NCBI GenBank assembly: GCA_041671125.1 | Contig: JBAZCA010000003.1 | Span: 689 to 64,688, forward strand | Source: Patescibacteria group bacterium | GTDB taxonomy: Bacteria; Patescibacteriota; Patescibacteriia; Patescibacteriales; JBAZCA01 | Direction: 5' to 3' | Length of the DNA stretch: 64,000 nt | Shown: one piece after another, positions 1-64,000 of the stretch | Numbering within the stretch: position 1 is the stretch's first letter | How the letters are laid out: each line of letters starts with the position of its first letter | Made by a program: the position numbers and the translations under genes | Notes under the pieces: model-generated | Database searches by the model: none | What the model was told of the DNA's origin: nothing | What the model saw: the letters and a program-made list of their open reading frames with translations, nothing else

Positions 1-40
1 TAATTGATCATTGGAAATTGTTCATTGATCATTGATTTCT

Positions 41-1414
41 ATGCATTGCCTAATACTCTGCGGGGGTTCCGGTACCCGCCTTTGGCCATTGTCGCGAAAA
101 AATTACCCGAAACAATTTCTTAAACTCTGCGGCGATTACTCCCTGCTTCAAGAAACTTTTTTAAGGATGAAAAAAATCATTCCGCCGGAAAATATTTATT
201 TGATCACCAACCGGGAAAACTTTTTTAACGCCTTAAACCAGATAAAAGAAATAGCGGACGATTTTAAAGAAGCGCAGATAATAGTAGAGCCAAAAAGCCT
301 GGACACGGCTCCGGCCATAGCGCTGGCAACAAGATACCTCGTTGAAAAAGTGAATATCAATCCCGAGGAAACTATAATTGAAGTCCATTCGGATCATTAC
401 ATAACCGAAGAAAATAAATTTCTGGAACTCGCCAGACTCGCTTTAAGGGAAACCGGCGATAACGTCGGGGCAATCGGCATCACCCCGGCAAAAGCCGAAA
501 CCGGCTACGGCTATATTAAAAAGGGTAAAAAAAAAGGCAGCCATTTTTCAGTCTCGCGATTCGTTGAGAAACCGGATCATGAAACCGCTTCCGGATACGT
601 CGCTTCCGGCGATTATCTTTGGAACGCCGGCATTTATCTTTTTACCCCGAAGACTCTCGCGCGCGAGCTTGAACTCCACGCTCCGGAAATATTTTCCATT
701 TATAAAAAAGATTATAAAACTTTCCTGAAAAACTTTTCCAGTTTAGGTCCGATAAGTTTTGACGTGGCTATATCAGAAAAGTCATCCAGCATCATCGTTT
801 TTGAAGGCGATTTCGGCTGGAATGATATCGGGTCGTTTGATTCTTTGGCCGAACTTAACCTGCCCGGCGCCAACCCGCGCCACATAAGCATTGACTCAAA
901 AAATATTTTCATCCAAGGCTCGGGAGACCGGCTGGTCGCGACCGTCGGCGTGGAAGACCTTATCATTGTTGATTCAAGCGACAGCATCCTTATCCAAAAA
1001 AAAGGCCGAAGCCAAGAAGTAAAAAAGGTCGTTGAACGCCTGAAAGAAAAAGGGATGAAGGAAGTTGAGCATAATCTCATCGGTTACCGGCCCTGGGGGA
1101 AGTACGAAGTGCTTATTGACCGGCCGAACCACAAAGTAAAAAAACTAATTGTCTATCCGGGCGCCAAGTTAAGTCTCCAATCGCATGAACGCCGGGCCGA
1201 ACATTGGGTAGTTATAAAAGGGACGGCAAAAATAGTCAACGGAGGAAAAGAAACCAGCCTCAAAAAAAATGAAAGTACGTTTATCCCGGTAAAAACAAAA
1301 CACCGGCTTTCAAATCCTGGCAAAGCCGACCTGGAAATTATTGAAGTCCAGACCGGCGATTATCTTGAAGAAGATGATATAAGAAGATACGATGACGTTT
1401 ACAACAGGTTGTAG
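41..1414 (+). CDS. manC: mannose-1-phosphate guanylyltransferase / mannose-6-phosphate isomerase (ManC/CpsB type)
   Basis: N-terminal nucleotidyltransferase motif LILCGGSGTRLWPLSR and C-terminal cupin segment LSLQSHERRAEHWVV. ATG at 41 preferred over the TTG at 32 used by the ORF track. Confidence 0.9.
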   Translation: MHCLILCGGSGTRLWPLSRKNYPKQFLKLCGDYSLLQETFLRMKKIIPPENIYLITNRENFFNALNQIKEIADDFKEAQIIVEPKSLDTAPAIALATRYLVEKVNINPEETIIEVHSDHYITEENKFLELARLALRETGDNVGAIGITPAKAETGYGYIKKGKKKGSHFSVSRFVEKPDHETASGYVASGDYLWNAGIYLFTPKTLARELELHAPEIFSIYKKDYKTFLKNFSSLGPISFDVAISEKSSSIIVFEGDFGWNDIGSFDSLAELNLPGANPRHISIDSKNIFIQGSGDRLVATVGVEDLIIVDSSDSILIQKKGRSQEVKKVVERLKEKGMKEVEHNLIGYRPWGKYEVLIDRPNHKVKKLIVYPGAKLSLQSHERRAEHWVVIKGTAKIVNGGKETSLKKNESTFIPVKTKHRLSNPGKADLEIIEVQTGDYLEEDDIRRYDDVYNRL

Positions 1415-1439
1415 CGAAAATCGGACTATAATTTTTCAC

Positions 1440-2528
1440 TTATACTTTTCCAAGCTCTTTTTTAAACCAGTTTACCCAGGCAACGTATTTCGGATCAACT
1501 CCGTTTAAGAGGCCTAAGTAATAACTGATCCATAATCCCGACTGGTAAATCTCAAAAGCCTCGCTAAGCTTAGTTTTGCCCGTTAACCCGATTTCTAAAA
1601 ATTTTATCCCGTTCTTGCTTACTACTTTTTTCGTCAGCGCGAGCCTTTTTAAAATTCTCGGGTGATACAGCTTTGAATCAAAAAATACAAACAGTAAATC
1701 CTTTCTGTTTAATTTGGGATGGCTTAACCCTTCCATGGCGTGATGGTTTAATTCGGGAACCGTTAGGTAGGCGCAGAAATTCTTGGCGCTTTCGTTTATC
1801 TGGTTCCTAAAAATATGCAGGTTGCCTTCAAACTGGTCTCCGGCAATAAGGACCGGAATCGTATTAAACATCTGCTTCGCGATTAGCTTCGCTTCATTAT
1901 TCTTCGCGGCAACGGCCGGCTCAAGCTTGCCGTTATTTTTTCTAAGTTCGCTCGCGATTGCCCTAATCTCCGCTAAATTGATTTTTAGCGCCCCAATTTC
2001 GTTAAGCAAAACCAAAGTTCCGGCCACTAAATACCCGAGCCCCATTCTCGGCTCCAACGAAGGATTATGTTTTGGGTTAAAAACGTAATTTGGCAAATCA
2101 TGCTTTTTTATTAATTTCAATAGCAGGTTATTTTTATCCTTTCCTTCGCTGGCGGTTATGGAGATTATTTTCGCCCCTTTTTTCCTGGCCGCGGCCAGGG
2201 TGGAAAGCGGCTCTTCGGTCGTACCGGAATATGAACAGATAATATACAAAGTTTTCTCATCTATAAAATCAGGCAGGACATAACCCGGCTCAATTATAAA
2301 CGGGATTTTTAATTCCCCTGCAAAAAGAGATTTTATCATCCGGGCGCCGAGGTTAGAGCCGCCCATGCCGTTAAGGACAATTTTATCAATCTCCTTGTAA
2401 TCTTTAGGTATTTTAATCGCGTCAATTTCATCCAAAACCTGCTCAACCTGATCCGGCAAAGCCGAGATAGATTCGGCCACGAATCCTGTGTCCAGTTTTT
2501 TTATCGCTTTAAGGTTGTTTAAATTCAT
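1440..2528 (-). CDS. bifunctional phosphoglucose/phosphomannose isomerase (SIS domain)
   Basis: SIS-domain motifs NGMGGSNLGA and ICSYSGTTEEP. Length and C-terminal region are typical of archaeal/bacterial PGI/PMI. Convergent with manC. Confidence 0.7.
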   Translation of the reverse strand: MNLNNLKAIKKLDTGFVAESISALPDQVEQVLDEIDAIKIPKDYKEIDKIVLNGMGGSNLGARMIKSLFAGELKIPFIIEPGYVLPDFIDEKTLYIICSYSGTTEEPLSTLAAARKKGAKIISITASEGKDKNNLLLKLIKKHDLPNYVFNPKHNPSLEPRMGLGYLVAGTLVLLNEIGALKINLAEIRAIASELRKNNGKLEPAVAAKNNEAKLIAKQMFNTIPVLIAGDQFEGNLHIFRNQINESAKNFCAYLTVPELNHHAMEGLSHPKLNRKDLLFVFFDSKLYHPRILKRLALTKKVVSKNGIKFLEIGLTGKTKLSEAFEIYQSGLWISYYLGLLNGVDPKYVAWVNWFKKELGKV

Positions 2529-2676
2529 ATTTTTCAGACAGCAAAAAAATTAATCCCAAACAATAACACAATGTATAATTAATATAATTATACTAGTAAC
2601 TTTCAACTATGTAAACATTGATTTCAGCCCGAAAACATGTTAATTTTATAATAGTCAAGCATAAATTGTAAATCCT

Positions 2677-3402
2677 ATGTCCGGACACTCCAAATGGGCG
2701 ACAACCAGAAGGCAAAAGGCCGTCGTTGACGCGAAAAAAGGTGCAATTTTTACAAAACTAGGCAACCTGATTACCATAGCGGCGAGGGAAAAGGGCGGCG
2801 ATCCGGCTATTAATTTTTCTTTGCGCATTGCCATAGAAAAAGCCAAAGCCGCCAATATGCCCAAAGATAATATTGAGCGGGCGGTTAAGCGCGGCACCGG
2901 AGAACTCTCCGGCGCCGAGATTGCCGAAATCTATTACGAGGCGATCGGCCCGGCCAATTCGCAATTCATCGTAAAGTCCTTAACCGACAACCGCAACCGC
3001 TCCGCCTCAAACATCCGCCATATTTTTACAAAGCACGGCGGCCAGTTCGGCGCCGTCGGTTGGAATTTTGGAAAAAAAGGCATTATAAGAATTGCGAATG
3101 AAGAATTAAAAAATAAGAATATAAATCCGGAAGAATTAGAGCTGGAATTGATTGATGCGGGAATAGATGATTTTATAAAGGAGGAGGAAGGAATAACAAT
3201 TTACACCACCATGGACAATCTTCAGAAAATCCGGGAATGGCTGGAAACGAAAAAAATTTCCGTTGAATCGGCAGAAATTGAATTTGTCGCTAAAGATAGC
3301 CTCCAGGTCGGCGGTGAAGACCGGGAAAAATTGGAAAAAATCATTGAAGAACTGGAGGATAATGAGGATGTTTCCGATTATTACGCCAACGTCAATATCT
3401 AA
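2677..3402 (+). CDS. yebC: YebC/PmpR family DNA-binding transcriptional regulator
   Basis: Hallmark N-terminus MSGHSKWATTRRQKAVVDAKKGAIFTKL; 241 aa. Confidence 0.9.
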   Translation: MSGHSKWATTRRQKAVVDAKKGAIFTKLGNLITIAAREKGGDPAINFSLRIAIEKAKAANMPKDNIERAVKRGTGELSGAEIAEIYYEAIGPANSQFIVKSLTDNRNRSASNIRHIFTKHGGQFGAVGWNFGKKGIIRIANEELKNKNINPEELELELIDAGIDDFIKEEEGITIYTTMDNLQKIREWLETKKISVESAEIEFVAKDSLQVGGEDREKLEKIIEELEDNEDVSDYYANVNI

Positions 3403-3474
3403 TGGGAGCCAAACATTTAAACGATTTATCTCAGCTTAGCGCGGCAGAATAAGGTCTTTCTAATATTTATCATT

Positions 3475-4005
3475 ATGCAAATATTTCTGTCATTCGCCGG
3501 TATTGTCATTTTTCTTGAAATTATTTTTGTTATCGTCGCTTTCTGGACATTCTTCACTATCTTTTTCACCCGGGTTCCTTTCGCGCCGACGCCGAAAAAA
3601 AACTTTAAACAGATTTTTAACGAGCTTGATCTCCGGCCGGGCGCCGAAATTTACGATTTAGGCTGTGGCGACGGCAGTTTTTTGTTTGAAGCCGAAAGGC
3701 TCGGTTTTAGAGCCTCAGGCTTTGAGCTTTCCCCTTATCCGTATTTCCTTTCCCTTTTAAAAAAATTCCGGCTAAAAAGCCGGGTAAAAATATCCAGAAA
3801 AAACTTTTTTAAAGAAGACATAAGCCGGGCGGATGCGGTGTTTGTTTTTTTAATCGCGAGCATCATGACAAAAGTCGGCGAAAAGCTGAAAAAAGATTTA
3901 AAACCCGGCACTCCAGTCATTTCTTACGGGTTCCAAATTCCCGGCTGGTCGACCGTAGAAATACTGGACACAAAACCGAGTAAAACTTTTATTTACCGCG
4001 CATGA
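3475..4005 (+). CDS. membrane-anchored class I SAM-dependent methyltransferase
   Basis: N-terminal hydrophobic helix followed by SAM motif I, YDLGCGDGSF. Its stop overlaps the ruvC start (ATGA). Confidence 0.6.
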   Translation: MQIFLSFAGIVIFLEIIFVIVAFWTFFTIFFTRVPFAPTPKKNFKQIFNELDLRPGAEIYDLGCGDGSFLFEAERLGFRASGFELSPYPYFLSLLKKFRLKSRVKISRKNFFKEDISRADAVFVFLIASIMTKVGEKLKKDLKPGTPVISYGFQIPGWSTVEILDTKPSKTFIYRA

Positions 4006-4490
4006 AAACCCGCTCTTCCATTATTCTCGGCATTGATCCCGGTATCGCCGATACCGGCTGGGGCGTCGTTTTTCGCGAAGGCCATAATTTAACCTGCCGG
4101 GACTATGGCTCAATCAAAACTCGTGCTAAAATGGAATTAAGCGAACGGCTTTTCATAATCCATAATGAACTCGGAAAAATTATAAAAAAATACCGGCCTG
4201 ACTTAATCGCCGTTGAAGAGCTCTTTTTCTGCAAAAACGTCAAAACCGCCCTTGTAGTCGGCCAGGCTCGCGGAGTGATTCTTCTAACCGCCCGCCAGTA
4301 TAACGCGCCGATTACTGAATTTACGCCGCTCCAGGTTAAGCAGGCGGTTTCCTCCTACGGCGCGGCTTCTAAAATGCAAGTGCAAAAAATGGTTAAATTG
4401 ATTCTAAATCTAAGAGAAATCCCTAAGCCCGACGACGCCGCCGACGCGTTAGCCATAGCCATTTGCGCCAGCAACGCGCGCTACACATAA
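4002..4490 (+). CDS. ruvC: crossover junction endodeoxyribonuclease RuvC
   Basis: ILGIDPGIADTGWGVV catalytic Asp motif and C-terminal DDAADALAIA motif; 162 aa. Confidence 0.9.
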   Translation: MKTRSSIILGIDPGIADTGWGVVFREGHNLTCRDYGSIKTRAKMELSERLFIIHNELGKIIKKYRPDLIAVEELFFCKNVKTALVVGQARGVILLTARQYNAPITEFTPLQVKQAVSSYGAASKMQVQKMVKLILNLREIPKPDDAADALAIAICASNARYT

Positions 4491-4533
4491 CAAATAACAG
4501 CCTGTGTTACGTGTTCCATGTTATGTGTTATGT
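4484..4533. repeat. inverted heptamer array (CATAACA-type units) between ruvC and the first pilin-fusion gene
   Basis: acacataacaaataaca / loop / tgtgttacgtgttccatgttatgtgttatgt. The two arms are reverse-complementary arrays with a 7-nt period. Confidence 0.7.
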
Positions 4534-4547
4534 TTAGATAAAACTCC

Positions 4548-5459
4548 ATGTCTAAAAAATCCGTAAAAATTCTTATCATCTCTAATTTGCTGTTTTTAGT
4601 TTTTTGTTTCACGCTTTTTCCCTCTTTGGCAAACGCCTGTAATTGCATGTGCTCTTTTAGCGGCGGCGCGGAACAATACGTCGGTACAGCTTCTGATAAT
4701 AATTGCAATTATTTTTGGTGCGATACTACCAAAGGCATGTCCGGCAGTCCGCATTGCGCTACTGACTCAACCCAGCAAACCGGCGCCGCCAATTTCACCC
4801 CCCAAATCGGCATTCCGGGTTCGGAGTTCCAGCAGGGCGCGTCCATCGCGGTTTCCAATAATACGGCCACTATCGCCAATTATGTCAAAGCCATTTACAA
4901 ATATTTAATCGGCATCGTCGGGATTACGGCGGCCATAATGCTTATGGTCGGCGGCGTAGTCTGGCTTACGGCCGGCGGCTCGCCGGAGCGAGTCAAACAG
5001 GCGCAGGATTATATCGTCGGCTCTCTAACCGGATTAGCCTTGGCTTTAGGATCTTTTTTAATTTTGGGCATGATAAATCCAGCCTTGGTGAATTTCAGGA
5101 TTTCGGGGATTGGAACGGTAAGTAGCCCTGCTCCATCCTCATCCACGACAGTGTCGGGCGTATCAACTACGGGATGTTGTAACGGCAGATATGGTTGCAT
5201 TGCTCCGTCAAAAGATGATTGCAATAATAATGGCGGAAACTGGCTTGACGCGACTAGCATAAATTACACGTGTGAAAACAACTATACTTGTACTGAAATA
5301 AAGAAAGAAGAGTTGGGGTGTTGTGAATTTTACGCGTTTATGAAGATTGGAAAAACCTGCCAGGGAAATCTTAATTATAGTGCCTGCATGAAGCTAGTAG
5401 ATAACCCCACCTTTAGTAAGGGTTACACGTGCGTTAGTCCTAATTGTGTTCCTCATTAA
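4548..5459 (+). CDS. secreted/membrane protein: VirB2/TrbC-like pilin core with Cys-rich N- and C-terminal regions (P1)
   Basis: Signal peptide MSKKSVKILIISNLLFLVFCFTLFPSLANA. Two-helix core IYKYLIGIVGITAAIMLMVGGVVWLTAGGSPERVKQAQDYIVGSLTGLALALGSFLIL, then a Ser/Thr linker and a C-terminal head with many Cys. Confidence 0.6.
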   Translation: MSKKSVKILIISNLLFLVFCFTLFPSLANACNCMCSFSGGAEQYVGTASDNNCNYFWCDTTKGMSGSPHCATDSTQQTGAANFTPQIGIPGSEFQQGASIAVSNNTATIANYVKAIYKYLIGIVGITAAIMLMVGGVVWLTAGGSPERVKQAQDYIVGSLTGLALALGSFLILGMINPALVNFRISGIGTVSSPAPSSSTTVSGVSTTGCCNGRYGCIAPSKDDCNNNGGNWLDATSINYTCENNYTCTEIKKEELGCCEFYAFMKIGKTCQGNLNYSACMKLVDNPTFSKGYTCVSPNCVPH

Positions 5460-5539
5460 AGCCATACTTTCTTCCCCGCGCCCGGCGGGAGTTTCCAGCA
5501 GGGACTCCCGCTCAAAGAAAAACAATTCTACAAATCCCC

Positions 5540-6724
5540 ATGCTAAAAAATTTCTTAAAACCGCTATTATTTTTCTGTTATCTGTTATCTGTTTTCTGTT
5601 TTCTGGCAATTCCCGCTCAGGCCATAAGTGATAGTTCTCCATACTGGGGCGATTTTGTCGCGCCACCCATACAAATCCCTATTCCGACCGTAAGTATAAC
5701 CAAAGATTCGGTTAAGTGCGAAGGCGACTACTGCGAAATCCCCTGGATCGGCCAATACGTCGCCGGCATCTATAAATACGCGATCGGCGTGGTCGGGATA
5801 ATCGCGGCCATCATGCTCATGGTCGGCGGAGTCAGATGGCTAACAGCCGGCGGCAACGCCTCAGCCGTGACAGACGCTCAAAGTTACATAACCGGCAGTC
5901 TCACCGGTCTGGTCTTAGCGCTTTTATCCTACACAATTCTTTATACCATCAACCCGGCGCTCGTATCATTTAAGCCGATCAGGGTAAAGATGGTGGAGAA
6001 GGTAGATATAATGAGCAATACCGGGGGATTAAGCTGCAGCGCTATAACCAATGAAAGCGAATGCAATGCGGATAAGCAACAATTAGGCTATGAATTTTAT
6101 AAAGGCGCGGAGTGTCCTGGCGCGGCTGATGCCTGCAAAAACAATCTCGAAGATTACAACGGTTGCATGAGCGGAAGAATGTGCTGTTGCACGAGAAGCG
6201 CGCAAGCTGGGTGTTCCTGGGCAACAGATCCAACGGATACCACCTGCGGAAATAACGCCCGGCAGGTTTCCGAGTACAGTAAATGCGGAACCAATACCGG
6301 AGGCATGTCCACTTGCTGTTGCAATTGGGCGAGCGAAGGGGGAGGGGACGCACAAAAATTATTAAACTGCATACAGGGCGCAACATCCGGTTTTGGAAGC
6401 GGTTCAATAAAAGGCTCAACTGAATCAAATAAACAGTGTTGCGAAAATTGGACTCCAAGTTGCGGACACTCCCAAACTAGATCAAATTCTTGCCACTTTG
6501 GATGCAAGAATGGATACCAGACCATGGCTATCGATTGGGGGTTGGGAGGTTCTAGAGATTGTAATAAAATTTGCGAAACAGCAAAAAATATTAGCTCGAA
6601 ATGTTCAGGTGACATCAAAGGTTCAATACTTGGACCTACTTTCTGTCCATCATGTAGCGGTTATAATCCATATCAAGATCATGACGATCATTTTCATATG
6701 AGTGTTAAGGGATGTATTCAATAA
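5540..6724 (+). CDS. secreted/membrane protein: pilin-like core fused to a Cys-rich head, possibly a LAS-type metallopeptidase (P2)
   Basis: Start moved to the ATG at 5540, giving signal peptide MLKNFLKPLLFFCYLLSVFCFLAIPAQA. Core IYKYAIGVVGIIAAIMLMVGGVRWLTAGGN and linker FKPIRVKMV. The head has CC/CCC runs and ends SCHFG..AIDWG..DHDDHFHMSV. Confidence 0.6.
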   Translation: MLKNFLKPLLFFCYLLSVFCFLAIPAQAISDSSPYWGDFVAPPIQIPIPTVSITKDSVKCEGDYCEIPWIGQYVAGIYKYAIGVVGIIAAIMLMVGGVRWLTAGGNASAVTDAQSYITGSLTGLVLALLSYTILYTINPALVSFKPIRVKMVEKVDIMSNTGGLSCSAITNESECNADKQQLGYEFYKGAECPGAADACKNNLEDYNGCMSGRMCCCTRSAQAGCSWATDPTDTTCGNNARQVSEYSKCGTNTGGMSTCCCNWASEGGGDAQKLLNCIQGATSGFGSGSIKGSTESNKQCCENWTPSCGHSQTRSNSCHFGCKNGYQTMAIDWGLGGSRDCNKICETAKNISSKCSGDIKGSILGPTFCPSCSGYNPYQDHDDHFHMSVKGCIQ

Positions 6725-6729
6725 ATACT

Positions 6730-7302
6730 ATGAGCAAAAAAAAATTGATAATTATTTTTTTGATAACAACAGTATTAACTATGGGAGGATTTTTTCTGTT
6801 CCGAAAAAAAATTTCAAAAAAATGTGTTAATTTAAAAGGAGACAACCAAGCCATTTGCATAAAGGAAGAAGCGGTTAATAGCGGCAATTTAAAAATGTGC
6901 GGACAAATTTTCAATAATAACTTGAAATACTGGTGTTATTATGAAATCGCCGATAAAAACAACGATCATAAAATATGCAAGAACCTAAGTGAATCCGACA
7001 ATTGTTACTTGAAAATCGCCATAAACTTAAAAGATGAAAAAATTTGCGAAAAAATTTTTCAAAAAGATATTAAGGCTTATTGCATAATCAACGCGGATCC
7101 CGAATGTCTTCCAAGTAAATTCTATACAATAGACAACGAAGGAAAATTCAATTGCGCTGACTCAAAAATCAAAAAAGAATGCGAGGTGAATGTAAACTGC
7201 CAGTGGAGTTATTATGAAAATAATACCGGCTCAAGCGACTGTACCTGCTGTCCCAAAGACCCGAATAAACAGCCTGACCGGTGCCTGGAAAAGGGGGAAT
7301 AA
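6730..7302 (+). CDS. membrane-anchored/secreted Cys-repeat protein (P3)
   Basis: ATG at 6730 lies 5 nt after the P2 stop. N-terminal hydrophobic helix, then about three 24-aa repeats of the form IC..I......C(Y)..IA... Confidence 0.5.
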   Translation: MSKKKLIIIFLITTVLTMGGFFLFRKKISKKCVNLKGDNQAICIKEEAVNSGNLKMCGQIFNNNLKYWCYYEIADKNNDHKICKNLSESDNCYLKIAINLKDEKICEKIFQKDIKAYCIINADPECLPSKFYTIDNEGKFNCADSKIKKECEVNVNCQWSYYENNTGSSDCTCCPKDPNKQPDRCLEKGE

Positions 7303-7337
7303 ATTTGTAATAGCTGATTACTAAATTAATTCGGAGC

Positions 7338-8528
7338 ATGAATAAAAAACTGAAAATATTTTTAACTTTTTTCCTTTTTGTCGCTTCTGTTTTTTTCTTC
7401 CCTTTTATTGCCCTGGCCGCCGACAAATGGATTCCGCCGACTTTGCAAATATCCATTCCGACCCTAACCGGATTCAGCGCGCCGGAGAAGTGCGATACGG
7501 CGCCGGACGGCCAGCCGATTTATTGCGTCGGTTGGATCGGCGAATATATCGGCGCGATCTATAAATACGCGATCGGCATTATCGGCATTGTCGCGGCTAT
7601 CGCCTTAATGATTGGCGGCGCTAGATGGCTTACGGCCGGCGGAAATCCTTCGGCCGTTAAAGACGCCCAAAGCTGGATTACCGGCGCGATTACCGGCCTC
7701 ATAATCGGCCTCGCTTCATACCTAATACTCTATCAAATCAATCCGAACCTGGTGATTTTTAAGCCGATCAGGGTAAAGATGGTAAAAGAAGTAGCAATCA
7801 GCTCGGTAAACGATCGTCTTATAAATTGCTCAATAAAATCGGCTTCGGAATGCGCCATCGGCTCTAACGGAATGAAAACTGACGATTCATGGAATAAATG
7901 CGCCAAACCAACTTGCGCCCCGGATGATATAGGCTGTCTGTCGCAAGTCTGCTGTTGTTTTGAAAGTCCCCTGCCTAACTGCCAATGGGAAACTGACTGC
8001 TCCGCTGGACGCGAACCGGCCGACGGCGCCGGTTGCGGAACTTTTTACGGCGGACTGGCTGAGAAATGCTGTTGTTCAAAGGCAACCGGAGGATGTAATC
8101 CGGCGGAAACAGGAGCTTGCTCGCCGAAACTTCTTCAGGCAAACGGCGGCAACTGTTTTGGAAGCAACATAAATGAAGCATCAGCAATATGCCAAAAAGA
8201 AAGTTCCGGAAACGAAACAAATACCAATCCTCAGGCAAAATGCAGTTATAATGGTAATAAATATCCTGTCGTAATCGGCTTATTTCAAATTAATATCAGC
8301 GCCAATATAGTAAGAGATTCGTCAGGTAACTCTTACAACTGCCGTTCCGCTTTTGACAAGCCATATTCTGATAAATCACCAAACTGCAACATAAATAATT
8401 GGGGTTTGTACGACCAATGCAAAAAACTTATGGAATCAGCCGCCAATAATATTGCGACTGCATGCAGTTTATCAAACAACGGAAGCAACTGGGGTAAATG
8501 GGTGGCCAACGATAATTGTAAATATTAG
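7338..8528 (+). CDS. secreted/membrane protein: pilin-like core fused to a Cys-rich linker and an SLT/lysozyme-like head (P4)
   Basis: Signal peptide. Core IYKYAIGIIGIVAAIALMIGGARWLTAGGN and linker FKPIRVKMV are shared with P2. The C-terminus carries ICQKESSGNE....VIGLFQIN, resembling the ES...GLMQ signature of lytic transglycosylases. Confidence 0.6.
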   Translation: MNKKLKIFLTFFLFVASVFFFPFIALAADKWIPPTLQISIPTLTGFSAPEKCDTAPDGQPIYCVGWIGEYIGAIYKYAIGIIGIVAAIALMIGGARWLTAGGNPSAVKDAQSWITGAITGLIIGLASYLILYQINPNLVIFKPIRVKMVKEVAISSVNDRLINCSIKSASECAIGSNGMKTDDSWNKCAKPTCAPDDIGCLSQVCCCFESPLPNCQWETDCSAGREPADGAGCGTFYGGLAEKCCCSKATGGCNPAETGACSPKLLQANGGNCFGSNINEASAICQKESSGNETNTNPQAKCSYNGNKYPVVIGLFQINISANIVRDSSGNSYNCRSAFDKPYSDKSPNCNINNWGLYDQCKKLMESAANNIATACSLSNNGSNWGKWVANDNCKY

Positions 8529-8532
8529 AAAT

Positions 8533-9123
8533 ATGCAAAAATATTTTTTTAAAATTTCCGCATTTATATTAATCATCATTCTTGTCTCTATTGGTGTATA
8601 TTATTATAATAGAACGAACCGAGAATTAATAATTATTTCAACGCCGCAAGGAGAGATAAAAATCGATAATATATATAAATTGGAAGGGGTCAAGGCTTTA
8701 TCCCTGAACGGAATAGCATTTAAAGAAACGGACAAATATTATTTGGCTTATTATCCCGAAGATCAAGGGTTTATAATCGCGATCTTAAATCCAAACATAG
8801 AGGACTCAAGAAAAGAAGCGGAAAAAGAGTTCATAAAACTGCTGGGTATAAATAAAACTGAGGCATGCAATCTGACCGTAGAATTATCTGTCCCATACAG
8901 CATAAATAAAGAAGTGTCTGGTAAAAACTACGGCCTCAGCTTCTGCCCGGACGGAATTCCATTTGACCAAACAGTATCCGAAGGGCAGGCCGAAAATTCA
9001 AGCGCTTCGCAGTCCGACTCCCTTCTGCAAAAACTTATGAACATTTTTAAAAATCCCCTCACCGTCGCCTTAGGAGCGGCGTTCGTTATAGTCGCCGGAA
9101 TCATTTTATTCGCGAGAAGATAA
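8533..9123 (+). CDS. bitopic membrane protein of unknown function (P5)
   Basis: ATG at 8533 lies 5 nt after the P4 stop. N-terminal TM helix, a soluble middle, and a C-terminal hydrophobic helix ending ...ILFARR. Confidence 0.45.
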   Translation: MQKYFFKISAFILIIILVSIGVYYYNRTNRELIIISTPQGEIKIDNIYKLEGVKALSLNGIAFKETDKYYLAYYPEDQGFIIAILNPNIEDSRKEAEKEFIKLLGINKTEACNLTVELSVPYSINKEVSGKNYGLSFCPDGIPFDQTVSEGQAENSSASQSDSLLQKLMNIFKNPLTVALGAAFVIVAGIILFARR

Positions 9124-9141
9124 TAAGCCTGCGCCAATCAT

Positions 9142-9360
9142 ATGATCCATTTTACCAAATACGCCGAAAAAAAATTTGAAATACTGAACGCTCACAAGGT
9201 TTTTATTACCCGCGAGCAGGTTGAAGAAACTGTTAAACTGCCGGACAAAGTTGAAAAGAAAGGCCGGCTAACTTCAGCTTGCCGGGACGGCGTGGGCGTG
9301 GTATATAAGAGGGAGGGGGAAGTTATTAAAGTATTAACTTTTTATCCGATAAAACAGTAA
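9142..9360 (+). CDS. small protein, DUF4258-like putative toxin
   Basis: 72 aa, immediately upstream of a DUF2283-like gene. The pairing and size fit the DUF4258/DUF2283 toxin-antitoxin arrangement. The sequence match is by recollection only. Confidence 0.4.
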   Translation: MIHFTKYAEKKFEILNAHKVFITREQVEETVKLPDKVEKKGRLTSACRDGVGVVYKREGEVIKVLTFYPIKQ

Positions 9361-9381
9361 CCGCGTTTATAAAATTTATTT

Positions 9382-9591
9382 ATGCTTTACGACCCCGAAT
9401 CCAACATATTATCCTGGGAGCTTGCAAAAGGGCCGATAAGCCGCGCCCGATCTTTCGGCAATTTTATAATCCACCTTTCCAAAGCCGGCCAGCCGGTTTT
9501 AATTGAAGTCTTAAACGCTTCCCGCTTCGTCGGGCAGTTTGAAAAAATTAAAGAACTTGGGAAGTTAAAAGCAGTTCAAACCGGAAATTGA
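9382..9591 (+). CDS. DUF2283-like putative antitoxin
   Basis: Pattern YDPESNILSWEL......PVLIEVLNAS matches the YD.E.D.L.I.L....G.IVGIEIL.AS signature of DUF2283. Confidence 0.55.
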   Translation: MLYDPESNILSWELAKGPISRARSFGNFIIHLSKAGQPVLIEVLNASRFVGQFEKIKELGKLKAVQTGN

Positions 9592-9608
9592 AAAATCAAA
9601 TATTTTTT

Positions 9609-10529
9609 ATGACAACTAATCCCGTCCAAGTTAAACCTAAATCAAAGCAACTCCTTTCCCCCGGTCATCGGGCTTGCGCCGGTTGCGCGCAGTTAATCGC
9701 CGCCCGAACCGTAGCCGAAGCGCTCGGACCGAACGTCATTATCGCTAACGCCACCGGCTGTCTTGAAGTTACGACCACCCCTTACCCTGAGTCAGCCTGG
9801 GGCATGCCGTGGATTCATTCGTTGTTTGAGAATGCCGCTTCTATAGCCTCCGGGGTTCAGGCGGCATTAATTTACAAAAACAAAATTCAAAGTTCCGTGA
9901 TGCCGAAGGTAGTCGCTCAAGGCGGGGATGGTTCCACTTTTGATATCGGTTTCGGAAACATTTCCGGCATGTGGGAACGGGGAGAGGATATCCTCTATAT
10001 CTGCTACGACAACGAGGCTTACGCCAATACCGGCGTTCAGGCTTCCGGCGCGACGCCTCCGGGCGCCAATACGACAACTTCCCCTTCGGGTCGGCAGTCA
10101 ATCGGTTCTGATTTAAGAAAAAAAGACATGATTGCCGTAGCGCTGGCTCATGGCTTAAAATACGTCGCGCAGACTACCGCCGGTTTCCCTTTAGACATAA
10201 CCGCCAAAGTAAAAAAAGCCATCGCCACCCCGGGTCCAAGTTATATCCAGATCATGGTGCCGTGCGTTCCTGGCTGGGGAATTGAACCGGCTGATTCAAT
10301 CCGGCTCGGAAAATTAGGCGCCCAAACCGGACTTTATCCGGTAATAGAATATATTGACGGCCGGTTTTCTGGCTCAATGAAAATTCCGAAGCCGACGCCG
10401 AGAGTGGAAGAATATTTAAAAGCCCAAAAACGGTTCGCCCATCTATTTAAATCCGAAGAAGGAAAAAAACAGATTGAGTTTTTGCAAATGATAGCCGATG
10501 AAAACATCAGAAAATACAATCTGAATTAA
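9609..10529 (+). CDS. porB: pyruvate/2-oxoacid:ferredoxin oxidoreductase beta subunit (TPP-binding)
   Basis: GHRACAGCAQ, GGDGSTFDIGFGNISG and YDNEAYANTGVQAS motifs. ATG at 9609 preferred over the TTG at 9588. Confidence 0.85.
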   Translation: MTTNPVQVKPKSKQLLSPGHRACAGCAQLIAARTVAEALGPNVIIANATGCLEVTTTPYPESAWGMPWIHSLFENAASIASGVQAALIYKNKIQSSVMPKVVAQGGDGSTFDIGFGNISGMWERGEDILYICYDNEAYANTGVQASGATPPGANTTTSPSGRQSIGSDLRKKDMIAVALAHGLKYVAQTTAGFPLDITAKVKKAIATPGPSYIQIMVPCVPGWGIEPADSIRLGKLGAQTGLYPVIEYIDGRFSGSMKIPKPTPRVEEYLKAQKRFAHLFKSEEGKKQIEFLQMIADENIRKYNLN

Positions 10530-10555
10530 AATGCAAAATGACAAAATTATTTTAT

Positions 10556-10635
10556 CGTCATCCTGAGCGTAGCGAAGGATCCCGTGAACAGAGCTATTGC
10601 CACGAGATTCTTCGGCCTTCGGCCTCAGAATGACG
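10556..10635. repeat. GC-rich double-hairpin repeat (CGTCATCCTGAGC...CTCAGAATGACG family), copy 1
   Basis: Outer arms cgtcatcctgag / ctcagaatgacg and inner arms gaaggatcccgtg / cacgagattcttc. Flanked by inverted AAAATGN heptamers. A second copy lies at 37624-37726. Confidence 0.75.
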
Positions 10636-10661
10636 AATTCAATTTTTACATTTTACATTAT

Positions 10662-10694
10662 AAAAAGACAGCCCTTCCGCAGGCTGTCTTTTAT
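10662..10694. terminator. bidirectional intrinsic terminator between convergent porB and rpoC
   Basis: Stem gacagcc/ggctgtc with an 8-nt loop, an A-run on one side and TTTTAT on the other. Confidence 0.6.
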
Positions 10695-10732
10695 ATTCTT
10701 AAATTCGTTTAGGCGAATGGCGTCCGCGCCTT

Positions 10733-13700
10733 TTATATCTGCTGAAACTTCTTGTTCGGATTAAATCCGGTTCCCGAAGGGATTAGGCGGCCGATAATTA
10801 CGTTTTCTTTCAGTCCTTCAAGATAATCAATTTTGCCGTTAATGGCGGCTTCAATTAAAACGCTTGACGTATTCTGGAACGAGGCGGCCGAGAGGAAGCT
10901 GTTCGTTGTAAGCGATGATTTGGTTATGCCAAGGAGTAATGTTTCCCCTTCAGATTCTTTTAATTTTTTTGATTTGGCTTCAATATTAGCGCGTTCAAAA
11001 ACGGCCTTTTCAACGATTTCTCCGGATAAAAGATCAGTGCCGCCGGCATCCTGGACGTAAATCCGGGAAAACATCTGCTTGGCGATTATTTCAATATGCT
11101 TTTCGTTTAAAGGCTGGCCTTGGGAAGAATATACGAACTGAATCTCTTTAATAATATTCTTTTGGGCCTCAAATTTCCCTTTAAGCCGGTAAAGCTGCTG
11201 GAGATCGAGCGACCCTTCCGTGAGCTGGTCGCCCTTATTAACAAGATCACCATCCTTAACCCAAACGGCAAAGCCTTTTGGAATTATGAACTCTTTGACT
11301 TTTTCGGCGCTTACTTTGACTTTGACGCATTTTTTATCCACCTGAACCAAGCCTTCTTTCTTGGCTTTTATTTCTTTCGCGCCGATAGTGAAAAGCGTGT
11401 CATTGGCTTTAACTTCGTCTCCGTCGGCCACGAGAATATTCGGTTTTAGCGCTTTCACCTTTTTCGTTTTTACCGCGAGGCCGTCCTTTTTATCCGATTT
11501 TTCCGAAGCCAGCTGCGCGTCTTTTATCGCTTCGGCAAAATAATATTTATCCGAATCAGTCCCTTCATAATAAACTTTTAAAATCTTGCTTTGAGAATTA
11601 TTGACGACCATTTTTCCCCGCTCATCCTCAATTATCCTTTCTGCCATTTCAATTTCCACCCGGCCGGAAACGTCAGCCATGTAGGCTTTTCTCTTCGGTG
11701 GACGGGCTTCAAAAATTTCTTCCACCCGGGGAAGACCCTGAGTGATGTCTTCCAATCCGGCTACGCCTCCGGTATGGAAAGTTCTCATGGTGAGCTGGGT
11801 TCCTGGTTCGCCGATTGATTGGGCGGCGATAATGCCAACCGCTGTTCCCATTTCCACCAGCTTGTTATAACCGAGATCAAAGCCGTAGCATTTGGCGCAG
11901 ACCCCACGGTTTAAATGACAGCTTAATACCGAGCGGACGCTGGCTTCGTTGATATTTTCCTTAGAAAGTTCTTCGGCTATTTTCTCCGAAATAAGTTCTC
12001 CGGCTTTAACCAGAACTTTTCCTTTGGCGTTTTTTAAATCTTTCGCCATCACCCGGCCGATAAGCCGCCGGGAAAGAGGAACGTTCATTTCCTCACTCTC
12101 GGTTAAGGTGATTAAGATGCCTTCTTCGTCGCCACAATCGTCCTTAGTAATAATTACGTCTTGGGCCACGTCTATGAGACGCCGGGTAAGGTATCCCGCG
12201 TTAGCGGTCCTTAGGGCCGTATCAGACAAACCTTTGCGAACGCCATGAGTGGAAATAAAATATTCAAGCACTTCAAATCCGGTTTTAAAGTTTCCTTTGA
12301 CCGGCAATTCAATAATATCTCCGGTCGGGGAAGTAACAAGGCCTTTCATTCCAAGAATCTGCGTCAGCTGGGCCCAGGAACCGCGCGCCCCGGACTCAAT
12401 CATGGAATAGATCGGCCCGTCTACCGGCAGACTGGCTTTGCATATTTCAGTAACCCGGTCTTTTACGCCGGTCCAAAGCTCAATGATTTTACTGTAGCGC
12501 TCGGAATCGGTTAAAAGTCCTTCTTCATACTGTTCCTGAATAATATCAACCTGTTTTTCGGCGTCACCTACCAACTTATCCCGTTCGGGTAAAGCCGGCA
12601 AATCGCCGATGCCCCAGGACAATCCGCTTTTGGTTATGTAGAAAAAACTGGCGGTTTTTAAGTTATCCAAAAAGTCCACGGTTTCTTCTTCGCTATAATG
12701 GAGCAGGCTCTTCCTTATAAGTTTTTTCAGCATTCCCTTGTCCGCCACTTCATTGACATAGCGGAGCTTTTCCGGCAGGACTTCGTTAAAAATTATCCGT
12801 CCGACGGAAGTTTCAACCATCTCTTTGCCTATTTTCACTTTTACCGAATGGTTCAATTTTACATGGCCGAGCTCATAAGCCAGCTTGGCCTCTTCCGCTC
12901 CGGAAAAATATTTCATTCCTTTTTCCCCGTTTTTCTCCACCGCGCCTGAAGGCTTTTTCTCGTCGGCCAGATTAGTCAGATAAAAGGCTCCCCAGACCAT
13001 ATCTTGCGAAGGCGCGACTATCGGGTCGCCGGTCGCCGGTTTTAAAAGGTTATGGGAAGAAAGCATTAAATCCCGGGCTTCGGCAATAGCTTCCTCGGTA
13101 AGAGGAACATGGACGGCCATCTGGTCTCCGTCAAAGTCGGCATTAAAAGCCGAACAAACCAAAGGATGAATCTGAATAGCTTTTCCTTCTATGAGTATCG
13201 GGCGGAAAGCCTGAATGCCGAGGCGGTGCAAGGTCGGGGCGCGATTCAAAAGCACGTATGACTCTTTGGTAATATTTTCTAAAATATCCCAGACTTCATT
13301 ATGGCCGGCTTCAATATAACGGCTGGCGCTCCGGACGTTATGGACCAACCCCATTTCAATAAGTTTACTGATTACAAAAGGCTTAAAAAGCTCCAAAGCC
13401 ATTACTTTGGGAAGGCCACATTCGTAAAGCCGCAGTTTGGGGTTGACGACGATTACGCTCCGGCCCGAATAATCAACTCTTTTTCCGAGGAGGTTCTGCC
13501 TGAAGCGTCCCTGCTTTCCTTTTAAGGAATCAGCCAGAGATTTTAGATTCCTTTTCTGGCCGGTGGAAGCGGTAACGGTTTTAGTATGGCGAGCCGAATT
13601 GTCAATTAAGGCGTCAACGGCTTCCTGAAGCATCCTTTTTTCGTTGCGGCAGATTACTTCCGGGGCGTTTAGCTCTAAAAGCTGTTTTAAGCGGTTATTC

Positions 13701-14731
13701 CGGTTTATTACCCGGCGATAAAGATCGTTTAAATCCGAAGTGGCAAACCGTCCGCCGTCTAAAGCGACCATCGGCCGCAGGTCCGGCGGAATGACGGGGA
13801 CGATGGACATAATCATCCATTCGGGGCGGATGTTGTTATGATGGAAGCTCTTAAAAGTTTTTAAGCGCTTGATCATTTTTTCCTTCTTTGATTCAACCGC
13901 TCCGACCAGCTCCTCTTCCAGCTCTTTGATGGACTTTCCCAAATCAATTTTTTCCAAAAGCTTCCTGATTGCTTCGGCGCCGATGCCGGCTTCAAAAATA
14001 TGACCGTACTTAAGGCTTAAATCCTGATAGGCGCTTTCCGAAATAATCGCCATCGGTTTCAGGTCTTTTAATTCTTTTATGGCCTTTTCAAAAACTTCGG
14101 CCAAGTCGCTTAACTTTTCGTCTTTAGCTTTTTGGAGCGACTCCAGCTCCTTGGACGAGGCGGGGTTGTTTTTACCGTCATCAGATTTTCCCTGCCTGCT
14201 TCTCACTTCTCCGGCCTGTTTTTTAAAATCGTTTTCAATCTGGAGTTTTTTTGACTTATATTCATCTTTTATCTGACTGATCGTGTCCTGCCTAAGCTGT
14301 TCGTTAACATCGGTTACGACGAACGAGGCAAAATAAATCACCTTCTCAAGCGCGAGCATGGAAAGGTCAAGGACTATTCCGAGCTTGGAAGAAAGGCCTC
14401 TTAAAAACCAAATGTGCGAAACCGGCGACTGGAGTCTGATGTGACCCATGCGGATCCGACGGACAATGCTTCTCGTCACTTCAACACCGCACTTGTCGCA
14501 GACAATGCCCTTGTAGCGGATTTTTTTGTACTTGCCACAATAGCACTCCCAGTCCTTAGAGGGGCCGAAAATCTTCTCGCAGAAAAGCCCGTCTTTTTCC
14601 GGCTTCTGGGTCCGGTAATTTATGGTTTCCGGCTTTAATACTTCGCCGTGAGACCAGGATAAAATGTCTTCCGGAGAAGCCAGCTTGAGTTTGATGGCTT
14701 CAAAATCGGTCGTTTTTATTGGATTTAACAT
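10733..14731 (-). CDS. rpoC: DNA-directed RNA polymerase subunit beta'
   Basis: 1332 aa with the Zn-finger CYCGKYK..CDKCGVEV and catalytic NADFDGDQMAVH. Confidence 0.97.
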   Translation of the reverse strand: MLNPIKTTDFEAIKLKLASPEDILSWSHGEVLKPETINYRTQKPEKDGLFCEKIFGPSKDWECYCGKYKKIRYKGIVCDKCGVEVTRSIVRRIRMGHIRLQSPVSHIWFLRGLSSKLGIVLDLSMLALEKVIYFASFVVTDVNEQLRQDTISQIKDEYKSKKLQIENDFKKQAGEVRSRQGKSDDGKNNPASSKELESLQKAKDEKLSDLAEVFEKAIKELKDLKPMAIISESAYQDLSLKYGHIFEAGIGAEAIRKLLEKIDLGKSIKELEEELVGAVESKKEKMIKRLKTFKSFHHNNIRPEWMIMSIVPVIPPDLRPMVALDGGRFATSDLNDLYRRVINRNNRLKQLLELNAPEVICRNEKRMLQEAVDALIDNSARHTKTVTASTGQKRNLKSLADSLKGKQGRFRQNLLGKRVDYSGRSVIVVNPKLRLYECGLPKVMALELFKPFVISKLIEMGLVHNVRSASRYIEAGHNEVWDILENITKESYVLLNRAPTLHRLGIQAFRPILIEGKAIQIHPLVCSAFNADFDGDQMAVHVPLTEEAIAEARDLMLSSHNLLKPATGDPIVAPSQDMVWGAFYLTNLADEKKPSGAVEKNGEKGMKYFSGAEEAKLAYELGHVKLNHSVKVKIGKEMVETSVGRIIFNEVLPEKLRYVNEVADKGMLKKLIRKSLLHYSEEETVDFLDNLKTASFFYITKSGLSWGIGDLPALPERDKLVGDAEKQVDIIQEQYEEGLLTDSERYSKIIELWTGVKDRVTEICKASLPVDGPIYSMIESGARGSWAQLTQILGMKGLVTSPTGDIIELPVKGNFKTGFEVLEYFISTHGVRKGLSDTALRTANAGYLTRRLIDVAQDVIITKDDCGDEEGILITLTESEEMNVPLSRRLIGRVMAKDLKNAKGKVLVKAGELISEKIAEELSKENINEASVRSVLSCHLNRGVCAKCYGFDLGYNKLVEMGTAVGIIAAQSIGEPGTQLTMRTFHTGGVAGLEDITQGLPRVEEIFEARPPKRKAYMADVSGRVEIEMAERIIEDERGKMVVNNSQSKILKVYYEGTDSDKYYFAEAIKDAQLASEKSDKKDGLAVKTKKVKALKPNILVADGDEVKANDTLFTIGAKEIKAKKEGLVQVDKKCVKVKVSAEKVKEFIIPKGFAVWVKDGDLVNKGDQLTEGSLDLQQLYRLKGKFEAQKNIIKEIQFVYSSQGQPLNEKHIEIIAKQMFSRIYVQDAGGTDLLSGEIVEKAVFERANIEAKSKKLKESEGETLLLGITKSSLTTNSFLSAASFQNTSSVLIEAAINGKIDYLEGLKENVIIGRLIPSGTGFNPNKKFQQI

Positions 14732-14735
14732 ATAG

Positions 14736-14841
14736 AATTTTTAATTTTGTAATTTTTAATTTCAAAATAATTTCTAATGTTTTAATGTTTAAAAATTTAA
14801 GCATTAATACATTATTTACAAAATTAAAAATTAAAAATTTT
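14736..14841. repeat. inverted AT-rich heptamer arrays in the rpoB-rpoC spacer
   Basis: gaatttttaattttgtaatttttaatttc (14736-14763) is reverse-complementary to acaaaattaaaaattaaaaatttt (14818-14841); 7-nt periodic units AATTTTN. Confidence 0.65.
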
Positions 14842-14855
14842 ATTATGTATCTTAT

Positions 14856-17800
14856 TTATTGCGCTCCTTCTTTCTTCTCGTCTTTATCGGCAATATAGTT
14901 TTCTCCGAAATCCACCTTTTGCATGTCTTCGTTTAAAAGCTCAACATCCAGACCAAGGCCTTTTAATTCCCTGACTAAAACATTGAAAGATTCCGGCACG
15001 TTTAGTTTCCTGATTTTTTCGCCCTTAATAATGGATTCATAAGCCTTGCTTCTTCCCGGAACGTCATCCGATTTAATAGTGAGCATTTCCTGCAGGGTGT
15101 GGGAAGCGCCATAGCCTTCCAGTGCCCAAACTTCCATTTCCCCAAACCGCTGTCCGCCGAATTGGGCTTTACCTCCCAAAGGCTGCTGGGTAATAAGCGA
15201 GTAAGGGCCGATTGACCGCTGGTGGACTTTATCTTCAACCATATGGTTAAGCTTTAGCATATACTTATAGCCAACGGTTATTTGGTGGTCATACGGGACG
15301 CCGGTCTTACCGTCATAAAGCGTCACCTTACCGTGTTCGGGCAGTCCGGCCCGCTTTAGTTCATCGGTAATGGTTTTCTCGCTGATTCCGTTTAGAGCCG
15401 GAGTGGCGACCGAGTAGCCGAGCTTTTTCGCGGCAAACCCAAGATGAGTTTCTAAAAGCTGCCCGAGATTCATCCGGGAAATAATGCCTAAAGGCGAAAG
15501 GATAATATCCGCCGGAGTGCCATCCTCAAGATACGGCATATCTTCCACCGGGACAATTTTGGAAATTACGCCTTTATTGCCGTGGCGGCCGGCCATTTTG
15601 TCGCCGATCTGAATTTTCCTTAAATTAGCTACTGAAATCTGGATAGTTTTTATCACGCCCGAAGAAAGCTTGTCGCCTTCTTCGCGGGAAAATATTTTTA
15701 TATCAACAACTTTCCCGTGTTCGCCATGTTCAAGATATAAAGACGAATCGCGGACGTCTTTGGCTTTCTCACCAAAAATCGCCCGGAGCAGTTTTTCCTC
15801 GGCTGAAAGTTCAGTCTCGCCCTTTGGGGTAATCTTGCCGACTAAAATATCGCCGGAAGAAACTTTAGCCCCGATCCGGACAATGCCTTCTTCGTCCAGA
15901 TTCTTTAGTTTTTCTTCCGAAATATTAGGAATATCGGAAGTAACCGCTTCAGGACCGAGTTTTGTGTCGCGAACGTCAATGGAATAGTCTTCAATATATA
16001 TGGAAGTATAAGTATCGTTAGCGACCATGCGTTCGGAAATAATAATCGCGTCTTCGTAGTTAAAACCCTCCCAGGTCATGAAGGCGACTAAGACGTTTTT
16101 TCCCAAAGCCAGCTCGCCTTTGTCAATCGCCGATGAATCGGTCAATACCTGCCCTTTTTTCACTTTCTCGCCTTTGGATACGATTGGTCGCTGATTGATG
16201 CAGGTGGAAGCGTTGGACCTTAAAAATTTCGTAAGCTGGTAGGATGCGGTTTTTCCGCCTTTCTCGCGAATGGCGATTGATCCGGAATCGGATTTTATCA
16301 CTTCGCCATCTTCTTCGGCGATTAAAATATGGCCAGAATAGCGGGCGGCCAGAGCTTCAACCCCGGTGCCGATAATCGGCGCCTCGGCGTTAATAAGCGG
16401 CACGGCCTGGCGTTGCATGTTGGTACCCATGAGCGCCCGTTGGCCGTCGTCATGTTCCATAAAAGGTATGAGCGAGGTGGCGACTGAAATTATTTGGTTA
16501 GCCGCTACCCCAAGATAATCTACTTTATCAGTATCCTCGGTGGCCGGCTGGCCGAATTTTCTCACTTCGGCCCTTTCAACCGTAAAATGATTATTATTAT
16601 CGGTCGGGGTAGTCGCCGACGTCGTAATGCTTCTTTCTTCTTCCAGGGCGTCAAGATAAACGATTTCATCGGTTACTACCGGCTTGATCGGGATAGTCTT
16701 GTTGTGTGGCACTTTTTCCCGAATTTCCCTAGCCTTTTCCTTACTAATCACTTCGCCCGCTTTAACCAACAGTTTGCCTTTAATTTCTTTCTGATCCTCT
16801 GTTTGGGATTCCCGCCCGCCTGACGCGTTCGGGCGGGTGGAATTTTGAATTTGTAATTTTATCTCGTGTATATCTTTCCGGGCGATTTTTCCTTCGGTAA
16901 TTTTCGGATCATTTTCCACGTCATGCAAAACCTTGCGGTAAGGCGCTTCCAAAAATCCATAATTATTCAGCCGGGCAAAACTCGCCAAATGGTTGACCAG
17001 ACCGATATTCGGGCCTTCAGGCGTCGCGATCGGACAAATGCGGCCGTAGTGAGTGGAGTGCACGTCCCGGACGTCAAAACCGGCCCGTTCACGGGTTAAG
17101 CCCCCGGGACCCATGGCTGAAAGCCTTCTTTTATGCTCCAGCTCGGACAACGGGTTGGTCTGATCCATGAACTGGGAAAGCTGGGAAGACATGAAAAATT
17201 CCCGCACCACGCCGATTACCGGACGGGCGTTAATAAGTTTGTTTGGCGTCAGGGCGTCCATGTCTATGGTGCTCATCCGGTCGCGAATAATCCGCTCCAT
17301 TCTCGCTAGTCCGACGCGAAATTTATTTTGCAAAAGTTCGCCGATGGCCCGAACGCGGCGGTTCCCGAGGTGGTCAATATCATCTTCTTTTTTCTGAGTG
17401 ATATTCAGGCGGATGATTTCGGATAAAATGGCAATCAAATCCTCTTTTCTTAAAATCCTGGTTTCTTTATTTACCGGAATGTCAAATTTAAAACGCTTAT
17501 TCAGCTTATAGCGGCCGACCCGGCCGAAATCATAACGGTCAAAACGGAAAAACATGGAGTAGATAAGCTGGCGGGCGTTGTCAGTCGTAGCGAGATCGCC
17601 CGGCCGGATCCTTTTATAGACTTCTTTTAAGCCGTCGGCTTCGTTCTGCGCTGCGTCCTTACCTATAGTCGCGGCAATGTAATTTTCCGCTTCGTCAAAT
17701 TCTTTATATAGACTTTTAAACAAAGCGTGAATTTCTTCGTCGGCGCCGAATCCGAAAGCCCGAAGAATAGAAGTGGCGGCCACTTTTCTTTTCCGGTCAA

Positions 17801-18323
17801 TCCGCACCCAGATGACTTTATTGGCGTCGGTTTCAAACTCAAGCCAGGCGCCGCGGTTAGGGATTATTTTAGCGCCGTAGTACTTTCGGCCGCGGATATT
17901 TTCCGATGAAAAAATTACGCCGGCTGACCGGATAAGCTGGGAAACAACGACCCTTTCAATTCCGTTAATAATAAAAGTACCATTCTTGGTCATGATCGGC
18001 AGGTCGCCCAAAAATACTTCCTGCACGGCGCTTTGGCCGGTGCGCTTATTCGTCAGCCTGGTTTTTACGCGGAGCGGAGCTTCGTAGGTGATATTTTTAG
18101 CTTTGCTTTCGCTTTCGTTGAATTTCGGGTCATCCAGGTAATAGTCTTCAAAGTATAATTCCAGGTCCCGGCCGATAAAATCCGTTACCGGGGATATTTC
18201 ATCAAACAAATCAGTTAGTCCTTCGCCCATGAACCAGTCAAAAGAATTTTTCTGAAGCTCAATCAGGTTTGGAGTGAAGGATACTTTTGGAACTTCGGCT
18301 AAATACTTTCTTTTATTAGACAT
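14856..18323 (-). CDS. rpoB: DNA-directed RNA polymerase subunit beta
   Basis: 1155 aa with conserved GDKMAGRHGNKGV and RFGEMEVWALEGYGA. Sits upstream of rpoC in the canonical order. Confidence 0.97.
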   Translation of the reverse strand: MSNKRKYLAEVPKVSFTPNLIELQKNSFDWFMGEGLTDLFDEISPVTDFIGRDLELYFEDYYLDDPKFNESESKAKNITYEAPLRVKTRLTNKRTGQSAVQEVFLGDLPIMTKNGTFIINGIERVVVSQLIRSAGVIFSSENIRGRKYYGAKIIPNRGAWLEFETDANKVIWVRIDRKRKVAATSILRAFGFGADEEIHALFKSLYKEFDEAENYIAATIGKDAAQNEADGLKEVYKRIRPGDLATTDNARQLIYSMFFRFDRYDFGRVGRYKLNKRFKFDIPVNKETRILRKEDLIAILSEIIRLNITQKKEDDIDHLGNRRVRAIGELLQNKFRVGLARMERIIRDRMSTIDMDALTPNKLINARPVIGVVREFFMSSQLSQFMDQTNPLSELEHKRRLSAMGPGGLTRERAGFDVRDVHSTHYGRICPIATPEGPNIGLVNHLASFARLNNYGFLEAPYRKVLHDVENDPKITEGKIARKDIHEIKLQIQNSTRPNASGGRESQTEDQKEIKGKLLVKAGEVISKEKAREIREKVPHNKTIPIKPVVTDEIVYLDALEEERSITTSATTPTDNNNHFTVERAEVRKFGQPATEDTDKVDYLGVAANQIISVATSLIPFMEHDDGQRALMGTNMQRQAVPLINAEAPIIGTGVEALAARYSGHILIAEEDGEVIKSDSGSIAIREKGGKTASYQLTKFLRSNASTCINQRPIVSKGEKVKKGQVLTDSSAIDKGELALGKNVLVAFMTWEGFNYEDAIIISERMVANDTYTSIYIEDYSIDVRDTKLGPEAVTSDIPNISEEKLKNLDEEGIVRIGAKVSSGDILVGKITPKGETELSAEEKLLRAIFGEKAKDVRDSSLYLEHGEHGKVVDIKIFSREEGDKLSSGVIKTIQISVANLRKIQIGDKMAGRHGNKGVISKIVPVEDMPYLEDGTPADIILSPLGIISRMNLGQLLETHLGFAAKKLGYSVATPALNGISEKTITDELKRAGLPEHGKVTLYDGKTGVPYDHQITVGYKYMLKLNHMVEDKVHQRSIGPYSLITQQPLGGKAQFGGQRFGEMEVWALEGYGASHTLQEMLTIKSDDVPGRSKAYESIIKGEKIRKLNVPESFNVLVRELKGLGLDVELLNEDMQKVDFGENYIADKDEKKEGAQ
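16811..16858. repeat. GC hairpin plus heptamer array lying in frame inside rpoB
   Basis: cccgcccg..9 nt..(tt)cgggcggg followed by tggaatt ttgaatt tgtaatt. Translated as KLQIQNSTRPNASGGRES. The same CCCGCCCG...TTCGGGCGGGTG hairpin plus heptamers occurs intergenically at 52412-52507. Confidence 0.7.
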
Positions 18324-18867
18324 AAAAATACGCTCACTCCGCCTTTTGTCCGGACAGAGGAGACGATTTTAATTTTTTAATCAGGAGAGGTTTGAGTTTA
18401 AAAACACTTATTTTATTATCCCTTCCGGCGTATATGCCGGCCGGAAAAAAATTTATTTCAAAAACACAAAAAAAACGGGTTTTAATTTTCCGCCCCGTTC
18501 CGCGATGCCGCGGGATTAAGGAGGACAATTCCGTTTTTCAGTAAGTCCCGACTCTATCCATGGATTTTTTCGCCTTTTTAATCAAAGACGAATGGTTATT
18601 TAAAATTTGCGAAAAAATCAGCCAAAAAAGAAGTTCTTTTAATTAAGATTATATTAACAAACTCTTTCCAGAAAGTCAAGCCATTATATAAAATATTTTA
18701 AAAAAATGCAAGCTATTTATTTATGGCTAATATTAAATTAATTTTCAAACATTTCTATTAGCGTCATTCGCGCGCATTAGCATATTGGTGTTTCGTTCAC
18801 GTTGTAATATAACGCCAATACGCGAATTTATGCGAATACCGCGAATGAATATTGAAATTCCTTTGCG

Positions 18868-20289
18868 TTAAATTAATTTTAATTCTTCGCGAACAACCGC
18901 CCGATCATCCCAAAGTAACTTTTCCCCATTAGCTACGCATATCGCCTGCTCGGATCCTTTACCGGTAATTAAAACTATGTCTCCGGTTCCGGCTGATCGC
19001 AAAGCTTTTTTTATAGCCATCCGGCGGTCAAGGACTTTAAATAAATTTTCGTTCATTGTTTTGCCGTTGTTCTCCGCTCCTAAAGATACTTGGTCAATAA
19101 TCACTCCCGGATCGTCGTCATAAGGGTCTTCGTTCGTAACGATGATCATGTCGGCATTGCGGGCGGCGATTCGTCCGAGTTCCGGGCGCCGGGCCTCATC
19201 CCTTCCGCCGCCGGCCGATCCGAGGACATGGATAATTTTTTTATGGGGAACCATGGCAACAAGCTCGTAAAGCTTAATTATCGCTTTGGGCTCAAAAGCG
19301 TAATCCACAATCACCGTGAACGGCTGGCCTTCATCAATTCTCTCCAACCGGCCAGGGATGCCGGAAATTTTTTCCAGGCCAATTTTTATTTTTTCCAAGG
19401 CTATCCCCTGCGATATGCCGAGGCACGCGGCCAGGCCGGCGTTCACCGCGTTAAATTCACCGAGCAATTTTAAATCTATTCTTTTATCTAAAATTCTAAA
19501 GCTCACGCCTTCTGCGCCAGCTTTCACACCATCAAGCGATATTGTCTCTACTCCCGAATCAAACTTTCTGTTTACTATTTCCTCTGCCTTGCTGGCAGGT
19601 AGGTGTTTACTATTTACTAAAACATATTTTTCTTCGGCCCAGAATTTAATAAAATATCCCGCCTGTTCGTCGTTGCCGTTAACGATAATCGTTTTTTTCA
19701 CCCGGTTTAATTCAATTTTTTTCAGGCTGGATATTCGGCCGCTCACTTTCTTTTCTTCGTCGCAGTATTTTGTTTTACATTTTTTTAAATGGGCGAATAA
19801 CCGGCCTTTAGCTTCTTTATAATTTTCAAAACTGCCGTGCGATTCAATATGTTCCGGGTAAAGCCCGGTAAAGATTAAAACATCATAATTGATAAACCGA
19901 TGGCGAAACTGCGTTATCCCTTCGGAAGTAGTCTCCACGATGGCGTATTGGCAACCGTTTCGGGTCATGTCCCGCAAAATTTTCTGGGTAAAAAACCGGC
20001 CGACCATGGTCATTTTTTTATCATTCAGCCACTCTTTTTTTCCGTCATTAAATATGGCAGTTGAAGTAAAACCGGCTCTATAGCCGGCCGCCTCAAGCGT
20101 CTTAGCGATAAGGTAAGCACAGGTGGTTTTTCCGGTCGTGCCGGTCACGCCAATGACGATTAATTTTTCCGAAGGCCGGCCGTACCACATAGCCGCCACA
20201 GCGCCCATAATAAAATGATAGGCCGGTTGCAAGGCTTTGAATATTTTTTTTGGGATTAGTTTTTTAATAAAATTTAATATCTTATTCAT
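18868..20289 (-). CDS. Mur ligase family protein (MurE-like UDP-MurNAc-dipeptide--amino acid ligase)
   Basis: P-loop VIGVTGTTGKTT and Mur ligase middle and C-terminal regions (GSAGGGRDEARRP, VTNEDPYDDDP). Substrate specificity is not assignable by eye. Confidence 0.7.
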   Translation of the reverse strand: MNKILNFIKKLIPKKIFKALQPAYHFIMGAVAAMWYGRPSEKLIVIGVTGTTGKTTCAYLIAKTLEAAGYRAGFTSTAIFNDGKKEWLNDKKMTMVGRFFTQKILRDMTRNGCQYAIVETTSEGITQFRHRFINYDVLIFTGLYPEHIESHGSFENYKEAKGRLFAHLKKCKTKYCDEEKKVSGRISSLKKIELNRVKKTIIVNGNDEQAGYFIKFWAEEKYVLVNSKHLPASKAEEIVNRKFDSGVETISLDGVKAGAEGVSFRILDKRIDLKLLGEFNAVNAGLAACLGISQGIALEKIKIGLEKISGIPGRLERIDEGQPFTVIVDYAFEPKAIIKLYELVAMVPHKKIIHVLGSAGGGRDEARRPELGRIAARNADMIIVTNEDPYDDDPGVIIDQVSLGAENNGKTMNENLFKVLDRRMAIKKALRSAGTGDIVLITGKGSEQAICVANGEKLLWDDRAVVREELKLI

Positions 20290-20290
20290 A

Positions 20291-20319
20291 TTGACAAAAC
20301 TATCAACTTAAACTAAGTT
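20291..20319 (+). promoter_or_regulatory. putative sigma70-type promoter for the small ORF at 20364
   Basis: TTGACA (20291-20296), 17-nt spacer, TAAGTT (20314-20319). Confidence 0.35.
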
Positions 20320-20363
20320 ACAAACTATAAGAGAAAATCGTTCACTCAACTAAGGAGGAGTAA

Positions 20364-20582
20364 ATGGCTAAAAAGGAAGAGGCAGTCGTGTTCGTAAATC
20401 GAGGCTTTGCCCCAAGAGATGAGGCTGAAGCAAATTTTCCTTGCGAATTCAGAGACCCCCCGTACTTTCTCGATGGCCAATTGGTCATTGACATAGTTGG
20501 CCGGGGGAGAGAGGTCCACACTGTGCCCATTAAAATCGGAGGAGATAACCTTACCATCGCTTCAAAGCTACCATGGAAATAG
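20364..20582 (+). CDS. hypothetical small protein (72 aa) with a canonical Shine-Dalgarno sequence
   Basis: AAGGAGG lies 5 nt upstream of the ATG, which is rare in this window. Has its own promoter-like and terminator-like signals. Opposite strand to both neighbours. One hand-counted 60-nt line gives 31/60 GC. Confidence 0.5.
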   Translation: MAKKEEAVVFVNRGFAPRDEAEANFPCEFRDPPYFLDGQLVIDIVGRGREVHTVPIKIGGDNLTIASKLPWK

Positions 20583-20624
20583 AACCTGTCGGTATTATCC
20601 CCCCGCATCCTACCTGACTCATCC

Positions 20625-20649
20625 CGAGGAAACTCCTCGAGATTTTTTT
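20625..20649 (+). terminator. weak intrinsic terminator after the small ORF
   Basis: cgagga / aac / tcctcg stem-loop followed by a T7 run. Confidence 0.35.
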
Positions 20650-21679
20650 AAAAAAATTTTCTTAAGACTCTAAAAACACTATATACCTTATACCACTTAT
20701 TTTCAAAGACCATATCAAACGTCCCCGGATAACTTATTTCTCTGCCGCCGAATCCCCGTTTAAAGCGTGTTACGCCCGGCCATTTTTTTTCGTCAATGCC
20801 GTAAAAATCATAATACCGGTAACCCTGGCACTTTGCCAGCTTAATCGTTTCCCACTGCAGAAGAAAAGGCGCCATTACGTTCCGGGATTCGCTTGAAGAG
20901 GCGCCGTGGATATAAGTAACCGTGTCCCCAAAAAATCCAACAATATTGGCCGCTATAACTCTACTGTTATATACGGCAAAATATAATTTAATCTTCAAGT
21001 TCTCCTTGCTGTTTTTTTCCCGGCTACAGTCTAATGACAGCATTTTGTCATAATATTTCTCCCCATGCAAACGAAAACCATCCCTCTTGCAGGTATCATC
21101 CAATAAGCACCAAAAACTATCAAATTCACCTGCCTCGGCCTCCCTGATAATTACCCCTTTTTTTTCCGCCAGCCGGATATTATATCTCGTTTTCGGATGC
21201 ATTTCTTTTAACAACTCTTCCTCGCTTACTGACAGGTTAAGGATTGCGGTTTTTGACGGCTGAACATCCAGCGTCCGCGCAAATTCCAAATTCTCCGCCA
21301 AAGGCGGATCCGCCTCGGGCAGGCAAATTCCAAATTCCAAATTATTTTCCGGTTCAAAACGCAGGAATATCGCATTTTGCTGTTTCGCCAAATCTTTAAT
21401 TGCGTCAAAAAATAATTTGTAATTTGGAATTTGTAATTTGTAATTAACGATCGGTCCTCTCGGACAATAAAAATAACTCTTGCCGAAAAAAAGCGGCTTT
21501 TTTATGAGTGTAGCCGCGGCAACCAGTTTTCCGCCGTCCTCCGCCCCCAGCCTGAATACTTTCTGTCCGGCCTTTTCCTGAAATTCTCCCCATTCCCAGG
21601 ATTGGTGAAAAACGCTGTTATCGGAATTACCAATAAATTCATTCAATATTTCTTTATGTTTAATAAAAACAATATTCAT
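20648..21679 (-). CDS. FemAB-family peptidoglycan interpeptide-bridge aminoacyltransferase (FemX-like)
   Basis: FHQSWEWGEFQEK, RYNIRLAEKKGV and YIHGASSSESRNVMAPFLLQWETIKLAKCQGYRYYDFYGI are typical of FemAB. Confidence 0.8.
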   Translation of the reverse strand: MNIVFIKHKEILNEFIGNSDNSVFHQSWEWGEFQEKAGQKVFRLGAEDGGKLVAAATLIKKPLFFGKSYFYCPRGPIVNYKLQIPNYKLFFDAIKDLAKQQNAIFLRFEPENNLEFGICLPEADPPLAENLEFARTLDVQPSKTAILNLSVSEEELLKEMHPKTRYNIRLAEKKGVIIREAEAGEFDSFWCLLDDTCKRDGFRLHGEKYYDKMLSLDCSREKNSKENLKIKLYFAVYNSRVIAANIVGFFGDTVTYIHGASSSESRNVMAPFLLQWETIKLAKCQGYRYYDFYGIDEKKWPGVTRFKRGFGGREISYPGTFDMVFENKWYKVYSVFRVLRKFF

Positions 21680-21703
21680 CTTGAATTGATTGATAATTGG
21701 TAA

Positions 21704-22279
21704 TTATTTTCCTAATTTTCTTAAAGCCTGGCGAATCCGCTCGCCCGAATCCTTGATATTCGCGTCCACTTCCCGCAAAGCCTCCCGCGCCTGCCCGAGA
21801 GAATAACCTAAGGCCATCAAAGCGTCAATCTCGTCGCCGGACGCTCCCATGCCGCCCGTACTTTTCTCGCCAGCCGGAAGATAGGCAATCTTATCCCTTA
21901 ATTCCAATACCACGCGTTCAGCAGTTTTTTTTCCGATGCCGGAAACTTTAGTTAAGAGGTGCGGGTCGCCGTGACTTATCGTTTCCTTTATTTCTTTGGG
22001 GCTGGCGATGGAGAGAACGCCCAAAGCCGACTTCGGGCCGATGCCGGAAACCGAGAGAAGCAGTTCAAAAAATTCCAGCTCTTCCAAAGTTTTAAACCCG
22101 AAAAGATCCAGCGAGTCTTCCCGGACATGCTGGTGGGTATAAAATTCCGCCGGCTCCCCGGCGGAGATTTCGCTAAAAGCCGGCGGACTTAAAAAAATCT
22201 TATAGCCGACGTCATGGGCTTCTAAAATCACGTAACCCTGGCCTTTGGCTAAAATTTTTCCTTTTAAATAAGAAATCAT
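21704..22279 (-). CDS. ruvA: Holliday junction branch migration complex subunit RuvA
   Basis: MISYLKGKILAKGQGYVILEAHDVGYKIF start and HhH motifs GIGPKSA / GIGKKTAERV. Start moved to the internal ATG at 22279 to remove the overlap with the upstream gene. Confidence 0.9.
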   Translation of the reverse strand: MISYLKGKILAKGQGYVILEAHDVGYKIFLSPPAFSEISAGEPAEFYTHQHVREDSLDLFGFKTLEELEFFELLLSVSGIGPKSALGVLSIASPKEIKETISHGDPHLLTKVSGIGKKTAERVVLELRDKIAYLPAGEKSTGGMGASGDEIDALMALGYSLGQAREALREVDANIKDSGERIRQALRKLGK

Positions 22280-22292
22280 AATATCCCGCGAC

Positions 22293-23612
22293 TCATAACC
22301 CATAGACCACAACACCTCTATTATCCGGGGCATGCTTTATAAGTCTTCTTAAGACGCTAAACTCAGGAATTAAAAAATTGCTTTCTATTAAAATCACCCG
22401 GTCGCTCCCGCCGTGCGCCTCAGCCAGATATTCGCCGGTCTCGGCGTCAGTCATATTATTCAGCTTCATTTTTATTATATCATAAACCGGGCTCACAATC
22501 TCAATTTCTTCGCCGACCCTTAACGTATTATGCACTTTAATACCTAACAAATATTTCTTATTTCTTACTTCTAACTTCTTGATTTTTACCACCTGCCCGC
22601 AAAATTCCCAATCGCAATTTTCTTTGGAAGTCGCGAGATTTTGCGCCAGCTTTCCCTCGTTAAAAAGAAACCCGGTCGTATAACCGCGGTTAAAAATTTT
22701 CTCTTCCAGATCGCTTTGCAACCGGCTGACCAGTTTAGCGTTACTCAAATTTTCCATGGCTTTTTTGTAAGCGCCAACCACGGTCGCGATATAATACACG
22801 CTCTTGGTCCGGCCTTCAATTTTAAAAGAAGTAACCCCGGCTTCAGCTAATTCCCGCAGATGTTTTATCAAGCACAAATCTTTTGAATTCAAAATATAAG
22901 AATAACCATCTTCCTCATAAAGTTCAAAGATGCCATTAACACCATCAGGGATGATCAACTTCTCACTTTTTACTTCTAACTTCTTACTTTTAACTTGATA
23001 CGGCCACCGGCAGGGCTGGACGCAGTCGCCGAGATTGGCGCTCCGGCCGGTTAAATATTTTGATAAAAAACAGCGACCCGAATAGGCCATGCACATGGCG
23101 CCATGGACAAAATATTCCAGTTCCAGTTTTGGCGCGGCTTTTTTTATGGCTTTAATATCTTTGAGGCTGGTTTCTCGCCCGAGAACAATCCGGCTGACAC
23201 CCTCTTTAAACCAGAACTTCGCGGCCGATGAATTTATACAATTCGCCTGGGTGGAAAGATGGATTATCGCTTTTGGCCAGATTTTTTTTACCGCGCTCAG
23301 TATGCCCGGATCGGAAATCACCAGGGCGTCCACTTTCATTTTTTTCATCTCCCGGATAATGCCGGGCAGTTTCTTAAAATGATCCTCGTGGGCGAAAATA
23401 TTAAACGTCGCGTAAACCCGCTTTTCCATCTTATGAGCGTAATCCACGGCTTTCTTAACAGACTTTAAATCAAAATCGTTAATCCGCGCCCGGAGCGAAT
23501 AATCCGGGATGCCGAGATAAACCGCGTCCGCCCCGAAAGCGAAAGCGGTCTTCATTTTTTCCAGGTTGCCGGCGGGAGCCAGGAGTTCAATTCTATTATT
23601 ATTCCTCATCAT
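22293..23612 (-). CDS. peptidase U32 family protein
   Basis: ELLAPAGNLEKMKTAFAFGADAVYLG and the ...EGR.KS..Y.. region. Contains two in-frame ACTTCTN heptamer arrays (22553-22587, 22958-22999). Confidence 0.85.
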   Translation of the reverse strand: MMRNNNRIELLAPAGNLEKMKTAFAFGADAVYLGIPDYSLRARINDFDLKSVKKAVDYAHKMEKRVYATFNIFAHEDHFKKLPGIIREMKKMKVDALVISDPGILSAVKKIWPKAIIHLSTQANCINSSAAKFWFKEGVSRIVLGRETSLKDIKAIKKAAPKLELEYFVHGAMCMAYSGRCFLSKYLTGRSANLGDCVQPCRWPYQVKSKKLEVKSEKLIIPDGVNGIFELYEEDGYSYILNSKDLCLIKHLRELAEAGVTSFKIEGRTKSVYYIATVVGAYKKAMENLSNAKLVSRLQSDLEEKIFNRGYTTGFLFNEGKLAQNLATSKENCDWEFCGQVVKIKKLEVRNKKYLLGIKVHNTLRVGEEIEIVSPVYDIIKMKLNNMTDAETGEYLAEAHGGSDRVILIESNFLIPEFSVLRRLIKHAPDNRGVVVYGL

Positions 23613-23625
23613 TATTAATTCCCTT

Positions 23626-25053
23626 TTACGCCTCTAAAAAAGCTTTGTAAGCGAGGTAGGCGCAGTAGAGGTCGCCTTTGGACGAAATTTCCAGCGGAGC
23701 GTGCATGTTAAAAAGCGGGATGCCCATATCAACCACCTCAATGTTGCGGTTGGCCAGGTACTTTGCGATCGTTCCGCCGCCGCCGGTATCAACTTTGCCG
23801 ATGCCGCCGCCAATCTGATAAATAATATTTTTGTCTTTCTTAAAAATAGTCCTTAATTCGGCGATAAATTCGGCCGAGGCTTCAGAGGTAGAATACTTTC
23901 CTCCGACGCCGGTATATTTTTCAATCGCCGCGCCGTAACTTAGGCGCGCGGCATTTCTTAAATCAAAAACATCCTTGTAATCAGGATCAACAGCTACTGT
24001 TACGTCCGCCGAAATGGCATGGCTCATGGAAAAAATATTATAAACGTCTTCCATGCTGGCCGCTCCGCCCGCGAGCTTTGATAATTCCAGGATAAAAGAT
24101 TCTAAAAAATAGGAGCGGGCGCTCGTATTGCCTTCGGAACCGATTTCTTCCCGCTCGGTCCAGACGGCGATCTGGGTTTCATTGGCCAGCTTCGCGTCCG
24201 CCATTGATTGCAATACGGCGTAAGAACAGGAACGATCATCCTGGCCGAAAGCGGAAATCATGGATCGGTCAAAGCCTAAATCGCGGGCTTTTTCAGACGG
24301 CACTACCTGCAGTTCGGCTGACGACAAATCTTCCTCTTTGATGCCGTATTCAGTATTTAAATACGTAAGAACCGCCAGCTTAACTTTTTCTTTTACTTTT
24401 TCATTTTCCACCGGCATGGATCCGACTACCAGGTTTAAATCTTCACCCTGCACTTCGCGGTTTTTCGGCGGAGTTCCCGGACCGCCGGCCCGGTCAAGAT
24501 GAGGCAGAAGATCGGTAATCATAAATATTGGGTCGTTCTCTTTTTCACCGATTACGATTTCCACGTCTTTGCCGTTTTCAAGATGGACGACACCGTGCAG
24601 GGCGAGGGCGATTGTCGGCCATTGGTATTTTTTAATTCCGCCGTAATAATGGGTCTTTAAAAAAGCCACGTTTTCTTCCTCGTACAACGGCTGGATTTTT
24701 AAATCAAGATGCGGCACGTCAACGTGCGACATCAGCATGCGAAAACCGTTTTTCAGCCCCTTTTTTCCGATCCGGGCGAGAAAAAGATTCCGGCCCCGGT
24801 TAACGGCGTAAACTTTATCGCCGACTTTTAAATTCTTCGCCTCTTTAATATCGCGAAACCCGGCCTGTCTGGCGAGCTTAACGCCTTGTCTAACGACCTC
24901 TCTTTCGGTTTTTCCTTTGTTTAGAAATTCCTTATAGGGTTCGGCGAAACGCATTGCTTCATTTTTAGTTTTTTCGTCCCAAACCTCCCAGACATTTTTC
25001 TTCGGGGTTTTTAACTCTTTTTCCAGTTTCTCGTAATCAATTTTTTTTGCCAT
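23626..25053 (-). CDS. M18-family aminopeptidase (aminopeptidase 1 type)
   Basis: MSHVDVPHLDLK, GQDDRSCSY and EREEIGSEG metal-site motifs. Start moved to the ATG at 25053 (MAKKIDYEK). Confidence 0.75.
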   Translation of the reverse strand: MAKKIDYEKLEKELKTPKKNVWEVWDEKTKNEAMRFAEPYKEFLNKGKTEREVVRQGVKLARQAGFRDIKEAKNLKVGDKVYAVNRGRNLFLARIGKKGLKNGFRMLMSHVDVPHLDLKIQPLYEEENVAFLKTHYYGGIKKYQWPTIALALHGVVHLENGKDVEIVIGEKENDPIFMITDLLPHLDRAGGPGTPPKNREVQGEDLNLVVGSMPVENEKVKEKVKLAVLTYLNTEYGIKEEDLSSAELQVVPSEKARDLGFDRSMISAFGQDDRSCSYAVLQSMADAKLANETQIAVWTEREEIGSEGNTSARSYFLESFILELSKLAGGAASMEDVYNIFSMSHAISADVTVAVDPDYKDVFDLRNAARLSYGAAIEKYTGVGGKYSTSEASAEFIAELRTIFKKDKNIIYQIGGGIGKVDTGGGGTIAKYLANRNIEVVDMGIPLFNMHAPLEISSKGDLYCAYLAYKAFLEA

Positions 25054-25084
25054 ATGGTTAATATAATAGTTAATATTTAGCGGG

Positions 25085-26182
25085 TTAGATAAAAAGGAAA
25101 TATATAAGCGCTCCGGCCGCCACGAGGAAACTATAGTTAATTTTAGCCGTAATGACAAGAGCTAACCCGTAAATGATTATCCGTCCGGCGTTAACCATTA
25201 TTTCCCGGGTAACAATAAATTCATCAATATTTTCGCTCTTGGCAAGGGAATAATTTATGGAATTAATGGGCACGGCCATTAAAATCATAAAAAATCCGGC
25301 TAAAATTGAAAGTATATAATAGACTTTTTCGTCCACGGCGAAATATCTTAAAATCCAGATAATAATCATGAACGCGGCTCCGATTTTCAGAAGCTTTTGC
25401 TTATTATATTTATCGGAAAATTTGCCGATTAGAAGGGTAAAAATAATTGCTCCAGCTCCGGCCATGGCGCCGATTGTTCCGACGGAAATGATGTTTTTAA
25501 ACGCGAGAAAAACAAAAATCGGCAATATAACCCCTTCAGCCTCGGCTACCAGATAATAATTCATGCTGGCGAAAAAAAATTTCCTGTGCTTTTTGAATAA
25601 TCGCCAGATTATTTTCGGCTGGAACCTAATTTTTGATTGCCAGTTTTTAAGGTAAAATAGCGGAACTGCGGCGATCAGGTGGACGGCGGCGCTTAAAAGA
25701 AATAGAAAATTATAGCCAAATTTAGCGGCGACCAGCGCGCCCGACAACGGAGCGACGATGGATAGAGCCTGAGTGTAAGCGCTTAGTTTTCCGACGTCCC
25801 GCCCCATCCGGTCTTCGCTCGCGGTCTGGGTAAAAATAACGTGATAGGGAAACCAATAAAAAGAAATCTGGATCGCGTGGATTATAGCTAAAGGAAAAAA
25901 TAGAAAGCCCGCCCGGGGAAGAAAAAAAAGCATTCCGAGCTGAAGGAACCGGAGCGGCAATCTCGCGAACAAACATCCTTTTACCCCGAACCGGGTGGCA
26001 AAAAAACCGGCGATAAAAAAGAAAACCGCGATCCCAAAACAGCAAATCAAAAAGTAAGTAAGAATTTTGGAAATTGAATAACCGAGGGAAATGAAATAAA
26101 TAGGAAGCAAAATTCCTATGAGAGTATAGGCAAACCAGTCAACGGAATGCATCACGTATAAAGCCCGAAGCTGTTTTTTCAT
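25085..26182 (-). CDS. MFS-type transporter
   Basis: 365 aa that is almost entirely hydrophobic helices, with a GKFSDKYNKQK loop resembling the MFS D-R/K-x-G-R-R/K motif. Confidence 0.6.
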   Translation of the reverse strand: MKKQLRALYVMHSVDWFAYTLIGILLPIYFISLGYSISKILTYFLICCFGIAVFFFIAGFFATRFGVKGCLFARLPLRFLQLGMLFFLPRAGFLFFPLAIIHAIQISFYWFPYHVIFTQTASEDRMGRDVGKLSAYTQALSIVAPLSGALVAAKFGYNFLFLLSAAVHLIAAVPLFYLKNWQSKIRFQPKIIWRLFKKHRKFFFASMNYYLVAEAEGVILPIFVFLAFKNIISVGTIGAMAGAGAIIFTLLIGKFSDKYNKQKLLKIGAAFMIIIWILRYFAVDEKVYYILSILAGFFMILMAVPINSINYSLAKSENIDEFIVTREIMVNAGRIIIYGLALVITAKINYSFLVAAGALIYFLFI

Positions 26183-26190
26183 AAAGAAAA

Positions 26191-27111
26191 CTAGACATTC
26201 ATCCCCCGAAGCGCCGCGATTCTTTCCTCTACCGGCGGGTGGGTCATGAAAGCTTTGGCAAAAAATCCGGTTTTCTTCCGTCCGATCGCGTCGGATTTAA
26301 AGGGCGAAACAATATAAAGGTGGGCGGTCGCCCGGTTGGCGGCTTCCAGCGGTTCCCGGTCAGAGGAAATTTTTTCTAAAGCCCGGGCGAGTCCTTCGGG
26401 ATAGCGGGTTAAGAGCGCGCCGTCGGCGTCAGCGGCGAATTCGCGTTTTCGGGAAATGGCCATTTGCATGAGCATGGCAAAAATTGGCGCCAGAATGGAA
26501 AGAGCTATGGCGACAATCATGATTATGAGCTGTAATTGTCCGCCGCCGCGTTCTGAGTCCCGCCTTCTTCCGCCGAAAAAAGACCAATGCCGAAACCAGT
26601 CGGCGAGTAAAACTATCAAACCGACCATAACGGTTACGATAGTAGAAATTAAAATATCCCGGTTGCCGACATGCGATAATTCATGGGCGATCACGCCTTC
26701 CAACTCAGCCTTTTCCAGTTTCTGCAATATGCCGGTGGTAACCGCTATAACCGCGTGTTTTGGGTCGCGGCCGGTCGCAAAAGCGTTCGGCGCCGTGTCA
26801 TTAATAATATAAATTTTCGGCATTGGCAGTCCGGCGGTAATGCAAAGGTTTTCAACAATATGGTAAAGTTCCCTATTAGAATCGTGGTCAATGGGCCGGG
26901 CAGAGCTCATGGCTAAAACAATTTTATCGGAAAACCAATAGCTCGCGAACGAGGAAATCATGCTAAAACCCACGGCAATATATAAAATCGCCGAGTCGTT
27001 CATGGCCTGCGAAAAAACATAACCGACAATCATTATAAACACGAAAAACCCGGTCATTAGTAGCCAGGTTTTTCTTTTATTGGAATCGCTGTGAGTATAG
27101 AGGGTGGGCAT
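26191..27111 (-). CDS. htpX: zinc metalloprotease HtpX (M48)
   Basis: HELSHV zinc motif, four TM segments, and adjacency to lemA. Start moved to the ATG at 27111; the upstream MLCVTCPMLRV extension is encoded by a heptamer array. Confidence 0.9.
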   Translation of the reverse strand: MPTLYTHSDSNKRKTWLLMTGFFVFIMIVGYVFSQAMNDSAILYIAVGFSMISSFASYWFSDKIVLAMSSARPIDHDSNRELYHIVENLCITAGLPMPKIYIINDTAPNAFATGRDPKHAVIAVTTGILQKLEKAELEGVIAHELSHVGNRDILISTIVTVMVGLIVLLADWFRHWSFFGGRRRDSERGGGQLQLIIMIVAIALSILAPIFAMLMQMAISRKREFAADADGALLTRYPEGLARALEKISSDREPLEAANRATAHLYIVSPFKSDAIGRKKTGFFAKAFMTHPPVEERIAALRGMNV

Positions 27112-27181
27112 AACACGTAACATAGGACACGTAACACATAACAATTAATTATTTTTGTTACGTGCTATGTGTTGCGTTCAG
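27112..27181. repeat. inverted heptamer arrays (YRTAACA units) in the lemA-htpX spacer
   Basis: cataaca cgtaaca taggaca cgtaaca cataaca ... tgttacg tgctatg tgttgcg. The arms are mutually complementary. Confidence 0.7.
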
Positions 27182-27733
27182 CTAAAATTTTACCTTCACC
27201 GCTTCTTTTTCAGCCTCGTCAGCCGCGAAGAATTCTCTTACTTTGAAGCCGAGCATGTTTCCGATCAGGTTAGTCGGGAAAACCTGCAGTTTAGTATTGA
27301 AGTCCCGGACATTGCCGTTATAGAACCGGCGGGCGGCCATAATTTTATCTTCGGTATCAGTCAGTTCGCGCTGTAATTCTAAAAAGTTCTGGTTGGCTTT
27401 TAAATCCGGATAGGCTTCGGCTAAAGCGAAAATTGATTTCAAAGTCTGCGAAAGGGCGTTTTCGGCTTTAGCTTTTTCTTCGGCTCCGCCGGCGGACATG
27501 GCCGCGTTCCGGGCTTTAATTACCGAATCCAGAGTCTCGCGCTCATGCTTTGCGTAACCTTTCACGGTTTCTACCAGGTTAGGGATAAGGTCATACCTTC
27601 TTTTTAACTGGACATCAATATCCGACCAGGCTTCGTCAACGCGGACTTTTAAACGGACCAGTCCGTTATAAAGCCCGATGAGCGCGATAGCCAGAACCGC
27701 TAAGACGCCTAAGACGATAAGTGTAATTTCCAT
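27182..27733 (-). CDS. lemA: LemA family protein
   Basis: N-terminal TM helix and LYNGLVRLKVRVDEAWSDIDVQLKRRYDLIPNLVETVKGYAKHE. Confidence 0.9.
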   Translation of the reverse strand: MEITLIVLGVLAVLAIALIGLYNGLVRLKVRVDEAWSDIDVQLKRRYDLIPNLVETVKGYAKHERETLDSVIKARNAAMSAGGAEEKAKAENALSQTLKSIFALAEAYPDLKANQNFLELQRELTDTEDKIMAARRFYNGNVRDFNTKLQVFPTNLIGNMLGFKVREFFAADEAEKEAVKVKF

Positions 27734-27758
27734 AAGAGTTTAGTTCCCGGGGAACTGG

Positions 27759-28136
27759 TTATGAGTTAATATTAAAATTTTCTTCAACTCCTTCTGCATA
27801 AGCATTTACTAAGTCCGGCCTCTCGCATAATTTAGAAGCTTCAATGGCGATTTTAAACAATAATTTTTTATTTACTACCGGATTATCCAATAGTTGGCGC
27901 ACTTCAACCGCTAATTCATCCAACCTAGTAATAATGTTTTTTTCTTTCTCTGATACTTTAAAGGGAAGGCCACTGAAAGTCATATCAGGATATCTTTCGG
28001 AAAATCCACGCGGAAGACGAGGCTTGGCCTTTATGTTTCCAAGCATATCAAAAAAAGAAATATATTCATTCATATAATCTCCTCTCAATAATTTTCTACA
28101 AGCATCTACAGGATGCTCGTAAGACAGTTGCTCCAT
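27759..28136 (-). CDS. hypothetical protein (125 aa)
   Basis: Intact ORF on the same strand as the surrounding operon, with tight spacing. No recognisable motif. Confidence 0.4.
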   Translation of the reverse strand: MEQLSYEHPVDACRKLLRGDYMNEYISFFDMLGNIKAKPRLPRGFSERYPDMTFSGLPFKVSEKEKNIITRLDELAVEVRQLLDNPVVNKKLLFKIAIEASKLCERPDLVNAYAEGVEENFNINS

Positions 28137-28143
28137 ACTACAT

Positions 28144-29379
28144 CTATTTTATCCTTATATTTAACATTACCTTTTTTCCCCTCGCCTTAGTCGCGTAATA
28201 ACCGGTTAACAGTCCGGCAATCTCCAAAATATCTTCTTCACTCTTTATTTTCTCCATTTCAAGCCTCATTAAATCAAATTTTTCCGGAATTTTCATTTCT
28301 AATAAATCATTCTTAATTTGTAATTTGTAATTTGTAATTCGCATAAGCGTCGTCGGCCCCATCGTCCTTTCCAATCTTACCACGATATCCCCTTTTTTCG
28401 CCAGTCTTTCCAGTTTTTCGCTCTCAGCCTTATCCCGGCCGACTACAACTAAAACCCAATGGAAATTTATGTCGGCTTCCACTTTTACGTCTTTCAAATT
28501 CGCGCCGGTGAGCGATTTTAATGAATTCTTTAAAAATAAAGTAACTTTTGGCGTTTTTTGGCGTTTTCTCGCGGCTTCCGGCATGGCTAATTTCAGCCAA
28601 AACACCCGCCCGTGTTTTAACAATTCTACGTCTTCGGTTTTGCAATCCGGGCAATGAGTAATAATATCTAAAACTTTTTTTGACCCTTCCGGGTCGGTTA
28701 AAAGACAGCCGCCGGCGGGCGTTGGATAATCTTTAATGCCAAATTTTCCAGCCAATTTCATCTGCTCTTCTCTAGATCGGCCTTCAATATTCAGAAGCTT
28801 TTCCCGCTTTACCAGGCCTTTCTTTTCCATAGCCGTTTCCGGCAGGAGCCTCGCTGACAATGGCCGCAAAACCTCCACCCCCGCCATCCTTACCACTCTT
28901 AATAATGCTTCTTTATTTTGAGAAAACGGCCGCTGGCCAAGCACCTCGCCGGTAGCGATAAAGTCAAAAATGTCACATCCCCTCCCCGCGACGTCAGGAG
29001 TCGGGGAGGGGTTGGGGGTGGGGTGTTGCGGGAAAGACGAAGAAAGAATTTTCCGAGGAGCGGCTCCAGGTTTTAAATACTTACCAGCTTCGCGGATCAT
29101 GAGACTGTGGCAGTCTATGCAGGGATTCATGTTTTTTCCGTAACCGCAGGACGGGCATTTCACGATTGATAAAATCTTTTCCGCAAGATCCTCTTCAATC
29201 AAATTAATCTTAAGTTCCTTCGCGCTCTCCCGCGCCCGCTCGCAATTAAAAAAATTACTGGAAAAACAGATTCCAATAACTTCTATCCCCTGATTCATTA
29301 GCACTTTGGCGGCGAGCATTGAATCCAGTCCGCCGGAAAAAAGGACAAGAGCTCTCGCTTCATTTTTGCTTTTTCCCAT
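28144..29379 (-). CDS. PP-loop ATP pyrophosphatase family protein, tRNA-thiolation-like (ThiI/MnmA-related)
   Basis: SGGLDS PP-loop, NPCIDCH and ATGEVLGQRPFSQ motifs. Carries an in-frame GC palindrome (28979-29027) and a TAATTTG heptamer array (28314-28341). Confidence 0.55.
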   Translation of the reverse strand: MGKSKNEARALVLFSGGLDSMLAAKVLMNQGIEVIGICFSSNFFNCERARESAKELKINLIEEDLAEKILSIVKCPSCGYGKNMNPCIDCHSLMIREAGKYLKPGAAPRKILSSSFPQHPTPNPSPTPDVAGRGCDIFDFIATGEVLGQRPFSQNKEALLRVVRMAGVEVLRPLSARLLPETAMEKKGLVKREKLLNIEGRSREEQMKLAGKFGIKDYPTPAGGCLLTDPEGSKKVLDIITHCPDCKTEDVELLKHGRVFWLKLAMPEAARKRQKTPKVTLFLKNSLKSLTGANLKDVKVEADINFHWVLVVVGRDKAESEKLERLAKKGDIVVRLERTMGPTTLMRITNYKLQIKNDLLEMKIPEKFDLMRLEMEKIKSEEDILEIAGLLTGYYATKARGKKVMLNIRIK

Positions 29380-29467
29380 AGTTTATTTTTTTGCCGACAT
29401 TTATTTATTTTATCGGAATACTAGCTTCAGACGCTAAGGCTTAACAATTATTTCATTAAACGGTTGG

Positions 29468-30994
29468 TTATCTCTTCTTTAATAACCTGCCTAACCTTTC
29501 TTTCATGCCCGGCCAAGTACTATAATATCCAAAGCCCTGGCGATTCTTAATTTTTTCGTAAACCATTGTTTGTAGTTCATCATCCTTAAAAATCAAACGG
29601 TCCACTGGATTGTGTAATTTTCCCGAAACAAACAGGCTGTAACGATCTATGTAGGAATCCAATATCACGCTAATATTTATATCTTGATTATACTTGGCTA
29701 ATTTCCATAACGCCTCTAAATATTTATTTTCCCACAGCTGTCCGGGGATCTTGTTTATTTGACTGATTAAACCTTCCGGAATTGGGCCGTAATAATTATT
29801 TTGGATTACTAGCGTAAGAGCGCGGCCCAAAAAATGGCTACGTTGAAAATTATAATCTTCACATTCCTCTAATAAATCTGTCAATTTTGTTTTTAATTTT
29901 TTTGGCAAAGACAAAAAGGGCGGACTTTTTTTAAGCTGCTCATAATTTTCTGCCTTATAAATGAGTTTTGATTCATCATAATCTTCAAAAAATTCTTTAA
30001 TTTGACCGGGTTTGAAATCTAACTTTTCCTCAACAGCATTTTTTAAAACAACCCTCTCAACCAGCATCTTCTTAAGCAATTCGCCGTAATATTCAATAAC
30101 TTTAATTAAATTGTCGCTGGTCGCTTGTTCCTCTTCCATCAATTCAAACACAATCGGCTCAATTCTTGGAAGAGTGTTGTCAAAATCAACCGCTTTTCCC
30201 GTTTTTTCATCAAAAGTCCCCCAAGTAACATCAGGAACACAAATTTGAACTCTTTGTTCATTATCAATGTTTAAAAATAAATTCCATGAATGCAACAACT
30301 CATCTTCTGAACGGGCAGGAAGATGAACGTCGTAATCCGTTCCCACCTCATAAAGACAATATGAATTTTTTACGGCTCCATCTTCAGACTGGCAAGCTTT
30401 TATCGCGTTAAAAACGGCTTTGACGCTAGAGGCAAAAGTGCGGCAAACTCCCGTGCCAATCCAATCAGGATTTTCACAATTTTCCAATCCCTTTCTCAAC
30501 ACTTCCAGCGCCGTAGAATCGTCAGTTTGAGATGCAAGGATAGTTTGACCGTTATCTAAGTCTCTCGGAGAGTCATATACTTCAAAATCGTTATATTTTG
30601 TAAGTTTGCTTACTATTCCTAGTGATAAGCCAAAAAGCTGTCTGGGAGAGAGACCATCTAATTTATCAACCGCGTAAGCATCTGCAATATTTTTGCCTTT
30701 ATTATTTAAAAAATTTCTCACAAAGTCATAAAGCTCGTCTTCCCACCCTTTCTTCTCTATCGTATTCTCAAAAACGTAGTTTTGTCTGGAACCCCAGTCC
30801 TTTTCCTGCTTAATAAATCTTTTATTTAAAATTCTATTAATCTCCTCGGGAATAAAAAATGTCTCTTTAGAACCCTGAGGATTAAAATTTTCCCATTCGG
30901 AAAATACAATCCTGGTGCCGTCTTTCAGCTCTAAATCCAATAACGGGCCTCTTTCCCTCTCTGAACTTTGCTCCCTTAAACCTTCTATGCTCAT
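29468..30994 (-). CDS. hypothetical 508-aa protein with a possible transglutaminase-like Cys-His-Asp core
   Basis: GVCRTFASSVKAVFNAIK ... HSWNLFLNID......VPDVTWG resembles the G.C..FA / H.W / D.T arrangement of transglutaminase-like cysteine proteases. Weak, by-eye call. Confidence 0.4.
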   Translation of the reverse strand: MSIEGLREQSSERERGPLLDLELKDGTRIVFSEWENFNPQGSKETFFIPEEINRILNKRFIKQEKDWGSRQNYVFENTIEKKGWEDELYDFVRNFLNNKGKNIADAYAVDKLDGLSPRQLFGLSLGIVSKLTKYNDFEVYDSPRDLDNGQTILASQTDDSTALEVLRKGLENCENPDWIGTGVCRTFASSVKAVFNAIKACQSEDGAVKNSYCLYEVGTDYDVHLPARSEDELLHSWNLFLNIDNEQRVQICVPDVTWGTFDEKTGKAVDFDNTLPRIEPIVFELMEEEQATSDNLIKVIEYYGELLKKMLVERVVLKNAVEEKLDFKPGQIKEFFEDYDESKLIYKAENYEQLKKSPPFLSLPKKLKTKLTDLLEECEDYNFQRSHFLGRALTLVIQNNYYGPIPEGLISQINKIPGQLWENKYLEALWKLAKYNQDINISVILDSYIDRYSLFVSGKLHNPVDRLIFKDDELQTMVYEKIKNRQGFGYYSTWPGMKERLGRLLKKR

Positions 30995-31027
30995 AAATAA
31001 TATCTCCGCCTAAAATAAAAAACAAAA

Positions 31028-34000
31028 CTATTTTTTTACTATCCCTAGCCAAAGCTCTTGTCCTTCCACTTTCACATTTTTTTCCGCGAGAATTGCTTCG
31101 CTCCCGCCTTCGGCCAAAGCGTCGGCCAAAGTGTCCTTTATTATTGAGTCCCTGTAATTACTTATGGCTTTTTTTATTTCTTCATCAGCAGTCGCGTAAT
31201 AAATTTCAATCCGGTCTTTAATTGTCAGTCCGGCATCTTTTCGCATGCCATTCACCAGGCGGACAATTTCGCGTTTTACGCCTTCCTGCTTTAATTCAGG
31301 GGTGATTTTCGTGTCCAGCTCCACTTCCATATTACCTTTTCCGGAGCTCACAATCACATTTTTAACATTCACCTCGTCTTTTATTAATTCAACAAACTCA
31401 TTATCAATTCGTAATTCATAATTCTTAATTTTTAATTCATTCAATGGTTGTCTGACTTTTATTCCCGCCTCATCCCTTTTCGCCAGCGCCAATTCCACGA
31501 TTTGTCTGACCGTTTCCATATCTTTTAAAATTCTGTTGTCTGTTATCTGCTGTCTGTTGTCTAATTTTGGCCACGCTTCCAAATGCACCGATTTATTCTC
31601 ATCCTTAAAATCATTCCCGGTTATTCTCTGCCAGATATTTTCCGCCGAGAACGGCATATAGGGCGCCATGACTTTTACGAGCTGTGAAAGAACATGGGCG
31701 GTAGTCTTTATAGCCGCTTCTTTGTCTTTCTCGTCATCAGATTTAAACCGATCCCTTGACCTTCTTAAATACCAGGTTGATAAATCGTCAATAAATTCGG
31801 TAATCGGCCGGGCGCCGGAAGGCAAATCGTATCTTTCCAAAGCCGCGGTTACCTCTTTGGTAAGCTGGTTAAGCCGCGTCAGTATCCATTCATCCAAAAT
31901 ATTTTTTTTCCTTTCTTTAGAAACTCCCTCTCCCTGATCCGCCAGTTGGCGGAGAATAGGGGGAGGGACGGGGAGGGGGCTTGCGCCATCACCCGCAAAC
32001 ATTTCGTAAAACTTATAAACATTCCAAAGCAGGATTACGTTTTTCCGGAGCGAAGTTTGCAAATCCGTTTCCGAAAGGCTCATGTCGTCGCCGAGCATGA
32101 TAGGAGAAGACATAAAATACATTCGTAGAGCGTCGGAGCCGTATTTTTCCAGGGTCGCTTTCGGATCCGGGTAATTGCCGTAGGACTTGCTCATCTTCCG
32201 GCCGTCAGTCCCGGCGAGTACTCCGGTAGTAATAACATTTTTAAAAGCCCGGTCGCCAAACAAAGCGTTGCCAAGGACATGGAGATAATAGAACCAGCCG
32301 CGGAGCTGCCCGGTATATTCAATGATAAAATCGGCCGGGAAAAGATTTTTCCACTCATTTTTTCTTTCAAAAGGGTAGTGAAACTGCCCGAACGGCATAG
32401 CGCCGGACTCAAACCAACAATCCAAAACCTCCGGCACCCGGCGCATCAACCCGCCGCATTTATCGCAAGGAAATTCTGTTTCATCAATTCCGGGCTTATG
32501 CAAATCAGTTATTTTTTTCCCGCTTAACTTTTCCAGCTCTTCAATTGACCCGACCACTTTTATTTCCTTGCACTTATTCTCTTCCGCATTTTTGGAATTT
32601 GGAATTTGGAATTTGGAATTTCCCGTGCATTTCCAGACCGGTATGGGCGAGCCCCAGTAGCGCGAACGGGAAAGGCACCAATCCGGAGCCGATTCAAGGT
32701 TGTAGCGAAACCGGCCTTCTTTAAAATGTTCCGGCACCCAATTTATTTTTTCGTTAGTCTTAATCATCTTTTCCCGAATATCGGAAATCTTTAAGTACCA
32801 GGCTTTCTGCGCCTTATAGATCAAAGGCGTGCCGCAACGGTAGCAAAAAGGATAGCTATGGGTGTAGTCAAAAGAGGAAAATAGCCTTTCGCCCAAATCT
32901 TCAAAGACTTTTTTTCCGGCTTTGGAAAAATACTGCCCGGCCCAATCACCGGCGTTTTTCGTGTAAATCCCGTTTTCGTCCATCAAATCCACCATCGGTA
33001 AACCGGATTTTTTTCCCAGCTCAAAATCGTCCTCGCCGAAATTCGGGGCGATATGGACGATTCCGGTCCCTTCTTCGGTATTAACAAACCCGCCCGCGTA
33101 AATTTTAAACGCGTTCCTGTTTTCTTTTATTATTTCATTGCCTAAATCAAACAAAGGCTCGTATTCCAGTCCGAGTAAATCCTTGCCTTTTAATTCGGAG
33201 AGTAGCTTATATTCTTTTTCTTTAAAAATTTCTTCTGTTTTTTCCTTGGCTAAAACATATATTTCTTTACCGATCGCAACAACCTGGTAAACCACATCTT
33301 CTCCCACCGCCAGCGCTAAATTTCCCGGCAAAGTCCAAGGCGTCGTCGTCCAGGCCAGCATATAAACATCGCTGTTGACTTTTTCTTTCGGTAAATTCTT
33401 AATTCTTAATTCGTAATTCTTAATTCTAAATTTCACCACCACCGACTTTTCCCGGACATCTTTGTACGACCCGGCGTCCATGGTAATTTCAAACTTGGAC
33501 AAAGGCGTGGCGCAGCGCGGGCAATGGAGTGACGAACGGTAGCCTTCATAAATAAGGCTATCGTCATACAACTTTTTAAAAGCCCAGATAACGCTTTCCA
33601 TAAAAGAAAGATCCATGGTTTTGTAAGCGTTTCGCATGTCCACCCATCTTCCGATCCGGTTAATATACCATTCCCATTGTTCCGAGCCGACATTAACATA
33701 ATTGCGGCAGGCGGCGATGAATTTATCCACTCCGAGTTTTTCAATATCTTTTTTATTTCGGAGGCCTAGTTCCTGCTCAACTTTATTTTCGGCCGGTAAA
33801 CCGTGGCAGTCCCAGCCCCAAACCCGCTCCACCCGGTAACCTTTCATGGTCCAGTATCGCGGAACGACGTCTTTGGCAATGCTCGGCAATAACGTGGCGT
33901 AATGTGGCAGGCCGGTGATAAACGGCGGGCCATCGTAAAAAACATAATCAGGCGGATTTTTTCCCTCCTCACTAAGGAGGGGACTAAGGGGAGGTTTTGC

Positions 34001-34105
34001 TACAGATTTTTCAAAAATTTTCGCCCGATTCCAAAATTCCAAAACTTCCTCTTCCATTTTTGGAAAGGGATTTGATGAGGCTTTTTTATCTTTTTCATTA
34101 GTCAT
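31028..34105 (-). CDS. ileS: isoleucine--tRNA ligase (type 2)
   Basis: PFITGLPHYATLLP (HIGH-like), WTTTPWTLPGN and KMSKSYGN; 1025 aa. Contains at least six in-frame repeat insertions (see findings). Confidence 0.97.
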   Translation of the reverse strand: MTNEKDKKASSNPFPKMEEEVLEFWNRAKIFEKSVAKPPLSPLLSEEGKNPPDYVFYDGPPFITGLPHYATLLPSIAKDVVPRYWTMKGYRVERVWGWDCHGLPAENKVEQELGLRNKKDIEKLGVDKFIAACRNYVNVGSEQWEWYINRIGRWVDMRNAYKTMDLSFMESVIWAFKKLYDDSLIYEGYRSSLHCPRCATPLSKFEITMDAGSYKDVREKSVVVKFRIKNYELRIKNLPKEKVNSDVYMLAWTTTPWTLPGNLALAVGEDVVYQVVAIGKEIYVLAKEKTEEIFKEKEYKLLSELKGKDLLGLEYEPLFDLGNEIIKENRNAFKIYAGGFVNTEEGTGIVHIAPNFGEDDFELGKKSGLPMVDLMDENGIYTKNAGDWAGQYFSKAGKKVFEDLGERLFSSFDYTHSYPFCYRCGTPLIYKAQKAWYLKISDIREKMIKTNEKINWVPEHFKEGRFRYNLESAPDWCLSRSRYWGSPIPVWKCTGNSKFQIPNSKNAEENKCKEIKVVGSIEELEKLSGKKITDLHKPGIDETEFPCDKCGGLMRRVPEVLDCWFESGAMPFGQFHYPFERKNEWKNLFPADFIIEYTGQLRGWFYYLHVLGNALFGDRAFKNVITTGVLAGTDGRKMSKSYGNYPDPKATLEKYGSDALRMYFMSSPIMLGDDMSLSETDLQTSLRKNVILLWNVYKFYEMFAGDGASPLPVPPPILRQLADQGEGVSKERKKNILDEWILTRLNQLTKEVTAALERYDLPSGARPITEFIDDLSTWYLRRSRDRFKSDDEKDKEAAIKTTAHVLSQLVKVMAPYMPFSAENIWQRITGNDFKDENKSVHLEAWPKLDNRQQITDNRILKDMETVRQIVELALAKRDEAGIKVRQPLNELKIKNYELRIDNEFVELIKDEVNVKNVIVSSGKGNMEVELDTKITPELKQEGVKREIVRLVNGMRKDAGLTIKDRIEIYYATADEEIKKAISNYRDSIIKDTLADALAEGGSEAILAEKNVKVEGQELWLGIVKK

Positions 34106-34137
34106 AAATGACGGTAATTTACTGAATTATATGATTT

Positions 34138-34166
34138 ATTCTATTCTAAAATTAGCTGAATGTCAA
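34138..34166 (-). promoter_or_regulatory. putative sigma70-type promoter of ileS
   Basis: On the minus strand: TTGACA (34166-34161), 17-nt spacer, TAGAAT (34143-34138). About 30 nt upstream of the ATG. Confidence 0.5.
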
Positions 34167-34430
34167 AATTATCAGCCATTTTCGCTAGACCTTATTAATG
34201 CGACGCGCTAGCCATCGGTATGCGACGCGCTAAATTTGACATAACGCAACTGTGCTTAAATCAAGGGTCGTTTAACGACCCTATTTTGATTGGTTTCCAA
34301 TCAGGAATAGTAGTTATTATTCCATAAAAATCGCCGGAAACAAACTCTTTAAAAACCGGAAAACTCACACAAGCCAGAAGATTTTCCCCTCCCTGGAGCG
34401 AAGCGATTGGGGAGGGGTTAGGGGGCTCCG

Positions 34431-34472
34431 CCAAAAAACAAAAGCGCGTCCACTATTTTGCGGATGCGCTTT
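34431..34472 (-). terminator. intrinsic terminator downstream of pilin paralogue A
   Basis: aagcgcgtcc / ggatgcgctt imperfect stem, followed on the minus strand by TTTTGTTTTTT. Confidence 0.55.
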
Positions 34473-34496
34473 TTTCTTGGGATTGTTTTAAAAAAT

Positions 34497-34913
34497 TTAC
34501 GGCGACCCGCCAGGTCCTCCCGTTCCTCCCCACGGTAAAACTGTGAAGACAAAATAGGTGATGGCATAGGCGGCGATTATTATAATAAGGCCGATGACAG
34601 CGTGGCGGATCTGATCCAGGGATTCTTTGGTTTTCTGCTCGTCGCCGCGGGCGTTCATATATTTCCAGCCGGCTAAAATTATGAGAATAATAAAAATGAT
34701 CCCCAATAGAGCCATGAAACCCATAATCACCGCCGTAATAATGGAACCAATGGAAACTGTATCGCCGAAACCGGCGCCTGTTTTTAGGGGGTCGGTTTGG
34801 GACGTAATCGCCGACTTACCCGTATCGCTTAAAAGTCCGGCTCGACAAAAAGACGGCGTTAAAATTAACACCGAAGCCGCCATATAAATAATCTTAAGCA
34901 AATTTTTCCGCAT
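34497..34913 (-). CDS. VirB2/TrbC-like (T4SS-pilin-like) small membrane protein, paralogue A
   Basis: Signal peptide plus two-helix core LLGIIFIILIILAGWKYMNARGDEQKTKESLDQIRHAVIGLIIIIAAYAITYF. Confidence 0.65.
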   Translation of the reverse strand: MRKNLLKIIYMAASVLILTPSFCRAGLLSDTGKSAITSQTDPLKTGAGFGDTVSIGSIITAVIMGFMALLGIIFIILIILAGWKYMNARGDEQKTKESLDQIRHAVIGLIIIIAAYAITYFVFTVLPWGGTGGPGGSP

Positions 34914-34942
34914 ATCACATTAAACCTAAGCGCTTAACAAAC

Positions 34943-35081
34943 CCTCACCCCCGGCCCCTCTCCCGCTCCTAATCGTCGCGGTAAAGGGGAGCTGAAATAA
35001 TAAGGGTATTTTTTATTAAATTCATTCCTCTGGCTCCCCTCTCTATTAACATCAGTTAATGGAGAGGGGTTGGGGGTGAGG
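34943..35081. repeat. about 140-nt GC-armed structured element between pilin paralogues A and B
   Basis: Outer arms cctcacccccggcccctctcc / ggagaggggttgggggtgagg differ only by G.T-type mismatches. An inner 15-bp hairpin, cccctctctattaac/gttaatggagagggg, competes for the same right arm. Confidence 0.6.
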
Positions 35082-35092
35082 CAAACCCCATT

Positions 35093-35482
35093 TTAAGCCC
35101 CAACAAAATATTTAAACACAAAGCCCCAAATCGCATAGGCGCTAATGGTAATAATCAGCCCGACAATCGCCTGCCGGATGGTCGCGAGTGATTTTTTTAC
35201 TTTTTCTTCCTCGCCCCGAGCCATCATATATTCATAGCCGGCAAATACTATTAAAACAATAAAGATTACTCCGAGGACTGAAATAAAAACCCCAATCACC
35301 TGTCCGGCGATCGCGCCGATTGAAAGACCACCCGAATCGCTTTGCGACTGGTATCCGGCCGGTTCGGCGACTTTTTTTAGCTTATCCAACGGCCCATCGC
35401 CCTCGGCAAAAACGAAAGCGGGTAGTAAAAGAAATAAAAACAGAAAGCCGCTGATCGCTAATTTTTTAAAAAAAATAATCAT
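35093..35482 (-). CDS. VirB2/TrbC-like small membrane protein, paralogue B
   Basis: Core VLGVIFIVLIVFAGYEYMMARGEEEKVKKSLATIRQAIVGLIITISAYAIWGF. ATG at 35482 preferred over the TTG at 35500. Confidence 0.65.
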   Translation of the reverse strand: MIIFFKKLAISGFLFLFLLLPAFVFAEGDGPLDKLKKVAEPAGYQSQSDSGGLSIGAIAGQVIGVFISVLGVIFIVLIVFAGYEYMMARGEEEKVKKSLATIRQAIVGLIITISAYAIWGFVFKYFVGA

Positions 35483-35510
35483 AATAATGGCTTTAAGCAA
35501 TAATCTAAAA

Positions 35511-35942
35511 CTACTGCGGAGTTGAAGATGACTTTATCAGCCCGCTTCCGAGCTGATAAATCACAAAATAACTTATAACATAAGCGGCAAGGACAATAAC
35601 TAAACCGATTACCGCGTTTTTCATTATGTCTTTGGCTTTGGTAACTTTGGCTTCGTCGCCGCGAGCTGTCATCCATTCAAACCCGGCGTAAATCAAAAGG
35701 GCTAAAAAAATCACCCCTAAGAGCGAAAGGGCAATATTAATAATCATTCCGATAGTAGTATAAACAGTTTCTTCGCCGCTGCCCGTAACCGGCTTATAGC
35801 CGGCTTTACCGGCAAATTTGCCTAAAGTGCCTTCGCCGAAAGCGTCGCTAATTCCGACGGCCTGAATAACCGGGACTACGGAAGAAAAAATCAACGCTCC
35901 GAAAAAAATAATGGTAAAAACCGTAACTAGTTTTTTTCGCAT
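35511..35942 (-). CDS. VirB2/TrbC-like small membrane protein, paralogue C
   Basis: Core LLGVIFLALLIYAGFEWMTARGDEAKVTKAKDIMKNAVIGLVIVLAAYVISYF. Its stop (35511) lies about 28 nt upstream of paralogue B's preferred ATG (35482). Confidence 0.65.
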   Translation of the reverse strand: MRKKLVTVFTIIFFGALIFSSVVPVIQAVGISDAFGEGTLGKFAGKAGYKPVTGSGEETVYTTIGMIINIALSLLGVIFLALLIYAGFEWMTARGDEAKVTKAKDIMKNAVIGLVIVLAAYVISYFVIYQLGSGLIKSSSTPQ

Positions 35943-35948
35943 AAAAGA

Positions 35949-36374
35949 TTAAGTGCCGGTTGTCGGTTTCGTTAAAATTTCCCCGGCAAACTTCGTAATA
36001 ACGTAAGCCGAAAGGACAATAACGAGGCCGATTACCGCCTGCTGAATAAGTTCCTTGGCCTTGTCGGCTTCCTGCTGGTTACCGCGGGCGAGCATCCACG
36101 TAAATCCGGCATAAATCATGATCCCTAAAAAAATTATTCCGATAAATGAAAGAGCTATTCCTAAAATTGACCCGGCCCGGTCGTAAAAATCAATGGCTTG
36201 AGGTTCAGTTCCATAACCCGCTTTAAAAGTTTCCAGCAGTCCGGCCGTGGTTTTGCCGGTAAGGCCGGTGGGCGCGGGAGTTTGAGCCAAAACCGCCGAG
36301 ATGCTAAAAAAAATAAAAAATAAAAACAGACTGGACAGAATAAAAGCTTTAAATATTTTTGAAGCATTTGACAT
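35949..36374 (-). CDS. VirB2/TrbC-like small membrane protein, paralogue D
   Basis: Core FIGIIFLGIMIYAGFTWMLARGNQQEADKAKELIQQAVIGLVIVLSAYVITKF. ATG at 36374 preferred. 6 nt from paralogue C. Confidence 0.65.
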   Translation of the reverse strand: MSNASKIFKAFILSSLFLFFIFFSISAVLAQTPAPTGLTGKTTAGLLETFKAGYGTEPQAIDFYDRAGSILGIALSFIGIIFLGIMIYAGFTWMLARGNQQEADKAKELIQQAVIGLVIVLSAYVITKFAGEILTKPTTGT

Positions 36375-36554
36375 AATTTTCACAAAGAGAAACAAAAAAA
36401 AGGAATTGTCTGAACTTATTTTCGTTACGCGTTACACTATTTTTCAGTATAATTGCCTTAAACATGAATTTTTCGCGTCCTGTCCAAAGCAATGGGCCCG
36501 TCCGCTGTCTTCTCGTATTTGAGTCTCTGAAGACAGGCCCGAAGAATTTCCATA

Positions 36555-36950
36555 TTATACTGCCGGGGTTCCGCCGGTGGCCTCAAAAATCGTATTAATA
36601 AGAAATTGGGTGATTCCAAAGGCGGCGAGTACTATAACCAAACCGATAGCGCCGGCTTGGATCAATTTTCTCGCTTCCGTGATTTTGTCGTCGTTTCCCT
36701 GCGCGGTCATCCATTTAAAACCGCCAATCAGGATGATGATAACGGCTATCAGGCCGAGAAAGCCTAAAATAACCCTGATAACGTTTACGATAATGCTTTT
36801 TGGATCTTCATTTCCTAATCCGATATCGTTGGCGTCGTTAAGTCCGAGATCGTTGGTTGTCAGCGCCTGGGCGTTAACCGTTACGGCGACGGACAAAAGC
36901 GGGATGATAACCATCATCGCCATCATCAGCTGAATAAGTTTTTTCTTCAT
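36555..36950 (-). CDS. VirB2/TrbC-like small membrane protein, paralogue E
   Basis: Core FLGLIAVIIILIGGFKWMTAQGNDDKITEARKLIQAGAIGLVIVLAAFGITQF. Confidence 0.65.
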   Translation of the reverse strand: MKKKLIQLMMAMMVIIPLLSVAVTVNAQALTTNDLGLNDANDIGLGNEDPKSIIVNVIRVILGFLGLIAVIIILIGGFKWMTAQGNDDKITEARKLIQAGAIGLVIVLAAFGITQFLINTIFEATGGTPAV

Positions 36951-37016
36951 AATTCACCCCCTTTCCTTTCCAAAGAGAAAAATTTATATTCTCTTTATGT
37001 TAAAAGTAAAAACAAA

Positions 37017-37406
37017 TTAATCGTTGACAACATTATTCTGGATAGTGGTAATGAGAAAATTAGCAATAGCAAAAGCGGCCAGAACAATTAATAGCCCGAT
37101 GGCGCCGTTAACTATATACTTCCTGCCCTGGGTTACCTTGTCGTCGTTGCCTCCGGCAGTCATCCAGAGGAATCCGCCGATTAGGATAACAACAACGGCG
37201 ATAATGCCTAGAAAGCTTAAAGCCACCTGGATAATGTTAACAATAACATTCTTCGGGTTGGCATTTTGAAGCCCGATGTTGTTGGCAAAATTGAGGCCAA
37301 AATTACCGAGATTATCTTGTGCTAAAACTGCCGTTGATGGCAGAAGGACAGCCGCTAAAAGAAACGCCGCCGCCGCTAACTTAATCTTCTTTGTCCATTT
37401 ACACAT
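37017..37406 (-). CDS. VirB2/TrbC-like small membrane protein, paralogue F
   Basis: Core FLGIIAVVVILIGGFLWMTAGGNDDKVTQGRKYIVNGAIGLLIVLAAFAIANF. Closest to E and to the cores of P1/P2/P4. Confidence 0.65.
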   Translation of the reverse strand: MCKWTKKIKLAAAAFLLAAVLLPSTAVLAQDNLGNFGLNFANNIGLQNANPKNVIVNIIQVALSFLGIIAVVVILIGGFLWMTAGGNDDKVTQGRKYIVNGAIGLLIVLAAFAIANFLITTIQNNVVND

Positions 37407-37623
37407 AATTTTTCTTCTCTTTTAAAGAGAGTATAATAAATAGTTTAATTAAGGTTTTTTCCTCTGCAATAATTTTAGCATTTTCAGGATTTTGTTGCAA
37501 TGCTCACCTTGTATCATGTATTATGTATATTGTATCATGTATATCTTTTACCGCAACAGTAAAAATACCAGAACTTGCGCGTTTCGCGAATAAATATATT
37601 TTTTCATTCCGGCATTTCTTATC

Positions 37624-37726
37624 CCCCGTCATCCTGAGCGGAGTGAAACGGAGCGAAGGATCTCGTGTTTAGCGGAAATGCCACGAGATTCTTCGTCCCG
37701 AGTGCTCGGGACTCAGAATGACGGGG
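37624..37726. repeat. GC-rich double-hairpin repeat (CGTCATCCTGAGC family), copy 2
   Basis: ccccgtcatcctgagc...gaaggatctcgtg...cacgagattcttc..gtcccgag tg ctcgggac tcagaatgacgggg. Same orientation as copy 1 at 10556-10635. Confidence 0.75.
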
Positions 37727-37768
37727 TAAAAAAGCATTTCGTAATTCAAAGTAATATCAATAACAATC

Positions 37769-39433
37769 ATGAATAAAATTTCCTTTAAGACGATATTCTG
37801 GACGCTTTTTTACGTTTTTCTTTTCTGCCTGCTTTTGAACAATTCTTTCGGCTATCTTGATCCGGACTTGGGCTGGCATCTTAAAGCCGGGGAAGATATT
37901 CTAAGAGAAAAAAGCGTGCCTCATCTTAACTATTATAATTATACCTTGGAAAGGACGACTTGGGTAGACCATGAATGGCTTATTAATCTCGTCTCGTTTC
38001 TAATTTATTCTCGCTCCGGCAATATTGGCCTGAATATTTTTTTCGCCCTGCTGGCGCTTTCGACCTTAGCCGCTTTGCATGTTTTCGCGAAAAAACAGCT
38101 AGCAGGTTCAGAGGACAGTCCCGGCAATGTCCTTTTGGTTGTCTTTTTTATGATTTTAGGAGTTATCGCCATGTCGCCGCACCTCGGAGTCAGGATGCAG
38201 GAAACCGCCCTTTTATGCCTCGTGTTCCTATATATAATTTTGCGCCGCTATGATGAAAAAAAAGATTTTAAAATCCTTCTTATCCTGCCCCTGCTTTTTT
38301 ATTTCTGGGCTTCGGCTCACGCCAGCTTCCTGATTGGACTTTTCCTTATTTTTTTAAGGCTCATTACCATGCTTATGGAGAATACTCTAATTAAATATTT
38401 TCCCGGCTCAAAAATCAGTTCTTTTTTCGGGCTAAAAACGCCGTTGGATAGAAGGCATATCGCGTCTCTCGCTGTTTTTTTTGGCCTCAGCCTTATTGCC
38501 ACGCTCCTCACTCCTTACGGCCTGGAGCTTTACGGGTTCTTAAGTGATTACGGTAATACTTTTTACATGACCCATATAGCCGAATGGCTGCCGGCCTGGT
38601 ATTTGCCGATCGCTTACTGGCAGATGGCCTACATGGCTTTTGCCTTGGCCGGCCTTTTGCTTTACTCGCTTAACAAAAATAAGGAAGAGGGGGCTGGTTT
38701 ATGGGAATTTTCGCTTTTTTTCCTTTTCATGGCTCTGGCCTTTAAATCCAAAAGGCATTTCCCGCTGTTTTTTATCAGTTCCTTTCCTCTAATATTGAAT
38801 AGCTACGGAAGCGTTCTTTGGGGCGAATCGGCTCTCGGCGCGTCCTCCGGTCGTAACGAAGACGCCGGGGCCGGCGCTTCTTCCGGATTTTTTAGCGACG
38901 CGCCAAAATTCCCCCGGGTAATCCTCATTACTACCATAATCCTTGTTTCCGCGAGCCTTCTTCTAAAAACTAATTTTATATCCAACCCTTTTAAATATTT
39001 TTGCGGCGACTATCCTTGCGGGGCGTCTTCATTTTTAAAAGCCAGCCCCCAATATGAAAAACTGAACATCTTTAATGAATACGCCTGGGGCGGTTATCTT
39101 ATCTGGACTTACCCGGAAAGAAAACTTTTTATTGATGGCCGCCTGCCGCAACTGCCTTTCAAAAAACACACTTTTTTAGAAGAATATTTTGAATTGCTTG
39201 ATAAAGATAAGCTCGCCGCGAAGCTTAATGAATACGATATCCGGCTGGTTTTAATCCGAGCCAGCGAAAGGAAAATAAGATTCAATTTTATTGAAAAGAA
39301 AATCCTCGGACTTAACGAAGAAAAAGAAAATAAAGGCAAAAACGAACTGGCCGAGTTTTTAAAAAGTTCCGGCGCCTGGCGCGAAATTTACCGCGATGGT
39401 TTGGCGGTTATTTACTTATATGAAAACCGTTGA
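37769..39433 (+). CDS. large polytopic membrane protein, possible GT-C-type glycosyltransferase
   Basis: 554 aa with many hydrophobic helices, an early loop motif LDPDLGWHLKAGEDIL..VDHEWL, and a soluble C-terminal domain. Followed by, and overlapping, a GT2 gene. The functional call is tentative. Confidence 0.45.
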   Translation: MNKISFKTIFWTLFYVFLFCLLLNNSFGYLDPDLGWHLKAGEDILREKSVPHLNYYNYTLERTTWVDHEWLINLVSFLIYSRSGNIGLNIFFALLALSTLAALHVFAKKQLAGSEDSPGNVLLVVFFMILGVIAMSPHLGVRMQETALLCLVFLYIILRRYDEKKDFKILLILPLLFYFWASAHASFLIGLFLIFLRLITMLMENTLIKYFPGSKISSFFGLKTPLDRRHIASLAVFFGLSLIATLLTPYGLELYGFLSDYGNTFYMTHIAEWLPAWYLPIAYWQMAYMAFALAGLLLYSLNKNKEEGAGLWEFSLFFLFMALAFKSKRHFPLFFISSFPLILNSYGSVLWGESALGASSGRNEDAGAGASSGFFSDAPKFPRVILITTIILVSASLLLKTNFISNPFKYFCGDYPCGASSFLKASPQYEKLNIFNEYAWGGYLIWTYPERKLFIDGRLPQLPFKKHTFLEEYFELLDKDKLAAKLNEYDIRLVLIRASERKIRFNFIEKKILGLNEEKENKGKNELAEFLKSSGAWREIYRDGLAVIYLYENR

Positions 39434-40175
39434 TATCTGCCTGCCGATATATAATGAAGAAAAAATCCTGGAAAAAAATGTCCTGTTCCTTCTTGATTTT
39501 CTGAAAAAACAAAATTATCCTTTTAGCTGGAAAATCGTAATACTGAATAACGGCTCCACGGATAAATCAAAAGAAATAGGCGAACGCCTGGCGGAGTGGG
39601 GCATAAAAATGGAGAACGCTTTAAGACCGGGAAAAGGCGGGGCAATAAAAGAGTATTGGATGAAAAGCCGGGCTGATATTGCTTGCTACATGGATATTGA
39701 TCTGGCCGTGTCTTTAGAAAATATTTCCGACTTGCTTGTCCCGTTGGTTAACGAAAATTGCGACATGATCATTGGCTCCCGCTTGCTCTATGAATCCAAA
39801 ATTGACCGGTCGCTCATCCGGGAAATAAGCTCCCAGGGCTACAACCTTCTTTCGCGGCTAATCTGCGACCATAAATTCTCGGATCTGCAATGCGGATTTA
39901 AAGCGGTCCGAACCGATATTTTTAAAAAAATCGCGCCTTTTATCACTGACCGTAAATGGTTTTTTGATACAGAATTGGTTATTTACGCGGGAAAACTGGG
40001 CTACAAAATAAAGGAGGTTCCGGTTGAATGGTCGGAAAATCGTTATGATAAAAGAAAGAGTAAAGTGAACCTTTTTAAGGACACTCTTACCTTTATCATC
40101 AATCTTCTTAAACTTAACCGCAGAATGAAAAAGCAAGGGGCCGGAGCGGATCGCCTTGAAATCCCTAATATTTAA
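39420..40175 (+). CDS. family 2 glycosyltransferase (polyprenyl-phosphate glycosyltransferase-like)
   Basis: ICLPIYNEEKILEKNV, ILNNGSTDKS and MDIDLA (DxD). ATG at 39420 overlaps the upstream stop by 14 nt. Confidence 0.8.
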   Translation: MKTVDICLPIYNEEKILEKNVLFLLDFLKKQNYPFSWKIVILNNGSTDKSKEIGERLAEWGIKMENALRPGKGGAIKEYWMKSRADIACYMDIDLAVSLENISDLLVPLVNENCDMIIGSRLLYESKIDRSLIREISSQGYNLLSRLICDHKFSDLQCGFKAVRTDIFKKIAPFITDRKWFFDTELVIYAGKLGYKIKEVPVEWSENRYDKRKSKVNLFKDTLTFIINLLKLNRRMKKQGAGADRLEIPNI

Positions 40176-40250
40176 TGATATATTGCAATCACATCGGCAA
40201 CCGTTAATAACCTGATAAATTTTCTCCTAGCAATTTAAGACACCAATCCT

Positions 40251-41381
40251 ATGGCGCGAAAAAAAACAACTAAACCAATAATTTTTTCCGGCATCCAGCC
40301 TTCGGGAAATCTCCATCTCGGTAACTATCTCGGGGCGATCGTCCAGTGGGTGGAACTGCAGGATCAGTACGACTGCGTATTTTGCGTCGTTGATTATCAC
40401 GCCATTACCGTTAAGCAGGATCCGAAAATTTTAAAGGAGAAAATCGTAGAAATCGCTAAAATCTATTTAGCCTCGGGCATTGACCCGAAAAAATCCATAA
40501 TCTTTCAGCAATCAGCCCGGCCGGAGCATACTGAATTAGCGTGGATTTTAAATACGATAACCAGAATGTCTGATTTATTCAGGATGACTCAGTTTAAAGA
40601 TAAATCTGGCGCGGTTATCTTGAAGAAAAAATTAAAAATAAAACATAAAGAGAAAATAAATGGTGAGGTTAAATCTGTGAGAGAAGATGTTTTTGAAATC
40701 GGTCGGGAAAAACTAAGTCCTGAGGAATATAGTCAATATTTACTAAACAGAACCGGGGTAGGGCTTTTCGACTATCCCGTCCTCATGGCCGCCGACATAT
40801 TATTGTATGACACTGATTTAGTGCCGGTCGGCGAAGACCAGTCTCAGCATGTTGAACTTTGCCGGACACTGGCAAGAAGATTTAATCAGCAATTTAACGA
40901 GACTTTTAAAATACCGGAAGTTAAAATAAAAGAAGAATCGGCCCGGATCATGGGGCTGGATGACCCGGCAAAAAAAATGAGTAAGAGCGCGTCCAGTGAG
41001 AATAATTACATTGCCCTAACCGATTCTCCGGAGAAAGCCGGAAAAAAAATAACTCGCGCCGTTACTGACTCGGGTTCGGAAGTTAAATATGATAAAATCG
41101 CGAAGCCGGCCATTTCCAATTTAATGACTATCTATTCGCTTCTCGCGAACACATCTTTTGAAAATATTGAGAAAAAATATAAAGGCAAGGGTTACGGCGA
41201 ATTTAAAAAAGACCTCGCTGAAATTGTCGTGGATTTTTTAACCGCTTTCCAGAAAAAATACAACGCCATCCCGGACGAAGAAGTAAAAAAAATCCTGGCG
41301 CAAGGCGCGGAAAAATTAGCGCCGATCGCCAAAAAAAATATGGAGAAAGTAAAAAATAATATCGGCGTGCTGTTAGAATAA
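40251..41381 (+). CDS. trpS: tryptophan--tRNA ligase
   Basis: IFSGIQPSGNLHLGNYLGA (HIGH region), YPVLMAADIL and KMSKS. Contains a Lys-rich insertion of about 45 aa after QFKDKSG. Confidence 0.95.
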   Translation: MARKKTTKPIIFSGIQPSGNLHLGNYLGAIVQWVELQDQYDCVFCVVDYHAITVKQDPKILKEKIVEIAKIYLASGIDPKKSIIFQQSARPEHTELAWILNTITRMSDLFRMTQFKDKSGAVILKKKLKIKHKEKINGEVKSVREDVFEIGREKLSPEEYSQYLLNRTGVGLFDYPVLMAADILLYDTDLVPVGEDQSQHVELCRTLARRFNQQFNETFKIPEVKIKEESARIMGLDDPAKKMSKSASSENNYIALTDSPEKAGKKITRAVTDSGSEVKYDKIAKPAISNLMTIYSLLANTSFENIEKKYKGKGYGEFKKDLAEIVVDFLTAFQKKYNAIPDEEVKKILAQGAEKLAPIAKKNMEKVKNNIGVLLE

Positions 41382-41404
41382 CCTTCAAAAACAATTCGGA
41401 AATA

Positions 41405-41442
41405 AAACACCCCACTTTTTAAAAAAGGTGGGGTGATTTTTA
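41405..41442. terminator. bidirectional intrinsic terminator between convergent trpS and valS
   Basis: caccccac / gtggggtg stem flanked by an A-run and a T-run. Confidence 0.65.
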
Positions 41443-41470
41443 ATTCCGCGACAATCAAGGTTTTAATTTC

Positions 41471-44137
41471 TTAATTTCCACTTTTAAGCTTTTCCAGCTC
41501 AATTTTCCAATTTTCCAGTTTTTCTTTTTCCTTTTTAATTATTTCCTCCGGCGCTTTTTCCATAAATTCTTTATTTTCTAAACGCCCGGTAAGCCCGCTG
41601 ATCATTTTTTCCAAACGCTCCACTTCTTTTTTTATCCGCTCTTTTTCCTTTACTTCATCAATCGCACCGACAAGGTAAATTTCAACGCCGCCGACTGCCG
41701 CGTGGATCGCTTTTTCAATTTTCTCTCCGGTTTCCAGAATTTCCAGTTCGTTGATACCGGTCCGAAGTCCTTTTATTAATCCGGCCTGCGATTCAATCAA
41801 TTTAATATCCTTTCCGGCATAAATTATGGCTTTGACTTTTTTCGCCGGTTCAACTTTATTTTCCGCCCGCGCGTTCCTTATGGACTTAATCACTTCAATT
41901 ACTATATCAAATCCGCTCTCCTCATATTCCGCCGCTTTTTCCTCCGGCCACTCGGTTATCAAAAGCGGCTTATCAGCGCCTAGTCCGCTCCAGACGGCCT
42001 CAGTAATAAAAGGGATAAAAGGATGCCAGAGTTTTAGTAATCCCTCAAGGACATATTTAAGAACTTTGTTCTTTTCGGATGTTTTTTCAAATTTGCTTAA
42101 TTCAAGATACCAGTCAGCAAATTCGCTCCGGGTGAAATCTCTTAGCTTTTCGCCGGCCTGGGAAAACCTAAAGTTGCTAAAATCATTATTAACCTGTTTT
42201 ATCAAAGCCTGAAATTTCGCCAAAATCCATTTATCCGCCAAAGTCAGATTAGCATTATTAAATTCCGAATTCCCAACGCCATTCTCCTGGTTAGAAAAAA
42301 CGAATAAGGAAATATTCCAGAGTTTAGTGATAAAATTCCTCGCGCCGATAATTTTTTCCTCGTAAAATTTTGAATCATTTCCCGGCGATACTCCTAAAAG
42401 GAGGCTCAGGCGGAGCGAATCAGTGCCATAGTCCCTTATTACGTCCAGCGGGTCAATATTATTGCCGGATGATTTTGAAAACTTCCGGCCCTTTTCGTCG
42501 CGCAACATGCCGTGGATATATACGTCGCGGAAAGGAATTTCATCTAGCGTGTAAGTCGTCATTAAAATCATCCGCGCCATCCAAAAAAATAAAATTTCAT
42601 AACCCATCTGCATCCAGGCAGTCGGATGGAATGTCTTTAAATCATCATTATCGGCGGGTTTACCCGCCGTAGCTTCAGCGGAGGCGGGCCACCCAAGGGT
42701 TGAAAAAGTCCATAACGCCGAAGAATACCAGGTGTCCAAAGTATCTTCGTCTTGGATCCACCCCTCGCCTTCCGGAGGTTCAATCCCAACATAAATATCT
42801 TCCAAATTTTTGGAATTTGGAATTTGAGATTTGGAATTTGCATACCATACGGGTATGCGGTGTCCCCACCAAATTTGCCGCGAAATGCACCAGTCGCGCA
42901 AATTATCAATCCAGTTTAAATAAGTCTTATGGAACCTCTCCGGAATGATGGTTATTTTTTGAGCCGGATCGTTATTTAAGCCGGCCTCAACCGCTTCCCG
43001 CATCAGGTCTTTTAAACTTTTTCCTTTTCCCGGGATGATTTTATTGACGCTTACGAACCACTGCTCTTTTATCTGAGGTTCAACCAAACCATCACTCCGA
43101 TCCCCTTTGGCGACCCGATGAATATAATCTTCTTCCACCTTAACCAAAAGATTTTTTTCTTTTAATCTTTCTATTATCTTCGGTCTGGCTTTTAGAATAT
43201 CCATTCCTGCAAACTCACCCGCGATCGGCATCAATTCGCCGTTAAAATCAATAATTTGTTCTCCCTCTAAATTGTGTCTTTCCGCGATTTCAAAATCAAC
43301 CATGTCATGCCATGGCGTAATAGTCATGACTCCGGTTCCAAATTCCGGTTCAATGATACTATCCTTAATTATCGTTGCCGTAACCTTTCCATTAATCCAT
43401 TCACATTCAAACTTATCACCGTGTTTGTATTGCGCGTACCGTTCATCATCCGGATGCATAACTACATATTTGTCGCCAAATTTGGTTTCCGGGCGGGCGG
43501 TCGCGATTACGAATGGGCCGTATTGAAGATAATAAAAGGGCGCTTTTTCCTCGTGCCAAACTATCTCGTCGTCGGAAATTGTAGTTTGGAGTTTTGCATC
43601 CCAATTAACAATCCTTTTTCCGCGATAGATAAGCCCGTCGTCGTACATTTTTTTAAAAACCGTATTAACCGCCAGGTTGCGCTCGTCGTCAAAAGTATAA
43701 GCCAGGCGCGACCAGTCGCAGGAAGTCCCCATCTTCCGAATCTGCGAAAGGATGGTGGCTTTTGATTCTTCGGCATATTTTTTTATCTCTTTTAAAAGCC
43801 CCTCACGCCCGAGTTCCTGCCTCGGATTTTTTACGCCCTTTTCCATTAAGAGTTTTTCCACTTTAGCCTGCGTGGCCACGGCCGCGTGATCGGTTCCGGG
43901 GACGAGAAGAACTTTTTTTCCGCACATCCGCTGATAACGAGCCATGACGTCCATGAGGGAGTTTTCTAAAGCATGCCCAAGATGCAAAACTCCGGTAACG
44001 TTCGGCGGCGGCATCATGATTGAATAGGGATCGCCTTTCAGATTATCAGGATTAAAAAAACCCGACTGTTCCCATTTTTCATAAATTCCGTCTTCGTGCT
44101 CGGCTGGGTTATAGGTTTTGGGCAATTCTTTTTTCAT
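41471..44137 (-). CDS. valS: valine--tRNA ligase
   Basis: PPPNVTGVLHLGHA, KFSKSSGN and a C-terminal coiled coil; 888 aa. In-frame TGGAATT array at 42811-42838. Confidence 0.97.
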   Translation of the reverse strand: MKKELPKTYNPAEHEDGIYEKWEQSGFFNPDNLKGDPYSIMMPPPNVTGVLHLGHALENSLMDVMARYQRMCGKKVLLVPGTDHAAVATQAKVEKLLMEKGVKNPRQELGREGLLKEIKKYAEESKATILSQIRKMGTSCDWSRLAYTFDDERNLAVNTVFKKMYDDGLIYRGKRIVNWDAKLQTTISDDEIVWHEEKAPFYYLQYGPFVIATARPETKFGDKYVVMHPDDERYAQYKHGDKFECEWINGKVTATIIKDSIIEPEFGTGVMTITPWHDMVDFEIAERHNLEGEQIIDFNGELMPIAGEFAGMDILKARPKIIERLKEKNLLVKVEEDYIHRVAKGDRSDGLVEPQIKEQWFVSVNKIIPGKGKSLKDLMREAVEAGLNNDPAQKITIIPERFHKTYLNWIDNLRDWCISRQIWWGHRIPVWYANSKSQIPNSKNLEDIYVGIEPPEGEGWIQDEDTLDTWYSSALWTFSTLGWPASAEATAGKPADNDDLKTFHPTAWMQMGYEILFFWMARMILMTTYTLDEIPFRDVYIHGMLRDEKGRKFSKSSGNNIDPLDVIRDYGTDSLRLSLLLGVSPGNDSKFYEEKIIGARNFITKLWNISLFVFSNQENGVGNSEFNNANLTLADKWILAKFQALIKQVNNDFSNFRFSQAGEKLRDFTRSEFADWYLELSKFEKTSEKNKVLKYVLEGLLKLWHPFIPFITEAVWSGLGADKPLLITEWPEEKAAEYEESGFDIVIEVIKSIRNARAENKVEPAKKVKAIIYAGKDIKLIESQAGLIKGLRTGINELEILETGEKIEKAIHAAVGGVEIYLVGAIDEVKEKERIKKEVERLEKMISGLTGRLENKEFMEKAPEEIIKKEKEKLENWKIELEKLKSGN

Positions 44138-44146
44138 ATACCATTT

Positions 44147-44854
44147 TTATTTTATAATCGTCCCGACGCATTTTTTTCCGGCCAGGCAGTCTTTTAAGTT
44201 GGCTAAATTTTTTCCGTTCATGATCACTATTTCCATGCCGAGCTTATGGGCTTCCCGCGACGCGATCGGATCAAAGGGGGCGTTTAGGCCCGGATCCCAT
44301 TTATCGCCGACGATTTTCCGGAAATCGCTCCAGGAAATATTTTCAATTTTTCTGGCATCTTTAAATTTTTTCGGATCCTTGTCGTAGACGTGAGAAATAT
44401 TGGAAAGGTTAATAATGGTTTTTGCCCCGAGCCTTTTCGCGAGAACTACCGCGTCGTGGTCGGTTGAAAATCCCGGACGCCAGCCGGCGGCGACCATGAG
44501 CCCTTCGCCTTTTTTAAAATGTTTATTTAAATCTTCCTTAGTATTTGGATTTTTATTAATCCGCGGATGGGCGTAGTCGCGGAAAATAGTTTTTATGAGA
44601 TGGGCGTTTAATCGGGTGGTATGGATCCCGAGCCAATCCCGGTCGTCGTCGGTCAATTTCATCACCTTGCTCGCCGCCTGCTGGTAATCCCGGCAGGTTC
44701 TTCCGCCGCCGGTTACGATTATGAAGCGGTCGCCGTCCTTTATCCGCTCAATTATCAACTGCCTGAATTTTTTTAAAAATTTCCAGTCAATTCCGCCAGC
44801 CGGAACGATAAGTGATCCGCCGAGCGAGATAACATAAATTTTTTCTTGAGTCAT
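44147..44854 (-). CDS. pyrH: UMP kinase, archaeal type
   Basis: IYVISLGGSLIVP, IIVTGGGRTCRDY, GWRPGFSTDHDAV and NISHVYDKDPKK parallel archaeal PyrH. Start moved to the ATG at 44854. Confidence 0.8.
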   Translation of the reverse strand: MTQEKIYVISLGGSLIVPAGGIDWKFLKKFRQLIIERIKDGDRFIIVTGGGRTCRDYQQAASKVMKLTDDDRDWLGIHTTRLNAHLIKTIFRDYAHPRINKNPNTKEDLNKHFKKGEGLMVAAGWRPGFSTDHDAVVLAKRLGAKTIINLSNISHVYDKDPKKFKDARKIENISWSDFRKIVGDKWDPGLNAPFDPIASREAHKLGMEIVIMNGKNLANLKDCLAGKKCVGTIIK

Positions 44855-44957
44855 AAATTTAATAACCGATTTCCAGAAAACAGACAAACTCCAATGCGGC
44901 TTGGCTATATCTACCGTCTGGCCATCAATAATCCGGACGCGATAATTTATTAGCCGG

Positions 44958-45677
44958 CTACTTTCCGGCGATTAAATAATAATTAAATTCGTCTTTAAAA
45001 ACGCTTTCTACTTTTAACCCGGATTTTTCCGCTGTTCTTTTTAGTTCTCCGGCGGTAAAGGCGTGATAATAGCGAAGGCTCATAAGCCCCTGGCCTTTCC
45101 AGTGGAAAAAAATATCGCCGAAGTCATATTCATACAGTCCGAAAACCTTTTTCAGCGAACTCGTAAATAAACGCGGCCAAAACTTTTTCTGACCCCAGAT
45201 ATTCCAGGCGGTTAAAAGGATTTTCCCGTCTTCCTTGAGGTATTTTTTTGCCTCATTCAGGAATCGCTCCCTGACTTCGCTCCCGGGAAGGTGGTGCAGG
45301 ACAGCCAGGCAGAATATGTAATCATATTTTTTTTCCTGAATTTCGCCGATTTTTTCCAGTTCAAGAATATCGCCGGTTAAAAATTCAACCGAACTGCTAA
45401 TATTGCCAAAATTCTTTTTCGCGTATTCTATTATTTCCGGAATAAAATCAATCCCCGTGTAAATTATTTTGTTATCTTCAAAAGCCTGCAAAAGCCTTCC
45501 GTTGCCGCAACCTAAATCAAGAATAGAACTGCCCTCTTTTGCTTTGCCGGCGAATTTTATCACTTCGGACCAAAGCGGCCCGAGATGCCGCTTTCTTGTT
45601 TCATTAAAATCGTCAACAATCTCCGTGTAGTTTTTTTTGACTATCGCATGTAATTTTTCCTGGGCCTTTTCATTCAT
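44958..45677 (-). CDS. class I SAM-dependent methyltransferase
   Basis: ILDLGCGNGRL motif I and a downstream acidic loop GIDF. Confidence 0.7.
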   Translation of the reverse strand: MNEKAQEKLHAIVKKNYTEIVDDFNETRKRHLGPLWSEVIKFAGKAKEGSSILDLGCGNGRLLQAFEDNKIIYTGIDFIPEIIEYAKKNFGNISSSVEFLTGDILELEKIGEIQEKKYDYIFCLAVLHHLPGSEVRERFLNEAKKYLKEDGKILLTAWNIWGQKKFWPRLFTSSLKKVFGLYEYDFGDIFFHWKGQGLMSLRYYHAFTAGELKRTAEKSGLKVESVFKDEFNYYLIAGK

Positions 45678-45690
45678 AATCCGGACTATG

Positions 45691-47820
45691 TTACGCTTTA
45701 TTTTTTCTATACTTAGCCGCGCAAAACCTTATCTCGCCATATGTAATCTCATCCCCGATCAGCTCTTTTATTGGCTTCATTTTTTCATCGCCGACGAGTT
45801 TTATGGCCGCCATAATTTTCTTTTCCGCCTTTTCGGGAAGCCATTCGCTTAAATCTTTAATTAGATCCCTTTCGTATAAATAGACAATATGCTTTTCCAC
45901 CGTCTCAACGGTTAATTCTCTTTCCTCGGCTATTGCTTCAAGGCTCATCCCTTCCTTAAATAAATCATATGTTGCCAATTGAGTCAATTTTGTCTCCAGC
46001 TTTATTGACGGTTCTCTTTTCTCTTTATGGCTGTATCCGGCTCGGTCGGATTTCGGCTCCCTTTTCGGCGGCGCGTTTTTTCTCGCGTAACCGGAACCGA
46101 CGAGGCAGTTATCGCATTTATCGCACTCCCGCGGCTCTTCTTCGCCAAAATAATCAAGGATATATTTCTGCCGGCAACCGAAATGGTAAACATAATTTTC
46201 CATGGCCTCCAATTTTTCGTAGGCTCGGCTTAGTTTCTCTTTGATGGCGCGGAAATCCAGCTTTACTTCTTCCTTATTCACCCTTTTTAAAATGCGGATC
46301 TCGGTTCCTTTGAAAGGCGGGCGGTATTCAAGAAAACCTTGCTCGGCCGATTTGCGCAATGCCCGGTTCAGGCTGTCTTTTTTTATCCCTAACACCCCGG
46401 CTGCTTCTTCGGCGTTAAAATCCAGGCCCTCGTTAATTTTCCGGCCATAATAGTCAAAAAGCTTTTCCATAGTTTCAATTCGTTTCGTTGACCGGCCGGA
46501 AACGAGATTGGCCATCTTCCGTGTATCTTCAAGGAATTTTAAATAAGCATTACCGCTTTTTTCCCGCGCCCGGCTTAGATAGCCTTCCCGTTCAAGAATT
46601 TTCAACGCCGTGCCGATAGCCATATCCGGAACGTCGTGGCCAGCGAGCATCTCCTTTAAAGATGAATAGGTTACAAGTATTGGATCAGTATCCATGGAAC
46701 ATAGTATTTCATACAAATCCAGAGTCATCTCTGGCGGCGGGTTGTCGCCTTTGATAAAAAATTCCCTTAAATAGCGGTCGCGGGGCGAATAGAGAAGGAG
46801 GCATAAAGCCGGTTTGCCGTCGCGTCCGGCCCGGCCGGCTTCCTGGTAATAGGCTTCAATCGTGCCGGGCATGTCGTGATGGATTACAAAGCGGATATCT
46901 TTTTTATCAATTCCCAGGCCGAAGGCGTTGGTGGCAACAATGACGCGAGCCTTGCCAGACATAAAATCCTCCTGCACCCATTTGCGTTCTTCGGCTTCCA
47001 TGCCGGCGTGATAGCCGACCGCCTCTATTCCCTGGTTTAAAAGCTCGGTTAAAATTTCATCAGCTTTGGCTCTGGTGCCGGCATAAACGATGCCGCCGCC
47101 TTCGTTCATGGAATTAATGGTATTGAAAATAATCTGGATTTTTGTAGCCGAGTTTGCCTGGATGGCGCCGAACTGGAGACCGGGGCGGCTAAAGCCGGTA
47201 ACGACCGATGCCGGATTTTCCATTTTCAGCTGTTTTTTTATGTCTTCGCGGACTTCGGGCGTGGCCGTGGCCGTTAAAGCGATAACCGGCGGCCTGCCCG
47301 CCGAAGAAGAAGGACGCCCGACCGCGGAAATGGCTGACCAAAGTTTCATATAACTCGGGCGGAAATCATGTCCCCATTCCGAGATACAATGGGCTTCGTC
47401 AATGGCAAAAAGGCTTACTTTTAAATCTTTCAGAGCGACCATAAAATCGGCGTTGTAAAATCTTTCCGGCGCGATATAGAGAAGTTTAACGGCGCCGGTC
47501 TTCGCCTCGCCGAGCCGCCGGGCGCTTTCTTCGGGCGTTAAAGAACTGTTAATGAATGTCGCCGGAATGTTTCTTCTTTGCAGGGAGTCCACCTGGTCTT
47601 TCATTAGGGCGATTAAAGGGGAAATAACAATGGTCAGGCCGTCCATGATAAGCGCCGGGAGCTGGTAGCATAAAGATTTTCCCCCGCCGGTCGGCATGAT
47701 TATTAAAGCATCTTTGCCTTCCAGCGCGGCGGAAATCGCCCGCTCCTGTCCGGGCCGAAAATGATCATAGTTAAAATATACCTTTAAAGCCTCGCTGATT
47801 TTATTATTAATTTCAGACAT
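45691..47820 (-). CDS. recQ: ATP-dependent DNA helicase RecQ
   Basis: FRPGQERAI, MPTGGGKSLCYQLPAL, DEAHCISEWGHDFRPSY and a Zn-binding CxxC..C..C region. Start moved to the ATG at 47820. Confidence 0.9.
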   Translation of the reverse strand: MSEINNKISEALKVYFNYDHFRPGQERAISAALEGKDALIIMPTGGGKSLCYQLPALIMDGLTIVISPLIALMKDQVDSLQRRNIPATFINSSLTPEESARRLGEAKTGAVKLLYIAPERFYNADFMVALKDLKVSLFAIDEAHCISEWGHDFRPSYMKLWSAISAVGRPSSSAGRPPVIALTATATPEVREDIKKQLKMENPASVVTGFSRPGLQFGAIQANSATKIQIIFNTINSMNEGGGIVYAGTRAKADEILTELLNQGIEAVGYHAGMEAEERKWVQEDFMSGKARVIVATNAFGLGIDKKDIRFVIHHDMPGTIEAYYQEAGRAGRDGKPALCLLLYSPRDRYLREFFIKGDNPPPEMTLDLYEILCSMDTDPILVTYSSLKEMLAGHDVPDMAIGTALKILEREGYLSRAREKSGNAYLKFLEDTRKMANLVSGRSTKRIETMEKLFDYYGRKINEGLDFNAEEAAGVLGIKKDSLNRALRKSAEQGFLEYRPPFKGTEIRILKRVNKEEVKLDFRAIKEKLSRAYEKLEAMENYVYHFGCRQKYILDYFGEEEPRECDKCDNCLVGSGYARKNAPPKREPKSDRAGYSHKEKREPSIKLETKLTQLATYDLFKEGMSLEAIAEERELTVETVEKHIVYLYERDLIKDLSEWLPEKAEKKIMAAIKLVGDEKMKPIKELIGDEITYGEIRFCAAKYRKNKA

Positions 47821-47884
47821 GAGAATTCTAATTTCCAAATTTATTTTAAGCTATCCTAACATTACCAGCAATAAATTTTTCCGT

Positions 47885-47908
47885 CAAAAAAACCGCGATA
47901 AGCGGTTT
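47885..47908 (-). terminator. intrinsic terminator after folD
   Basis: aaccgc / gcggtt stem, followed on the minus strand by a T8 run. Confidence 0.55.
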
Positions 47909-47933
47909 AATTTTCAACTCTAACTAAAAGATC

Positions 47934-48782
47934 TTAGGAAATATGCCTTTTCTTATAAAGCTCCAAAGTGTTCCGTAAAGTGATCGCCACGGTCATCGGC
48001 CCGACGCCGCCGGGCACGGGAGTAATATAGCCATCCAGGTCTTTTACGTCGGAAAAATCCACGTCGCCGTAAGTTGAACCCTGGTCGCGGGTAATACCGA
48101 CGTCAATCACGATCGCGCCGTTCTTAACCATGTTCTTTTTTATGAATTTCGGCCGGCCGATTACCGGAATTAATATATCGGCTTTCGCGGTTTTCTCCGC
48201 CAGTTCCGGATCATCAGGATGAACTTTTTCCGCTTTCGCGCCTTTGCAGGCAAAAACTTTTACCAGGTTGCCGCCGAATATTTCACTTTTGGAGACCACT
48301 GCCACGTTCTTATCCCGGACGTCATATTGCAGGCTCTTTAGCATTTCAAAAATAACGCCGTAAACCGGCGGCAGGATATGGCTTGAGTCGCAGGCGGTAG
48401 TAACGGGCAGAATATTTTTCGGATGAAAGCAGTCAACGTCTTTTTCCGGGCTGATCCGGGAAACGACTTCATCAGTATCGTAACCCATGTCTTTCGGCAA
48501 AGGCAGTTGGACTAAAATCGCGTCAATCGTTTCATCCTTATTTAAAAAATCTATGGTTTTTAAAAGTTCGGCCTGACCGACATTAGCCGGACATTTATAA
48601 AGATGCGTATCCACGCCGACTTTTTTTCCGGCTTCAAGTTTTTTCCGGACGTAAAGATCCGAATCCGGATTATCGCCGACTAAAACTACTGCCAGGTTCG
48701 GCCGCTCGCCCAGCTTTATGACTTCAGCCACGGTTTGATCATTTACTTTTTCCGCCAATTTTTTTCCGTCAATTATATTCAT
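47934..48782 (-). CDS. folD: bifunctional methylenetetrahydrofolate dehydrogenase/cyclohydrolase
   Basis: MNIIDGKKLA start, LVGDNPDSDLYVRKK, ILVQLPLP and PVPGGVGPMTVA. Start moved to the ATG at 48782; the upstream MSYGLRV extension is heptamer-encoded. Confidence 0.93.
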   Translation of the reverse strand: MNIIDGKKLAEKVNDQTVAEVIKLGERPNLAVVLVGDNPDSDLYVRKKLEAGKKVGVDTHLYKCPANVGQAELLKTIDFLNKDETIDAILVQLPLPKDMGYDTDEVVSRISPEKDVDCFHPKNILPVTTACDSSHILPPVYGVIFEMLKSLQYDVRDKNVAVVSKSEIFGGNLVKVFACKGAKAEKVHPDDPELAEKTAKADILIPVIGRPKFIKKNMVKNGAIVIDVGITRDQGSTYGDVDFSDVKDLDGYITPVPGGVGPMTVAITLRNTLELYKKRHIS

Positions 48783-48869
48783 AACTCGTAACCCATAACT
48801 CATAACCTGATCTCTGCAACTTTTTGTGATGAGTGAAAGTTACGAGTTATGGGTTACGAGTTATGAGAT
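48783..48869. repeat. near-perfect inverted heptamer arrays (RTAACYC units) in the glyA-folD spacer
   Basis: ataactcgtaacccataactcataac (from 48781) and gttacgagttatgggttacgagttatgag (48839-48867) are reverse complements with one mismatch, separated by about 32 nt. Confidence 0.8.
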
Positions 48870-50114
48870 CTATATACTCGGAATGGGGTGAGCTAAACAC
48901 ATTTCACGCACTTCTTCCCTTATCCTCTCAAGCACTTCCGGTTCGTCGCGGTGCTCAATCGCGGCGTTAATCCAGGTAACGATTTTTTTAATTTCATCTT
49001 CTTTCATGCCCCGGGTAGTTATGGCCGGAGTGCCGAAGCGGACGCCGGACGGGTTGGCCGGCGGGTTGGGGTCGTTCGGGATAGTTGAGCGGCTGGAGGA
49101 AATTCCCACCTTATCCAAAATTATTTCCGTATCTTTGCCCCTTAAATTTTTTGAAGTCATATCAACGACCATTAAGTGGTTGTCGGTTCCGTCAGAAACG
49201 ATACGGTAACCCAGTTTTTTCAATTCCTCGGCCATAAGTTTGGCGTTCTTTATCACCTGCCCCGCGTATTCCTTAAACTCCGGCTGGAGCGCTTCGCCGT
49301 AAGCGACGGCTTTGGCGGCCTGGATATGGTCGTGCGGCCCGCCTTGCATGCCCGGGAATACCGCCCGATCTACCTGCTTGGCAAATTGCTCTTTGCACAT
49401 GATCATAGCGCCGCGCGGTCCGCGGAGGGTTTTATGGGTGGTGGTTGTAACAACGTCAAAGAGCGGCACCGGGTTATTCATGAGGCCAGCGGCGATTAGC
49501 CCTGCCGTATGGGCGATATCGGCGAAAGTAAACGCCCCGACTTCATCGGCGATTTCTTTGAATTTCTGCCAGTCAATTTCCCGGCTGTAGGCGCTATAGC
49601 CGGCGACGATCATTTTCGGCTTTTCGCGTAAAGCCACTTCCCGGACTTTTTCCATGTCCAGCCGGCCAGCTTCCGCGTCAAGCTCGTATTGGACGAAATT
49701 GTAAAGCATGCCGGAAAAATTTATCGGGTGGCCATGCGAAAGGTGGCCGCCGTGATCAAGGCGAAGCCCCAATACCTTATCGCCGGGCTTTAAAAAAGCA
49801 AAGTAAACCGCCGCGTTGGCCGGAGAGCCGGAAAGGGGCTGGACATTCACATGTTCGGCATTAAATAATTTTTTTGCCCGGTCAATGGCGATGTCGTCCA
49901 CTTCGTCAATGTTCTGGTTGCCGCCGTAATAGCGGTGTCCGCCGTAGCCTTCAGAATATTTATTGGTCAGAACCGTGGCCATGGCTTCCATAACCGCTTT
50001 GGAGGCGTAATTTTCCGAGGCAATAAGCTCCATCTCTTCCGACTGCCGCTTCATTTCCTTTTTTACCGCCGCCATGATTTCCGGATCTCCTTTTGATAAG
50101 TTTGGATACTCCAT
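48870..50114 (-). CDS. glyA: serine hydroxymethyltransferase
   Basis: LIASENYASKAV, TTTTHKTLRGPRG (PLP Lys) and overall length. Start moved to the ATG at 50114. Confidence 0.95.
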   Translation of the reverse strand: MEYPNLSKGDPEIMAAVKKEMKRQSEEMELIASENYASKAVMEAMATVLTNKYSEGYGGHRYYGGNQNIDEVDDIAIDRAKKLFNAEHVNVQPLSGSPANAAVYFAFLKPGDKVLGLRLDHGGHLSHGHPINFSGMLYNFVQYELDAEAGRLDMEKVREVALREKPKMIVAGYSAYSREIDWQKFKEIADEVGAFTFADIAHTAGLIAAGLMNNPVPLFDVVTTTTHKTLRGPRGAMIMCKEQFAKQVDRAVFPGMQGGPHDHIQAAKAVAYGEALQPEFKEYAGQVIKNAKLMAEELKKLGYRIVSDGTDNHLMVVDMTSKNLRGKDTEIILDKVGISSSRSTIPNDPNPPANPSGVRFGTPAITTRGMKEDEIKKIVTWINAAIEHRDEPEVLERIREEVREMCLAHPIPSI

Positions 50115-50295
50115 AAAATAAAAGAGGCAGATAACGGCCAGTAGTTTGCGCCACTTATTCCTATTATCCGCGTTAATTAGCAACTTTTCTATTTTAATCC
50201 TATGCCAAATTCAGCTGTTTGTCAAAACGCCGAACGCGCGAGCGAGGCGTCCCGCGGCCGAAGACGCGCGGGAACTCTCGCGCGGACAGAGATTA

Positions 50296-50328
50296 ACAAA
50301 ACAAAACTGTCCGAAAATATCGGACAGT
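50296..50328 (-). terminator. intrinsic terminator after the HD-domain gene
   Basis: ctgtccg / cggacag stem, followed on the minus strand by TTTTGTTTTGTT. Confidence 0.55.
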
Positions 50329-50341
50329 CTATATACCACGC

Positions 50342-50935
50342 TCACCTATATAATTTTTCGTAAGTCATCTTTTTTAATCCCTTCCACCAATCGGTAAATT
50401 TGGTTTTTTTCATTTCCTTGATTATTTTTTTGGCTGACGCGGTCTCCAGGGCTTTTTCCACGTTTTTTATCCAATCTTCAGTAAAGACGAAACCGACGTC
50501 CACGTATTCTTTGGCCTGAAAAGCGGTTTCCAGCCAGTCGGCGTCTTTAGCGATTATGCCTTCCTTAGTATTCCGATTTTCAAATTCATTAAAATAAGCC
50601 TGCCACTTTTTTTCAATCTCGCCGCCTAAGTTTTTAAGCTGGTCGCTAAAAGCTTCAGCTTCGGCGTCTTTAACGGAAAAATAGCGGGCTGATACTTTAT
50701 TCTGGTCGCCGACCCTAGCTTCGCCGTTATCATGAATTAAAACCATAGCCGCCACTTTTTCCGGATTAGCGTCTCCTTCCATGACCGCGAGAATATAACC
50801 GATCTGAGCCGCGCGCATGACATGCTCGGCCACGGTATCCGGGTTCTTAACGCCGGCCAGCTGAAACCCCGAGTGCCGCTGGCGCTTTAACTGGCTCATT
50901 TCAAAAATATGATTGACGATGTTTTTGATATTCAT
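50342..50935 (-). CDS. HD-domain phosphohydrolase (YfbR-like 5'-nucleotidase family)
   Basis: VAEHVMRAAQIGYILA ... LIHDNGEARVGDQ (H...HD...D pattern). Confidence 0.7.
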   Translation of the reverse strand: MNIKNIVNHIFEMSQLKRQRHSGFQLAGVKNPDTVAEHVMRAAQIGYILAVMEGDANPEKVAAMVLIHDNGEARVGDQNKVSARYFSVKDAEAEAFSDQLKNLGGEIEKKWQAYFNEFENRNTKEGIIAKDADWLETAFQAKEYVDVGFVFTEDWIKNVEKALETASAKKIIKEMKKTKFTDWWKGLKKMTYEKLYR

Positions 50936-50955
50936 AAAAACATTATATCACAATA

Positions 50956-52365
50956 TCACGCTTTTCCTAAAAACCTCTTCTTTCTTAAAAGCCGGTGATA
51001 GCCGATGGCAAAACGGTGGGCTTCGTCTCTGACCCGCTTAATTAAATGCAAGGCGGGCGAGGCGAGCGGCAGTTCCAAAGGAGTTTTTTCCCCGGCGAAA
51101 AAAAGCTTGTCCGGCGCTAAGGCTGATCTTAAACCTTCACCTTTTGAAATAGCGATTACCGGAATATCCAGTTTATATTTTTTCAGCGCGCGCAAAGCCA
51201 CGTTCAATTGCGCCTTGCCGCCGTCAATAATTACGAGGTCCGGCAAAGGCCAATTATCTTTCTCTCGCCCCCTCCCCTCTGATTCGCCAGCTGGCGGAGA
51301 TAGGGGGAGGTCAGGGAGGGGGTTTTTGCGAGAGAGAAAATGTTTAAATCTCCTCGCTAGCACCTCTTCAAGCATTTTTATATCCCCGCCGCGAGCCTTT
51401 AAGCCGGTAAAAATTATCTTATCCGCCTTAATCTTAAATTTCCGATACTGGCTTCTATCGGGCTCGCCGCCGGAAAATACCACCATTGATCCGACCGCCT
51501 CTCTGCCGAAAATATTAGATATATCATAGCCTTCAATCCGTTCAGGCACAACCGGCAATGACATTATTTTCGCGAGTTCCAGAACGTCGTTTTGGTATTT
51601 TTCCCCGATACTTATAACCCGGGACATTTCAATAACTTTTTCTATATTTAACAAACGATAATTAAGGAGGTCAATATTTTTTTCCAACAATTCTCTTTCT
51701 TCTCCGTTAGCCGGTAAATTTTTAATTCGTAATTCATAATTCTTAATTCTTTTCTTTATATCGTTAACCACGTCCTTTTTCCTTCCTTCTAAAAATCTTA
51801 TGACCTGTTTTACGTACTCAAGATACTCTTTATGGCTGATTTTTTTTTCGCACATTCCGGCGCACTTACCAACGTAATAATACAGGCAGGCGCGTTTTGG
51901 TAAATTATAGCAAGTTCGGTAGGGCCAGATCCGACGGATGATTTTTAAAGTTTCACGCACCGCCAGTCCTGAAATAAACGGACCGAAATATTTTCCGGAT
52001 TTATCAATCGTCCGGGTGGAGTAAATCCGCGGCCACTCCTCTTCAACGGAAACCTTTATATAAGAAAAGCGTTTGTCGTCGCGGAACAGGATATTGTATT
52101 TAGGCTGATATTTTTTTATCAGGTTAGCTTCCAGTAAAAACGCCTCTACTTCGCTTTCCACTGTTATCCATTTTACGCGCGCGATTTCCCCGACCATGCG
52201 CTCTTTGGCCGGCGTAAGACCAGAACCTTTTTGCCAATATGAAAGAACGCGGGATTTCAGGTTTACCGCTTTTCCCGCGTAAATAATTTCCCCGGCGCCG
52301 TCAAAAAATTCATAACAGCCGGGAGATTCGGGAATGTTCAATTTTTTTATTTGTTCCAGCTTCAT
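50956..52365 (-). CDS. uvrC: excinuclease ABC subunit C, short form (469 aa)
   Basis: GIY-YIG (PGCYEFFDGAGEIIYAGKAVNLKSRV) and an RNase H-like endonuclease region (IEGYDISN, DGGKAQL, DEAHRFAI). It ends before any (HhH)2 domain. Carries an in-frame heptamer array and a GC palindrome. Confidence 0.85.
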   Translation of the reverse strand: MKLEQIKKLNIPESPGCYEFFDGAGEIIYAGKAVNLKSRVLSYWQKGSGLTPAKERMVGEIARVKWITVESEVEAFLLEANLIKKYQPKYNILFRDDKRFSYIKVSVEEEWPRIYSTRTIDKSGKYFGPFISGLAVRETLKIIRRIWPYRTCYNLPKRACLYYYVGKCAGMCEKKISHKEYLEYVKQVIRFLEGRKKDVVNDIKKRIKNYELRIKNLPANGEERELLEKNIDLLNYRLLNIEKVIEMSRVISIGEKYQNDVLELAKIMSLPVVPERIEGYDISNIFGREAVGSMVVFSGGEPDRSQYRKFKIKADKIIFTGLKARGGDIKMLEEVLARRFKHFLSRKNPLPDLPLSPPAGESEGRGREKDNWPLPDLVIIDGGKAQLNVALRALKKYKLDIPVIAISKGEGLRSALAPDKLFFAGEKTPLELPLASPALHLIKRVRDEAHRFAIGYHRLLRKKRFLGKA

Positions 52366-52411
52366 GGGGTTAACGTAAAATGAATTATGCTTACTGCTGA
52401 TTTTGAAGTTC

Positions 52412-52507
52412 CATTATTCATAATTCGTAATTCATAATTCAATTTTTTCATTTTACATTGTCATTTTTATTTTCCCGCCCGACTGAACGCCAGTCGTTCG
52501 GGCGGGT
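52412..52507. repeat. heptamer array plus CCCGCCCG...TTCGGGCGGG hairpin, intergenic copy
   Basis: cattatt cataatt cgtaatt cataatt caatttt ... then cccgcccgactgaacgccagtcgttcgggcggg followed by tgattttt. Related to the in-frame rpoB copy at 16811-16858. Confidence 0.7.
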
Positions 52508-52550
52508 GATTTTTACATTTTAATTTAAACTATCATATCATCCTCCTAAT

Positions 52551-52579
52551 AAAAAACAACCCCGGATTACCGGGATTGT
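52551..52579 (-). terminator. intrinsic terminator after the ferredoxin gene
   Basis: On the minus strand: acaatcccgg taat ccggggttgt followed by TTTTTTATT. Confidence 0.6.
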
Positions 52580-52589
52580 CTGGGAGCTT

Positions 52590-52781
52590 TTATTCCTCAA
52601 TCGTTATCGCCTGAACCGGGCAGGAAGCGGCCGCGTTCTTTGTGCATTCATTTACTTCATCGTCCCGCGTAGTGCGGGGTTCGGCTTTGCCGGTCTCGTC
52701 ATTCATCTTAAAATGTTCCGGGCAAAGGGCCGCGCAGGCGCCGCAGCCGATGCAGGTGTCTTCGTCAATTTTCACGGGCAT
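52590..52781 (-). CDS. fdx: small 4Fe-4S ferredoxin
   Basis: 63 aa with CIGCGACAALCP plus a distal C..CP. Confidence 0.85.
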   Translation of the reverse strand: MPVKIDEDTCIGCGACAALCPEHFKMNDETGKAEPRTTRDDEVNECTKNAAASCPVQAITIEE

Positions 52782-52891
52782 AATTCAGGTATGGTTATTT
52801 AGTAATTAAACTTTCATTTTATTATAACAGTTATTAAAAATAATAAAAGTTTTTTTGACAAACCGGCTTTTTTCCCATAATATCAGAGTAT

Positions 52892-54133
52892 ATGAAACAA
52901 TCGCAACTTTTTACCAAAACCTTAAAACAGACTCCCTCCGACGAACAAAGCTATAACGCCCGGGCGCTTATCCAGGGAGGATTTATTAATAAAGAAATGG
53001 CCGGGGTTTATGATTTTCTGCCGCTTGGGCTTCGGGTACTGAATAAAATCATCGCCATTATAAGAGAAGAGATTAATGCCGTCGGCGGGCAGGAAACCTT
53101 TTTAGCGTCGCTCCAAAATCCGGAACTTTGGAAAAAAACCAACCGCTGGGACGACGCGATTTATGATGTCTGGTTTAAGACCAAACTGAAAAACGATACC
53201 GAACTCGGCCTCGCGACGACGCACGAAGAACCGCTGACCAACCTCTTAAGAAAACATATTTCCTCTTACAAAGACCTGCCGAAAAGCATTTATCATTTCC
53301 AGACTAAATTCCGGAACGAAACCCGGGCAAAGTCTGGCCTGATGCGGCTTCGGGAGTTTATCATGAAAGACGCTTATTCTTTCCACGCGAGCGAAGAAGA
53401 CCTTGACGCCTATTACGAAAAAATGAAAGCGGCCTATACGAATATTTTTAAGCGGGCGGGCTTGGGCGATCTGACTTACCTCACTTTCGCTTCGGGCGGA
53501 ACCTTTTCAAAATATTCCCATGAATTTCAAACCTTAACTTCGGCCGGCGAAGATATTATTTACATCTGCGAAAAATGCCGCGTTGCCCTAAACCGGGAGA
53601 TTATTGAAGACGTGAACCATAAATGCACGGAATGCGGCAACGACAAGCTGAGAGAAGAAAAGGCGGTTGAAGTCGGGAATATTTTTAAGCTAAAAACAAA
53701 ATACTCCAGTCCCTTAGGCCTTGCGTTCATGGATGAAGAAGGCGTTTCAAAAGACGTGGTTATGGGCTGTTACGGCATTGGGCCGCAAAGGCTCATGGGA
53801 ACGGTGGTTGAAACCTTGCATGACGAAAAAGGGATAATCTGGCCGGAAGCCATCGCCCCTTTTAAGGTGCATATCCTGAGCTTAAACAAAGGAACCGAAG
53901 CGGAAAAAATCTACGCTGATTTAAGCTCAGCCGGTATTGAAGTTCTCTTTGACGACCGGGAATTAACCGCCGGAGAAAAATTCGCCGACGCGGATCTAAT
54001 CGGCATCCCTTACCGCGTCGTCGTCAGCGAAAAGTCGCTCGCGGCCGGCGGGGTGGAAGTGAAAAAAAGAAGTGAGAAGGAAGGGGATATTGAAAAAGTT
54101 GAAAACTTGTTGAAGCTGTTTTTAAAAAATTAA
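52892..54133 (+). CDS. proS: proline--tRNA ligase, minimal bacterial-type form lacking the INS editing domain
   Basis: MKQSQLFTKTLKQTPSDEQSYNARALIQGGFI start, motif 2 FRNETRAKSGLMRLREFIMKDAYSF, and a C-terminal anticodon-binding domain. Only 413 aa, with CEKC...CTEC between motifs 2 and 3. Confidence 0.9.
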   Translation: MKQSQLFTKTLKQTPSDEQSYNARALIQGGFINKEMAGVYDFLPLGLRVLNKIIAIIREEINAVGGQETFLASLQNPELWKKTNRWDDAIYDVWFKTKLKNDTELGLATTHEEPLTNLLRKHISSYKDLPKSIYHFQTKFRNETRAKSGLMRLREFIMKDAYSFHASEEDLDAYYEKMKAAYTNIFKRAGLGDLTYLTFASGGTFSKYSHEFQTLTSAGEDIIYICEKCRVALNREIIEDVNHKCTECGNDKLREEKAVEVGNIFKLKTKYSSPLGLAFMDEEGVSKDVVMGCYGIGPQRLMGTVVETLHDEKGIIWPEAIAPFKVHILSLNKGTEAEKIYADLSSAGIEVLFDDRELTAGEKFADADLIGIPYRVVVSEKSLAAGGVEVKKRSEKEGDIEKVENLLKLFLKN

Positions 54134-54323
54134 GAGATGCGAGCATTGAAAAATTTCGGCGATAATCGCGAGCGTAGAAAGTGTGCAAAATTCCACTGCT
54201 TGAGGAGTCCCGCCATCAGGCGGGGCGACGAGTTTGGAATTTTGCTAGCTTTCCTAGCGAGTGATCCGAAATTTTTCCTGCTCGCGATTTTTGCGCCACT
54301 TTTTCTAAAAAAGTGGCAAAAAG
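54133..54323 (+). ncRNA. about 190-nt highly structured repeat element (unclassified), copy 1, filling the proS-proC spacer
   Basis: Nested long-range helices (gcgagcattgaaaaatttcgg/ccgaaatttttcctgctcgc; gcaaaattcca/tggaattttgc; cccgcc/ggcggg) plus a 3' hairpin gccactttttctaaaaaagtggc. The second copy at 61544-61730 shows compensatory changes. The strand and RNA nature are inferred. Confidence 0.5.
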
Positions 54324-54324
54324 A

Positions 54325-55119
54325 ATGGGCACAAAATTGAAACAATCAATCGGAATTTTCGGCTTTGGCCACATGGGTCAGGCTATTTTTAAATTACTAA
54401 AAACCAATAAAAAATTCAGTAACTGCCGGTTTTTTGTCTGCTCGCTCGGGCTGGATAAGGTTAAAGGCGCCGAACGTACTGACAACTTAAAAGCGCTCGC
54501 TGAAAAGTCCGATATTATTTTTCTTTGCGTCAAACCGCAGGAATTTAAAAAAATAGCGCCGGAGAAAATCGGCTCTTTAAAGACCATCATTATTTCCATC
54601 ATGGCTGGCGTAAAAATAGACGCTATCAGGAAGACTATCGGCGCGAAAAGAATAATTCGCGCCATGCCTAACCTCGCTCTGGCGGCCGGAAAAAGCATGA
54701 CCGGCTGGTATGCCGATAAAGAGCGGCTCACGCGATCCGAATTGCGGACAGCAAAAATAATTTTTGACGCGTTCGGCAAACAAATTTTTCTAAAAAACGA
54801 AAAACAGCTTAACGCCGTAACCGCTGTTTCCGGTTCGGGTCCGGCTTATGTTTTTCTTTTTATGGACGCCCTGGTAAATGCGGCAATGAAACTCGGTTTT
54901 CAGAGAAGCGACGCCTTAACGCTGGTAAAAGAGACGATTGCCGGATCGCTTAAGTATTCCGAAAACGAGAATGATCTGGCCGAGCTGGTTAAAAAAGTAA
55001 CCTCAAAAAAAGGCACGACTGAAGCGGCCTTAAAAAGCCTGGATGTTGTTCGGTTTTATAAACAATGGGAAAGGGCCGTAAAAAAAGCCTATGAAAGAGC
55101 TGAGGAACTATCAAGCTAG
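54325..55119 (+). CDS. proC: pyrroline-5-carboxylate reductase
   Basis: IGIFGFGHMGQAI Rossmann motif, MPNLALAAG, and C-terminal SKKGTTEAAL. ATG at 54325 preferred over the GTG at 54313, which lies inside the repeat. Confidence 0.85.
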   Translation: MGTKLKQSIGIFGFGHMGQAIFKLLKTNKKFSNCRFFVCSLGLDKVKGAERTDNLKALAEKSDIIFLCVKPQEFKKIAPEKIGSLKTIIISIMAGVKIDAIRKTIGAKRIIRAMPNLALAAGKSMTGWYADKERLTRSELRTAKIIFDAFGKQIFLKNEKQLNAVTAVSGSGPAYVFLFMDALVNAAMKLGFQRSDALTLVKETIAGSLKYSENENDLAELVKKVTSKKGTTEAALKSLDVVRFYKQWERAVKKAYERAEELSS

Positions 55120-56422
55120 AAAGCAGACAACGGAAAGCCCGCTTCGCCGGAGCGAGAGCGAGGCGAGCAAACAGCAGAAAAAAATTTTATCGGTTAAACA
55201 TGCTTCAGCCGGACTTCTTCGTCTTTCTTCAGAACAAAAAAATAAGGCGCTCAACTCTTTGGCAAGCGCTTTAATGAAAAATTCCGCTCATATTATCCTG
55301 GCTAATAAGGCCGATATCCGAGCCGCGGAAAAAAATGGAAAGAGCCGAAGTTTTATTGAACGCCTGGCTTTGGATAAAACTAAAATCAGCGCCATGGCCG
55401 ATTCTCTAAAAGACGTGGCCAGCCTGACTGACTACATTGGACAAATTTTAGAGGAAAAAAAGCGGCCGAGCGGGATTCATCTGAAAAAAATCCGGGTGCC
55501 TCTCGGCCTCGTCGCGATAATTTACGAATCCCGTCCGAACGTGACCATAGACGCTTTTGCCCTGGCTTTTAAAAGCTCTAACGCGGTTATTTTAAAAGGC
55601 GGCAAAGAAATCAAAAACACCAACCGGATTTTAGTTAAAATTATCAAAGACACTTTAAAAAAATACAACATCAGCCAGGAGATACTCCTTGATCTGACCG
55701 GACTGGATAAACCGGGGACGCTTGAACTTATGGCCGACAGAAATATTGACTGCCTTATCCCCCGCGGCGGCAAAGGCCTTATAGATTTTGTCCGTGAAAA
55801 CGCCAAAATCCCGGTTATTATCACCGGCGCTTCCGTCGTCCATGCTTATGTTGACGAAGACGCGGATCTGAAATTGGCAAGACGGGTAATTATAAACGCC
55901 AAAACCAGACGGGTTTCCATCTGCAACGCTCTGGACGTTTTACTTTTACATAAAAAAATTAGCGATCCCATGTTAAGACTGCTGGCTAAAGGCTTAGCGG
56001 CTAAAAACGTGGAAATAAGGGCGGACAAAGATAGCTATCGGATTTTAAAAAAGCTTAATTACTCAAAATTAAAACCGGCTGGTATTGCCGATTTTGACAC
56101 CGAATTTCTTGATTATATCCTCGCCGTAAAAACGGTTAACGGTTTAGATGAAGCTTTGAGCCATATAGCGGCGCACACCTTAGGCCACAGCGAAGCGATT
56201 ATTACCCGCTCAAAAGTTAAAGCCCAAAAATTTTTTCAGTCCATTGACGCCGCCTGCCTTTACCATAATACTTCCACCCAATTTTCCGACGGCGGCGAAT
56301 TCGGCCTTGGGTCGGAAATCGGCATCTCAACCCAAAAACTCCACGCCCGCGGCCCGTTCGCCCACGAGGCACTGACGACGTACAAATACATTGTTGAGAG
56401 CAAAGGTACTACGAGAAAATAG
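55091..56422 (+). CDS. proA: gamma-glutamyl phosphate reductase
   Basis: VPLGLVAIIYESRPNVTIDA, IPRGGKGL, NTSTQFSDGGEFGLG and STQKLHARGP. The only in-frame ATG/GTG/TTG is at 55091, giving a roughly 25-aa N-terminal extension that contains a GC hairpin (55137-55170). Confidence 0.88.
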   Translation: MKELRNYQARKQTTESPLRRSESEASKQQKKILSVKHASAGLLRLSSEQKNKALNSLASALMKNSAHIILANKADIRAAEKNGKSRSFIERLALDKTKISAMADSLKDVASLTDYIGQILEEKKRPSGIHLKKIRVPLGLVAIIYESRPNVTIDAFALAFKSSNAVILKGGKEIKNTNRILVKIIKDTLKKYNISQEILLDLTGLDKPGTLELMADRNIDCLIPRGGKGLIDFVRENAKIPVIITGASVVHAYVDEDADLKLARRVIINAKTRRVSICNALDVLLLHKKISDPMLRLLAKGLAAKNVEIRADKDSYRILKKLNYSKLKPAGIADFDTEFLDYILAVKTVNGLDEALSHIAAHTLGHSEAIITRSKVKAQKFFQSIDAACLYHNTSTQFSDGGEFGLGSEIGISTQKLHARGPFAHEALTTYKYIVESKGTTRK

Positions 56423-56499
56423 TATCCCGCGAATCAGCAGGCATTTTTATAAATGTATAAATATTTGTGCATTTGTGAAATAATTTGTTGATTTGTAAT

Positions 56500-57624
56500 C
56501 TATTCAAATACAAGATAATCATAATGCACGGCGATTTTTTTTCCGCCCTCAATCCTTTCACCTTCAATGTGCGATTCCTTGTGCTTCTTTATTTCCAATA
56601 CCAGCTCATCGCGGGCAAAACGGGATTGGCCTTTGGCTAAAACCGTCCCGTCAATATCACAAACCGCGATAACATCGCCTTTTTTAAACTCGCCCTCCAC
56701 GCCCTCTACGCCAGAAAGAAGCACCGAAGCCGGCTGCTTCTTTTTTAATATGTCAGCGAGATAACAGCTGGTAATTATCCTGCCTTTGGGATGGGCGGCG
56801 AGGGCGAGCCAGCCTTTCAACGGTTTTATTTTCTTTTTTATGGCCTTAAAATGAGTGCCAATTTTTTCGTTATGGAGAATTATTTTTGACAATATTTCCG
56901 GTTCAAAACCGCTTGCGATGTCCATCTCAATTCCGAGCGAAATAATTTGAGCGGCGGTAATTAATTTACTTTTCATTCCGCCCCGGCCGACTTCGCTCTT
57001 TCCCGCGCCCATGCTTTTTATCATCTTCTCAATATCTTCTAGCTCAGTTAAAAGTTTGGCGCCTTTTTCTTTCGGGTCTTTGTCGTAGACCCCAGCCACG
57101 TTGGTTAAAATTAATAATCTGTCCGCCACCAGCATGGCCGCGATCATCGCCGAAAGCTGGTCATTATCGGAAAAATCAAGCTCTTCCGGCGACAAAACGT
57201 CGTTCTCGTTAAAAATCGGGATAATGCCGAGACTTACTAAGTTTTCCGTTACTGTCCGCAAGCTTAAATATCTCTGCCGGTCGGAAAAATCCGCCCGGGT
57301 TACTAAAACTTGCGCGCAGTTAAGGCCGTGCCTTTTAAACTCAGACTTATAAACCGCCATCAATTCCGGCTGTCCGACCGCGGCAAGCATCTGCTCGCGA
57401 ATTATTTTTTTCGGCTGGCCGTCTGCTTTGACCCGGAACTCACCGACGAGTTCTTTCGCCGCCCGACCGCTCGCGACCGCTCCGGATGAGACTATGATAA
57501 TCTTTTTTCCAGCTTTAATGACCCGGGCGGCGTCGCTTATTAGGCTGGCAATTACCGGAAGGTTTAAATCGCCGCCGCTATTAGCAATAAGCTGGGAGCC
57601 AATTTTTACCACAACTTTTTCCAT
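56500..57624 (-). CDS. proB: glutamate 5-kinase with a C-terminal PUA domain
   Basis: VVVKIGSQLI, IIVSSGAVASG, and a PUA-like C-terminus. Start moved to the ATG at 57624; the longer ORF reads through the tRNA trailer repeat. Confidence 0.9.
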   Translation of the reverse strand: MEKVVVKIGSQLIANSGGDLNLPVIASLISDAARVIKAGKKIIIVSSGAVASGRAAKELVGEFRVKADGQPKKIIREQMLAAVGQPELMAVYKSEFKRHGLNCAQVLVTRADFSDRQRYLSLRTVTENLVSLGIIPIFNENDVLSPEELDFSDNDQLSAMIAAMLVADRLLILTNVAGVYDKDPKEKGAKLLTELEDIEKMIKSMGAGKSEVGRGGMKSKLITAAQIISLGIEMDIASGFEPEILSKIILHNEKIGTHFKAIKKKIKPLKGWLALAAHPKGRIITSCYLADILKKKQPASVLLSGVEGVEGEFKKGDVIAVCDIDGTVLAKGQSRFARDELVLEIKKHKESHIEGERIEGGKKIAVHYDYLVFE

Positions 57625-57628
57625 ACAG

Positions 57629-57715
57629 TTTTTGTGGACGCTAGTGGACTCGCCCGGCATCCAGCATACGCCAGACAAGTCCGCCGGGCGTCCAGCGAAT
57701 GCTGGACGAACCTTA
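57629..57715 (-). repeat. conserved tRNA-Val trailer, copy A (ends with a 24-nt duplicate of the tRNA-Val-GAC 3' end)
   Basis: Minus-strand TAAGGTTCGTCCAGCATTCGCTGGACGCCCGGCGGACTTGTCTGGCGTATGCTGGATGCCGGGCGAGTCCACTAGCGTCCACAAAAA. Nearly identical to 61453-61540. 57629-57652 repeats 57726-57749. Confidence 0.8.
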
Positions 57716-57731
57716 ACTTAAGTCATTTTTG

Positions 57732-57805
57732 TGGACGCTAGTGGACTCGAACCACTGACCTTTACGATGTCAACGTAACGCTCTAACCAACTGAGCTAAG
57801 CGTCC
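57732..57805 (-). tRNA. tRNA-Val (anticodon GAC)
   Basis: Folds by hand into a 74-nt cloverleaf: GGACGCT/AGCGTCC acceptor, GCTC/GAGC D stem, TTACG-TTGACAT-CGTAA anticodon arm, AGTGG-TTCGAGT-CCACT T arm. No encoded CCA. Confidence 0.9.
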
Positions 57806-57822
57806 TGTTAATTTTCTCCCTG

Positions 57823-57896
57823 TGCGCCCAGATGGACTTGAACCATCGACCCCGGCTTTATAAGAGCCGTGCTCTAACCAGCTGAGCTATGGGCGC
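57823..57896 (-). tRNA. tRNA-Ile (anticodon UAU)
   Basis: 74-nt cloverleaf: GCGCCCA/TGGGCGC acceptor, CGGCT-CTTATAA-AGCCG anticodon arm (TAT at positions 34-36), GATGG-TTCAAGT-CCATC T arm. Confidence 0.85.
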
Positions 57897-57950
57897 ATCT
57901 TCCTTTGTCCTTTCCATCGCGGCGACATATATAGAAGATTAACACTAATA

Positions 57951-59096
57951 TTATTCCTTTTCAAGAATGGCCTTTAATTTTTCCTCAAGCCTGCCGATTA
58001 TAAGCTTTTTCCCGGAAGAAAGCGGTTCGTTTAAATCAAATTTAACAAGGGTTCTTCCCCCGGCCGGGTTAAAACTGGCGGCGAACTCCATGGAATTTAA
58101 GCTCTTAACGGTGTGAACCCAGACCCTGGTTTTACCTTCTTCGTTTTCAAATATCAGGGCAATAACTTTGGCCGCCGGAACGCTGGTTATCATCTCTTCT
58201 ATAACCTCATCCAAATCTGACTCAGTGGATCCTGTCTTTAAAAAATCGCTCTGACTAAGCATTGACCAGATAAGCCGATCGTTTAACGAGCTTTCCAGTC
58301 GCGCCAGCACCCGGCCCCAGAGCTTTAAGACGTTAAAAGACCGCGAGCGGAAAAGATGGTTGATAATTTCATCCTTCCGGGCGCCGAAAGTAATGAGATC
58401 CGAAACCGTTTCCAGCGCTCGCGGGGTTATTGTCCTGATCCTGAAATTCCTCGTACCCGCGATCATGCCCGCGAGCAGGCAGGTAGCAATATCTTCGTCT
58501 ATGAGCGCCTGATCCAGCGACTTAAAAAACGGAAATAAAATTTCCGCGAGCGAAACCGCGGTGAGTTCCGCGAGGTTGATCTGGCCAAAGCTCTCATTAT
58601 CCGAATCGTTGTCAATATTTATGAGAGGAGTCTTATAAAAAAAGTCCGGATTGTCCTCAAAAATCCGGCCGAGCGACTGTAAATCAGGAGTTCCGACCGC
58701 GATGATGAGGTCATACTTATATCCGCAGGCGCAAGAGGTAACCTCCTGGCCGGTAAAAACCCCTTCTTTGGGTGTGATAATAAAATCCAGCCGCCCGTCT
58801 TCCACTACGTATTTTACCTGGTCAACTTTGGTCCGGGAAATGTCTAAAGAAACGATTAGATTCTGCAGACCGTCAGCCGCGTCTTTTATTTCGGCGAATC
58901 CGGGTAAAAAACTTAAATCTTTCTTAACGTTCAAACCCTCAATTATCAGATCCGCGCTCTTGCCCATCTTTTTTAAATACAAAAAAAGAGCCAGGGCATT
59001 AGCCGGAGCGTCTTTATTTTCATCGCGCGGGGCGACAATGAGAATATTTTCGGACTTTTTAATCAGTTCTTCTGCTTGTTTTCTCTCTGATAACAT
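57951..59096 (-). CDS. DHH/DHHA1-family (NrnA-like) protein with degenerate catalytic motifs
   Basis: Overall NrnA-like layout, but motif I reads VAPRDENKDAPANA and the DHH motif position reads INIDNDSDNESFG. Confidence 0.6.
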   Translation of the reverse strand: MLSERKQAEELIKKSENILIVAPRDENKDAPANALALFLYLKKMGKSADLIIEGLNVKKDLSFLPGFAEIKDAADGLQNLIVSLDISRTKVDQVKYVVEDGRLDFIITPKEGVFTGQEVTSCACGYKYDLIIAVGTPDLQSLGRIFEDNPDFFYKTPLINIDNDSDNESFGQINLAELTAVSLAEILFPFFKSLDQALIDEDIATCLLAGMIAGTRNFRIRTITPRALETVSDLITFGARKDEIINHLFRSRSFNVLKLWGRVLARLESSLNDRLIWSMLSQSDFLKTGSTESDLDEVIEEMITSVPAAKVIALIFENEEGKTRVWVHTVKSLNSMEFAASFNPAGGRTLVKFDLNEPLSSGKKLIIGRLEEKLKAILEKE

Positions 59097-59122
59097 AAAT
59101 GGCGAGCTACCGGGGACACTTC

Positions 59123-59151
59123 AATATATATAAAAAGCAATTGACTGTCAA
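59123..59151 (-). promoter_or_regulatory. putative sigma70-type promoter for the DHH gene / tRNA-Ile / tRNA-Val / proB transcription unit
   Basis: On the minus strand: TTGACA (59151-59146), 17-nt spacer, TATATT (59128-59123). Confidence 0.5.
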
Positions 59152-59165
59152 ATTGACGCGCCATA

Positions 59166-60992
59166 CTAGGTTTCCAAAAGCTTCTTGGAAAGCTCTTTTT
59201 TAATCGTCATGGGAGTTATATTATGCGCCGTATTATACTCTTCCTGGCGTTTGCGGCGCCGGTTGGTTTCCGAGATGGCAAAACTCATGGCCGGAGTAAT
59301 TTTTTCGGCGTACATGATTACTTTGCCGTCCACGTTTCGGGCCGCCCGGCCGATAGTCTGCAGAAGCGAGGTTTCATTCCTTAAAAATCCGGACATGTCC
59401 GCGTCCAATATGGCGACGAGCGAAACTTCGGGAAGATCTAATCCTTCGCGAAGGAGATTAATCCCGACGATTACGTCAACTTTCCCGCTTCTTAAATCAT
59501 TTAAAATATCCACCCGATCCAAAGTGTCAATTTCGCTATGTAAATATTTAACTTTTATGAGGTTCTCGGTAAGGTATTCGGCGAGTTCTTCGGCCATCCG
59601 CTTAGTCAGGGTGGTAACGAGCGCCCGCTGTTTTTTTTCCACTCTCAATTTAATCTCTTTAATTAAATCTTCCAGCTGGTTTTTTCCCGGCCGGACAAAA
59701 ATTTCCGGATCCATAAGCCCGGTCGGGCGGATGATCTGCTCGGCTACCTGTTTTGAATTGCTGATTTCAAAAACGGACGGCGTGGCGCTCACGTAAATTA
59801 CCTTATTTATCTTTTTCCGGAATTCGTCAAAATTAAGCGGCCGGTTGTCTTTGGCCGACGGCAGGCGAAAACCGAAATTAACGAGGGTTTCCTTTCTTGA
59901 CTGGTCGCCAGCGTACATCCCCCGAATCTGCGGCAGGGTAACGTGCGACTCGTCAATAAACAGAAGATAATCCCTAGGGAAAAAATCTATAAGCGTTGAA
60001 GGCGGTTCGCCCGGAGCGCGGCCTGAAAGATGCCGCGAATAATTTTCAATGCCGTTGCAGTAGCCTACCTGCTCAATCATCTCAAGATCATAGTTTGTTT
60101 TCCGTTCCAGCCGATACGCCTCCACGTCCATTTTTTCTTCTTTTAATTTTTTCAGCCGTTCTTTTAATTCCTGCCGGATGCTTACGAGGGCGCCTTTTAT
60201 TTTTTCTTCCGGCGCCATGTAATGTTTGGCCGGCAGAATCATTATTTTTTCCAGTTCAATCCCGTCCTTTTCCCGAAGTCCTTCCATCCAGGGTTTTTTC
60301 GGGTCTTCAGGATGAACTGCGAACTGGGTGATCTTTTCAACCGTATCGCCGGCCATGACAATCCGGACAATAAACTCGCCGTTAACGAGAAAAATATCAA
60401 TCGTATCGCCTGATACCCGTAATTTTCCCCGGTAAAATTCTTTGTCATTCCTCTCAAACTGGATTTTGACGAGCTCAGCTAAAATCGTGTTGCGCTTCAT
60501 TTTCTGGCCGCGGAAAAAAAACCGCCCCAAAGCGAGGTAATCTTCTTTTTCGCCGATGCCGTAGATGCAGGAAACGCTGGCAATCACGATCACGTCGTCC
60601 CTGAATAATAATGACTGGGTGGCGGCATGCCGCAGGCGGTCAATTTCCTCGTTGATAGTCGCTTCTTTTTCAATGTAAGTGTCGGTATGGGGGATGTAAG
60701 CCTCGGGCTGGTAATAGTCGTAATAGGAAACAAAATAATGCACCGCGTTTTCCGGAAAAAAATGCCTGAACTCGCCGTAAAGCTGGGCGGCCAGAGTCTT
60801 ATTATGGGAAATTACGAGGGTCGGCTTTTGCGTTTTTTCTATAATCCCGGCCATGGTAAAAGTCTTTCCCGAACCAGTAACTCCGAGAAGAGTCTGGTCT
60901 TTATAGCCCTTCTTTAAGCCCTCCGCGAGTTTTTCAATCGCTTTGGGTTGGTCGCCGGCCGGCTCGTATTCTGAATGGATTTTAAATTTCAT
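59166..60992 (-). CDS. uvrB: excinuclease ABC subunit B, short form lacking the C-terminal UVR domain
   Basis: [26 protein letters not shown] and helicase motifs. Ends ...[17 protein letters not shown] at 608 aa. Confidence 0.95.
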
Positions 60993-61282
60993 AATTTTAG
61001 TATTTCCTCATAATCATCTCCTTCGGCTTTTTTTACCCTATGCCCGTACCCGCACTTCACGCAAGTATAGACTATTTTTGCCTCTCCATGTTTCAGTTCT
61101 AGCCCGGACGGTCTCATAAGACCCTGGCAGGCGGCCGCGCGATCGCCCGGGTTAACGTCAACATGCTTTGACCAAAGGCAAACCGGACAATGATCAGTAT
61201 AACCGTCGCCCTTCACCTTTACCCCGCAATTTTCGCAGGTAAAATCTTCAATCTTCCGCTGAAATTTTCTTTTTCCGGTCAT
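60989..61282 (-). CDS. RNHCP-domain zinc-ribbon protein
   Basis: [38 protein letters not shown]...CVKCG matches the RNHCP family pattern. Its stop overlaps the uvrB start (ATGA). Confidence 0.7.
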
Positions 61283-61374
61283 CTTAGATATCCCTTAAAA
61301 CGCTTTATGTTCGGTGCCTTGAAATAATATACTCTATCATGTTAATCTTATCATGTAAATGGGATTAATCAGGA

Positions 61375-61448
61375 GGACAATTAGCTCAGTTGGTTAGAGC
61401 GCACGCTTCACACGCGTGAGGTCGGAGGTTCGAGCCCTCCATTGTCCA
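61375..61448 (+). tRNA. tRNA-Val (anticodon CAC)
   Basis: 74-nt cloverleaf: GGACAAT/ATTGTCC acceptor, CACGC-TTCACAC-GCGTG anticodon arm, GGAGG-TTCGAGC-CCTCC T arm. Confidence 0.9.
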
Positions 61449-61452
61449 CGAA

Positions 61453-61540
61453 TAAGGTTCGTCCAGCATTCGCTCCCCGCCCGGCGGACTTGTCTGGCGT
61501 ATGCTGGATGCCGGGCGAGTCCACTAGTGACCACAAAAAA
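61453..61540 (+). repeat. conserved tRNA-Val trailer, copy B
   Basis: Differs from copy A only at GGAC->CCCC and CGT->TGA. Inverted relative to copy A. Confidence 0.8.
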
Positions 61541-61543
61541 ACC

Positions 61544-61730
61544 AGAGATGCGAGCATTGAAAAATTTCGGAAAAATCATGAGCGTGGAAGCCGTGTAAAA
61601 TTCCACTGTCTGAGGACCCGCCGAATCGGCGGGGACGAGTTTGGAATTTTACTAGGCTTCACAGCGAATGATCCAAAATTTTTCCTGCTCGCAATTTTTG
61701 CGCAACTTTTTCTAAAAAAGTTGCAAAAAT
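61544..61730 (+). ncRNA. about 190-nt highly structured repeat element, copy 2
   Basis: Collinear with 54133-54323. Helix changes are compensatory (gtaaaattcca/tggaattttac, gcaac/gttgc, gaagcc/ggcttc). Followed by a terminator. Confidence 0.5.
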
Positions 61731-61752
61731 CCATCGCGCAAACTGCCTCTAT

Positions 61753-61786
61753 AAAAAAACGCTTTAAACAAAAAGCGTTTTTTTTA
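61753..61786. terminator. bidirectional intrinsic terminator (end of the tRNA-Val/trailer/element unit and of clpP)
   Basis: aaaaaaacgcttt aaacaa aaagcgtttttttt; the stem is flanked by an A-run and a T-run. Confidence 0.65.
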
Positions 61787-61808
61787 ATTCACTTAAACCC
61801 GCGACTCT

Positions 61809-62387
61809 CTACTTCGTAATAATCTTATCAATAATCCCGTATTTCTTCGCTTCTTCGGCGCTCATAAAATTATCACGGTCAGTATCTTTTTCTATGGTCG
61901 CGAGTTTTTGCCCGGTGTGGCCGGCTAAAATATTATTCAGCCGGTCTTTTAATTTTAAAATCCGCTCAGCGCCGATTTTTATATCGGTCGCCTGCCCCTC
62001 AATCCCGCCCATGATCTGATGGATCATTATTTCCGAATTCGGGAGAGCGAATCTTTTGCCTTTAGCTCCGGCGGCGAGTAAAAACGCGCCCATGCTGGCC
62101 GCGAGGCCGACGCAGATTGTTGAGACGTCCGGCTTTATATACTGCATGGTGTCATAAATAGCGAGGCCGGACGAAACCGAGCCGCCCGGGGAGTTTATAT
62201 AAAATTTAATTTCCTTGTCTTTATCCTGGGCGGCTAAAAATAAAAGTTGGGCGATAACGATATTGGCCGTATGGTCGCCGATCGGTTCGCCTAAAAATAT
62301 GATCCGATCCTTTAAGAGCCGGGAATAAATATCGTAAGCCCGTTCGCCGTGGCTGGATTTTTCAATGACTGTTGGTATTAATGGCAT
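61809..62387 (-). CDS. clpP: ATP-dependent Clp protease proteolytic subunit
   Basis: [33 protein letters not shown] (catalytic Ser) and MIHQ (His). Start moved to the ATG at 62387 (MPLIPTVIE). Confidence 0.95.
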
Positions 62388-62470
62388 ATTTTTCTCATAA
62401 CTCATAACCCATATCTCGCAACGCCTGTTTATAAATCGGGTTATGGGTTGCGCTTTATGGGTTGCGAGAA
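62388..62470. repeat. inverted heptamer arrays (CATAACY/CGCAACC units) in the clpP 5' UTR
   Basis: ctcataactcataacccatatctcgcaac ... gggttatgggttgcgctttatgggttgcgag; arms are complementary. On the mRNA strand the proximal arm supplies ATG triplets at 7-nt spacing just upstream of the clpP start. Confidence 0.7.
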
Positions 62471-62480
62471 TATTATCTTA

Positions 62481-62509
62481 ACTTTAATTCAATATGCCTA
62501 TATTGTCAA
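62481..62509 (-). promoter_or_regulatory. putative clpP promoter
   Basis: On the minus strand: TTGACA (62509-62504), 17-nt spacer, TAAAGT (62486-62481). This places the whole heptamer hairpin in the 5' UTR. Confidence 0.45.
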
Positions 62510-62631
62510 AGTTTCTTTAATTTTTCATGAACATTCCCCGCGGGAAATCATAGTCCATCAAATAATCATAAAAATCATAGTTCAAGACTTATCCGCATAC
62601 CAGCCCATATTTCCATTTCCCCCGCAACATC

Positions 62632-62661
62632 TTGACAACCCTCTCTCTCGTATGCGAGAAT
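62632..62661 (+). promoter_or_regulatory. putative extended -10 promoter of the GC-rich cassette
   Basis: TTGACA (62632-62637), 18-nt spacer ending in TG-c, GAGAAT (62656-62661). Confidence 0.35.
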
Positions 62662-62667
62662 TTTAAA

Positions 62668-62992
62668 AGATGAGCCGGGGTTCCAAGTTGAAGCACCCCG
62701 CCTTAAAGAGGCTTTCCCGCCTCTTTTCATGTGGTAGCTCAAAGGGGCTACACCCGGCTCAGGCTAGTGCTCTTTTCATTTACAACGTGAACTTAACCCA
62801 AAATAGGGAAAATGCGACGCCCGGAAAGGAGAAATTAGATCGCAACGGAACACCCTCCCGGAGAATCCGGAGAGGGAGTAAAGAGGCCGCAAGGAGCCGC
62901 CTCCCTCGCATTTCGGAGGGAGGCGGCGCAACGCAAGGGCCGGTTTTATTACGGCCAAAACAACGGATTTCCAACTTTTGGAGGTGTAAAAG
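62668..62992 (+). promoter_or_regulatory. about 320-nt GC-rich multi-hairpin leader (unclassified structured RNA candidate)
   Basis: Hand-found helices:
- 62672-79/62753-60 (GAGCCGGG/CCCGGCTC), which encloses 62705-12/62719-26 and 62734-38/62747-51
- 62853-62876
- a perfect 12-bp stem 62896-907/62916-927
- 62938-62956
The leader ends in the SD GGAGGTG (62980-62986). Confidence 0.4.
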
Positions 62993-63445
62993 ATGGTACA
63001 GCAACTGATCGAGCAATACCGCCCCCCGATTCTGGCAGGAAACCGGATCCCGGCTCCCTTACTGAGTGAAGCCATGGTCGATCCTCGTCATCTGCAGCTC
63101 AACACCAAACCCTTCAACTACATCGAAGCCAAGAACCCGCTGAAACCCGACACTGTTCTGACCGTTGTTATGGAAACCGGAGCCTCTTCCCGCATCTGCG
63201 ACGCCGTGGCCAGCTCCGCTCTACTGCAGGCTCATGAAGCGCGCGTGGTCTACGTCGATGGTATCTGCTGTCTGGTTCCCGAGGGTACGCCCAACAATCT
63301 CAACAAGGGCTTCGGTGAAGATCGCAGATTCGGGCATTTCTGGCAGGGTACCGGTGCGGCGCGGATGAAGTTGCGGCAGACCGGTTGGACAAAGCTGAGC
63401 GGACATCTGGATCTCCGGCGCGACGGCAATGTCGACGGCCGGTAG
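62993..63445 (+). CDS. orphan 150-aa protein in a compositionally foreign cassette
   Basis: GGAGGTG lies 6 nt upstream of the ATG. Codon choice (CTG, GCC, AAC, ATC, CGC) is unlike neighbouring genes. Two hand-counted 60-nt lines each give 37/60 GC. No motif recognised. Several overlapping antisense ORFs look like GC artefacts. Confidence 0.5.
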   Translation: MVQQLIEQYRPPILAGNRIPAPLLSEAMVDPRHLQLNTKPFNYIEAKNPLKPDTVLTVVMETGASSRICDAVASSALLQAHEARVVYVDGICCLVPEGTPNNLNKGFGEDRRFGHFWQGTGAARMKLRQTGWTKLSGHLDLRRDGNVDGR

Positions 63446-63592
63446 CCCCACTGCTGATGGAGTACCGCCGGCTCAAAAAGCCGGCGGGTAACAAGTAGCA
63501 AAGATGGGTTCACGTTACCAAGTTCTTTTTACAATCCTCCTGAATCTATTTTCAGAGGAAGTCTCGCAATACCAGCGAGAAACGTGAATTTT

Positions 63593-63638
63593 CGCCCCGC
63601 ATCAAGCAAAGATCGCTTTTTTCGGGGTTTTTGTTTTG
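63593..63638 (+). terminator. terminator-like hairpin with a T-run closing the GC-rich cassette
   Basis: ccccg (63595-99) / cgggg (63623-27) with an internal mini-stem, followed by TTTTTGTTTTG. Confidence 0.4.
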
Positions 63639-63648
63639 TCGCGCTTTT

Positions 63649-63748
63649 GTCTGAACCACTGATTATCACTGATTAAAATGATTTCACTGATTTAATAATC
63701 AATAATCAGTGTAATCTGAGAAATCACGTGCTAATCTGTGGTTCAGAC
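63649..63748. repeat. 100-nt palindromic heptamer region upstream of the relB/dinJ-like gene
   Basis: gtctgaaccac (63649-59) / gtggttcagac (63738-48) enclose repeated cactgat(t) units and their complements (aatcagtg). Confidence 0.65.
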
Positions 63749-63818
63749 AAATAGTATTGACAATTAAATAAAAAAGCAATACACTATAATTATAAATACC
63801 AACAAAATAAATAATATT

Positions 63819-64000
63819 ATGAACGCCAACAGAGAGCAAATTCAAATCCGGATTGATTCAAAAACTAAGTCCGAGGCGAAAAAGATCCTGGATGAATTAG
63901 GCCTGGATATGAGTTCGGCAATAAAGCTTTTTTTTCGCCAGCTTATAATCGCGAGAAATTTTCCCTGCGAATTAAAGGATGCCAACGGCTTTACCCTGCG
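63819..64000 (+). CDS. RelB/DinJ-family antitoxin (partial, runs off the window)
   Basis: MNANREQIQIRIDSKTKSEAKKILDELGLDMSSAIKLFFRQLIIARNFPCEL matches the ribbon-helix-helix DinJ pattern. Not in the ORF track because there is no stop within the window. Confidence 0.7.
   Translation, partial: MNANREQIQIRIDSKTKSEAKKILDELGLDMSSAIKLFFRQLIIARNFPCELKDANGFTL

Follow-up and report, generated by a model that had tools for sequence, protein, structure and literature searches.

Heptanucleotide repeat arrays between and within genes of a Patescibacteria genome, with an inverted pair filling the glyA-folD spacer

The window analyzed here is a stretch of 64,000 nucleotides of contig JBAZCA010000003.1 from a Patescibacteria group bacterium. 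Pfam agreed with a preliminary description of this DNA in naming the genes glyA, folD, lemA, htpX, rpoB, rpoC, ruvC, and clpP. The spacer between glyA and folD is filled by an 88-nt element on the negative strand (positions 48779-48866), composed of two inverted arrays of four heptamers. In the mRNA sense, the 5' arm (48839-48866) reads CATAACT, CGTAACC, CATAACT, CGTAAC, and the 3' arm (48779-48806) reads GTTATGA, GTTATGG, GTTACGA, GTTATG(A); between them lies a 32-nt loop of unique sequence (48807-48838). The arms, 28 nt each, are 96% complementary with one mismatch, and the RNA is predicted to fold at -50.1 kcal/mol (z = -12.3). Thus, the inverted 7-nt arrays reported at this junction are real. 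The order of variant units is mirrored between the two arms, which implies copying from arm to arm. In 1.9 Mb of searched sequence, the loop had a single other copy, in the orthologous hairpin of a relative, L083.

The hairpin begins 4 nt past the glyA stop codon and continues through the folD ATG. The start codon (48780-48782) lies inside the last heptamer of the 3' arm, and the suggestion that this arm buries the downstream start was correct to that extent. TAA occurs in all three frames past the glyA stop, within the 5' arm, and ATG in two of the three frames ahead of the folD start. The upstream ATGs in the 3' arm give rise to a spurious N-terminal extension, MSYGLRV; as had been noticed, FolD was extended falsely, and the ENA gene call carries these 7 aa in a protein of 289 aa. 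Exact look-ups returned records for IleRS and UvrC but none for FolD with the short start or for the HD-domain protein. The arithmetic by which a 7-nt unit offers TAA and ATG in successive frames holds for the CATAAC/GTTATG family of units but belongs to that family only. A scan of 48783-48869 returned no terminator-like site. The stem is followed by folD coding sequence, AAUAUAAUUGAC, with no U-tract, so read-through is expected. Nor does the spacer contain a promoter consensus, and identification of the element as an intrinsic (Rho-independent) terminator or a promoter was therefore dropped. An Rfam scan of the window yielded only three tRNAs at gathering score, and the hairpins matched no curated covariance model.

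Comparable hairpins occur at other gene junctions. The lemA-htpX spacer (27109-27181, negative strand) carries ACRYAAC and GTTRYGT units in arms at 27115-27136 and 27156-27177, folds at -26.1 kcal/mol (z = -4.4), and has the htpX ATG in register with its 3' array. Inverted AATTTTT and AAAAATT arrays in the rpoB-rpoC spacer (14726-14843, negative strand; arms 14726-14759 and 14816-14843) surround a center of 56 to 63 nt; the fold is -21.1 kcal/mol (z = -2.7), and the rpoC ATG falls within the stem base. At glyA-folD, lemA-htpX, and rpoB-rpoC, the stems run from 4 to 12 nt past the stop codon to the AUG. The 5' untranslated region (UTR) of clpP (62396-62468, negative strand) contains CATAACC/GGTTATG-type units in arms at 62396-62422 and 62437-62468, with a fold of -25.2 kcal/mol (z = -4.4) and a 3' arm that reaches into the clpP start codon. 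The lemA-htpX, rpoB-rpoC, and clpP hairpins had all been described correctly. Between ruvC and a pilin-like gene (4481-4537, positive strand), inverted CATAACA and TGTTATG arrays with 19-nt arms (4481-4499 and 4519-4537) were present as described, but their fold is weak and nonsignificant (z = -1.2). Inverted array pairs in the window comprise five in spacers or UTRs and one in a coding sequence. An RNA thermometer for htpX and clpP was rejected, given that the stability of the stems is much too high and that neither folD nor rpoC is a heat-shock gene.

Simpler arrays listed at three further sites were confirmed by TRF to have period 7. These are a degenerate ATTGATC array (3-36, positive strand) directly upstream of, and overlapping, the start of a mannose-1-phosphate guanylyltransferase gene; a degenerate TGTATCA array (37510-37542, unassigned strand) in a divergent intergenic region; and the 5' untranslated spacer array of UvrC (52412-52441, negative strand; sense strand GAATTATGAATTACGAATTATGAAT). 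The last has the variant-unit order of the arrays in coding sequence and is identical in two independent assemblies.

We evaluated how specific the period is. Under a strict definition, the window contained 11 arrays at period 7 and none at periods 4 to 6, 8, 9, or 11 to 13, with none in local shuffles; a looser threshold gave 20 at period 7 versus 0 to 3 at other periods. TRF found about 30 period-7 arrays, and a separate lag-7 segment scan agreed. In 1.3 Mb from relatives, 151 period-7 arrays compared with 7 to 44 for other periods. Thus, the lag-7 signal asked about in the preliminary description is far beyond chance. The arrays have 3 to 5 units and a median length of 28 nt (range, 17 to 40 nt). 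Their units are AT-rich (21% GC) and of many types, with AATT or TAAC cores and without G-tracts; AATT is present in 51% of units against a background of 10%.

The proposal that arrays mark gene boundaries throughout the window holds only in part. Whether intergenic arrays are in excess varies with the threshold chosen: they make up 8 of 23 arrays (P = 7e-4), 5 of 20 (P = 0.03), or just 2 of 14, the last without significance. Among about 35 spacers with a length of at least 25 nt, only 4 are heptamer built (whole-spacer lag-7 identity of at least 0.44), and 17 of the 31 catalogued arrays lie within coding sequence. A comparison of k-mers between intergenic and coding sequence revealed no sharp motif. 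Arrays abut the start codons of folD, htpX, clpP, and rpoC, and do so also in the relatives L088, L089/L093, and L036. Shine-Dalgarno motifs are almost absent from the genome. In pooled data, 31 of 209 arrays had an inverted partner and 21 of 209 a direct partner (at least 80% identity), a mild excess of inverted partners in a comparison confounded by AT-rich low complexity. The arrays are a lineage-wide population of short heptamer repeats, no less frequent inside genes than in the spacers, and they look more like the outcome of an unusual process of mutation and homogenization than like dedicated boundary signals.

Twelve of the 14 cleanest arrays are in frame within housekeeping genes (IleRS, ValRS, UvrC, FemAB, U32 peptidase, and ThiI-like) and encode peptides such as RIKNYELRIKN. 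The IleRS gene, on the negative strand, has four. Site 1 (33394-33432; aa 225 to 238, KFRIKNYELRIKNL) is a hypervariable insertion hot spot whose array is identical at 36 of 39 nt to that of UvrC (51717-51751, negative strand; KRIKNYELRIKNL), including a nonperiodic TTACCG tail in one shared array. Site 2 (32591-32621; aa 495 to 505, GNSKFQIPNSK) belongs to an insertion of 16 aa, lacking from most homologues, in the CxxC knuckle. At the homologous position of ValRS, an array (42809-42840, negative strand; ANSKSQIPNSK) matches the IleRS array at 33 of 36 nt and aligns to the Zn-knuckle segment of T. thermophilus ValRS (1GAX). Site 3 (31532-31562; aa 848 to 858, LDNRQQITDNR) is built of AGACAAC. 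Site 4 (31406-31440; aa 889 to 900, NELKIKNYELRI) is no insertion, clade homologues carrying ELRI.NYELR at equal length.

Further in-frame arrays lie in the ThiI-like gene (28314-28339, negative strand; RITNYKLQIK) and, as a pair, in the U32 peptidase gene (22552-22996, negative strand), at 22552-22585 (KIKKLEVRNKKY) and 22957-22996 (QVKSKKLEVKSEKL). In a hypothetical protein, 4.6 in-frame copies of TCTGTTA (5574-5605, positive strand) lie in the N-terminal hydrophobic segment (FCYLLSVFCFL); here, the unit orientation is opposite relative to its own gene. The FemAB-family coding sequence holds an inverted pair (21324-21445, negative strand), with CAAATTC x3 at 21324-21343 and TAATTTG x4.7 at 21413-21445 separated by native coding sequence; the two encode NYKLQIPNYKL and NLEFGIC, and the fold is -37 kcal/mol (z = -5.1). 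In-frame arrays avoid stops by means of variant units with TAC or TAT where the perfect unit gives TAA. They sit in variable loops of housekeeping proteins and form AT-rich islands amid GC-richer coding flanks. Selection for the encoded peptide at the protein level was dropped as a candidate explanation, the same arrays also being present in a 5' UTR, where they are not translated, and in inverted form.

The period-7 excess is patchy among related Patescibacteria (Falkowbacteria/Kuenenbacteria-like MAGs), and the spacer elements turn over between close relatives. L083 has an ortholog of the glyA-folD hairpin, its 3' arm homogenized to (GTTATGA)x4. Window and L083 differ by three substitutions in the arms, two of them mismatches and one a wobble; none is compensatory, each hairpin having only one or two orthologs for such a comparison. 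At the same junction, L084, whose FolD is 85% identical, has an unrelated GC-rich element; the spacer of L085, about 60 nt long, is also unrelated, and that of L086 is TAAACTATG. Spacers measure only 3 to 20 nt at matching junctions in L086, L018, L021, L025, L041, L044, and L049. The lemA-htpX hairpin is common to the close relatives L082 and L015, whereas L036 and L022 have lemA-htpX hairpins built of different heptamers and six relatives have spacers of just 8 to 20 nt there. Hairpins are kept in relatives whose flanking proteins are 85 to 97% identical (L083, L082, and L015), and inverted array pairs were also found in L036, L022, L083, L082, and L015. Sense/antisense asymmetry in hairpin stability gave no signal (5 versus 3 independent cases).

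Turnover is also evident within genes. In an alignment with an 81%-identical sister, IleRS sites 1 to 3 have different units, and the place of site 2 is taken by an AGACGAC array. The orthologous AGACGAC array at site 3 of L082 is shifted out of frame by one 7-nt unit, and the gene is split exactly there. The ThiI-like array of L015 reads GAATTAC where the window has AAATTAC, the same A/G change recurring in three consecutive units, and L082 has nonperiodic sequence of equal length instead of an array. Likewise, the UvrC segment is of equal length in relatives but is a degenerate array of another unit in L083 and nonperiodic in L085; native sequence can be replaced by arrays without length change. 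The copy number of spacer arrays is equal in the window, L082, L015, and L083, as well as between independent assemblies. Unit sharing is higher within genomes (25.7%) than between them (14.5%; permutation P < 0.002). Arrays at fixed sites persist in sister genomes while their unit sequence shifts in concert, and the comparison suggested earlier, for conservation of position without conservation of sequence, gave a positive result at several sites.

Contrary to the preliminary description, the repeat class is not new. Heptanucleotide simple sequence repeats (SSRs) are already known, and slippage of the polymerase has been proposed as their cause (PMC4679880, PMC4692102); a 2007 survey by Mrazek is quoted in the same two papers as finding them the dominant class of long SSRs in many bacteria. 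As far as these quotations go, the heptanucleotide LSSRs of Mrazek, Guo, and Shah (2007) resemble the window arrays in being tandem 7-nt direct repeats, in the over-representation of period 7, and in their phylogenetic patchiness; ours, too, are head-to-tail 7-nt direct repeats with period 7 dominating other periods. Compared with the LSSRs so summarized, the present arrays stand apart in their Patescibacteria (CPR) host, their 3 to 5 units, their many unit types, and the location of the cleanest in frame in housekeeping genes, though 7 is not a multiple of 3. A literature search combining Patescibacteria with simple sequence repeats or heptamers returned nothing relevant. On our best reading, these are heptanucleotide SSRs, a known class, and the novelty lies in their occurrence in another phylum, in the many types of AT-rich unit, and in how often copies are in frame.

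The GGGAATC repeats of Xanthomonas and GGGGA(T/C)T repeats of Nostoc (Rehm et al. 2015, PMC4692102) are alike in being intergenic, in having a modal four units, and in forming convergent pairs able to fold into stem-loops; in Xanthomonas Xcc, 186 GGGAATC repeat patterns with a modal length of 4 units include 70 convergent pairs. They also recur at matching junctions of sister species with varying length and sequence (PMC4692102). However, those genomes use one G-rich unit with G-quadruplex potential rather than many AT-rich units without G-tracts, 89 to 93% of their repeats are intergenic whereas more than half of ours are intragenic, and theirs usually lie closer to the end of the upstream gene whereas ours are fused to the start codon. 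The TAACTGA repeats of marine Beggiatoaceae, cyanobacteria, and Bacteroidetes (MacGregor 2015, PMC4679880) share the TAAC core, abut start codons a few nucleotides upstream without a Shine-Dalgarno sequence, and present stops in all three frames when forward; in reverse, they are read through in ORFs as a 7-aa periodic peptide. Unlike our arrays, they have one conserved unit genome-wide, are hardly ever inverted (170 sets include a single indirect repeat), and, inside ORFs, are found chiefly in hypothetical proteins or near protein ends rather than in aminoacyl-tRNA synthetase cores (PMC4679880). The window contained no TAACTGA array; the nearest units were CATAACT, CGTAACC, and CACTGAT.

REP and BIME sequences are intercistronic hairpins that can stabilize upstream mRNA and affect downstream translation, and REPINs, as Bertels and Rainey reportedly set out in 2011, consist of two inverted repeats around a short spacer. 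REPs are conserved, high in copy number, and mobilized by RAYTs, whereas the present elements vary between sites in both arms and loops and have internally 7-periodic arms; many near-identical palindromes, the hallmark of REPs and REPINs, were not found, loops and arms being unique apart from orthologs. The cyanobacterial STRR heptamers are said to be tandem heptanucleotide families dispersed in the intergenic regions of one lineage (work attributed to Mazel et al. in 1990); they have three defined, GC-richer units and are not known to have been described as start-occluding hairpins or in-frame protein segments. STRRs are mentioned as heptamer repeats in PMC4692102. Rickettsia palindromic elements and Borg tandem repeats (PMC9879509) likewise insert peptide in frame at tolerant protein sites, but the former are mobile palindromes of 100 to 150 nt, and Borg in-ORF units are multiples of three (PMC9879509). 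Unlike a Borg unit, the 7-nt unit is translated in each of the three phases and yields a 7-aa cycle. Phase-variable contingency loci were also rejected, the arrays being short, imperfect, located in housekeeping genes, and stable between samples.

In our judgment, the arrays are probably heptanucleotide SSRs born and kept by a replication or repair process that operates in a 7-nt register, with selection merely filtering its products. Inside an array, copying would proceed by slipped strands or transient misalignment; one arm would be mirrored onto the other when the template briefly switches to the complementary strand, and arrays might occasionally convert one another. Selection would let stop-free units survive in ORFs, keep protein length, and leave in spacers whatever is tolerated. 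This reading is favored by the specificity of period 7 and its distribution in the lineage, the stop-avoiding variant units of in-frame arrays, the hot spots and turnover at IleRS sites 1 to 3, the concerted evolution of the ThiI-like array against L015 and of the L083 3' arm, the change of unit number in the L082 IleRS gene, and the length-preserving replacements in the ThiI-like gene (L082) and UvrC (L083 and L085). Unit sharing within genomes, the 36- to 39-nt segments common to IleRS/ValRS and IleRS/UvrC, the mirrored unit order of the glyA-folD arms, and the published precedents for heptamer SSRs point the same way. The spacer elements appear nonessential, because at matching junctions relatives carry other hairpins, an unrelated element, or only 3 to 20 nt. 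Because Shine-Dalgarno motifs are almost absent, the -50 kcal/mol stem would bury the folD AUG. Its base would bring the glyA stop and the folD AUG together, and folD translation would then depend on ribosomes finishing glyA; the stem could also shield the mRNA. Start-codon occlusion or translational coupling would plausibly be a consequence of the hairpin, a side effect or weakly selected.

Several observations fit the mutational reading poorly. Free slippage predicts long-tailed copy numbers and local seeds, whereas we see a tight 3 to 5 units, nonrandom units, and AT-rich islands. The spacer arrays are not hypermutable, given their equal copy numbers across relatives and assemblies. Near-identical arrays of 36 to 39 nt at unrelated loci look more like copy-paste than growth in situ, and the independent appearance of lemA-htpX hairpins in three lineages could indicate selection for a hairpin at that junction. 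It also counts against this process that no polymerase or repair determinant can be named for it. A bolder version, which we regard as rather doubtful, is that a Patescibacteria clade has an unrecognized form of templated mutagenesis or short-patch conversion. This would write and maintain patches of about 28 nt, heptamer periodic with AATT or TAAC cores, direct or inverted, in genome-specific unit "dialects"; it would overwrite tolerant loops of essential proteins (IleRS, ValRS, and UvrC) and build stop-to-start spacer hairpins that translation without Shine-Dalgarno sequences would exploit for coupling.

An adaptive role for the spacer hairpins as intercistronic RNA elements is unlikely. In this role they would occlude the start and so couple translation in a genome without Shine-Dalgarno sequences, or act as REP-like stabilizers of the upstream mRNA, or both, heptamers being only the building style of the lineage. 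The stop-to-AUG span of three stems, the very stable folds (z from -4 to -12), the near absence of Shine-Dalgarno motifs, the retention of hairpins in L083, L082, and L015, the lemA-htpX hairpins of other heptamers in L036 and L022, and the read-through expected of a stem with no terminator-like U-tract all agree with such a role. Against it are the loss or replacement of the hairpin in L084, L085, L086, and six lemA-htpX spacers (8 to 20 nt), the three noncompensatory substitutions, the absence of stability asymmetry in 5 versus 3 cases, the presence of similar arrays in frame in genes, with an inverted pair inside FemAB, and the restriction to 4 of about 35 spacers. Moreover, any hairpin put into a minimal spacer trivially reaches from stop to start.

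A dedicated frame-independent stop/start insulator, as first hypothesized, is not supported, given the hairpins at rpoB-rpoC and in L036 and L022, which have no ATG-bearing arm, and the close relatives L084, L085, and L086, which do without the glyA-folD element. Furthermore, most clean arrays are within ORFs, where there is nothing to insulate. The spacer hairpins may have a stabilizer or occlusion role.

Copy-paste or molecular drive seems distinctly unlikely as the source of the arrays. It would involve REPIN/RAYT- or MITE-like mobilization, short-patch ectopic gene conversion, or uptake-sequence-like biased recombination in naturally competent bacteria and would produce a unit dialect in each genome. 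Such drive is suggested by the near-identical arrays at unrelated or paralogous loci (33/36 for IleRS/ValRS; 36/39 for IleRS/UvrC, with its nonperiodic tail), greater sharing of units within than between genomes, the differing units at orthologous sites of sisters that each re-use their own, equal-length replacement of native sequence by AT-rich islands, the narrow array length of about 28 nt, and the presence of other dispersed palindromic elements in the genome. However, blastn-short searches of 1.9 Mb with the loops and full elements found orthologs only, and the elements lack terminal inverted repeats, duplicated target sites, and a conserved core. The units that occur side by side are many and varied, and Pfam detected no transposase, RAYT, or reverse transcriptase among 40 scanned proteins of the window, which is 64 kb of the genome. 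The lack of dispersed hairpin copies in the 1.9 Mb, together with that of a transposase among these 40 proteins, led us to set aside a MITE or REPIN identity. Stop avoidance forces similar variant orders, making the similarity between loci partly convergent, and a start codon in register with the 3' arrays favors local seeding.

We consider it very unlikely that the arrays are binding sites of a repeat-reading protein, whether a CtsR- or SARP-like regulator on a heptad operator or an RNA binder of the S1, Csp, or CsrA type on leaders. Arrays abutting start codons in several lineages (folD, htpX, and clpP in the window; L088 and L089/L093), the stress functions of htpX and clpP, and the precedent of a similar hypothesis for TAACTGA repeats (PMC4679880) would suit such a protein; the units, however, differ from site to site and at matching sites of sister genomes, share no motif past AT-richness, and mostly lie, when clean, in coding sequence, and pairing into hairpins would mask them from single-strand binders. 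An assembly or sequencing artifact is practically out of the question: although assemblers can be misled by short repeats and an array coincides with a frameshift in one sister gene, three independent assemblies, each from a different run, give the identical sequence, orthologous arrays occur in MAGs of other studies and assemblers (hairpins in L083, L082, and L015), and arrays of 17 to 40 nt are shorter than reads and k-mers. Two independent Logan assemblies were 100% identical across 2.1 kb including two arrays.

Heptanucleotide repeats are the commonest long microsatellite class in bacteria, and neither the preference for 7 nt nor their function is understood. The present lineage is informative in that its tiny genomes have little spare DNA, many units, and in-frame arrays in essential enzymes, along with concerted evolution at fixed sites and mirror copies spanning from stop to start codon. 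Should the process be mutational, it would be a strong lineage-specific source of novelty in protein loops and spacers of the Candidate Phyla Radiation. It would also be a practical hazard for annotation, in which proteins acquire false N-terminal extensions, genes appear falsely frameshifted, and spurious ORFs are called. Functional hairpins would offer a way to couple translation in genomes without Shine-Dalgarno sequences.

Three other sites had been counted among the 7-nt arrays. No periodicity was detected at 21680-21703, the period at 56455-56499 is 20, and the region upstream of relB (63646-63751) is a strong inverted repeat in which CACTGAT is spaced 9 to 10 nt apart rather than 7. A separate 180-nt palindrome at 54134-54312 has dispersed copies, unlike the heptamer hairpins.

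The hairpin in the glyA-folD spacer (48779-48866; the minus strand is the sense strand for both genes) has two 28-nt arms, 96% complementary with a single mismatch, separated by 32 nt. Pfam places SHMT (glyA) upstream and FolD downstream, and likewise supports the gene names lemA, htpX (M48), rpoB, rpoC, ruvC and clpP given in the preliminary description. Along the minus strand, the glyA stop (TAG) is followed by ATCT, the 5' arm (units CATAACT CGTAACC CATAACT CGTAAC), the loop and the 3' arm (GTTATGA GTTATGG GTTACGA GTT ATG A), the last ATG of which is the folD start codon. The RNA folds into a ~30-bp stem with an energy of -50.1 kcal/mol (z = -12.3 relative to dinucleotide-shuffled sequences), and a scan of the spacer found no promoter-like or terminator-like consensus. 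As had been proposed, TAA occupies all three frames directly 3' of the glyA stop, and the contig's public gene call gives FolD a spurious N-terminal extension of 7 amino acids. ATG, also expected in several frames, occurs in two of the three ahead of the true folD start but not in the third.

At p = 7, a lag-p self-match scan of the window returned 11 strict arrays; neither p = 4-6, 8, 9 and 11-13 nor the local shuffles gave any, which bears out a lag-7 signal beyond chance. Looser thresholds gave 20-28 period-7 arrays versus 0-9 for other periods, and TRF reported ~30 arrays with period 7. An assembly artefact was ruled out, since two Logan assemblies made independently, each from another run, match the window with 100% identity across a 2.1-kb stretch that has one untranslated and one coding array. 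Among the sites listed initially, the hairpins of lemA-htpX (z -4.4), rpoB-rpoC (z -2.7) and the clpP 5' UTR (z -4.4) were recovered, as were degenerate heptamer arrays at 3-36, 37510-37542 and 52412-52441. An inverted repeat is present between ruvC and the next gene, but its fold is not significant (z -1.2). Three other listed sites are not heptamer-periodic: 56455-56499 has a period of 20, TRF detected no periodicity at 21680-21703, and the strong CACTGAT inverted repeat at 63646-63751 has its motifs spaced by 9-10 nt, not 7. The last (-48 kcal/mol, z -9.2) has two small unannotated ORFs (62670-63445) upstream of it and could be a candidate operator or antitoxin-type site.

The arrays had been described as marking gene boundaries throughout the window. 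This generalization fails, because 17 of the 31 catalogued arrays, and 12 of the 14 cleanest, lie inside genes, only 4 of ~35 spacers of at least 25 nt are heptamer-built, and the intergenic enrichment is threshold-dependent, going from P = 7e-4 through 0.03 to non-significance as stringency rises. In-gene arrays are translated in frame as peptides with a 7-residue period: four in IleRS (KFRIKNYELRIKNL, GNSKFQIPNSK, LDNRQQITDNR and NELKIKNYELRI), one each in ValRS (ANSKSQIPNSK), UvrC (KRIKNYELRIKNL), a ThiI-like protein (RITNYKLQIK) and a hypothetical membrane protein, and two in a U32 peptidase. In a FemAB-family protein, native coding sequence lies between the two arrays of an inverted pair (-37 kcal/mol, z -5.1). 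At exactly the phases where a perfect unit would create an in-frame TAA, a variant unit with TAC or TAT is found instead.

Aligning 16 IleRS sequences shows that arrays 1-3 occupy hypervariable insertion hot spots; the second of them is part of a 16-aa insertion in the CxxC knuckle, an insertion missing from most homologues. Array 4 is no insertion; the clade has ELRI.NYELR at constant length. The sister locus L082, with an 81%-identical IleRS, carries arrays at the same three sites, built from AACTCAA and AGACGAC at sites 1 and 2 (AAGAATT and AAATTCC in the window) and from related units at site 3 (AGACGAC versus AGACAAC in the window). Its IleRS is broken exactly at array 3, where deleting one 7-nt unit recovers the downstream frame. 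There (8208-8265 of ENA ERZ27247094 k141_260316), IleRS appears as two ORFs of 843 and 164 aa at an AGACGAC x3.4 array, which could mean that the allele is truly split or phase-off, that the population is heterogeneous or that the assembly is wrong here. Between the ThiI-like arrays of the window and of L015, another relative's locus, three consecutive units differ by the identical A/G change, a case of concerted evolution; in L082 the site keeps exactly this length but holds GC-richer sequence without periodicity. The UvrC site likewise has the same length in L083, where a different unit forms a degenerate array, and in L085, where the sequence is non-periodic. The ValRS array, which aligns with the Zn-knuckle segment of T. 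thermophilus ValRS, is identical at 33/36 nt to the IleRS array that occupies the homologous position, and IleRS site 1 and the UvrC array have 36/39 nt in common. Protein identity between L015 and the window is mosaic (LemA and HtpX 94-96%, syntenic IleRS only 54%, neighbouring pilin-like genes 43-62%), which suggests recombination or very uneven rates.

Relatives' glyA-folD and lemA-htpX junctions indicate that the spacer hairpins last over short evolutionary distances and recur repeatedly, yet are dispensable. L083 (FolD 87%) has the same glyA-folD hairpin and loop, but its 3' arm has been homogenised into four GTTATGA units and one unit of the 5' arm is altered. None of these changes is compensatory (they create two mismatches and one more wobble), and the hairpin still reaches -37.7 kcal/mol. 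The spacer is an unrelated GC-rich element in L084 (FolD 85%), an unrelated ~60 nt in L085 (75%) and TAAACTATG in L086 (65%). In L088 and L089/L093 (~50%), other heptamer arrays adjoin the folD ATG in register with it. A CATAAC-type lemA-htpX hairpin is common to the window, L082 and L015, whose flanking proteins are 94-97% identical; the three hairpins differ mostly by transitions and have the same copy number. The idea that position is kept and sequence is not holds for L036 and L022, where wholly different heptamers form significant lemA-htpX hairpins, but not for L084-L086 or for six genomes with lemA-htpX spacers of 8-20 nt. The L084 spacer (73-113) contains a partial copy of a GC-rich inverted-repeat element found between pilin-like genes of the window (34935-35090; CCTCACCCCC...GGGGGTGAGG, -76 kcal/mol).

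The window belongs to a 174-kb metagenome contig (ENA ERZ27249449) with T4SS-pilin gene clusters in the region; the genomes nearest to it are MAGs of Patescibacteria that carry the labels Falkowbacteria, Kuenenbacteria or Parcubacteria. Across the IleRS-centred loci of 80 species (1.3 Mb), period 7 accounted for 151 arrays and other periods for 7-44. This excess is patchy, peaking at 9.7 per 10 kb in a Kuenenbacteria MAG, with zero arrays in ~35 mostly more distant loci; density is 3.1 per 10 kb in the window versus ~0.5 at diverse FolD loci. Across 174 arrays, length is narrow (3-5 units, median 28 nt), AATT is present in 51% of units (background, 10%) and unit GC is 21% versus 38%. AAGAATT, AATTACG, AAATTAC, AAAATTG and AAATTAG recur in several genomes, and units are shared by 25.7% of within-genome array pairs versus 14.5% between genomes (permutation p < 0.002).

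As cited in PMC4679880 and PMC4692102, Mrazek (2007) describes heptamers as the commonest long SSR class in many bacteria, with polymerase slippage as the proposed cause. In Xanthomonas, most GGGAATC repeats have four units, ~90% are intergenic and they differ between sister species at the same junctions, with 70 convergent pairs among 186 repeat patterns in Xcc (PMC4692102). TAACTGA repeats occupy SD-poor leaders a short way upstream of the start codon; one orientation puts stops in three frames and the other is translated (PMC4679880). The window arrays have the tandem 7-nt units and the period-7 excess of heptanucleotide SSRs and do not match the specific Xanthomonas, TAACTGA, REP/REPIN, MITE, terminator and contingency-locus families, and our literature search found no description of such arrays in Patescibacteria. 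We therefore rate them a real, rather striking genomic habit of a known type, not the new class of frame-independent insulators first proposed.

The arrays form a lineage-specific population whose periodicity is maintained, as seen in concerted evolution and homogenised arms. They now and then change unit number, hairpin arms mirror each other down to the order of variant units, arrays resemble one another within a genome, and selection for open frames and protein length filters them. We infer a mutational driver, which may combine slippage or transient misalignment that copies in 7-nt register, short template switches in inverted orientation and a degree of conversion between arrays; spacer hairpins would be its tolerated products. 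Spread by copy-paste or molecular drive stays alive as an alternative because simple slippage leaves four features unaccounted for: the narrow array length, the AATT-core unit bias, the likeness of arrays to AT-rich islands and the near-identical arrays at unrelated loci.

Among all gene starts of the window, Shine-Dalgarno-like motifs are near-absent upstream of ~50 genes and start contexts are A/U-rich. Since the base of the glyA-folD stem also sets the glyA stop beside the folD AUG, putative translational coupling, with start-codon occlusion relieved by terminating ribosomes, is likely, possibly alongside mRNA protection by the stem. The stop-to-start geometry itself is a trivial result of a palindrome inserted in a minimal spacer; the hairpins showed no sense/antisense asymmetry in stability and no compensatory arm substitutions.

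The window also contains other palindromes. A near-perfect one of ~180 nt (-96.8 kcal/mol, z -10.5; no Rfam match) is a dispersed MITE-like element, with 84.5%-identical copies at 54134-54312 and 61545-61719 and a third downstream of folD in L083 (4907-5058); the ORF across the second copy (61442-61819) is probably spurious. Palindromes at 10557-10635 and 37619-37731 have common arms (GTCATCCTGAG ... CTCAGAATGAC) and may represent another dispersed spacer-hairpin family. Small in-frame GC-rich palindromes in UvrC (51271-51310), the IleRS N-terminus (33940-33975) and FemAB (21281-21336), reading PLSPPAGESEGRG, PLSPLLSEEG and GICLPEADPPLAE, respectively, are missing from homologues and call to mind Rickettsia palindromic elements; direct CAAATTCCAAATTC repeats flank the FemAB one. 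Although the genome is compact elsewhere, three spacers (9124-9587, 18324-18867 and 34106-34496) measure 390-540 nt, with no ORF of at least 80 aa and no Rfam match. A tRNA-Ile (57822-57896) with a UAU anticodon, which is uncommon in bacteria, adjoins tRNA-Val(GAC).

Follow-up and report, generated by a model that had tools for sequence, protein, structure and literature searches.

Homologous GC-rich palindromes read in frame within uvrC and ileS of a Patescibacteria genome are probably copies of a hairpin-type selfish repeat

Palindromic selfish DNA lying in frame in conserved genes has so far been a textbook curiosity of Rickettsia. Several systems of short repeats have been described that resemble it in part. 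The RPE (Ogata et al. 2000, summarised in PMC2229807) are 105-146 bp long and confined to Rickettsia, where they are considered passengers of permissive protein regions, with a neutral or slightly harmful effect. The REP/REPIN elements depend on RAYT (Y1) transposases for their movement; a REP lies outside genes by definition, and each REPIN family, as described, goes with a single RAYT in a single lineage (PMC3116915, PMC3337134). Bacterial MITEs known to occur within genes, namely ERIC/IRU, the 107-bp Correia and YPAL, are elements of Proteobacteria with TA target duplications and well-defined inverted repeats at their termini (PMC2229807, PMC10969869). Finally, the Bpu sequences of Cycas and Ginkgo mitochondria are multi-copy short interspersed elements of 36 bp with terminal AAGG direct repeats (consensus in PMC8297867).

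We analysed a stretch of 64,000 nucleotides from a Patescibacteria genome (hereafter, the window), in which an earlier note had singled out two related palindromes inside uvrC (51262-51323) and ileS (31924-31980). The two genes and their palindromes are the following.

50956..52365, minus strand: uvrC, an ORF of 469 aa with a GIY-YIG domain and a UvrC RNase H-like endonuclease domain (translation, Pfam, matches to UvrC in the PDB).
51261..51335, plus strand: nested GC-rich palindrome in uvrC (folds, homology with the ileS copy, absence from orthologues and from sister DNA).
51279..51299, plus strand: core hairpin module of uvrC, CTGA-TTCGCC-AGCT-GGCGGA-G (pattern match and covariance model R1).
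31028..34105, minus strand: ileS, an ORF of 1025 aa with class I tRNA synthetase, anticodon-binding and DUF5915 domains.
31924..31980, plus strand: GC-rich palindrome in ileS (folds, absence from orthologues, gap against 8c8v).
31934..31954, plus strand: core hairpin module of ileS, CTGA-TCCGCC-AGTT-GGCGGA-G (covariance model R1, comparison with family alignment A2).

The source annotates the first ORF as UvrC of a Patescibacteria MAG; Pfam detected no C-terminal HhH domain in its 469 residues. Both segments are present exactly as quoted in the note, and DNA folds extend the one in uvrC to 51261-51335. There, outer arms TTCTCTCG/CGAGAGAG enclose a C-rich arm (CCCCCTCCCCT), the core module and two G-rich arms (GGGGGAGG, GGGAGGGGG). 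The ileS palindrome has a similar layout, with a C-rich arm (CTCCCTCTCC), the core and the G-rich arms GGGGGAGGG and GGGGAGGGGG. The two are homologous imperfect palindromes, as had been proposed: their local alignment scores 65, while no other 110-nt tile of the window, whichever strand is taken, scores above 22 with the uvrC element. Aligned as coding strands, the two agree in 49 of 58 columns, and the alignment contains three 1-nt indels. Allowing at most one mismatch, CGCCAGYTGGCG gives six strand-matches at three sites of the window against 0.45 expected, and the element accounts for only two of these sites. The two palindromes share one strand, which is antisense to uvrC and ileS alike, and the mRNAs bear the weaker, C/U-mismatch strand of the hairpin. 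As RNA, the two fold with energies of -28 to -39 kcal/mol (z from -1.6 to -3.5).

Read on the minus strand, the palindromes encode approximately FLSRKNPLPDLPLSPPAGESEGRGREK in UvrC (residues ~343-369) and SPLPVPPPILRQLADQGEGV in IleS (residues ~709-728). The cores are indeed read in different frames, TCT CCG CCA GCT GGC GAA giving SPPAGES in uvrC and CTC CGC CAA CTG GCG GAT giving LRQLADQ in ileS. However, the entry phase is common to both copies (CCC CTC CC, P-L-P), and the offset between them runs 1, then 2, then 1 along the element through internal indels; both peptides start with PLP and have an end rich in G(E/R)G. The claim of one element in two frames holds for the core, but the frame difference stems partly from indels after a common entry phase and does not prove two insertions in different frames. 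The insert peptide itself is unconstrained, with three 1-nt indels that alter the frame within the element. The insert of UvrC directly precedes the conserved PLPDLVIIDGGKAQL, which the translation bears out. The second PLPDL seen in it is also real, and is coded by the C-rich arm plus TGACCTC. Yet only 11 of its 15 nt agree with the codons of the native PLPDL, and in the ileS copy PLPVP stands at that position, so that the repeat is probably coincidental, and we rejected it as a target-site duplication on the same grounds.

A large family of repeats has the 21-nt core CTGATYCGCCAGYTGGCGGAG as an apical hairpin. The unit of this family, TCAYNCTGA-[hairpin]-GAAGNRT, frequently comes in inverted doublets. 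The apical module consists of CTGA, a 6-bp GC stem closing an AGYT loop, and GA, and two tandem G·A mismatches result when it folds into a hairpin. The stem below is variable and self-complementary, and corresponds in uvrC and ileS to the C-rich and G-rich arms. The core contains a 16-bp palindrome (TCCGCCAGYTGGCGGA). The core module is one of several alternative tips of the unit. A census sampled from the loci listed gave 307 units at 154 loci, with the tips GCGNAGC (n=152), TCCGCCAG(C/T)TGGCGGA (n=29) and a remainder that includes nested units; 59 inverted doublets were counted, with a median spacer of 21 nt. In intergenic DNA, doublets are about 85-100 nt long and the canonical ones have sharp, repeated ends (GTCAYYCTGA...TCAGRATGAC, outer stems of 9-14 bp). 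The CTGA...GAAG brackets can also be nested recursively, as in L026. Two canonical doublets are in the window.

10555..10636, plus strand: canonical intergenic doublet, GTCATCCTGA-GCGTAGC-GAAGGATC ... GATTCTTC-GGCCTTCGGCC-TCAGAATGAC (R1 matches on both strands; DNA fold z=-3.5).
37626..37724, plus strand: second canonical intergenic doublet, upstream of ORF 37769-39433 (R1 matches; DNA fold z=-5.5).

Covariance model R1 recovers these doublets together with both genic copies (24.7 bits, E=1.7e-4 for the uvrC core; 32.4 bits, E=1.2e-6 for that of ileS, in which 25 nt, CCTGATCCGCCAGTTGGCGGAGAA, are identical to the canonical family). The lower stems covary; for example, 36 sequences have U-A and 6 have C-G at pair 11-38. 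A scan of genomes for the 21-nt core found at least 120 loci, and about 49 low-GC matches among those listed have the common flanks GTCAY-core-AAGRATC. Matches in high-GC genomes, which reflect chance coding of LIRQLAE or LMRQVAE, were left out. Taking the taxon labels of MAGs at face value, the hosts belong to CPR, Bacteroidota and Cloacimonadota, among others. Hundreds of independent records contain the family, with JAGLNE01, PFSC01, JAEUUA01 and JACNJG01 among the element-rich genomes, and at one locus (L081) intergenic core copies in both orientations flank a single gene.

Searches for a described counterpart gave little. When the window and 12 loci were scanned with Rfam 15 at gathering thresholds, only tRNAs and an FMN riboswitch came up, and relaxing the thresholds for a canonical element yielded nothing above chance level. 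Literature searches by sequence string retrieved only primers, the Bpu consensus excepted, and those on palindromic repeats of CPR found nothing specific. The 21-nt core has 0 matches in IMG/VR, where the mini-hairpin version of the unit is abundant, and the canonical element has no BLAST match in GenBank phages or PLSDB plasmids. We also searched for the C/G-armed variant with TGGCGGAG(N)ATAGGGGGAGG in a metagenome collection that evidently lacks the source genome. No copy was found beyond uvrC and ileS, hence only two are known; the 12 metagenome loci matching the pattern were unrelated chance matches devoid of a palindrome.

Genes are colonised in other uncultured bacteria too. We identified at least eight further genic copies verified with Pfam, and the core has domains on both sides in SecA, LeuRS, another class I aaRS, TsaD, Fe/Mn SOD, GrpE and trigger factor. 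All the verified copies are stop-free and keep the reading frame, in a search that was not systematic for frame-breaking copies. Four of the five stop-free frames are used, in four combinations of frame and orientation, with sense about as frequent as antisense. Some copies lie between domains, either between the catalytic and anticodon-binding domains (IleRS, LeuRS) or between the N and C domains (trigger factor). The inserts are about 55-84 nt long here and down to about 24-30 nt elsewhere, and the GrpE copy involves no net gain relative to the Pfam profile (158 residues vs 157 profile positions). A third genic element of the family was found in the source genome, 3 kb beyond the window on the contig, along which the census was extended by about 10.6 kb. 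It lies in an Elp3-like gene: a whole 84-nt doublet (28 codons) lacking the 21-nt core, within the radical-SAM domain.

The note had regarded the segments as inserted selfish or structural DNA and not as conserved protein sequence, and the orthologues bear this out, as do the multi-copy family and the permissive sites. In alignments of 31 UvrC and 31 IleS proteins, the palindrome peptide occurs at these loops only in the window's own proteins, i.e., the 30 aligned orthologues of each gene conserve neither peptide. A motif scan showed no insert at these loops in any of the 240 close homologues retrieved, the window's own proteins excepted. The nearest relatives (P0003 and P0122) have 81% protein identity each and about 80% DNA identity, and the sister loops are 48-51 nt shorter at exactly the insert positions. 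For ileS the net gain is +51 nt relative to the sister L124; for uvrC it is ~48 nt, with a palindromic span of ~75 nt. The sister loops are too diverged to define an insertion boundary, and neither a target-site duplication nor a clean empty site could be delimited against them. Mapping onto structures places the UvrC residues 347-369 in a coil with pLDDT <50 (AlphaFold model) and the IleS insert in a gap of 16 residues against the solved IleRS 8c8v. In other lineages, this loop of UvrC is occupied by GC hairpins unrelated to the palindrome or by inserts of the heptamer type. Derivation of the loop SSLAPAGEGRGEGK of a distant UvrC orthologue, P0037, from a related palindrome was considered and rejected, as its score of 19-23 does not reach the window background of 34. 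Neither ORF is truncated, and each has Pfam domains on both sides of its insert. Three independent assemblies, made from different samples, contain an identical uvrC gene with the insert, which speaks for fixation.

Other repeats occur in the same two genes.

51717..51751, plus strand: heptamer array AATTTTT AATTCGT AATTCAT AATTCTT AATTCTT in uvrC (TRF, translation).
33394..33432, plus strand: sister heptamer array in ileS, AATTCTT x5.6 (family D2), encoding FRIKNYELRIKNLP (residue ~225).
31406..31440, plus strand: second heptamer array in ileS, AATTCNT-type, encoding LKIKNYELRIDN (residue ~889).
33963..33981, plus strand: further short GC hairpin in the N-terminal loop of ileS, CCCTCCT-CACTA-AGGAGGG (hairpin scan).

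The uvrC array had been reported alongside the palindrome. It is real, with five units of consensus AATTCTT, and translation and TRF agree that it encodes RIKNYELRIKNLP (residues 205-217), but it is not part of the palindrome: these NYELRIKN arrays are a separate, genome-wide class of heptamer repeats unrelated to it. Among the 74 TRF rows, 30 have period 7, of which 16 are in ORFs. Gain or loss of a single 7-nt unit shifts the reading frame, as seen in sister contig L124, where ileS is broken. The uvrC array lies within a helix predicted at residues 196-215 of the model, at a site where many orthologues have heptamer-type peptides, and the ileS array at 33394..33432 falls in a 13-aa gap against the solved IleRS. 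Similar heptanucleotide tandem repeats of Cyanobacteria, the STRR, are said to go back to work by Mazel and colleagues in 1990. Like the NYELRIKN arrays, they are tandem 7-nt units in many variants, dispersed through the genome, which in ORFs give peptides with a periodicity of seven residues. They differ in host phylum and unit sequences, and many NYELRIKN arrays, unlike STRR (a term used in PMC2670836), are in essential genes, at loops that bear different heptamer types across orthologues. The short hairpin of ileS is unrelated to the palindrome at 31924-31980. It is in frame, encodes PLSPLLSEEGK, is absent from orthologues and corresponds to an 8-aa gap against 8c8v.

How do the palindromes compare with the systems described above? 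Like RPE, which are stem-loop palindromic repeats found between genes and in frame in conserved protein genes whose orthologues lack them, the uvrC and ileS elements are stem-loop palindromes in frame in conserved genes and belong to a family also present in non-coding DNA; this last point concerns the family (the window doublets, L081), since the exact C/G-armed variant is in the two genes only. They are set apart from RPE by size (about 57-75 nt) and host (Patescibacteria/CPR), and are GC-rich inserts in a genome of 44% GC, built on a 21-nt hairpin common to several phyla. For RPE, a guanylate kinase bearing the element has reportedly been studied functionally. The family shares with REP/REPIN the short imperfect palindrome (about 25-45 nt) in multiple intergenic copies, the inverted doublets whose short spacer allows a long hairpin of about 85-100 nt, and a hairpin presumed to form in single-stranded DNA. 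In contrast to REP/REPIN, copies are also intragenic and within ORFs, and the core is common to several phyla. Neither the window nor 2.1 Mb of loci bearing the element contained a RAYT/Y1-like gene (tblastn with the Y1_Tnp of L138, plus a scan for HUH...NP...SS), and the searches recovered only L138 and L139 themselves. Ten small ORFs of the window considered as transposase candidates turned out to be housekeeping genes. In L138, a related Parcubacteria genome, a Y1_Tnp gene flanked by different REP-like hairpins of its own adjoins uvrC.

The likeness to MITEs lies in small non-autonomous repeats with open frames, fused in frame to host ORFs, with stem-loop transcripts and terminal inverted repeats, here the canonical doublet ends and the outer arms of uvrC. 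The element is nevertheless smaller and modular, a hairpin nested in a hairpin, and neither the window ORFs tested nor the 2.1 Mb of loci contained a parent autonomous IS with matching ends. With Bpu, the family shares the architecture arm-CTGA-GCGTAGC-GAAG-arm', and a 17-nt stretch of the consensus (CCTGAGCGTAGCGAAGG) is identical to the window doublet 10555-10636. A 36-bp unit with this core and complementary arms is found in that doublet only and not in the GC palindromes, which have only the CTGA...GA bracket in common with Bpu. Bpu also differ in their setting, plant mitochondria, and in the tip (GCGTAGC vs CCGCCAGCTGGCGG). The sequence match makes homology with Bpu a lead.

We consider it probable that the uvrC and ileS palindromes are lineage-specific copies of a hairpin-type selfish repeat, RPE- or REP/REPIN-like, tolerated in permissive loops. 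The element would multiply at the DNA level, most likely via a single-stranded hairpin form. A HUH/Y1 transposase that recognises hairpins might mobilise it in trans, in line with what has been proposed for REP/REPIN and RAYT, or it might spread by hairpin-mediated template switching or gene conversion. Copies would land irrespective of genes, and those in genes would persist only in a permissive surface loop, with a length that is a multiple of three and no stop in the frame used. They would then be transcribed and translated as a disordered loop, Pro/Leu-rich and then rich in Gly/Glu/Arg. Because only ORF continuity would be selected afterwards, 1-nt indels would accumulate in compensating sets and the peptide would drift between frames. 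We infer that cells do produce the peptide, that the element has a neutral or slightly harmful effect on them, and that it moves by a mechanism of this sort.

The palindromes could also have grown in place, with loop hairpins perfected by intra-strand template switching (quasi-palindrome correction) and homogenised by short-patch gene conversion. The excess of the uvrC span over the net gain and the GrpE core with no change in length fit such in-situ conversion at least as well as simple insertion. The recursive nesting of brackets, the unrelated hairpins and heptamer-type inserts of the same UvrC loop in other lineages, and the failure to find a duplication (sister loops being diverged) or a transposase (window and 2.1 Mb of loci) point the same way. 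However, an identical core of 21-25 nt across many phyla cannot arise independently and a donor copy must therefore be moved or copied between loci and genomes, while the sharp repeated ends of canonical doublets are those of discrete elements. We thus regard a purely in-situ origin as unlikely. A selected cis-acting role, in which the hairpin or the 16-bp duplex would be a protein-binding site, a site of RNA processing or stability, or a pause site at domain boundaries, would account for the strong conservation of the core across phyla with covarying lower stems, for the inter-domain copies, and for canonical folds far better than those of shuffled sequences. It is harder to reconcile with the closest orthologues, which lack the element in both genes, with copies in both orientations to transcription, in unrelated genes and in intergenic DNA, and with uvrC and ileS mRNAs bearing the weaker strand; moreover, the CTGA and GAAG flanks are asymmetric, and there is thus no dyad site beyond the 16 bp. 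This makes it distinctly improbable.

The common PLP start and G(E/R)G-rich end of the peptides could suggest a Pro/Gly-rich linker selected for its amino acids, the DNA similarity being a by-product. The different frames of the core essentially refute this, neither peptide is conserved in any orthologue examined, the UvrC segment is predicted to be disordered, and the same DNA occurs in non-coding regions and on both strands; we give this very little weight. CPR are known for insertions in their rRNA genes, and with a stable hairpin within the mRNA one may think of an intervening sequence, removed as a mini-intron, by ribosomal bypass or like an intein, leaving mature proteins free of the segment. 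But the in-frame, stop-free state of all Pfam-verified genic copies is expected only if they are translated, Rfam gave no intron or ribozyme match, and the peptide of about 20 aa has no intein motifs, so that this is equally hard to credit. The contig is metagenome-assembled and chimeric reads can yield palindromes, but errors of assembly or sequencing, or pseudogenes, would be a scarcely believable explanation of a UvrC gene identical in three independent assemblies, of two intact ORFs with domains on each side, and of a family present in hundreds of independent records.

The selfish-repeat reading may extend much further. Tentatively, and with less than even confidence, the CTGA-[hairpin]-GA(AG) bracket could be the mark of one class of minimal ssDNA hairpin replicators, very ancient and active to this day. 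These would spread recursively, hairpin in hairpin, cross phyla (CPR, Bacteroidota, Cloacimonadota, uncultured Gammaproteobacteria, predicted viral contigs and possibly, as Bpu, plant mitochondria) and colonise essential genes by inserts down to about 24-30 nt through a hypothetical hairpin-specific enzyme. If true, no smaller mobile DNA module would be known to remodel conserved proteins, and the loop insertions characteristic of CPR proteins would have a general source in this class. The hairpin family is very widespread and matches no curated RNA family (Rfam 15), and its stereotyped bracket, with tandem G·A pairs and GNA or GC-stem tips, points to a specific mechanism acting on single-stranded DNA. 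Since they do not reflect protein homology, the inserted segments can mislead annotation, alignment and structure prediction. The process known from Rickettsia would now be seen in the Candidate Phyla Radiation, in UvrC, IleRS and an Elp3-like enzyme of one genome. Lineage-specific loop insertions abound in CPR proteins, and the hairpin repeat would provide a concrete source, at the DNA level, for some of them.

The two GC-rich palindromes occur in uvrC and ileS exactly as the earlier note had quoted them, each within an intact open reading frame:

50956-52365, minus strand: uvrC, 469 aa, with the palindrome at 51262-51323
31028-34105, minus strand: ileS, 1025 aa, with the palindrome at 31924-31980

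Their homology holds under formal alignment, with a local score of 65 between the two against at most 22 for the uvrC element and other tiles of the window. The coding-strand alignment has 49 identical columns out of 58 and three single-base indels. These are the only two copies in the window of the core, a 21-nt apical hairpin module, and they share an orientation, antisense to their respective genes. Each is indeed an imperfect palindrome, with predicted RNA folds of -37 to -39 kcal/mol on the plus strand and -28 to -33 kcal/mol on the mRNA strand. With DNA folding parameters, the uvrC palindrome reaches 51261-51335 via outer arms TTCTCTCG/CGAGAGAG.

Codon-phase tracking confirmed that the core is read in different frames. 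The phase at entry into the element is the same for both genes (CCC CTC CC, giving P-L-P), and the offset between them is one after the first indel, two after the second, and one again after the third, so that UvrC reads the core as SPPAGES and IleS reads it as LRQLADQ. Both genes absorbed these internal indels with the reading frame intact, which is direct evidence that the peptide sequence of the element is unconstrained while continuity of the frame is preserved. The element has few stop codons, the uvrC and ileS copies each being open in four of the six frames. The second PLPDL reported in the uvrC element is present, encoded by the C-rich arm and TGACCTC, but we regard the repeat as a coincidence; the ileS copy gives PLPVP there.

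Aligning orthologues, as the earlier note had proposed, showed that the UvrC and IleS of the window alone carry the element at these loops. Among 31 aligned UvrC orthologues, the stretch from RRFKH to WPLPDL is hypervariable and the element sequence is found in the window protein only; in the nearest relatives (76-81% identity) it is a short loop of unrelated sequence or a heptamer-like insert, and more distant ones have other Pro/Gly 'PPxPLLxRRGE' segments. The IleS insert is likewise restricted to the window protein among 31 orthologues, being missing from a relative 81% identical (P0122). When all 240 homologues retrieved were scanned for motifs, core-encoded peptides at these loops appeared in the window proteins only; another IleS (P0166) carries NPPAGGK, but in a different, N-terminal loop. 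The window stems from a Patescibacteria (CPR) MAG contig (ENA ERZ27249449, k141_581842), and the insert is identical across three independent assemblies. Relative to sister contigs (~80% DNA identity), the net gain at these loops is +48 nt in uvrC and +51 nt in ileS; insertion boundaries and target duplications were not definable against these contigs because their loops are too diverged.

Mapping onto structures, also proposed earlier, places both inserts in permissive positions. The UvrC insert separates two stretches alignable to solved UvrC C-terminal halves, between which there are 55 residues in the window protein against 17 in that of T. maritima (2nrt). In the AlphaFold model (mean pLDDT 67.5), residues 347-369 are a low-confidence coil (pLDDT <50) flanked by helix 327-347 and the strand with the catalytic DGG motif. 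The IleS insert is a 16-residue gap relative to solved IleRS (8c8v), located after the catalytic domain and before the anticodon-binding domain. The window UvrC and its CPR orthologues (426-500 aa) have GIY-YIG, UvrC_M, and RNase H-like domains, and no C-terminal helix-hairpin-helix domain was detected in them.

The palindromes belong to a broader repeat family. Scanned against one genome for each GTDB species, the core CTGATNCGCCAGNTGGCGGAG matched at least 120 loci, when about 4 are expected by chance (19 specified bases, 596 Gb). High-GC matches were excluded from the family as chance coding of LIRQLAE or LMRQVAE. About 49 low-GC matches, among those listed, have in common the additional flanks (T)GTCAY-core-AAGRATC. 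According to record titles, and thus to MAG labels, they come from Curtiss-, Gottesman-, Roizman-, Levy-, Falkow-, Jackson-, Wildermuth-, and Giovannonibacteria, WWE3, and Saccharibacteria within the CPR, and from Bacteroidota, Cloacimonadota, Marinimicrobia, and uncultured Gammaproteobacteria. The core hairpin has, in order, C-U paired with A-G, two tandem G·A mismatches, a 6-bp GC stem, and an AGYT loop. Covariation is seen in the lower stem (ATTCT/AGAAT, ATCCT/AGGAT, ACTCT/AGAGT, ACCCT/AGGGT), even if pair 12-37, unlike pairs 11-38 and 10-39, is partly forced by the way we chose the sequences. Covariance model R1 gave 32.4 bits (E=1e-6) for the ileS copy and 24.7 bits (E=2e-4) for the uvrC copy.

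The family unit is TCAYNCTGA-[apical hairpin]-GAAGNRT, of which we counted 307 in 154 loci among 260 sequences. The apical hairpin is a GCGNAGC mini-hairpin in 152 units, a number that partly reflects the search design, and TCCGCCAG(C/T)TGGCGGA in 29; several units are nested, with a smaller CTGA...GAAG unit within the tip. Inverted doublets number 59 (median spacer 21 nt), and the full intergenic element is thus a REPIN-like inverted doublet of ~85-100 nt. R1 revealed two canonical intergenic doublets in the window, both laid out as GTCATCCTGA-[mini-hairpin]-GAAGGATC ... GATTCTTC-[hairpin]-TCAGAATGAC:

10555-10636: fold z of -3.5 against shuffles
37626-37724: fold z of -5.5 against shuffles

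At another locus (L081), two such doublets in opposite orientation fill both short spacers around one gene. The mini-hairpin unit TCATYCTGAGCGNAGCGAAGRATC is present in at least 120 IMG/VR predicted viral contigs (including L140-L219), often several times per contig, and the CCGCCAGCTGGCGG-tipped unit has no match in them. The canonical element had no match in GenBank phage records or PLSDB plasmids, the family was matched by no Rfam 15 model, and we found no description of it in the literature searched.

The window palindromes are CCGCCAGYTGGCGG-type modules bracketed by CTGA and GA, and the ileS one has 25 nt identical to canonical copies. Their arms are C-rich and G-rich instead of GTCAYY/RRATC, and there is a second G-rich segment, which in uvrC starts with TCAG, as does the canonical 3' end TCAGRATGAC. 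This C/G-armed variant was not found in the JGI metagenome collection and thus looks lineage-specific, which implies that one of the uvrC and ileS copies gave rise to the other within the lineage. Among the main uncertainties of the analysis as a whole are that so few copies of this exact variant are known and that it relies on MAG taxon labels.

Copies of the family were also found in other genes; for the copies of the core in other organisms, Pfam domains matched both sides in one frame.

Genic copies in retrieved loci
L042: SecA, LIRQLAE
L055: LeuRS, entire doublet, ...CHSDPPVGGEESLSLSE...FARDDKG, in the inter-domain loop that also holds the insert in the window IleS
L101: another class I synthetase, in frame
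L121: TsaD, LRQLADQ
L012: Fe/Mn SOD, SPPAGGSG, +7 residues relative to the profile
L024: GrpE, ADPPAGGD, no net length change
L053: DHH protein, TPPAGGSE, core where the DHH domain match ends, close to a contig end
L082: trigger factor, in frame
L261 (the window's own contig) 2251-2333, about 3 kb beyond the right end of the window: complete 84-nt doublet, in-frame product VILTRRFGGEESRIERANSRSFATLRMT, within the radical-SAM domain of an Elp3-like gene

Genic copies of the core use four of the five stop-free frames, in about equal orientations (10 sense, 11 antisense). The tip of the Elp3-like doublet, CTCGCCGATTCGGCGGG, resembles that of uvrC and differs from the 21-nt core. Across ~75 kb of the source genome, there are three genic and two intergenic copies.

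These data show a multi-copy, orientation-independent repeat acting at the DNA level, whose genic survivors are in frame in permissive loops. We favour propagation via a single-stranded hairpin form, because only one strand of the bracket has the tandem G·A pairs in a Y-GA-R context, and because the commonest tips are GCGNAGC. DNA mini-hairpins of this sequence are exceptionally stable. The doublet architecture points the same way: it is that of REPINs, for which mobilisation by Y1/HUH RAYT transposases has been proposed (PMC3116915, PMC3337134). CPR genomes do encode such enzymes: in a Parcubacteria contig (L138 11374-12178, JAHILH010000001), a 178-aa IS200-like/RAYT-like Y1_Tnp gene lies between uvrC and uvrB and has its own hairpin, TTGGCTCCATAGTCCC...GGGCTGTGGAGCC, in inverted copies to either side, in a REP-RAYT-like arrangement. 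No Y1-like gene was found, however, in the window or across 2.1 Mb of loci that bear the element. The palindromic span in uvrC exceeds the net gain and the GrpE copy came without one, which leaves room for hairpin-templated conversion in place. Beyond bacteria, Bpu elements, 36-bp short interspersed elements of Cycas and Ginkgo mitochondria (Cycas consensus AAGGTTATCCCTTTCCTGAGCGTAGCGAAGGGAAGG; PMC8297867), have the same arm-CTGA-GCGTAGC-GAAG-arm' architecture as the bacterial unit, and their consensus has 17 bases identical to the window doublet at 10555-10636 (CCTGAGCGTAGCGAAGG, 10558-10580). This makes a possible homology between the two a lead.

The heptamer arrays of this genome are unrelated to the GC palindrome. 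The one described in uvrC (51717-51751) is real and encodes RIKNYELRIKNLP; it lies in a confidently predicted helix (196-215, AlphaFold model), where orthologues have NYELRI(K/T)N or other heptamer-type peptides (FQFPISDYERKIKK, LQSSIINLQSQI, GYWILDIKK). Sister arrays in ileS encode FRIKNYELRIKNLP and LKIKNYELRIDN, and orthologues likewise have heptamer-type peptides at these sites. Period 7 accounts for 30 of the 74 tandem-repeat rows of the window (TRF), with many unit types, and 16 of these 30 are in ORFs (four in ileS, others in ValRS, a FemAB-family gene, a peptidase U32 gene, uvrC, and elsewhere). Such arrays, which resemble cyanobacterial STRR repeats, are a general phenomenon of the source genome. 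They are also hazardous to ORFs: in a sister-species contig (L124), ileS is split in two at a TCTGTTG-type array (8200-8260; GACGACA x3) that has four units in the window (31532-31562), a one-unit (7-nt) difference that shifts the frame. This break could be a real frameshift, population heterogeneity, or an assembly collapse. Period-7 arrays occur, for example, at 5574-5605, 21413-21445, 22957-22996, 28314-28339, 31532-31562, 32591-32621, and 42809-42840. One TTTGGAA array is common to IleS (NSKFQIPNSKN) and ValRS (NSKSQIPNSKN), and the Elp3-like protein has ELRIKNYELRIKSY and a second heptamer-type stretch, SHNSYLITHISQLATHNNISISHNSQL. Inverted array pairs (48779-48806/48839-48866, 21324-21348/21409-21433, 14726-14752/14816-14842), with arms of 25-28 nt that are 85-96% complementary and 32-63 nt apart, would form long hairpins; they are at gene boundaries and, in one case, within the FemAB-family ORF.

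The window has other repeats. Perfect GC-rich hairpins (stem ≥7 bp, loop 3-12 nt) number 22, whereas block shuffles give an expectation of 3.8; 12 of the 22 are in ORFs. Examples are 22146-22165 (RuvA), 42652-42669 (ValRS), and 16812-16836; the ruvA hairpin, TCCGCCGG-CTCC-CCGGCGGA, is similar to the core stem. A short GC hairpin in ileS (33963-33981, aa ~40-50; CCCTCCT-CACTA-AGGAGGG) encodes PLSPLLSEEGK, an N-terminal loop missing from IleS orthologues and solved IleRS and similar to the hairpin-encoded 'PPxPLLxRRGE' segments in the palindrome loop of many CPR UvrC orthologues. An 87-nt inverted repeat (57629-57715 and 61453-61539, 94% complementary) adjoins duplicated tRNA genes (57732-57896, 61375-61448), and a 99-nt intergenic direct repeat (54224-54322 and 61631-61729, 89% identical) includes a terminator-like hairpin. 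Three neighbouring ORFs (families D1, D3, D9) have DNA segments 68-74% identical (4872-4979, 5744-6005, 7533-7794); two of their counterparts in locus L260 are weakly annotated as T4SS-pilin-like paralogues.

In summary, the two-palindrome finding is real, and the orthologues without insert, the unconstrained peptide, and the multi-copy, orientation-independent nature of the repeat support the earlier note's view of inserted selfish or structural DNA over conserved protein sequence. Conserved genes with in-frame fusions of palindromic selfish DNA are already known for RPEs and some MITEs (PMC2229807, PMC10969869). The novel aspects here are the host group, the very small and modular hairpin, its nesting, its distribution across phyla, and the number of essential genes it has entered.

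Follow-up and report, generated by a model that had tools for sequence, protein, structure and literature searches.

A dispersed, structure-constrained intergenic repeat in Patescibacteria

The question raised by this locus is whether a rod-like element of about 190 nt, found twice in the window (the whole 64-kb stretch of DNA analysed) with compensatory base changes between the copies, is a structured RNA or a hairpin-forming repeat. Patescibacteria genomes are small and tightly packed and are usually thought to be poor in repetitive or mobile DNA. An earlier note, made from the sequence alone, had favoured selection on structure over a decaying MITE. Selection on structure was upheld, but the contrast with a MITE was not, as copies of the element are dispersed and polymorphic, in the manner of a repeat. 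In our best reading, it is probably a non-autonomous, structure-constrained intergenic repeat of the MITE/ERIC/REPIN kind and not a unique RNA gene. The two copies are members of a previously undescribed Patescibacteria family of small repeats, itself of an already known kind (MITE/ERIC/REPIN-like).

Two copies in the window

The copies lie where the earlier note had placed them (Table 1). They are 85% identical across ~190 nt (BLAST E 2.5e-54) and are the only two members of the family in the 64-kb window. Folding gave a ~72-bp rod and a separate 3′ hairpin for each, as had been drawn by hand, with energies of −96.1 kcal/mol for copy 1 (z = −10.3) and −84.6 kcal/mol for copy 2 (z = −10.0); in neither case was any of 200 shuffles as good. 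In copy 1 the rod is capped by a CCCGCC/GGCGGG hairpin and includes the conserved internal loops, and copy 2 scores 202.5 bits with covariance model R1. All three compensatory differences described between the copies are real: GCAAAAT/ATTTTGC versus GTAAAAT/ATTTTAC, GCCAC/GTGGC versus GCAAC/GTTGC, and GAAAG/CTTTC versus GAAGCC/GGCTTC. The AGAGAT that precedes copy 1 recurs unchanged before copy 2 (61544–61549), and its counterpart in the relative L013 is AAAGAT.

The surroundings were also as described: copy 1 fills the proS-proC spacer, and copy 2 follows tRNA-Val-CAC and its trailer and is itself followed by a terminator-like hairpin, which has no conserved counterpart beside other family copies. 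The ORFs drawn through the copies are not conserved in frame, since indels between the copies disrupt any common frame; for annotation they are spurious and should be ignored. A consensus scan found no promoter at copy 1 and none inside copy 2. In agreement with the earlier failure to recognise an RNA family, the element had no match in Rfam 15 (including 6S, T-box, riboswitches, tmRNA, SRP and RNase P) at gathering thresholds or at E ≤ 10; the best score on the element, 18.7 bits against a gathering threshold of 91 (E = 0.18), was to an unrelated family. At gathering thresholds the window yielded three tRNAs only.

Table 1. Coordinates of the two repeat copies and of neighbouring features, numbered from the first base of the window
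Feature	Position	Strand	Description
Empty target site AAAAGAT	47926..47932	+	folD-recQ spacer of the window; L013 orthologue filled exactly there
proS (context)	52892..54133 (stop 54131-54133)	+	Pfam tRNA-synt_2b, HGTP_anticodon; stop abuts copy 1
Copy 1, whole	54133/54139..54323	+	
AGAGAT 5′ flank	54133..54138	+	Common to both window copies; its initial A also ends the proS stop codon
Copy 1 rod	54139..54285	+	GCGAGCA...TGCTCGC, ~72 bp of nested helices; from fold, consensus structure and covariation
T5 run, copy 1	54288..54292	+	Directly 3′ of the G+C-rich basal helix of the rod
Copy 1 3′ hairpin	54295..54317	+	GCCACTTTTT-CTA-AAAAAGTGGC
Copy 1 A-rich tail	54318..54323	+	AAAAAG; proC ATG next, at 54325
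proC (context)	54325..55119	+	Start 1 nt past the end of copy 1 (54323)
tRNA-Val-CAC (context)	61375..61449	+	Upstream of copy 2, with a 94-nt trailer between
Copy 2, whole	61544/61550..61730	+	
Copy 2 AGAGAT and rod	61544..61692 (rod 61550-61692)	+	From fold and covariance model score
T5 run, copy 2	61695..61699	+	3′ of the copy 2 rod
Copy 2 3′ hairpin and A-rich tail	61702..61730 (hairpin 61702-61724)	+	Stem GCAAC/GTTGC
Terminator-like hairpin and T-run (context)	~61753..61786	+	Read from sequence; 3′ of copy 2, outside the repeat

Family members, structural constraint and turnover

Sequence collections were scanned for relatives with an exact 21-mer and, separately, with an arm-pair pattern. 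These scans found further copies in a Ca. Falkowbacteria MAG, one other Patescibacteria MAG and 10 JGI metagenome contigs, giving 13 additional full copies, as well as truncated ones, from Patescibacteria MAGs and metagenomes. Including the window pair, the 15 full copies score 129–202 bits with covariance model R1 and range from 145 to 205 nt. Among the 22 arm-pair matches in metagenomes, 12 were discarded as unrelated palindromes, and an 18-mer match to a viral contig (L036) was due to chance; scans of viral, phage and plasmid collections found no relatives of the family. Searches of the literature on MITEs or structured RNAs in Patescibacteria/CPR yielded nothing relevant.

The 15 full copies occupy at least 10 unrelated gene contexts in both orientations (proS/proC, tRNA-Val/clpP, folD/recQ, purN/purD, atpD/atpC, cysS/dus, glmM and secreted-protein genes), at low density (2 per 64 kb, 1 per 20 kb). 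About 5–6 copies run sense to their flanking genes and 7–8 antisense, the latter including copies inside operons such as atpD-atpC and purN-purD. The possibility, raised earlier, that copies always lie in the sense direction after a stop codon or tRNA thus fails, as antisense copies outnumber sense copies. Between co-directional genes there are 8 antisense and 4 sense copies, with no significant orientation bias or sorting by operon context.

From 5′ to 3′, the consensus unit is made up of a ~72-bp rod (an imperfect palindrome), then a T-run, a small hairpin with an A/T core and, in 12 of the 15 copies, an A-rich tail. Conservation begins abruptly at GCGAGCA; only a weak A-A-T preference is found on its 5′ side, and no promoter is conserved among the copies. 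The inverted symmetry spans the entire rod, with the 3′ hairpin outside it, and GCGAGCATTGAAAAATTTYGG pairs with CCRAAATTTTTC..GCTCGC to give terminal inverted repeats. Of the 15 copies, 12 have T5–7 at 1–2 nt 3′ of the basal helix GCGAGC/GCTCGC, and have it on the sense strand alone; the run is split by a GC palindrome in L010 and L013 and reads ATCATTT in L002a. On the sense strand, and there alone, the G+C-rich helix with its T-run resembles an intrinsic terminator.

Across the 15 copies, 94.6% of cells are paired (35–57% in slid controls), and 27 of 53 pairs carry double changes (8–10 in controls), a number reached in none of 500 shuffles. The outer stem of the 3′ hairpin covaries between copies (GCCAC, GCAAC, GCGAC, GTAC, CTTC, GTTC, TCCA), and the TTTTTCTAAAAAA of this hairpin is nearly invariant. 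Internal-loop columns, including a tandem G.A loop, are conserved to the same degree as the stems (GA/GA, GUA/MUA, GU/UA, CUGUYUGA...GAGUU), and the asymmetric internal loops and a 5-nt A-rich bulge are kept in nearly all copies, from different genomes. Covarying stems together with unvarying loops show that selection maintains both the hairpin and these particular internal loops. The sense-strand fold is more stable than the antisense fold in 14 of 15 copies, an asymmetry that the copies owe to their shared ancestry and that therefore amounts to about one observation. The same 20-nt GC palindrome is inserted in L010 and L013, which differ in apical and helix types, those types matching window copies 1 and 2 (w1 and w2), respectively; this mosaicism of modules points to exchange between copies.

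Three orthologous sites differ in occupancy between species of ~85% nucleotide identity. At folD-recQ, L013 has a 195-nt copy and the window has AAAAGAT alone, between flanks that are 85–88% identical. BLAST breakpoints join L013 5204 to window 47926 and L013 5400 to window 47932, and 6–7 nt, AAAAGA(T), are duplicated at the L013 junction. Copies in L020 and L019 are also surrounded by 7-nt flanking repeats. For all 15 copies, a target-site duplication was no better than mismatched flanks (permutation p = 0.17), and the duplicated AAAAGA of L013 could equally be the A-rich tail of the element meeting a similar target. In L033 (ClpP 98% identical in amino acids, 85.6% in nucleotides), a 59-nt spacer separates tRNA-Val from clpP and the element is absent. 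At proS-proC, L026 (ProC 72%) carries the element, and L027, L028 and L029 keep only a 21-nt scar, AGAGATGCGAGCATTGAAAAA, which retains AGAGAT and is fused in frame to proC, whose start codon in these relatives is an ATG of the remnant; their proS-proC spacer is 3 nt. The L003 copy is truncated after ~38 nt. At purN-purD, copies are present in both L006 and L031; in L031, ~16 nt of the mid-rod on both arms have been replaced together by unrelated, perfectly complementary, A/T-rich sequence, and the 3′ hairpin and conserved loops are lost, leaving what is still a rod (z = −7.1). Orthologous sites have nevertheless kept their copies in some cases where the adjacent gene has diverged by ~72% in amino acids. 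For small repeats, differences in insertion among close relatives are counted as evidence of mobility (PMC3184786). Gain and loss on the timescale of species divergence indicate a mobile or once-mobile non-autonomous element. The many unrelated contexts, both orientations, filled and empty sites, and truncated, scar and rearranged copies leave no room for the contrast with a decaying MITE.

Alternative explanations

Copies occupy the very short gaps that separate housekeeping genes and may point either way; under our best reading, the form that matters would be one strand folded on itself. In the most likely version, a single-stranded DNA or RNA hairpin would be recognised by a trans-acting factor, for propagation or persistence. 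As a side effect, a copy transcribed within the mRNAs of its neighbours would form a strong stem-loop, and on the sense strand only, the rod and U-run are predicted to be capable of serving as a Rho-independent-type terminator. The gene lists of the 64-kb window contain no transposase or RAYT/Y1 gene, and exact-pattern scans found no cognate autonomous IS sharing the element termini. Persistence at orthologous sites is also expected of a functional conserved element, and conserved loops with a stabler sense strand fit a functional RNA equally well. The repeat may be a strand-specific mobile unit acting as a single-stranded fold, either a REPIN-like ssDNA hairpin with an unrecognised Patescibacteria transposase or a mobile structured RNA; we put this forward tentatively and consider it doubtful. 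In the mobile-RNA version, the tandem-G.A and other loops would bind a host protein, and the unit would be a portable terminator, stabiliser or processing-site module. If true, either version would have no described precedent in the reduced-genome Patescibacteria.

That the copies instead form a functional structured ncRNA family (trans-acting or protein-binding, or a cis element of mRNAs), spread by duplication and only secondarily mobile, is unlikely. The strong covariation, the invariant loops, the greater stability of the sense RNA in 14 of 15 copies and the U-run found 3′ of the rod on that strand only are all consistent with it, as is orthologous persistence in diverged genomes at proS-proC (window and L026) and purN-purD (L006 and L031). 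However, G.U cells make up 2.4% of paired cells and are not enriched over A.C (19 versus 11, p = 0.2), giving no RNA-specific excess; several copies are antisense within operons; copies are dispensable among sister species; L031 lacks the conserved loops and 3′ hairpin yet keeps a perfect duplex; and neither a conserved promoter nor an Rfam match was found in the scans described above. A cassette acting as terminator or attenuator of its neighbours, for example a proC regulatory leader duplicated once in the genome, is very improbable indeed. The G+C-rich basal helix followed by T5–7 on the sense strand would suit such a role, and copy 1 directly precedes proC and proA, which serve proline biosynthesis. 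Because the same element adjoins unrelated genes and is missing at the proS-proC junctions of relatives, where the spacer is 3 nt, a leader specific to proC was rejected; copies are also antisense more often than sense, including between co-directional genes, are not significantly sorted by operon context, and, in the case of copy 2, are followed by a separate canonical terminator.

The compensatory pattern could also be a by-product of DNA mechanics in a neutral palindromic repeat without function. In Ripley-type quasipalindrome mutagenesis, template switching during replication copies a change in one arm onto the other. Intra-strand switching of this kind would account for changes that are nearly all from one Watson-Crick pair to another (85 double-changed cells versus 19 G.U cells) and for the joint exchange of ~16 nt on both arms in L031. 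The same process should remove mismatches, but the same asymmetric loops and 5-nt A-rich bulge recur in nearly every copy, across different genomes, and the 3′ hairpin module, which is asymmetric too, persists; this makes the explanation quite improbable.

Comparison with known repeats

ERIC, Correia, RUP, SPRITE and bcr1 are known kinds of small repeat, and ERIC/IRU and YPAL are listed as MITEs (PMC3184786). The present unit likewise has several properties of a MITE, being shorter than ~300 bp, without coding capacity, bounded by terminal inverted repeats and present as dispersed polymorphic copies. ERIC/IRU and YPAL of Enterobacteriaceae resemble it in several respects: an imperfect palindrome takes up the entire unit, which forms a rod and lies in short transcribed intergenic regions, in both orientations and at low to moderate copy number, and its presence varies between related species, with no coding capacity and no known transposase. 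However, the Patescibacteria family is from another phylum and has no sequence relationship to them, and it is longer (145–205 nt against ~127 nt), has an additional asymmetric 3′ hairpin and T-run, and shows no TA flanks. REPIN/REP sequences mobilised by RAYT (IS200/IS605-like Y1) are likewise non-autonomous long hairpins that keep their mismatches and are recognised in single-stranded form, as would hold for the present repeat; they also persist for long at orthologous sites and show no clear target-site duplication. In contrast to REPINs, the ~72-bp rod forms a single uninterrupted imperfect palindrome and not a pair of inverted short REPs, has no conserved GTAG-type 5′ tetranucleotide, and is not accompanied by a RAYT/Y1 gene in the 64-kb window.

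Correia (CREE), RUP, SPRITE and bcr1 are, like this family, small intergenic repeats with predicted stable stem-loops in transcripts, but have defined terminal inverted repeats and target-site duplications (TA for Correia, TTTAT for bcr1) or relatives among known IS elements, whereas the target-site duplication here is only putative and the scans found no IS relative. SPRITE resembles a Rho-independent terminator, a trait shared by the Patescibacteria repeat in that its G+C-rich stem is directly followed by a U-run, a putative termination signal. 6S RNA (RF00013, rod-like, ~185 nt) is similar in length and shape; a 6S-like RNA was rejected, as the element is without an Rfam match at E ≤ 10, has no large central bubble, and occurs in multiple dispersed copies that a sister species may lack.

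Patescibacteria can thus hold a structure-constrained intergenic repeat that fits spacers of a few nucleotides and turns over between sister species. For RNA discovery, strong covariation by itself does not discriminate between RNA genes and mobile repeats that form hairpins. The repeat also breaks assemblies, as the L026 contig begins inside its copy, and reshapes gene starts, as its remnant provides the start codon of proC in one lineage.

Two window copies and the anatomy of the unit

The two copies of the hairpin-rod element in the window are 85% identical, are each directly preceded by the hexamer AGAGAT, and each form a long rod and, 3′ of it, a separate small hairpin, with folding energies of -96.1 (copy 1) and -84.6 kcal/mol (copy 2), ~10 standard deviations under dinucleotide shuffles. 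The two-copy structured element described in the earlier note was thereby confirmed, all three of the compensatory differences claimed between the copies are present, and the contexts reported for them were borne out: copy 1 fills the spacer from the proS stop to the proC ATG, and copy 2 follows tRNA-Val-CAC and its trailer, with a terminator-like hairpin downstream. Within the 64-kb window, no third copy was detected by BLAST, nhmmer or the covariance model.

Coordinates of the window copies and parts of the unit, listed 5′ to 3′ on the sense strand, on which the rod precedes the T-run
Feature	Window position	Strand	Sequence or length	Remark
Copy 1, conserved core	54139-54323	+		fills proS-proC spacer
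Copy 2, conserved core	61550-61730	+		after tRNA-Val-CAC and 94-nt trailer
proS stop	54131-54133			adjoins copy 1
proC ATG	54325			just 3′ of copy 1
Basal helix			GCGAGCA/TGCTCGC	
Next helix			GAAAAATTTYGG/CCRAAATTTTTC	
A-rich bulge			~5 nt	
Short helices				small internal loops between them: 5′-GA/5′-GA, GUA/MUA, GU/UA
Helix			GYAAAATTCCA/TGGAATTTTRC	
Conserved loop			CUGUYUGA...GAGUU	
Apical hairpin				length and sequence free
T-run			T5-7	3′ of rod
Small 3′ hairpin			TTTTTCTAAAAAA core	variable G/C stem; core nearly invariant
A-rich tail				usual, at 3′ end

The 3′ hairpin has GCCAC, GCAAC, GCGAC, GTAC, CTTC, GTTC or TCCA in its outer stem, in every case with the matching complement. A perfect extra 20-nt GC palindrome, CCTGCCTGCCGGCAGGCAGG, lies inside the T-run at two database loci of different subfamilies (L010, ~4915-4934; L013, ~5235-5254) and is either a second mini-repeat or evidence of exchange between copies. 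Three copies, in L011 and L007, lack the A-rich tail and are directly followed by the G+C-rich flanks CCCCGCGCAGCGG, CCGCCCAGCGCG and CCCCCGCCCGGGCAGGGCCC, which may represent another small repeat.

Family members and their turnover

Exact 21-mer matches in species-representative genomes led to two copies in one Ca. Falkowbacteria MAG (L002) and to one, truncated after ~38 nt, in a different Patescibacteria MAG (L003). JGI metagenomes were scanned with an arm-pair pattern; of the 22 loci returned, 10 hold true relatives (one, L007, with two copies) and 12 are unrelated palindromes. A degenerate copy in L031 was recovered by later look-up, as was the NCBI MAG contig CAYPBE010000006.1 (L026), which begins within a copy at position 1, consistent with assembly breaking at the repeat. 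When scored with the covariance model of the element (R1), 15 full copies gave 129-202 bits and the reverse strands only 32-55 bits; the unit is therefore directional, its polarity set by the 3′ hairpin. An ORF 1.4 kb from one of the L002 copies (6936-7475) contains a LAGLIDADG-type motif (GFTDGEGSF) and may encode the homing endonuclease of an intron.

The element is a dispersed, changeable repeat and not a fixed gene. Copies lie at proS/proC, tRNA-Val/clpP, folD/recQ, purN/purD, atpD/atpC and cysS/dus, beside glmM, and between secreted-protein genes, often just 5-20 nt from the adjacent stop and start codons, with ~5-6 copies in sense and 7-8 in antisense orientation to the flanking genes. 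Four orthologous sites were compared between genomes ~85% identical in nucleotide sequence. At folD-recQ, a copy of 195 nt in L013 occupies the point at which the window shows AAAAGAT alone (47926-47932); with BLAST breakpoints overlapping by 7 nt, AAAAGA(T) stands on both sides of the insert. The tRNA-Val/clpP spacer of L033, a related contig, is 59 nt with a simple terminator and has neither element nor trailer. At proS-proC the element is in place in L026 (ProC 72% identical), and in three further loci, L027, L028 and L029 (ProC 74%), just AGAGATGCGAGCATTGAAAAA is left, fused in frame to proC, so that the annotated proC start is the ATG within the element's 5′ end. This remnant (L027 4998-5020, L028 ~1002-1024, also L029) reads AGAG-ATG-CGAGCATTGAAAAA, leaves only 3 nt from proS to proC and is a deletion scar between GAAAAA repeats and not a virgin site; with its ATG as the annotated start, the scar supplies the first proC codons. 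At purN-purD, L006 and L031 each have one copy in identical orientation; that of L031 has lost its 3′ hairpin and had ~16 nt per arm swapped for unrelated, mutually complementary A/T-rich sequence, and its fold is nonetheless a rod (z = -7.1).

Between porB and rpoC, where L003 has its truncated copy, the window has a different palindrome at the same spot (CGTCATCCTGAGCGTAGCGAAGGATC...CCTCAGAATGACG, ~10545-10660, z = -4.7), flanked by the porB stop and a terminator that L003 shares, and the site has the look of a hairpin-insertion hot spot. The copies are also mosaic: in apical and helix types copy 1 corresponds to L010 and copy 2 to L013, the GC insertion is common to L010 and L013, and the 3′ hairpin is identical in L026 and L013. 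Such sharing over loci and genomes suggests subfamilies and exchange between copies instead of compensatory evolution in situ at each locus.

Direct repeats of 6-7 nt are present at the ends of L013 (compared with the empty site) and of two further loci, L020 (TATTATT) and L019 (AAAATAT). In a permutation test over all 15 copies, matched flanks agreed no more than mismatched ones (p = 0.17); the evidence for target-site duplication is suggestive only, and the L013 repeat could alternatively be the element's own A-rich tail beside a similar target.

Structural constraint and nature of the element

Covariation was measured on the 15-copy alignment, with partners slid by 1-3 columns and 500 shuffles as controls. 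Standard pairs occupied 94.6% of cells versus 35-57% in slid controls, both sides had changed in 27 of 53 pairs versus 8-10, and none of the 500 shuffles matched any covariation measure; the structure is strongly constrained. Mean identity was 0.81 in internal-loop columns versus 0.84 in paired columns, with many loop positions invariant. Internal loops as conserved as pairs argue against simple decay, and also against a purely mechanical palindrome-perfecting process, because that would erase mismatches.

The element is best explained as a MITE/ERIC/REPIN-like intergenic repeat, non-autonomous and structure-constrained, that is new for Patescibacteria. The earlier note had favoured selection on structure over a decaying MITE; covariation and conserved loops uphold the constraint, whereas dispersal and changeability place the element among such repeats. 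A functional RNA family, the chief rival, may hold alongside the repeat reading but is weakened by antisense copies within operons, by dispensability between sister species, and by the lack of a promoter and of a wobble signal: no conserved promoter was found upstream of the element, where conservation starts abruptly at GCGAGCA, the excess of G.U (19) over A.C cells (11) was not significant (p = 0.2), and wobble made up only 2.4% of paired cells. Sense RNA was predicted to be more stable than antisense in 14 of 15 copies, a gap that stems largely from shared purine-rich loops and is thus inherited, worth roughly one observation. Rfam 15 contains no family matching the element. Covariation by itself is insufficient to identify an RNA gene, as this element shows.

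In the repeat reading, constraint would act on a single-stranded fold, of ssDNA while the element is mobilised or of RNA in transcripts that read through it. Rod and T-run together look like an intrinsic terminator, on the sense strand only, and sense-oriented copies might terminate transcription. ERIC, Correia, RUP, SPRITE, bcr1 and REP/REPIN are likewise small repeats of intergenic DNA; they form stem-loops and are co-transcribed, with effects on mRNA stability or termination, and their locations vary among close relatives (review PMC3184786). The Patescibacteria family resembles them in behaviours, has no sequence relationship to them, and differs in an architecture that is unusual and asymmetric: rod, T-run, small hairpin. 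No similar DNA was found in phage and plasmid collections, and no description of such repeats in the CPR/Patescibacteria literature. The element is useful for annotation and for the genome dynamics of CPR bacteria.

Window genes and neighbouring features

No transposase is among the genes called in the 64-kb window, which are housekeeping genes (rpoBC, aminoacyl-tRNA synthetases, uvrBC) and a T4SS-pilin-like gene array. Six small tandem genes at ~34500-37400 (128-143 aa) match PF18895 (T4SS_pilin), and further pilin-like genes lie at ~4500-8500. The window ProRS (52892-54133) is short (413 aa), without a tRNA_edit domain; in L030, a more distant relative, ProRS (7077-8753) is 558 aa long and includes the editing domain, and the pro gene cluster is rearranged. 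The G+C-rich 94-nt trailer between tRNA-Val-CAC and copy 2 (61450-61543) forms a hairpin of -33.9 kcal/mol (z = -2.4). In L033, whose spacer is without the trailer, and in L034, another G+C-rich hairpin lies upstream of the tRNA. A RelB/YafQ-ParE toxin-antitoxin pair is located at the window end, at ~63819-64000 and beyond (20928-21242 of database contig L001).
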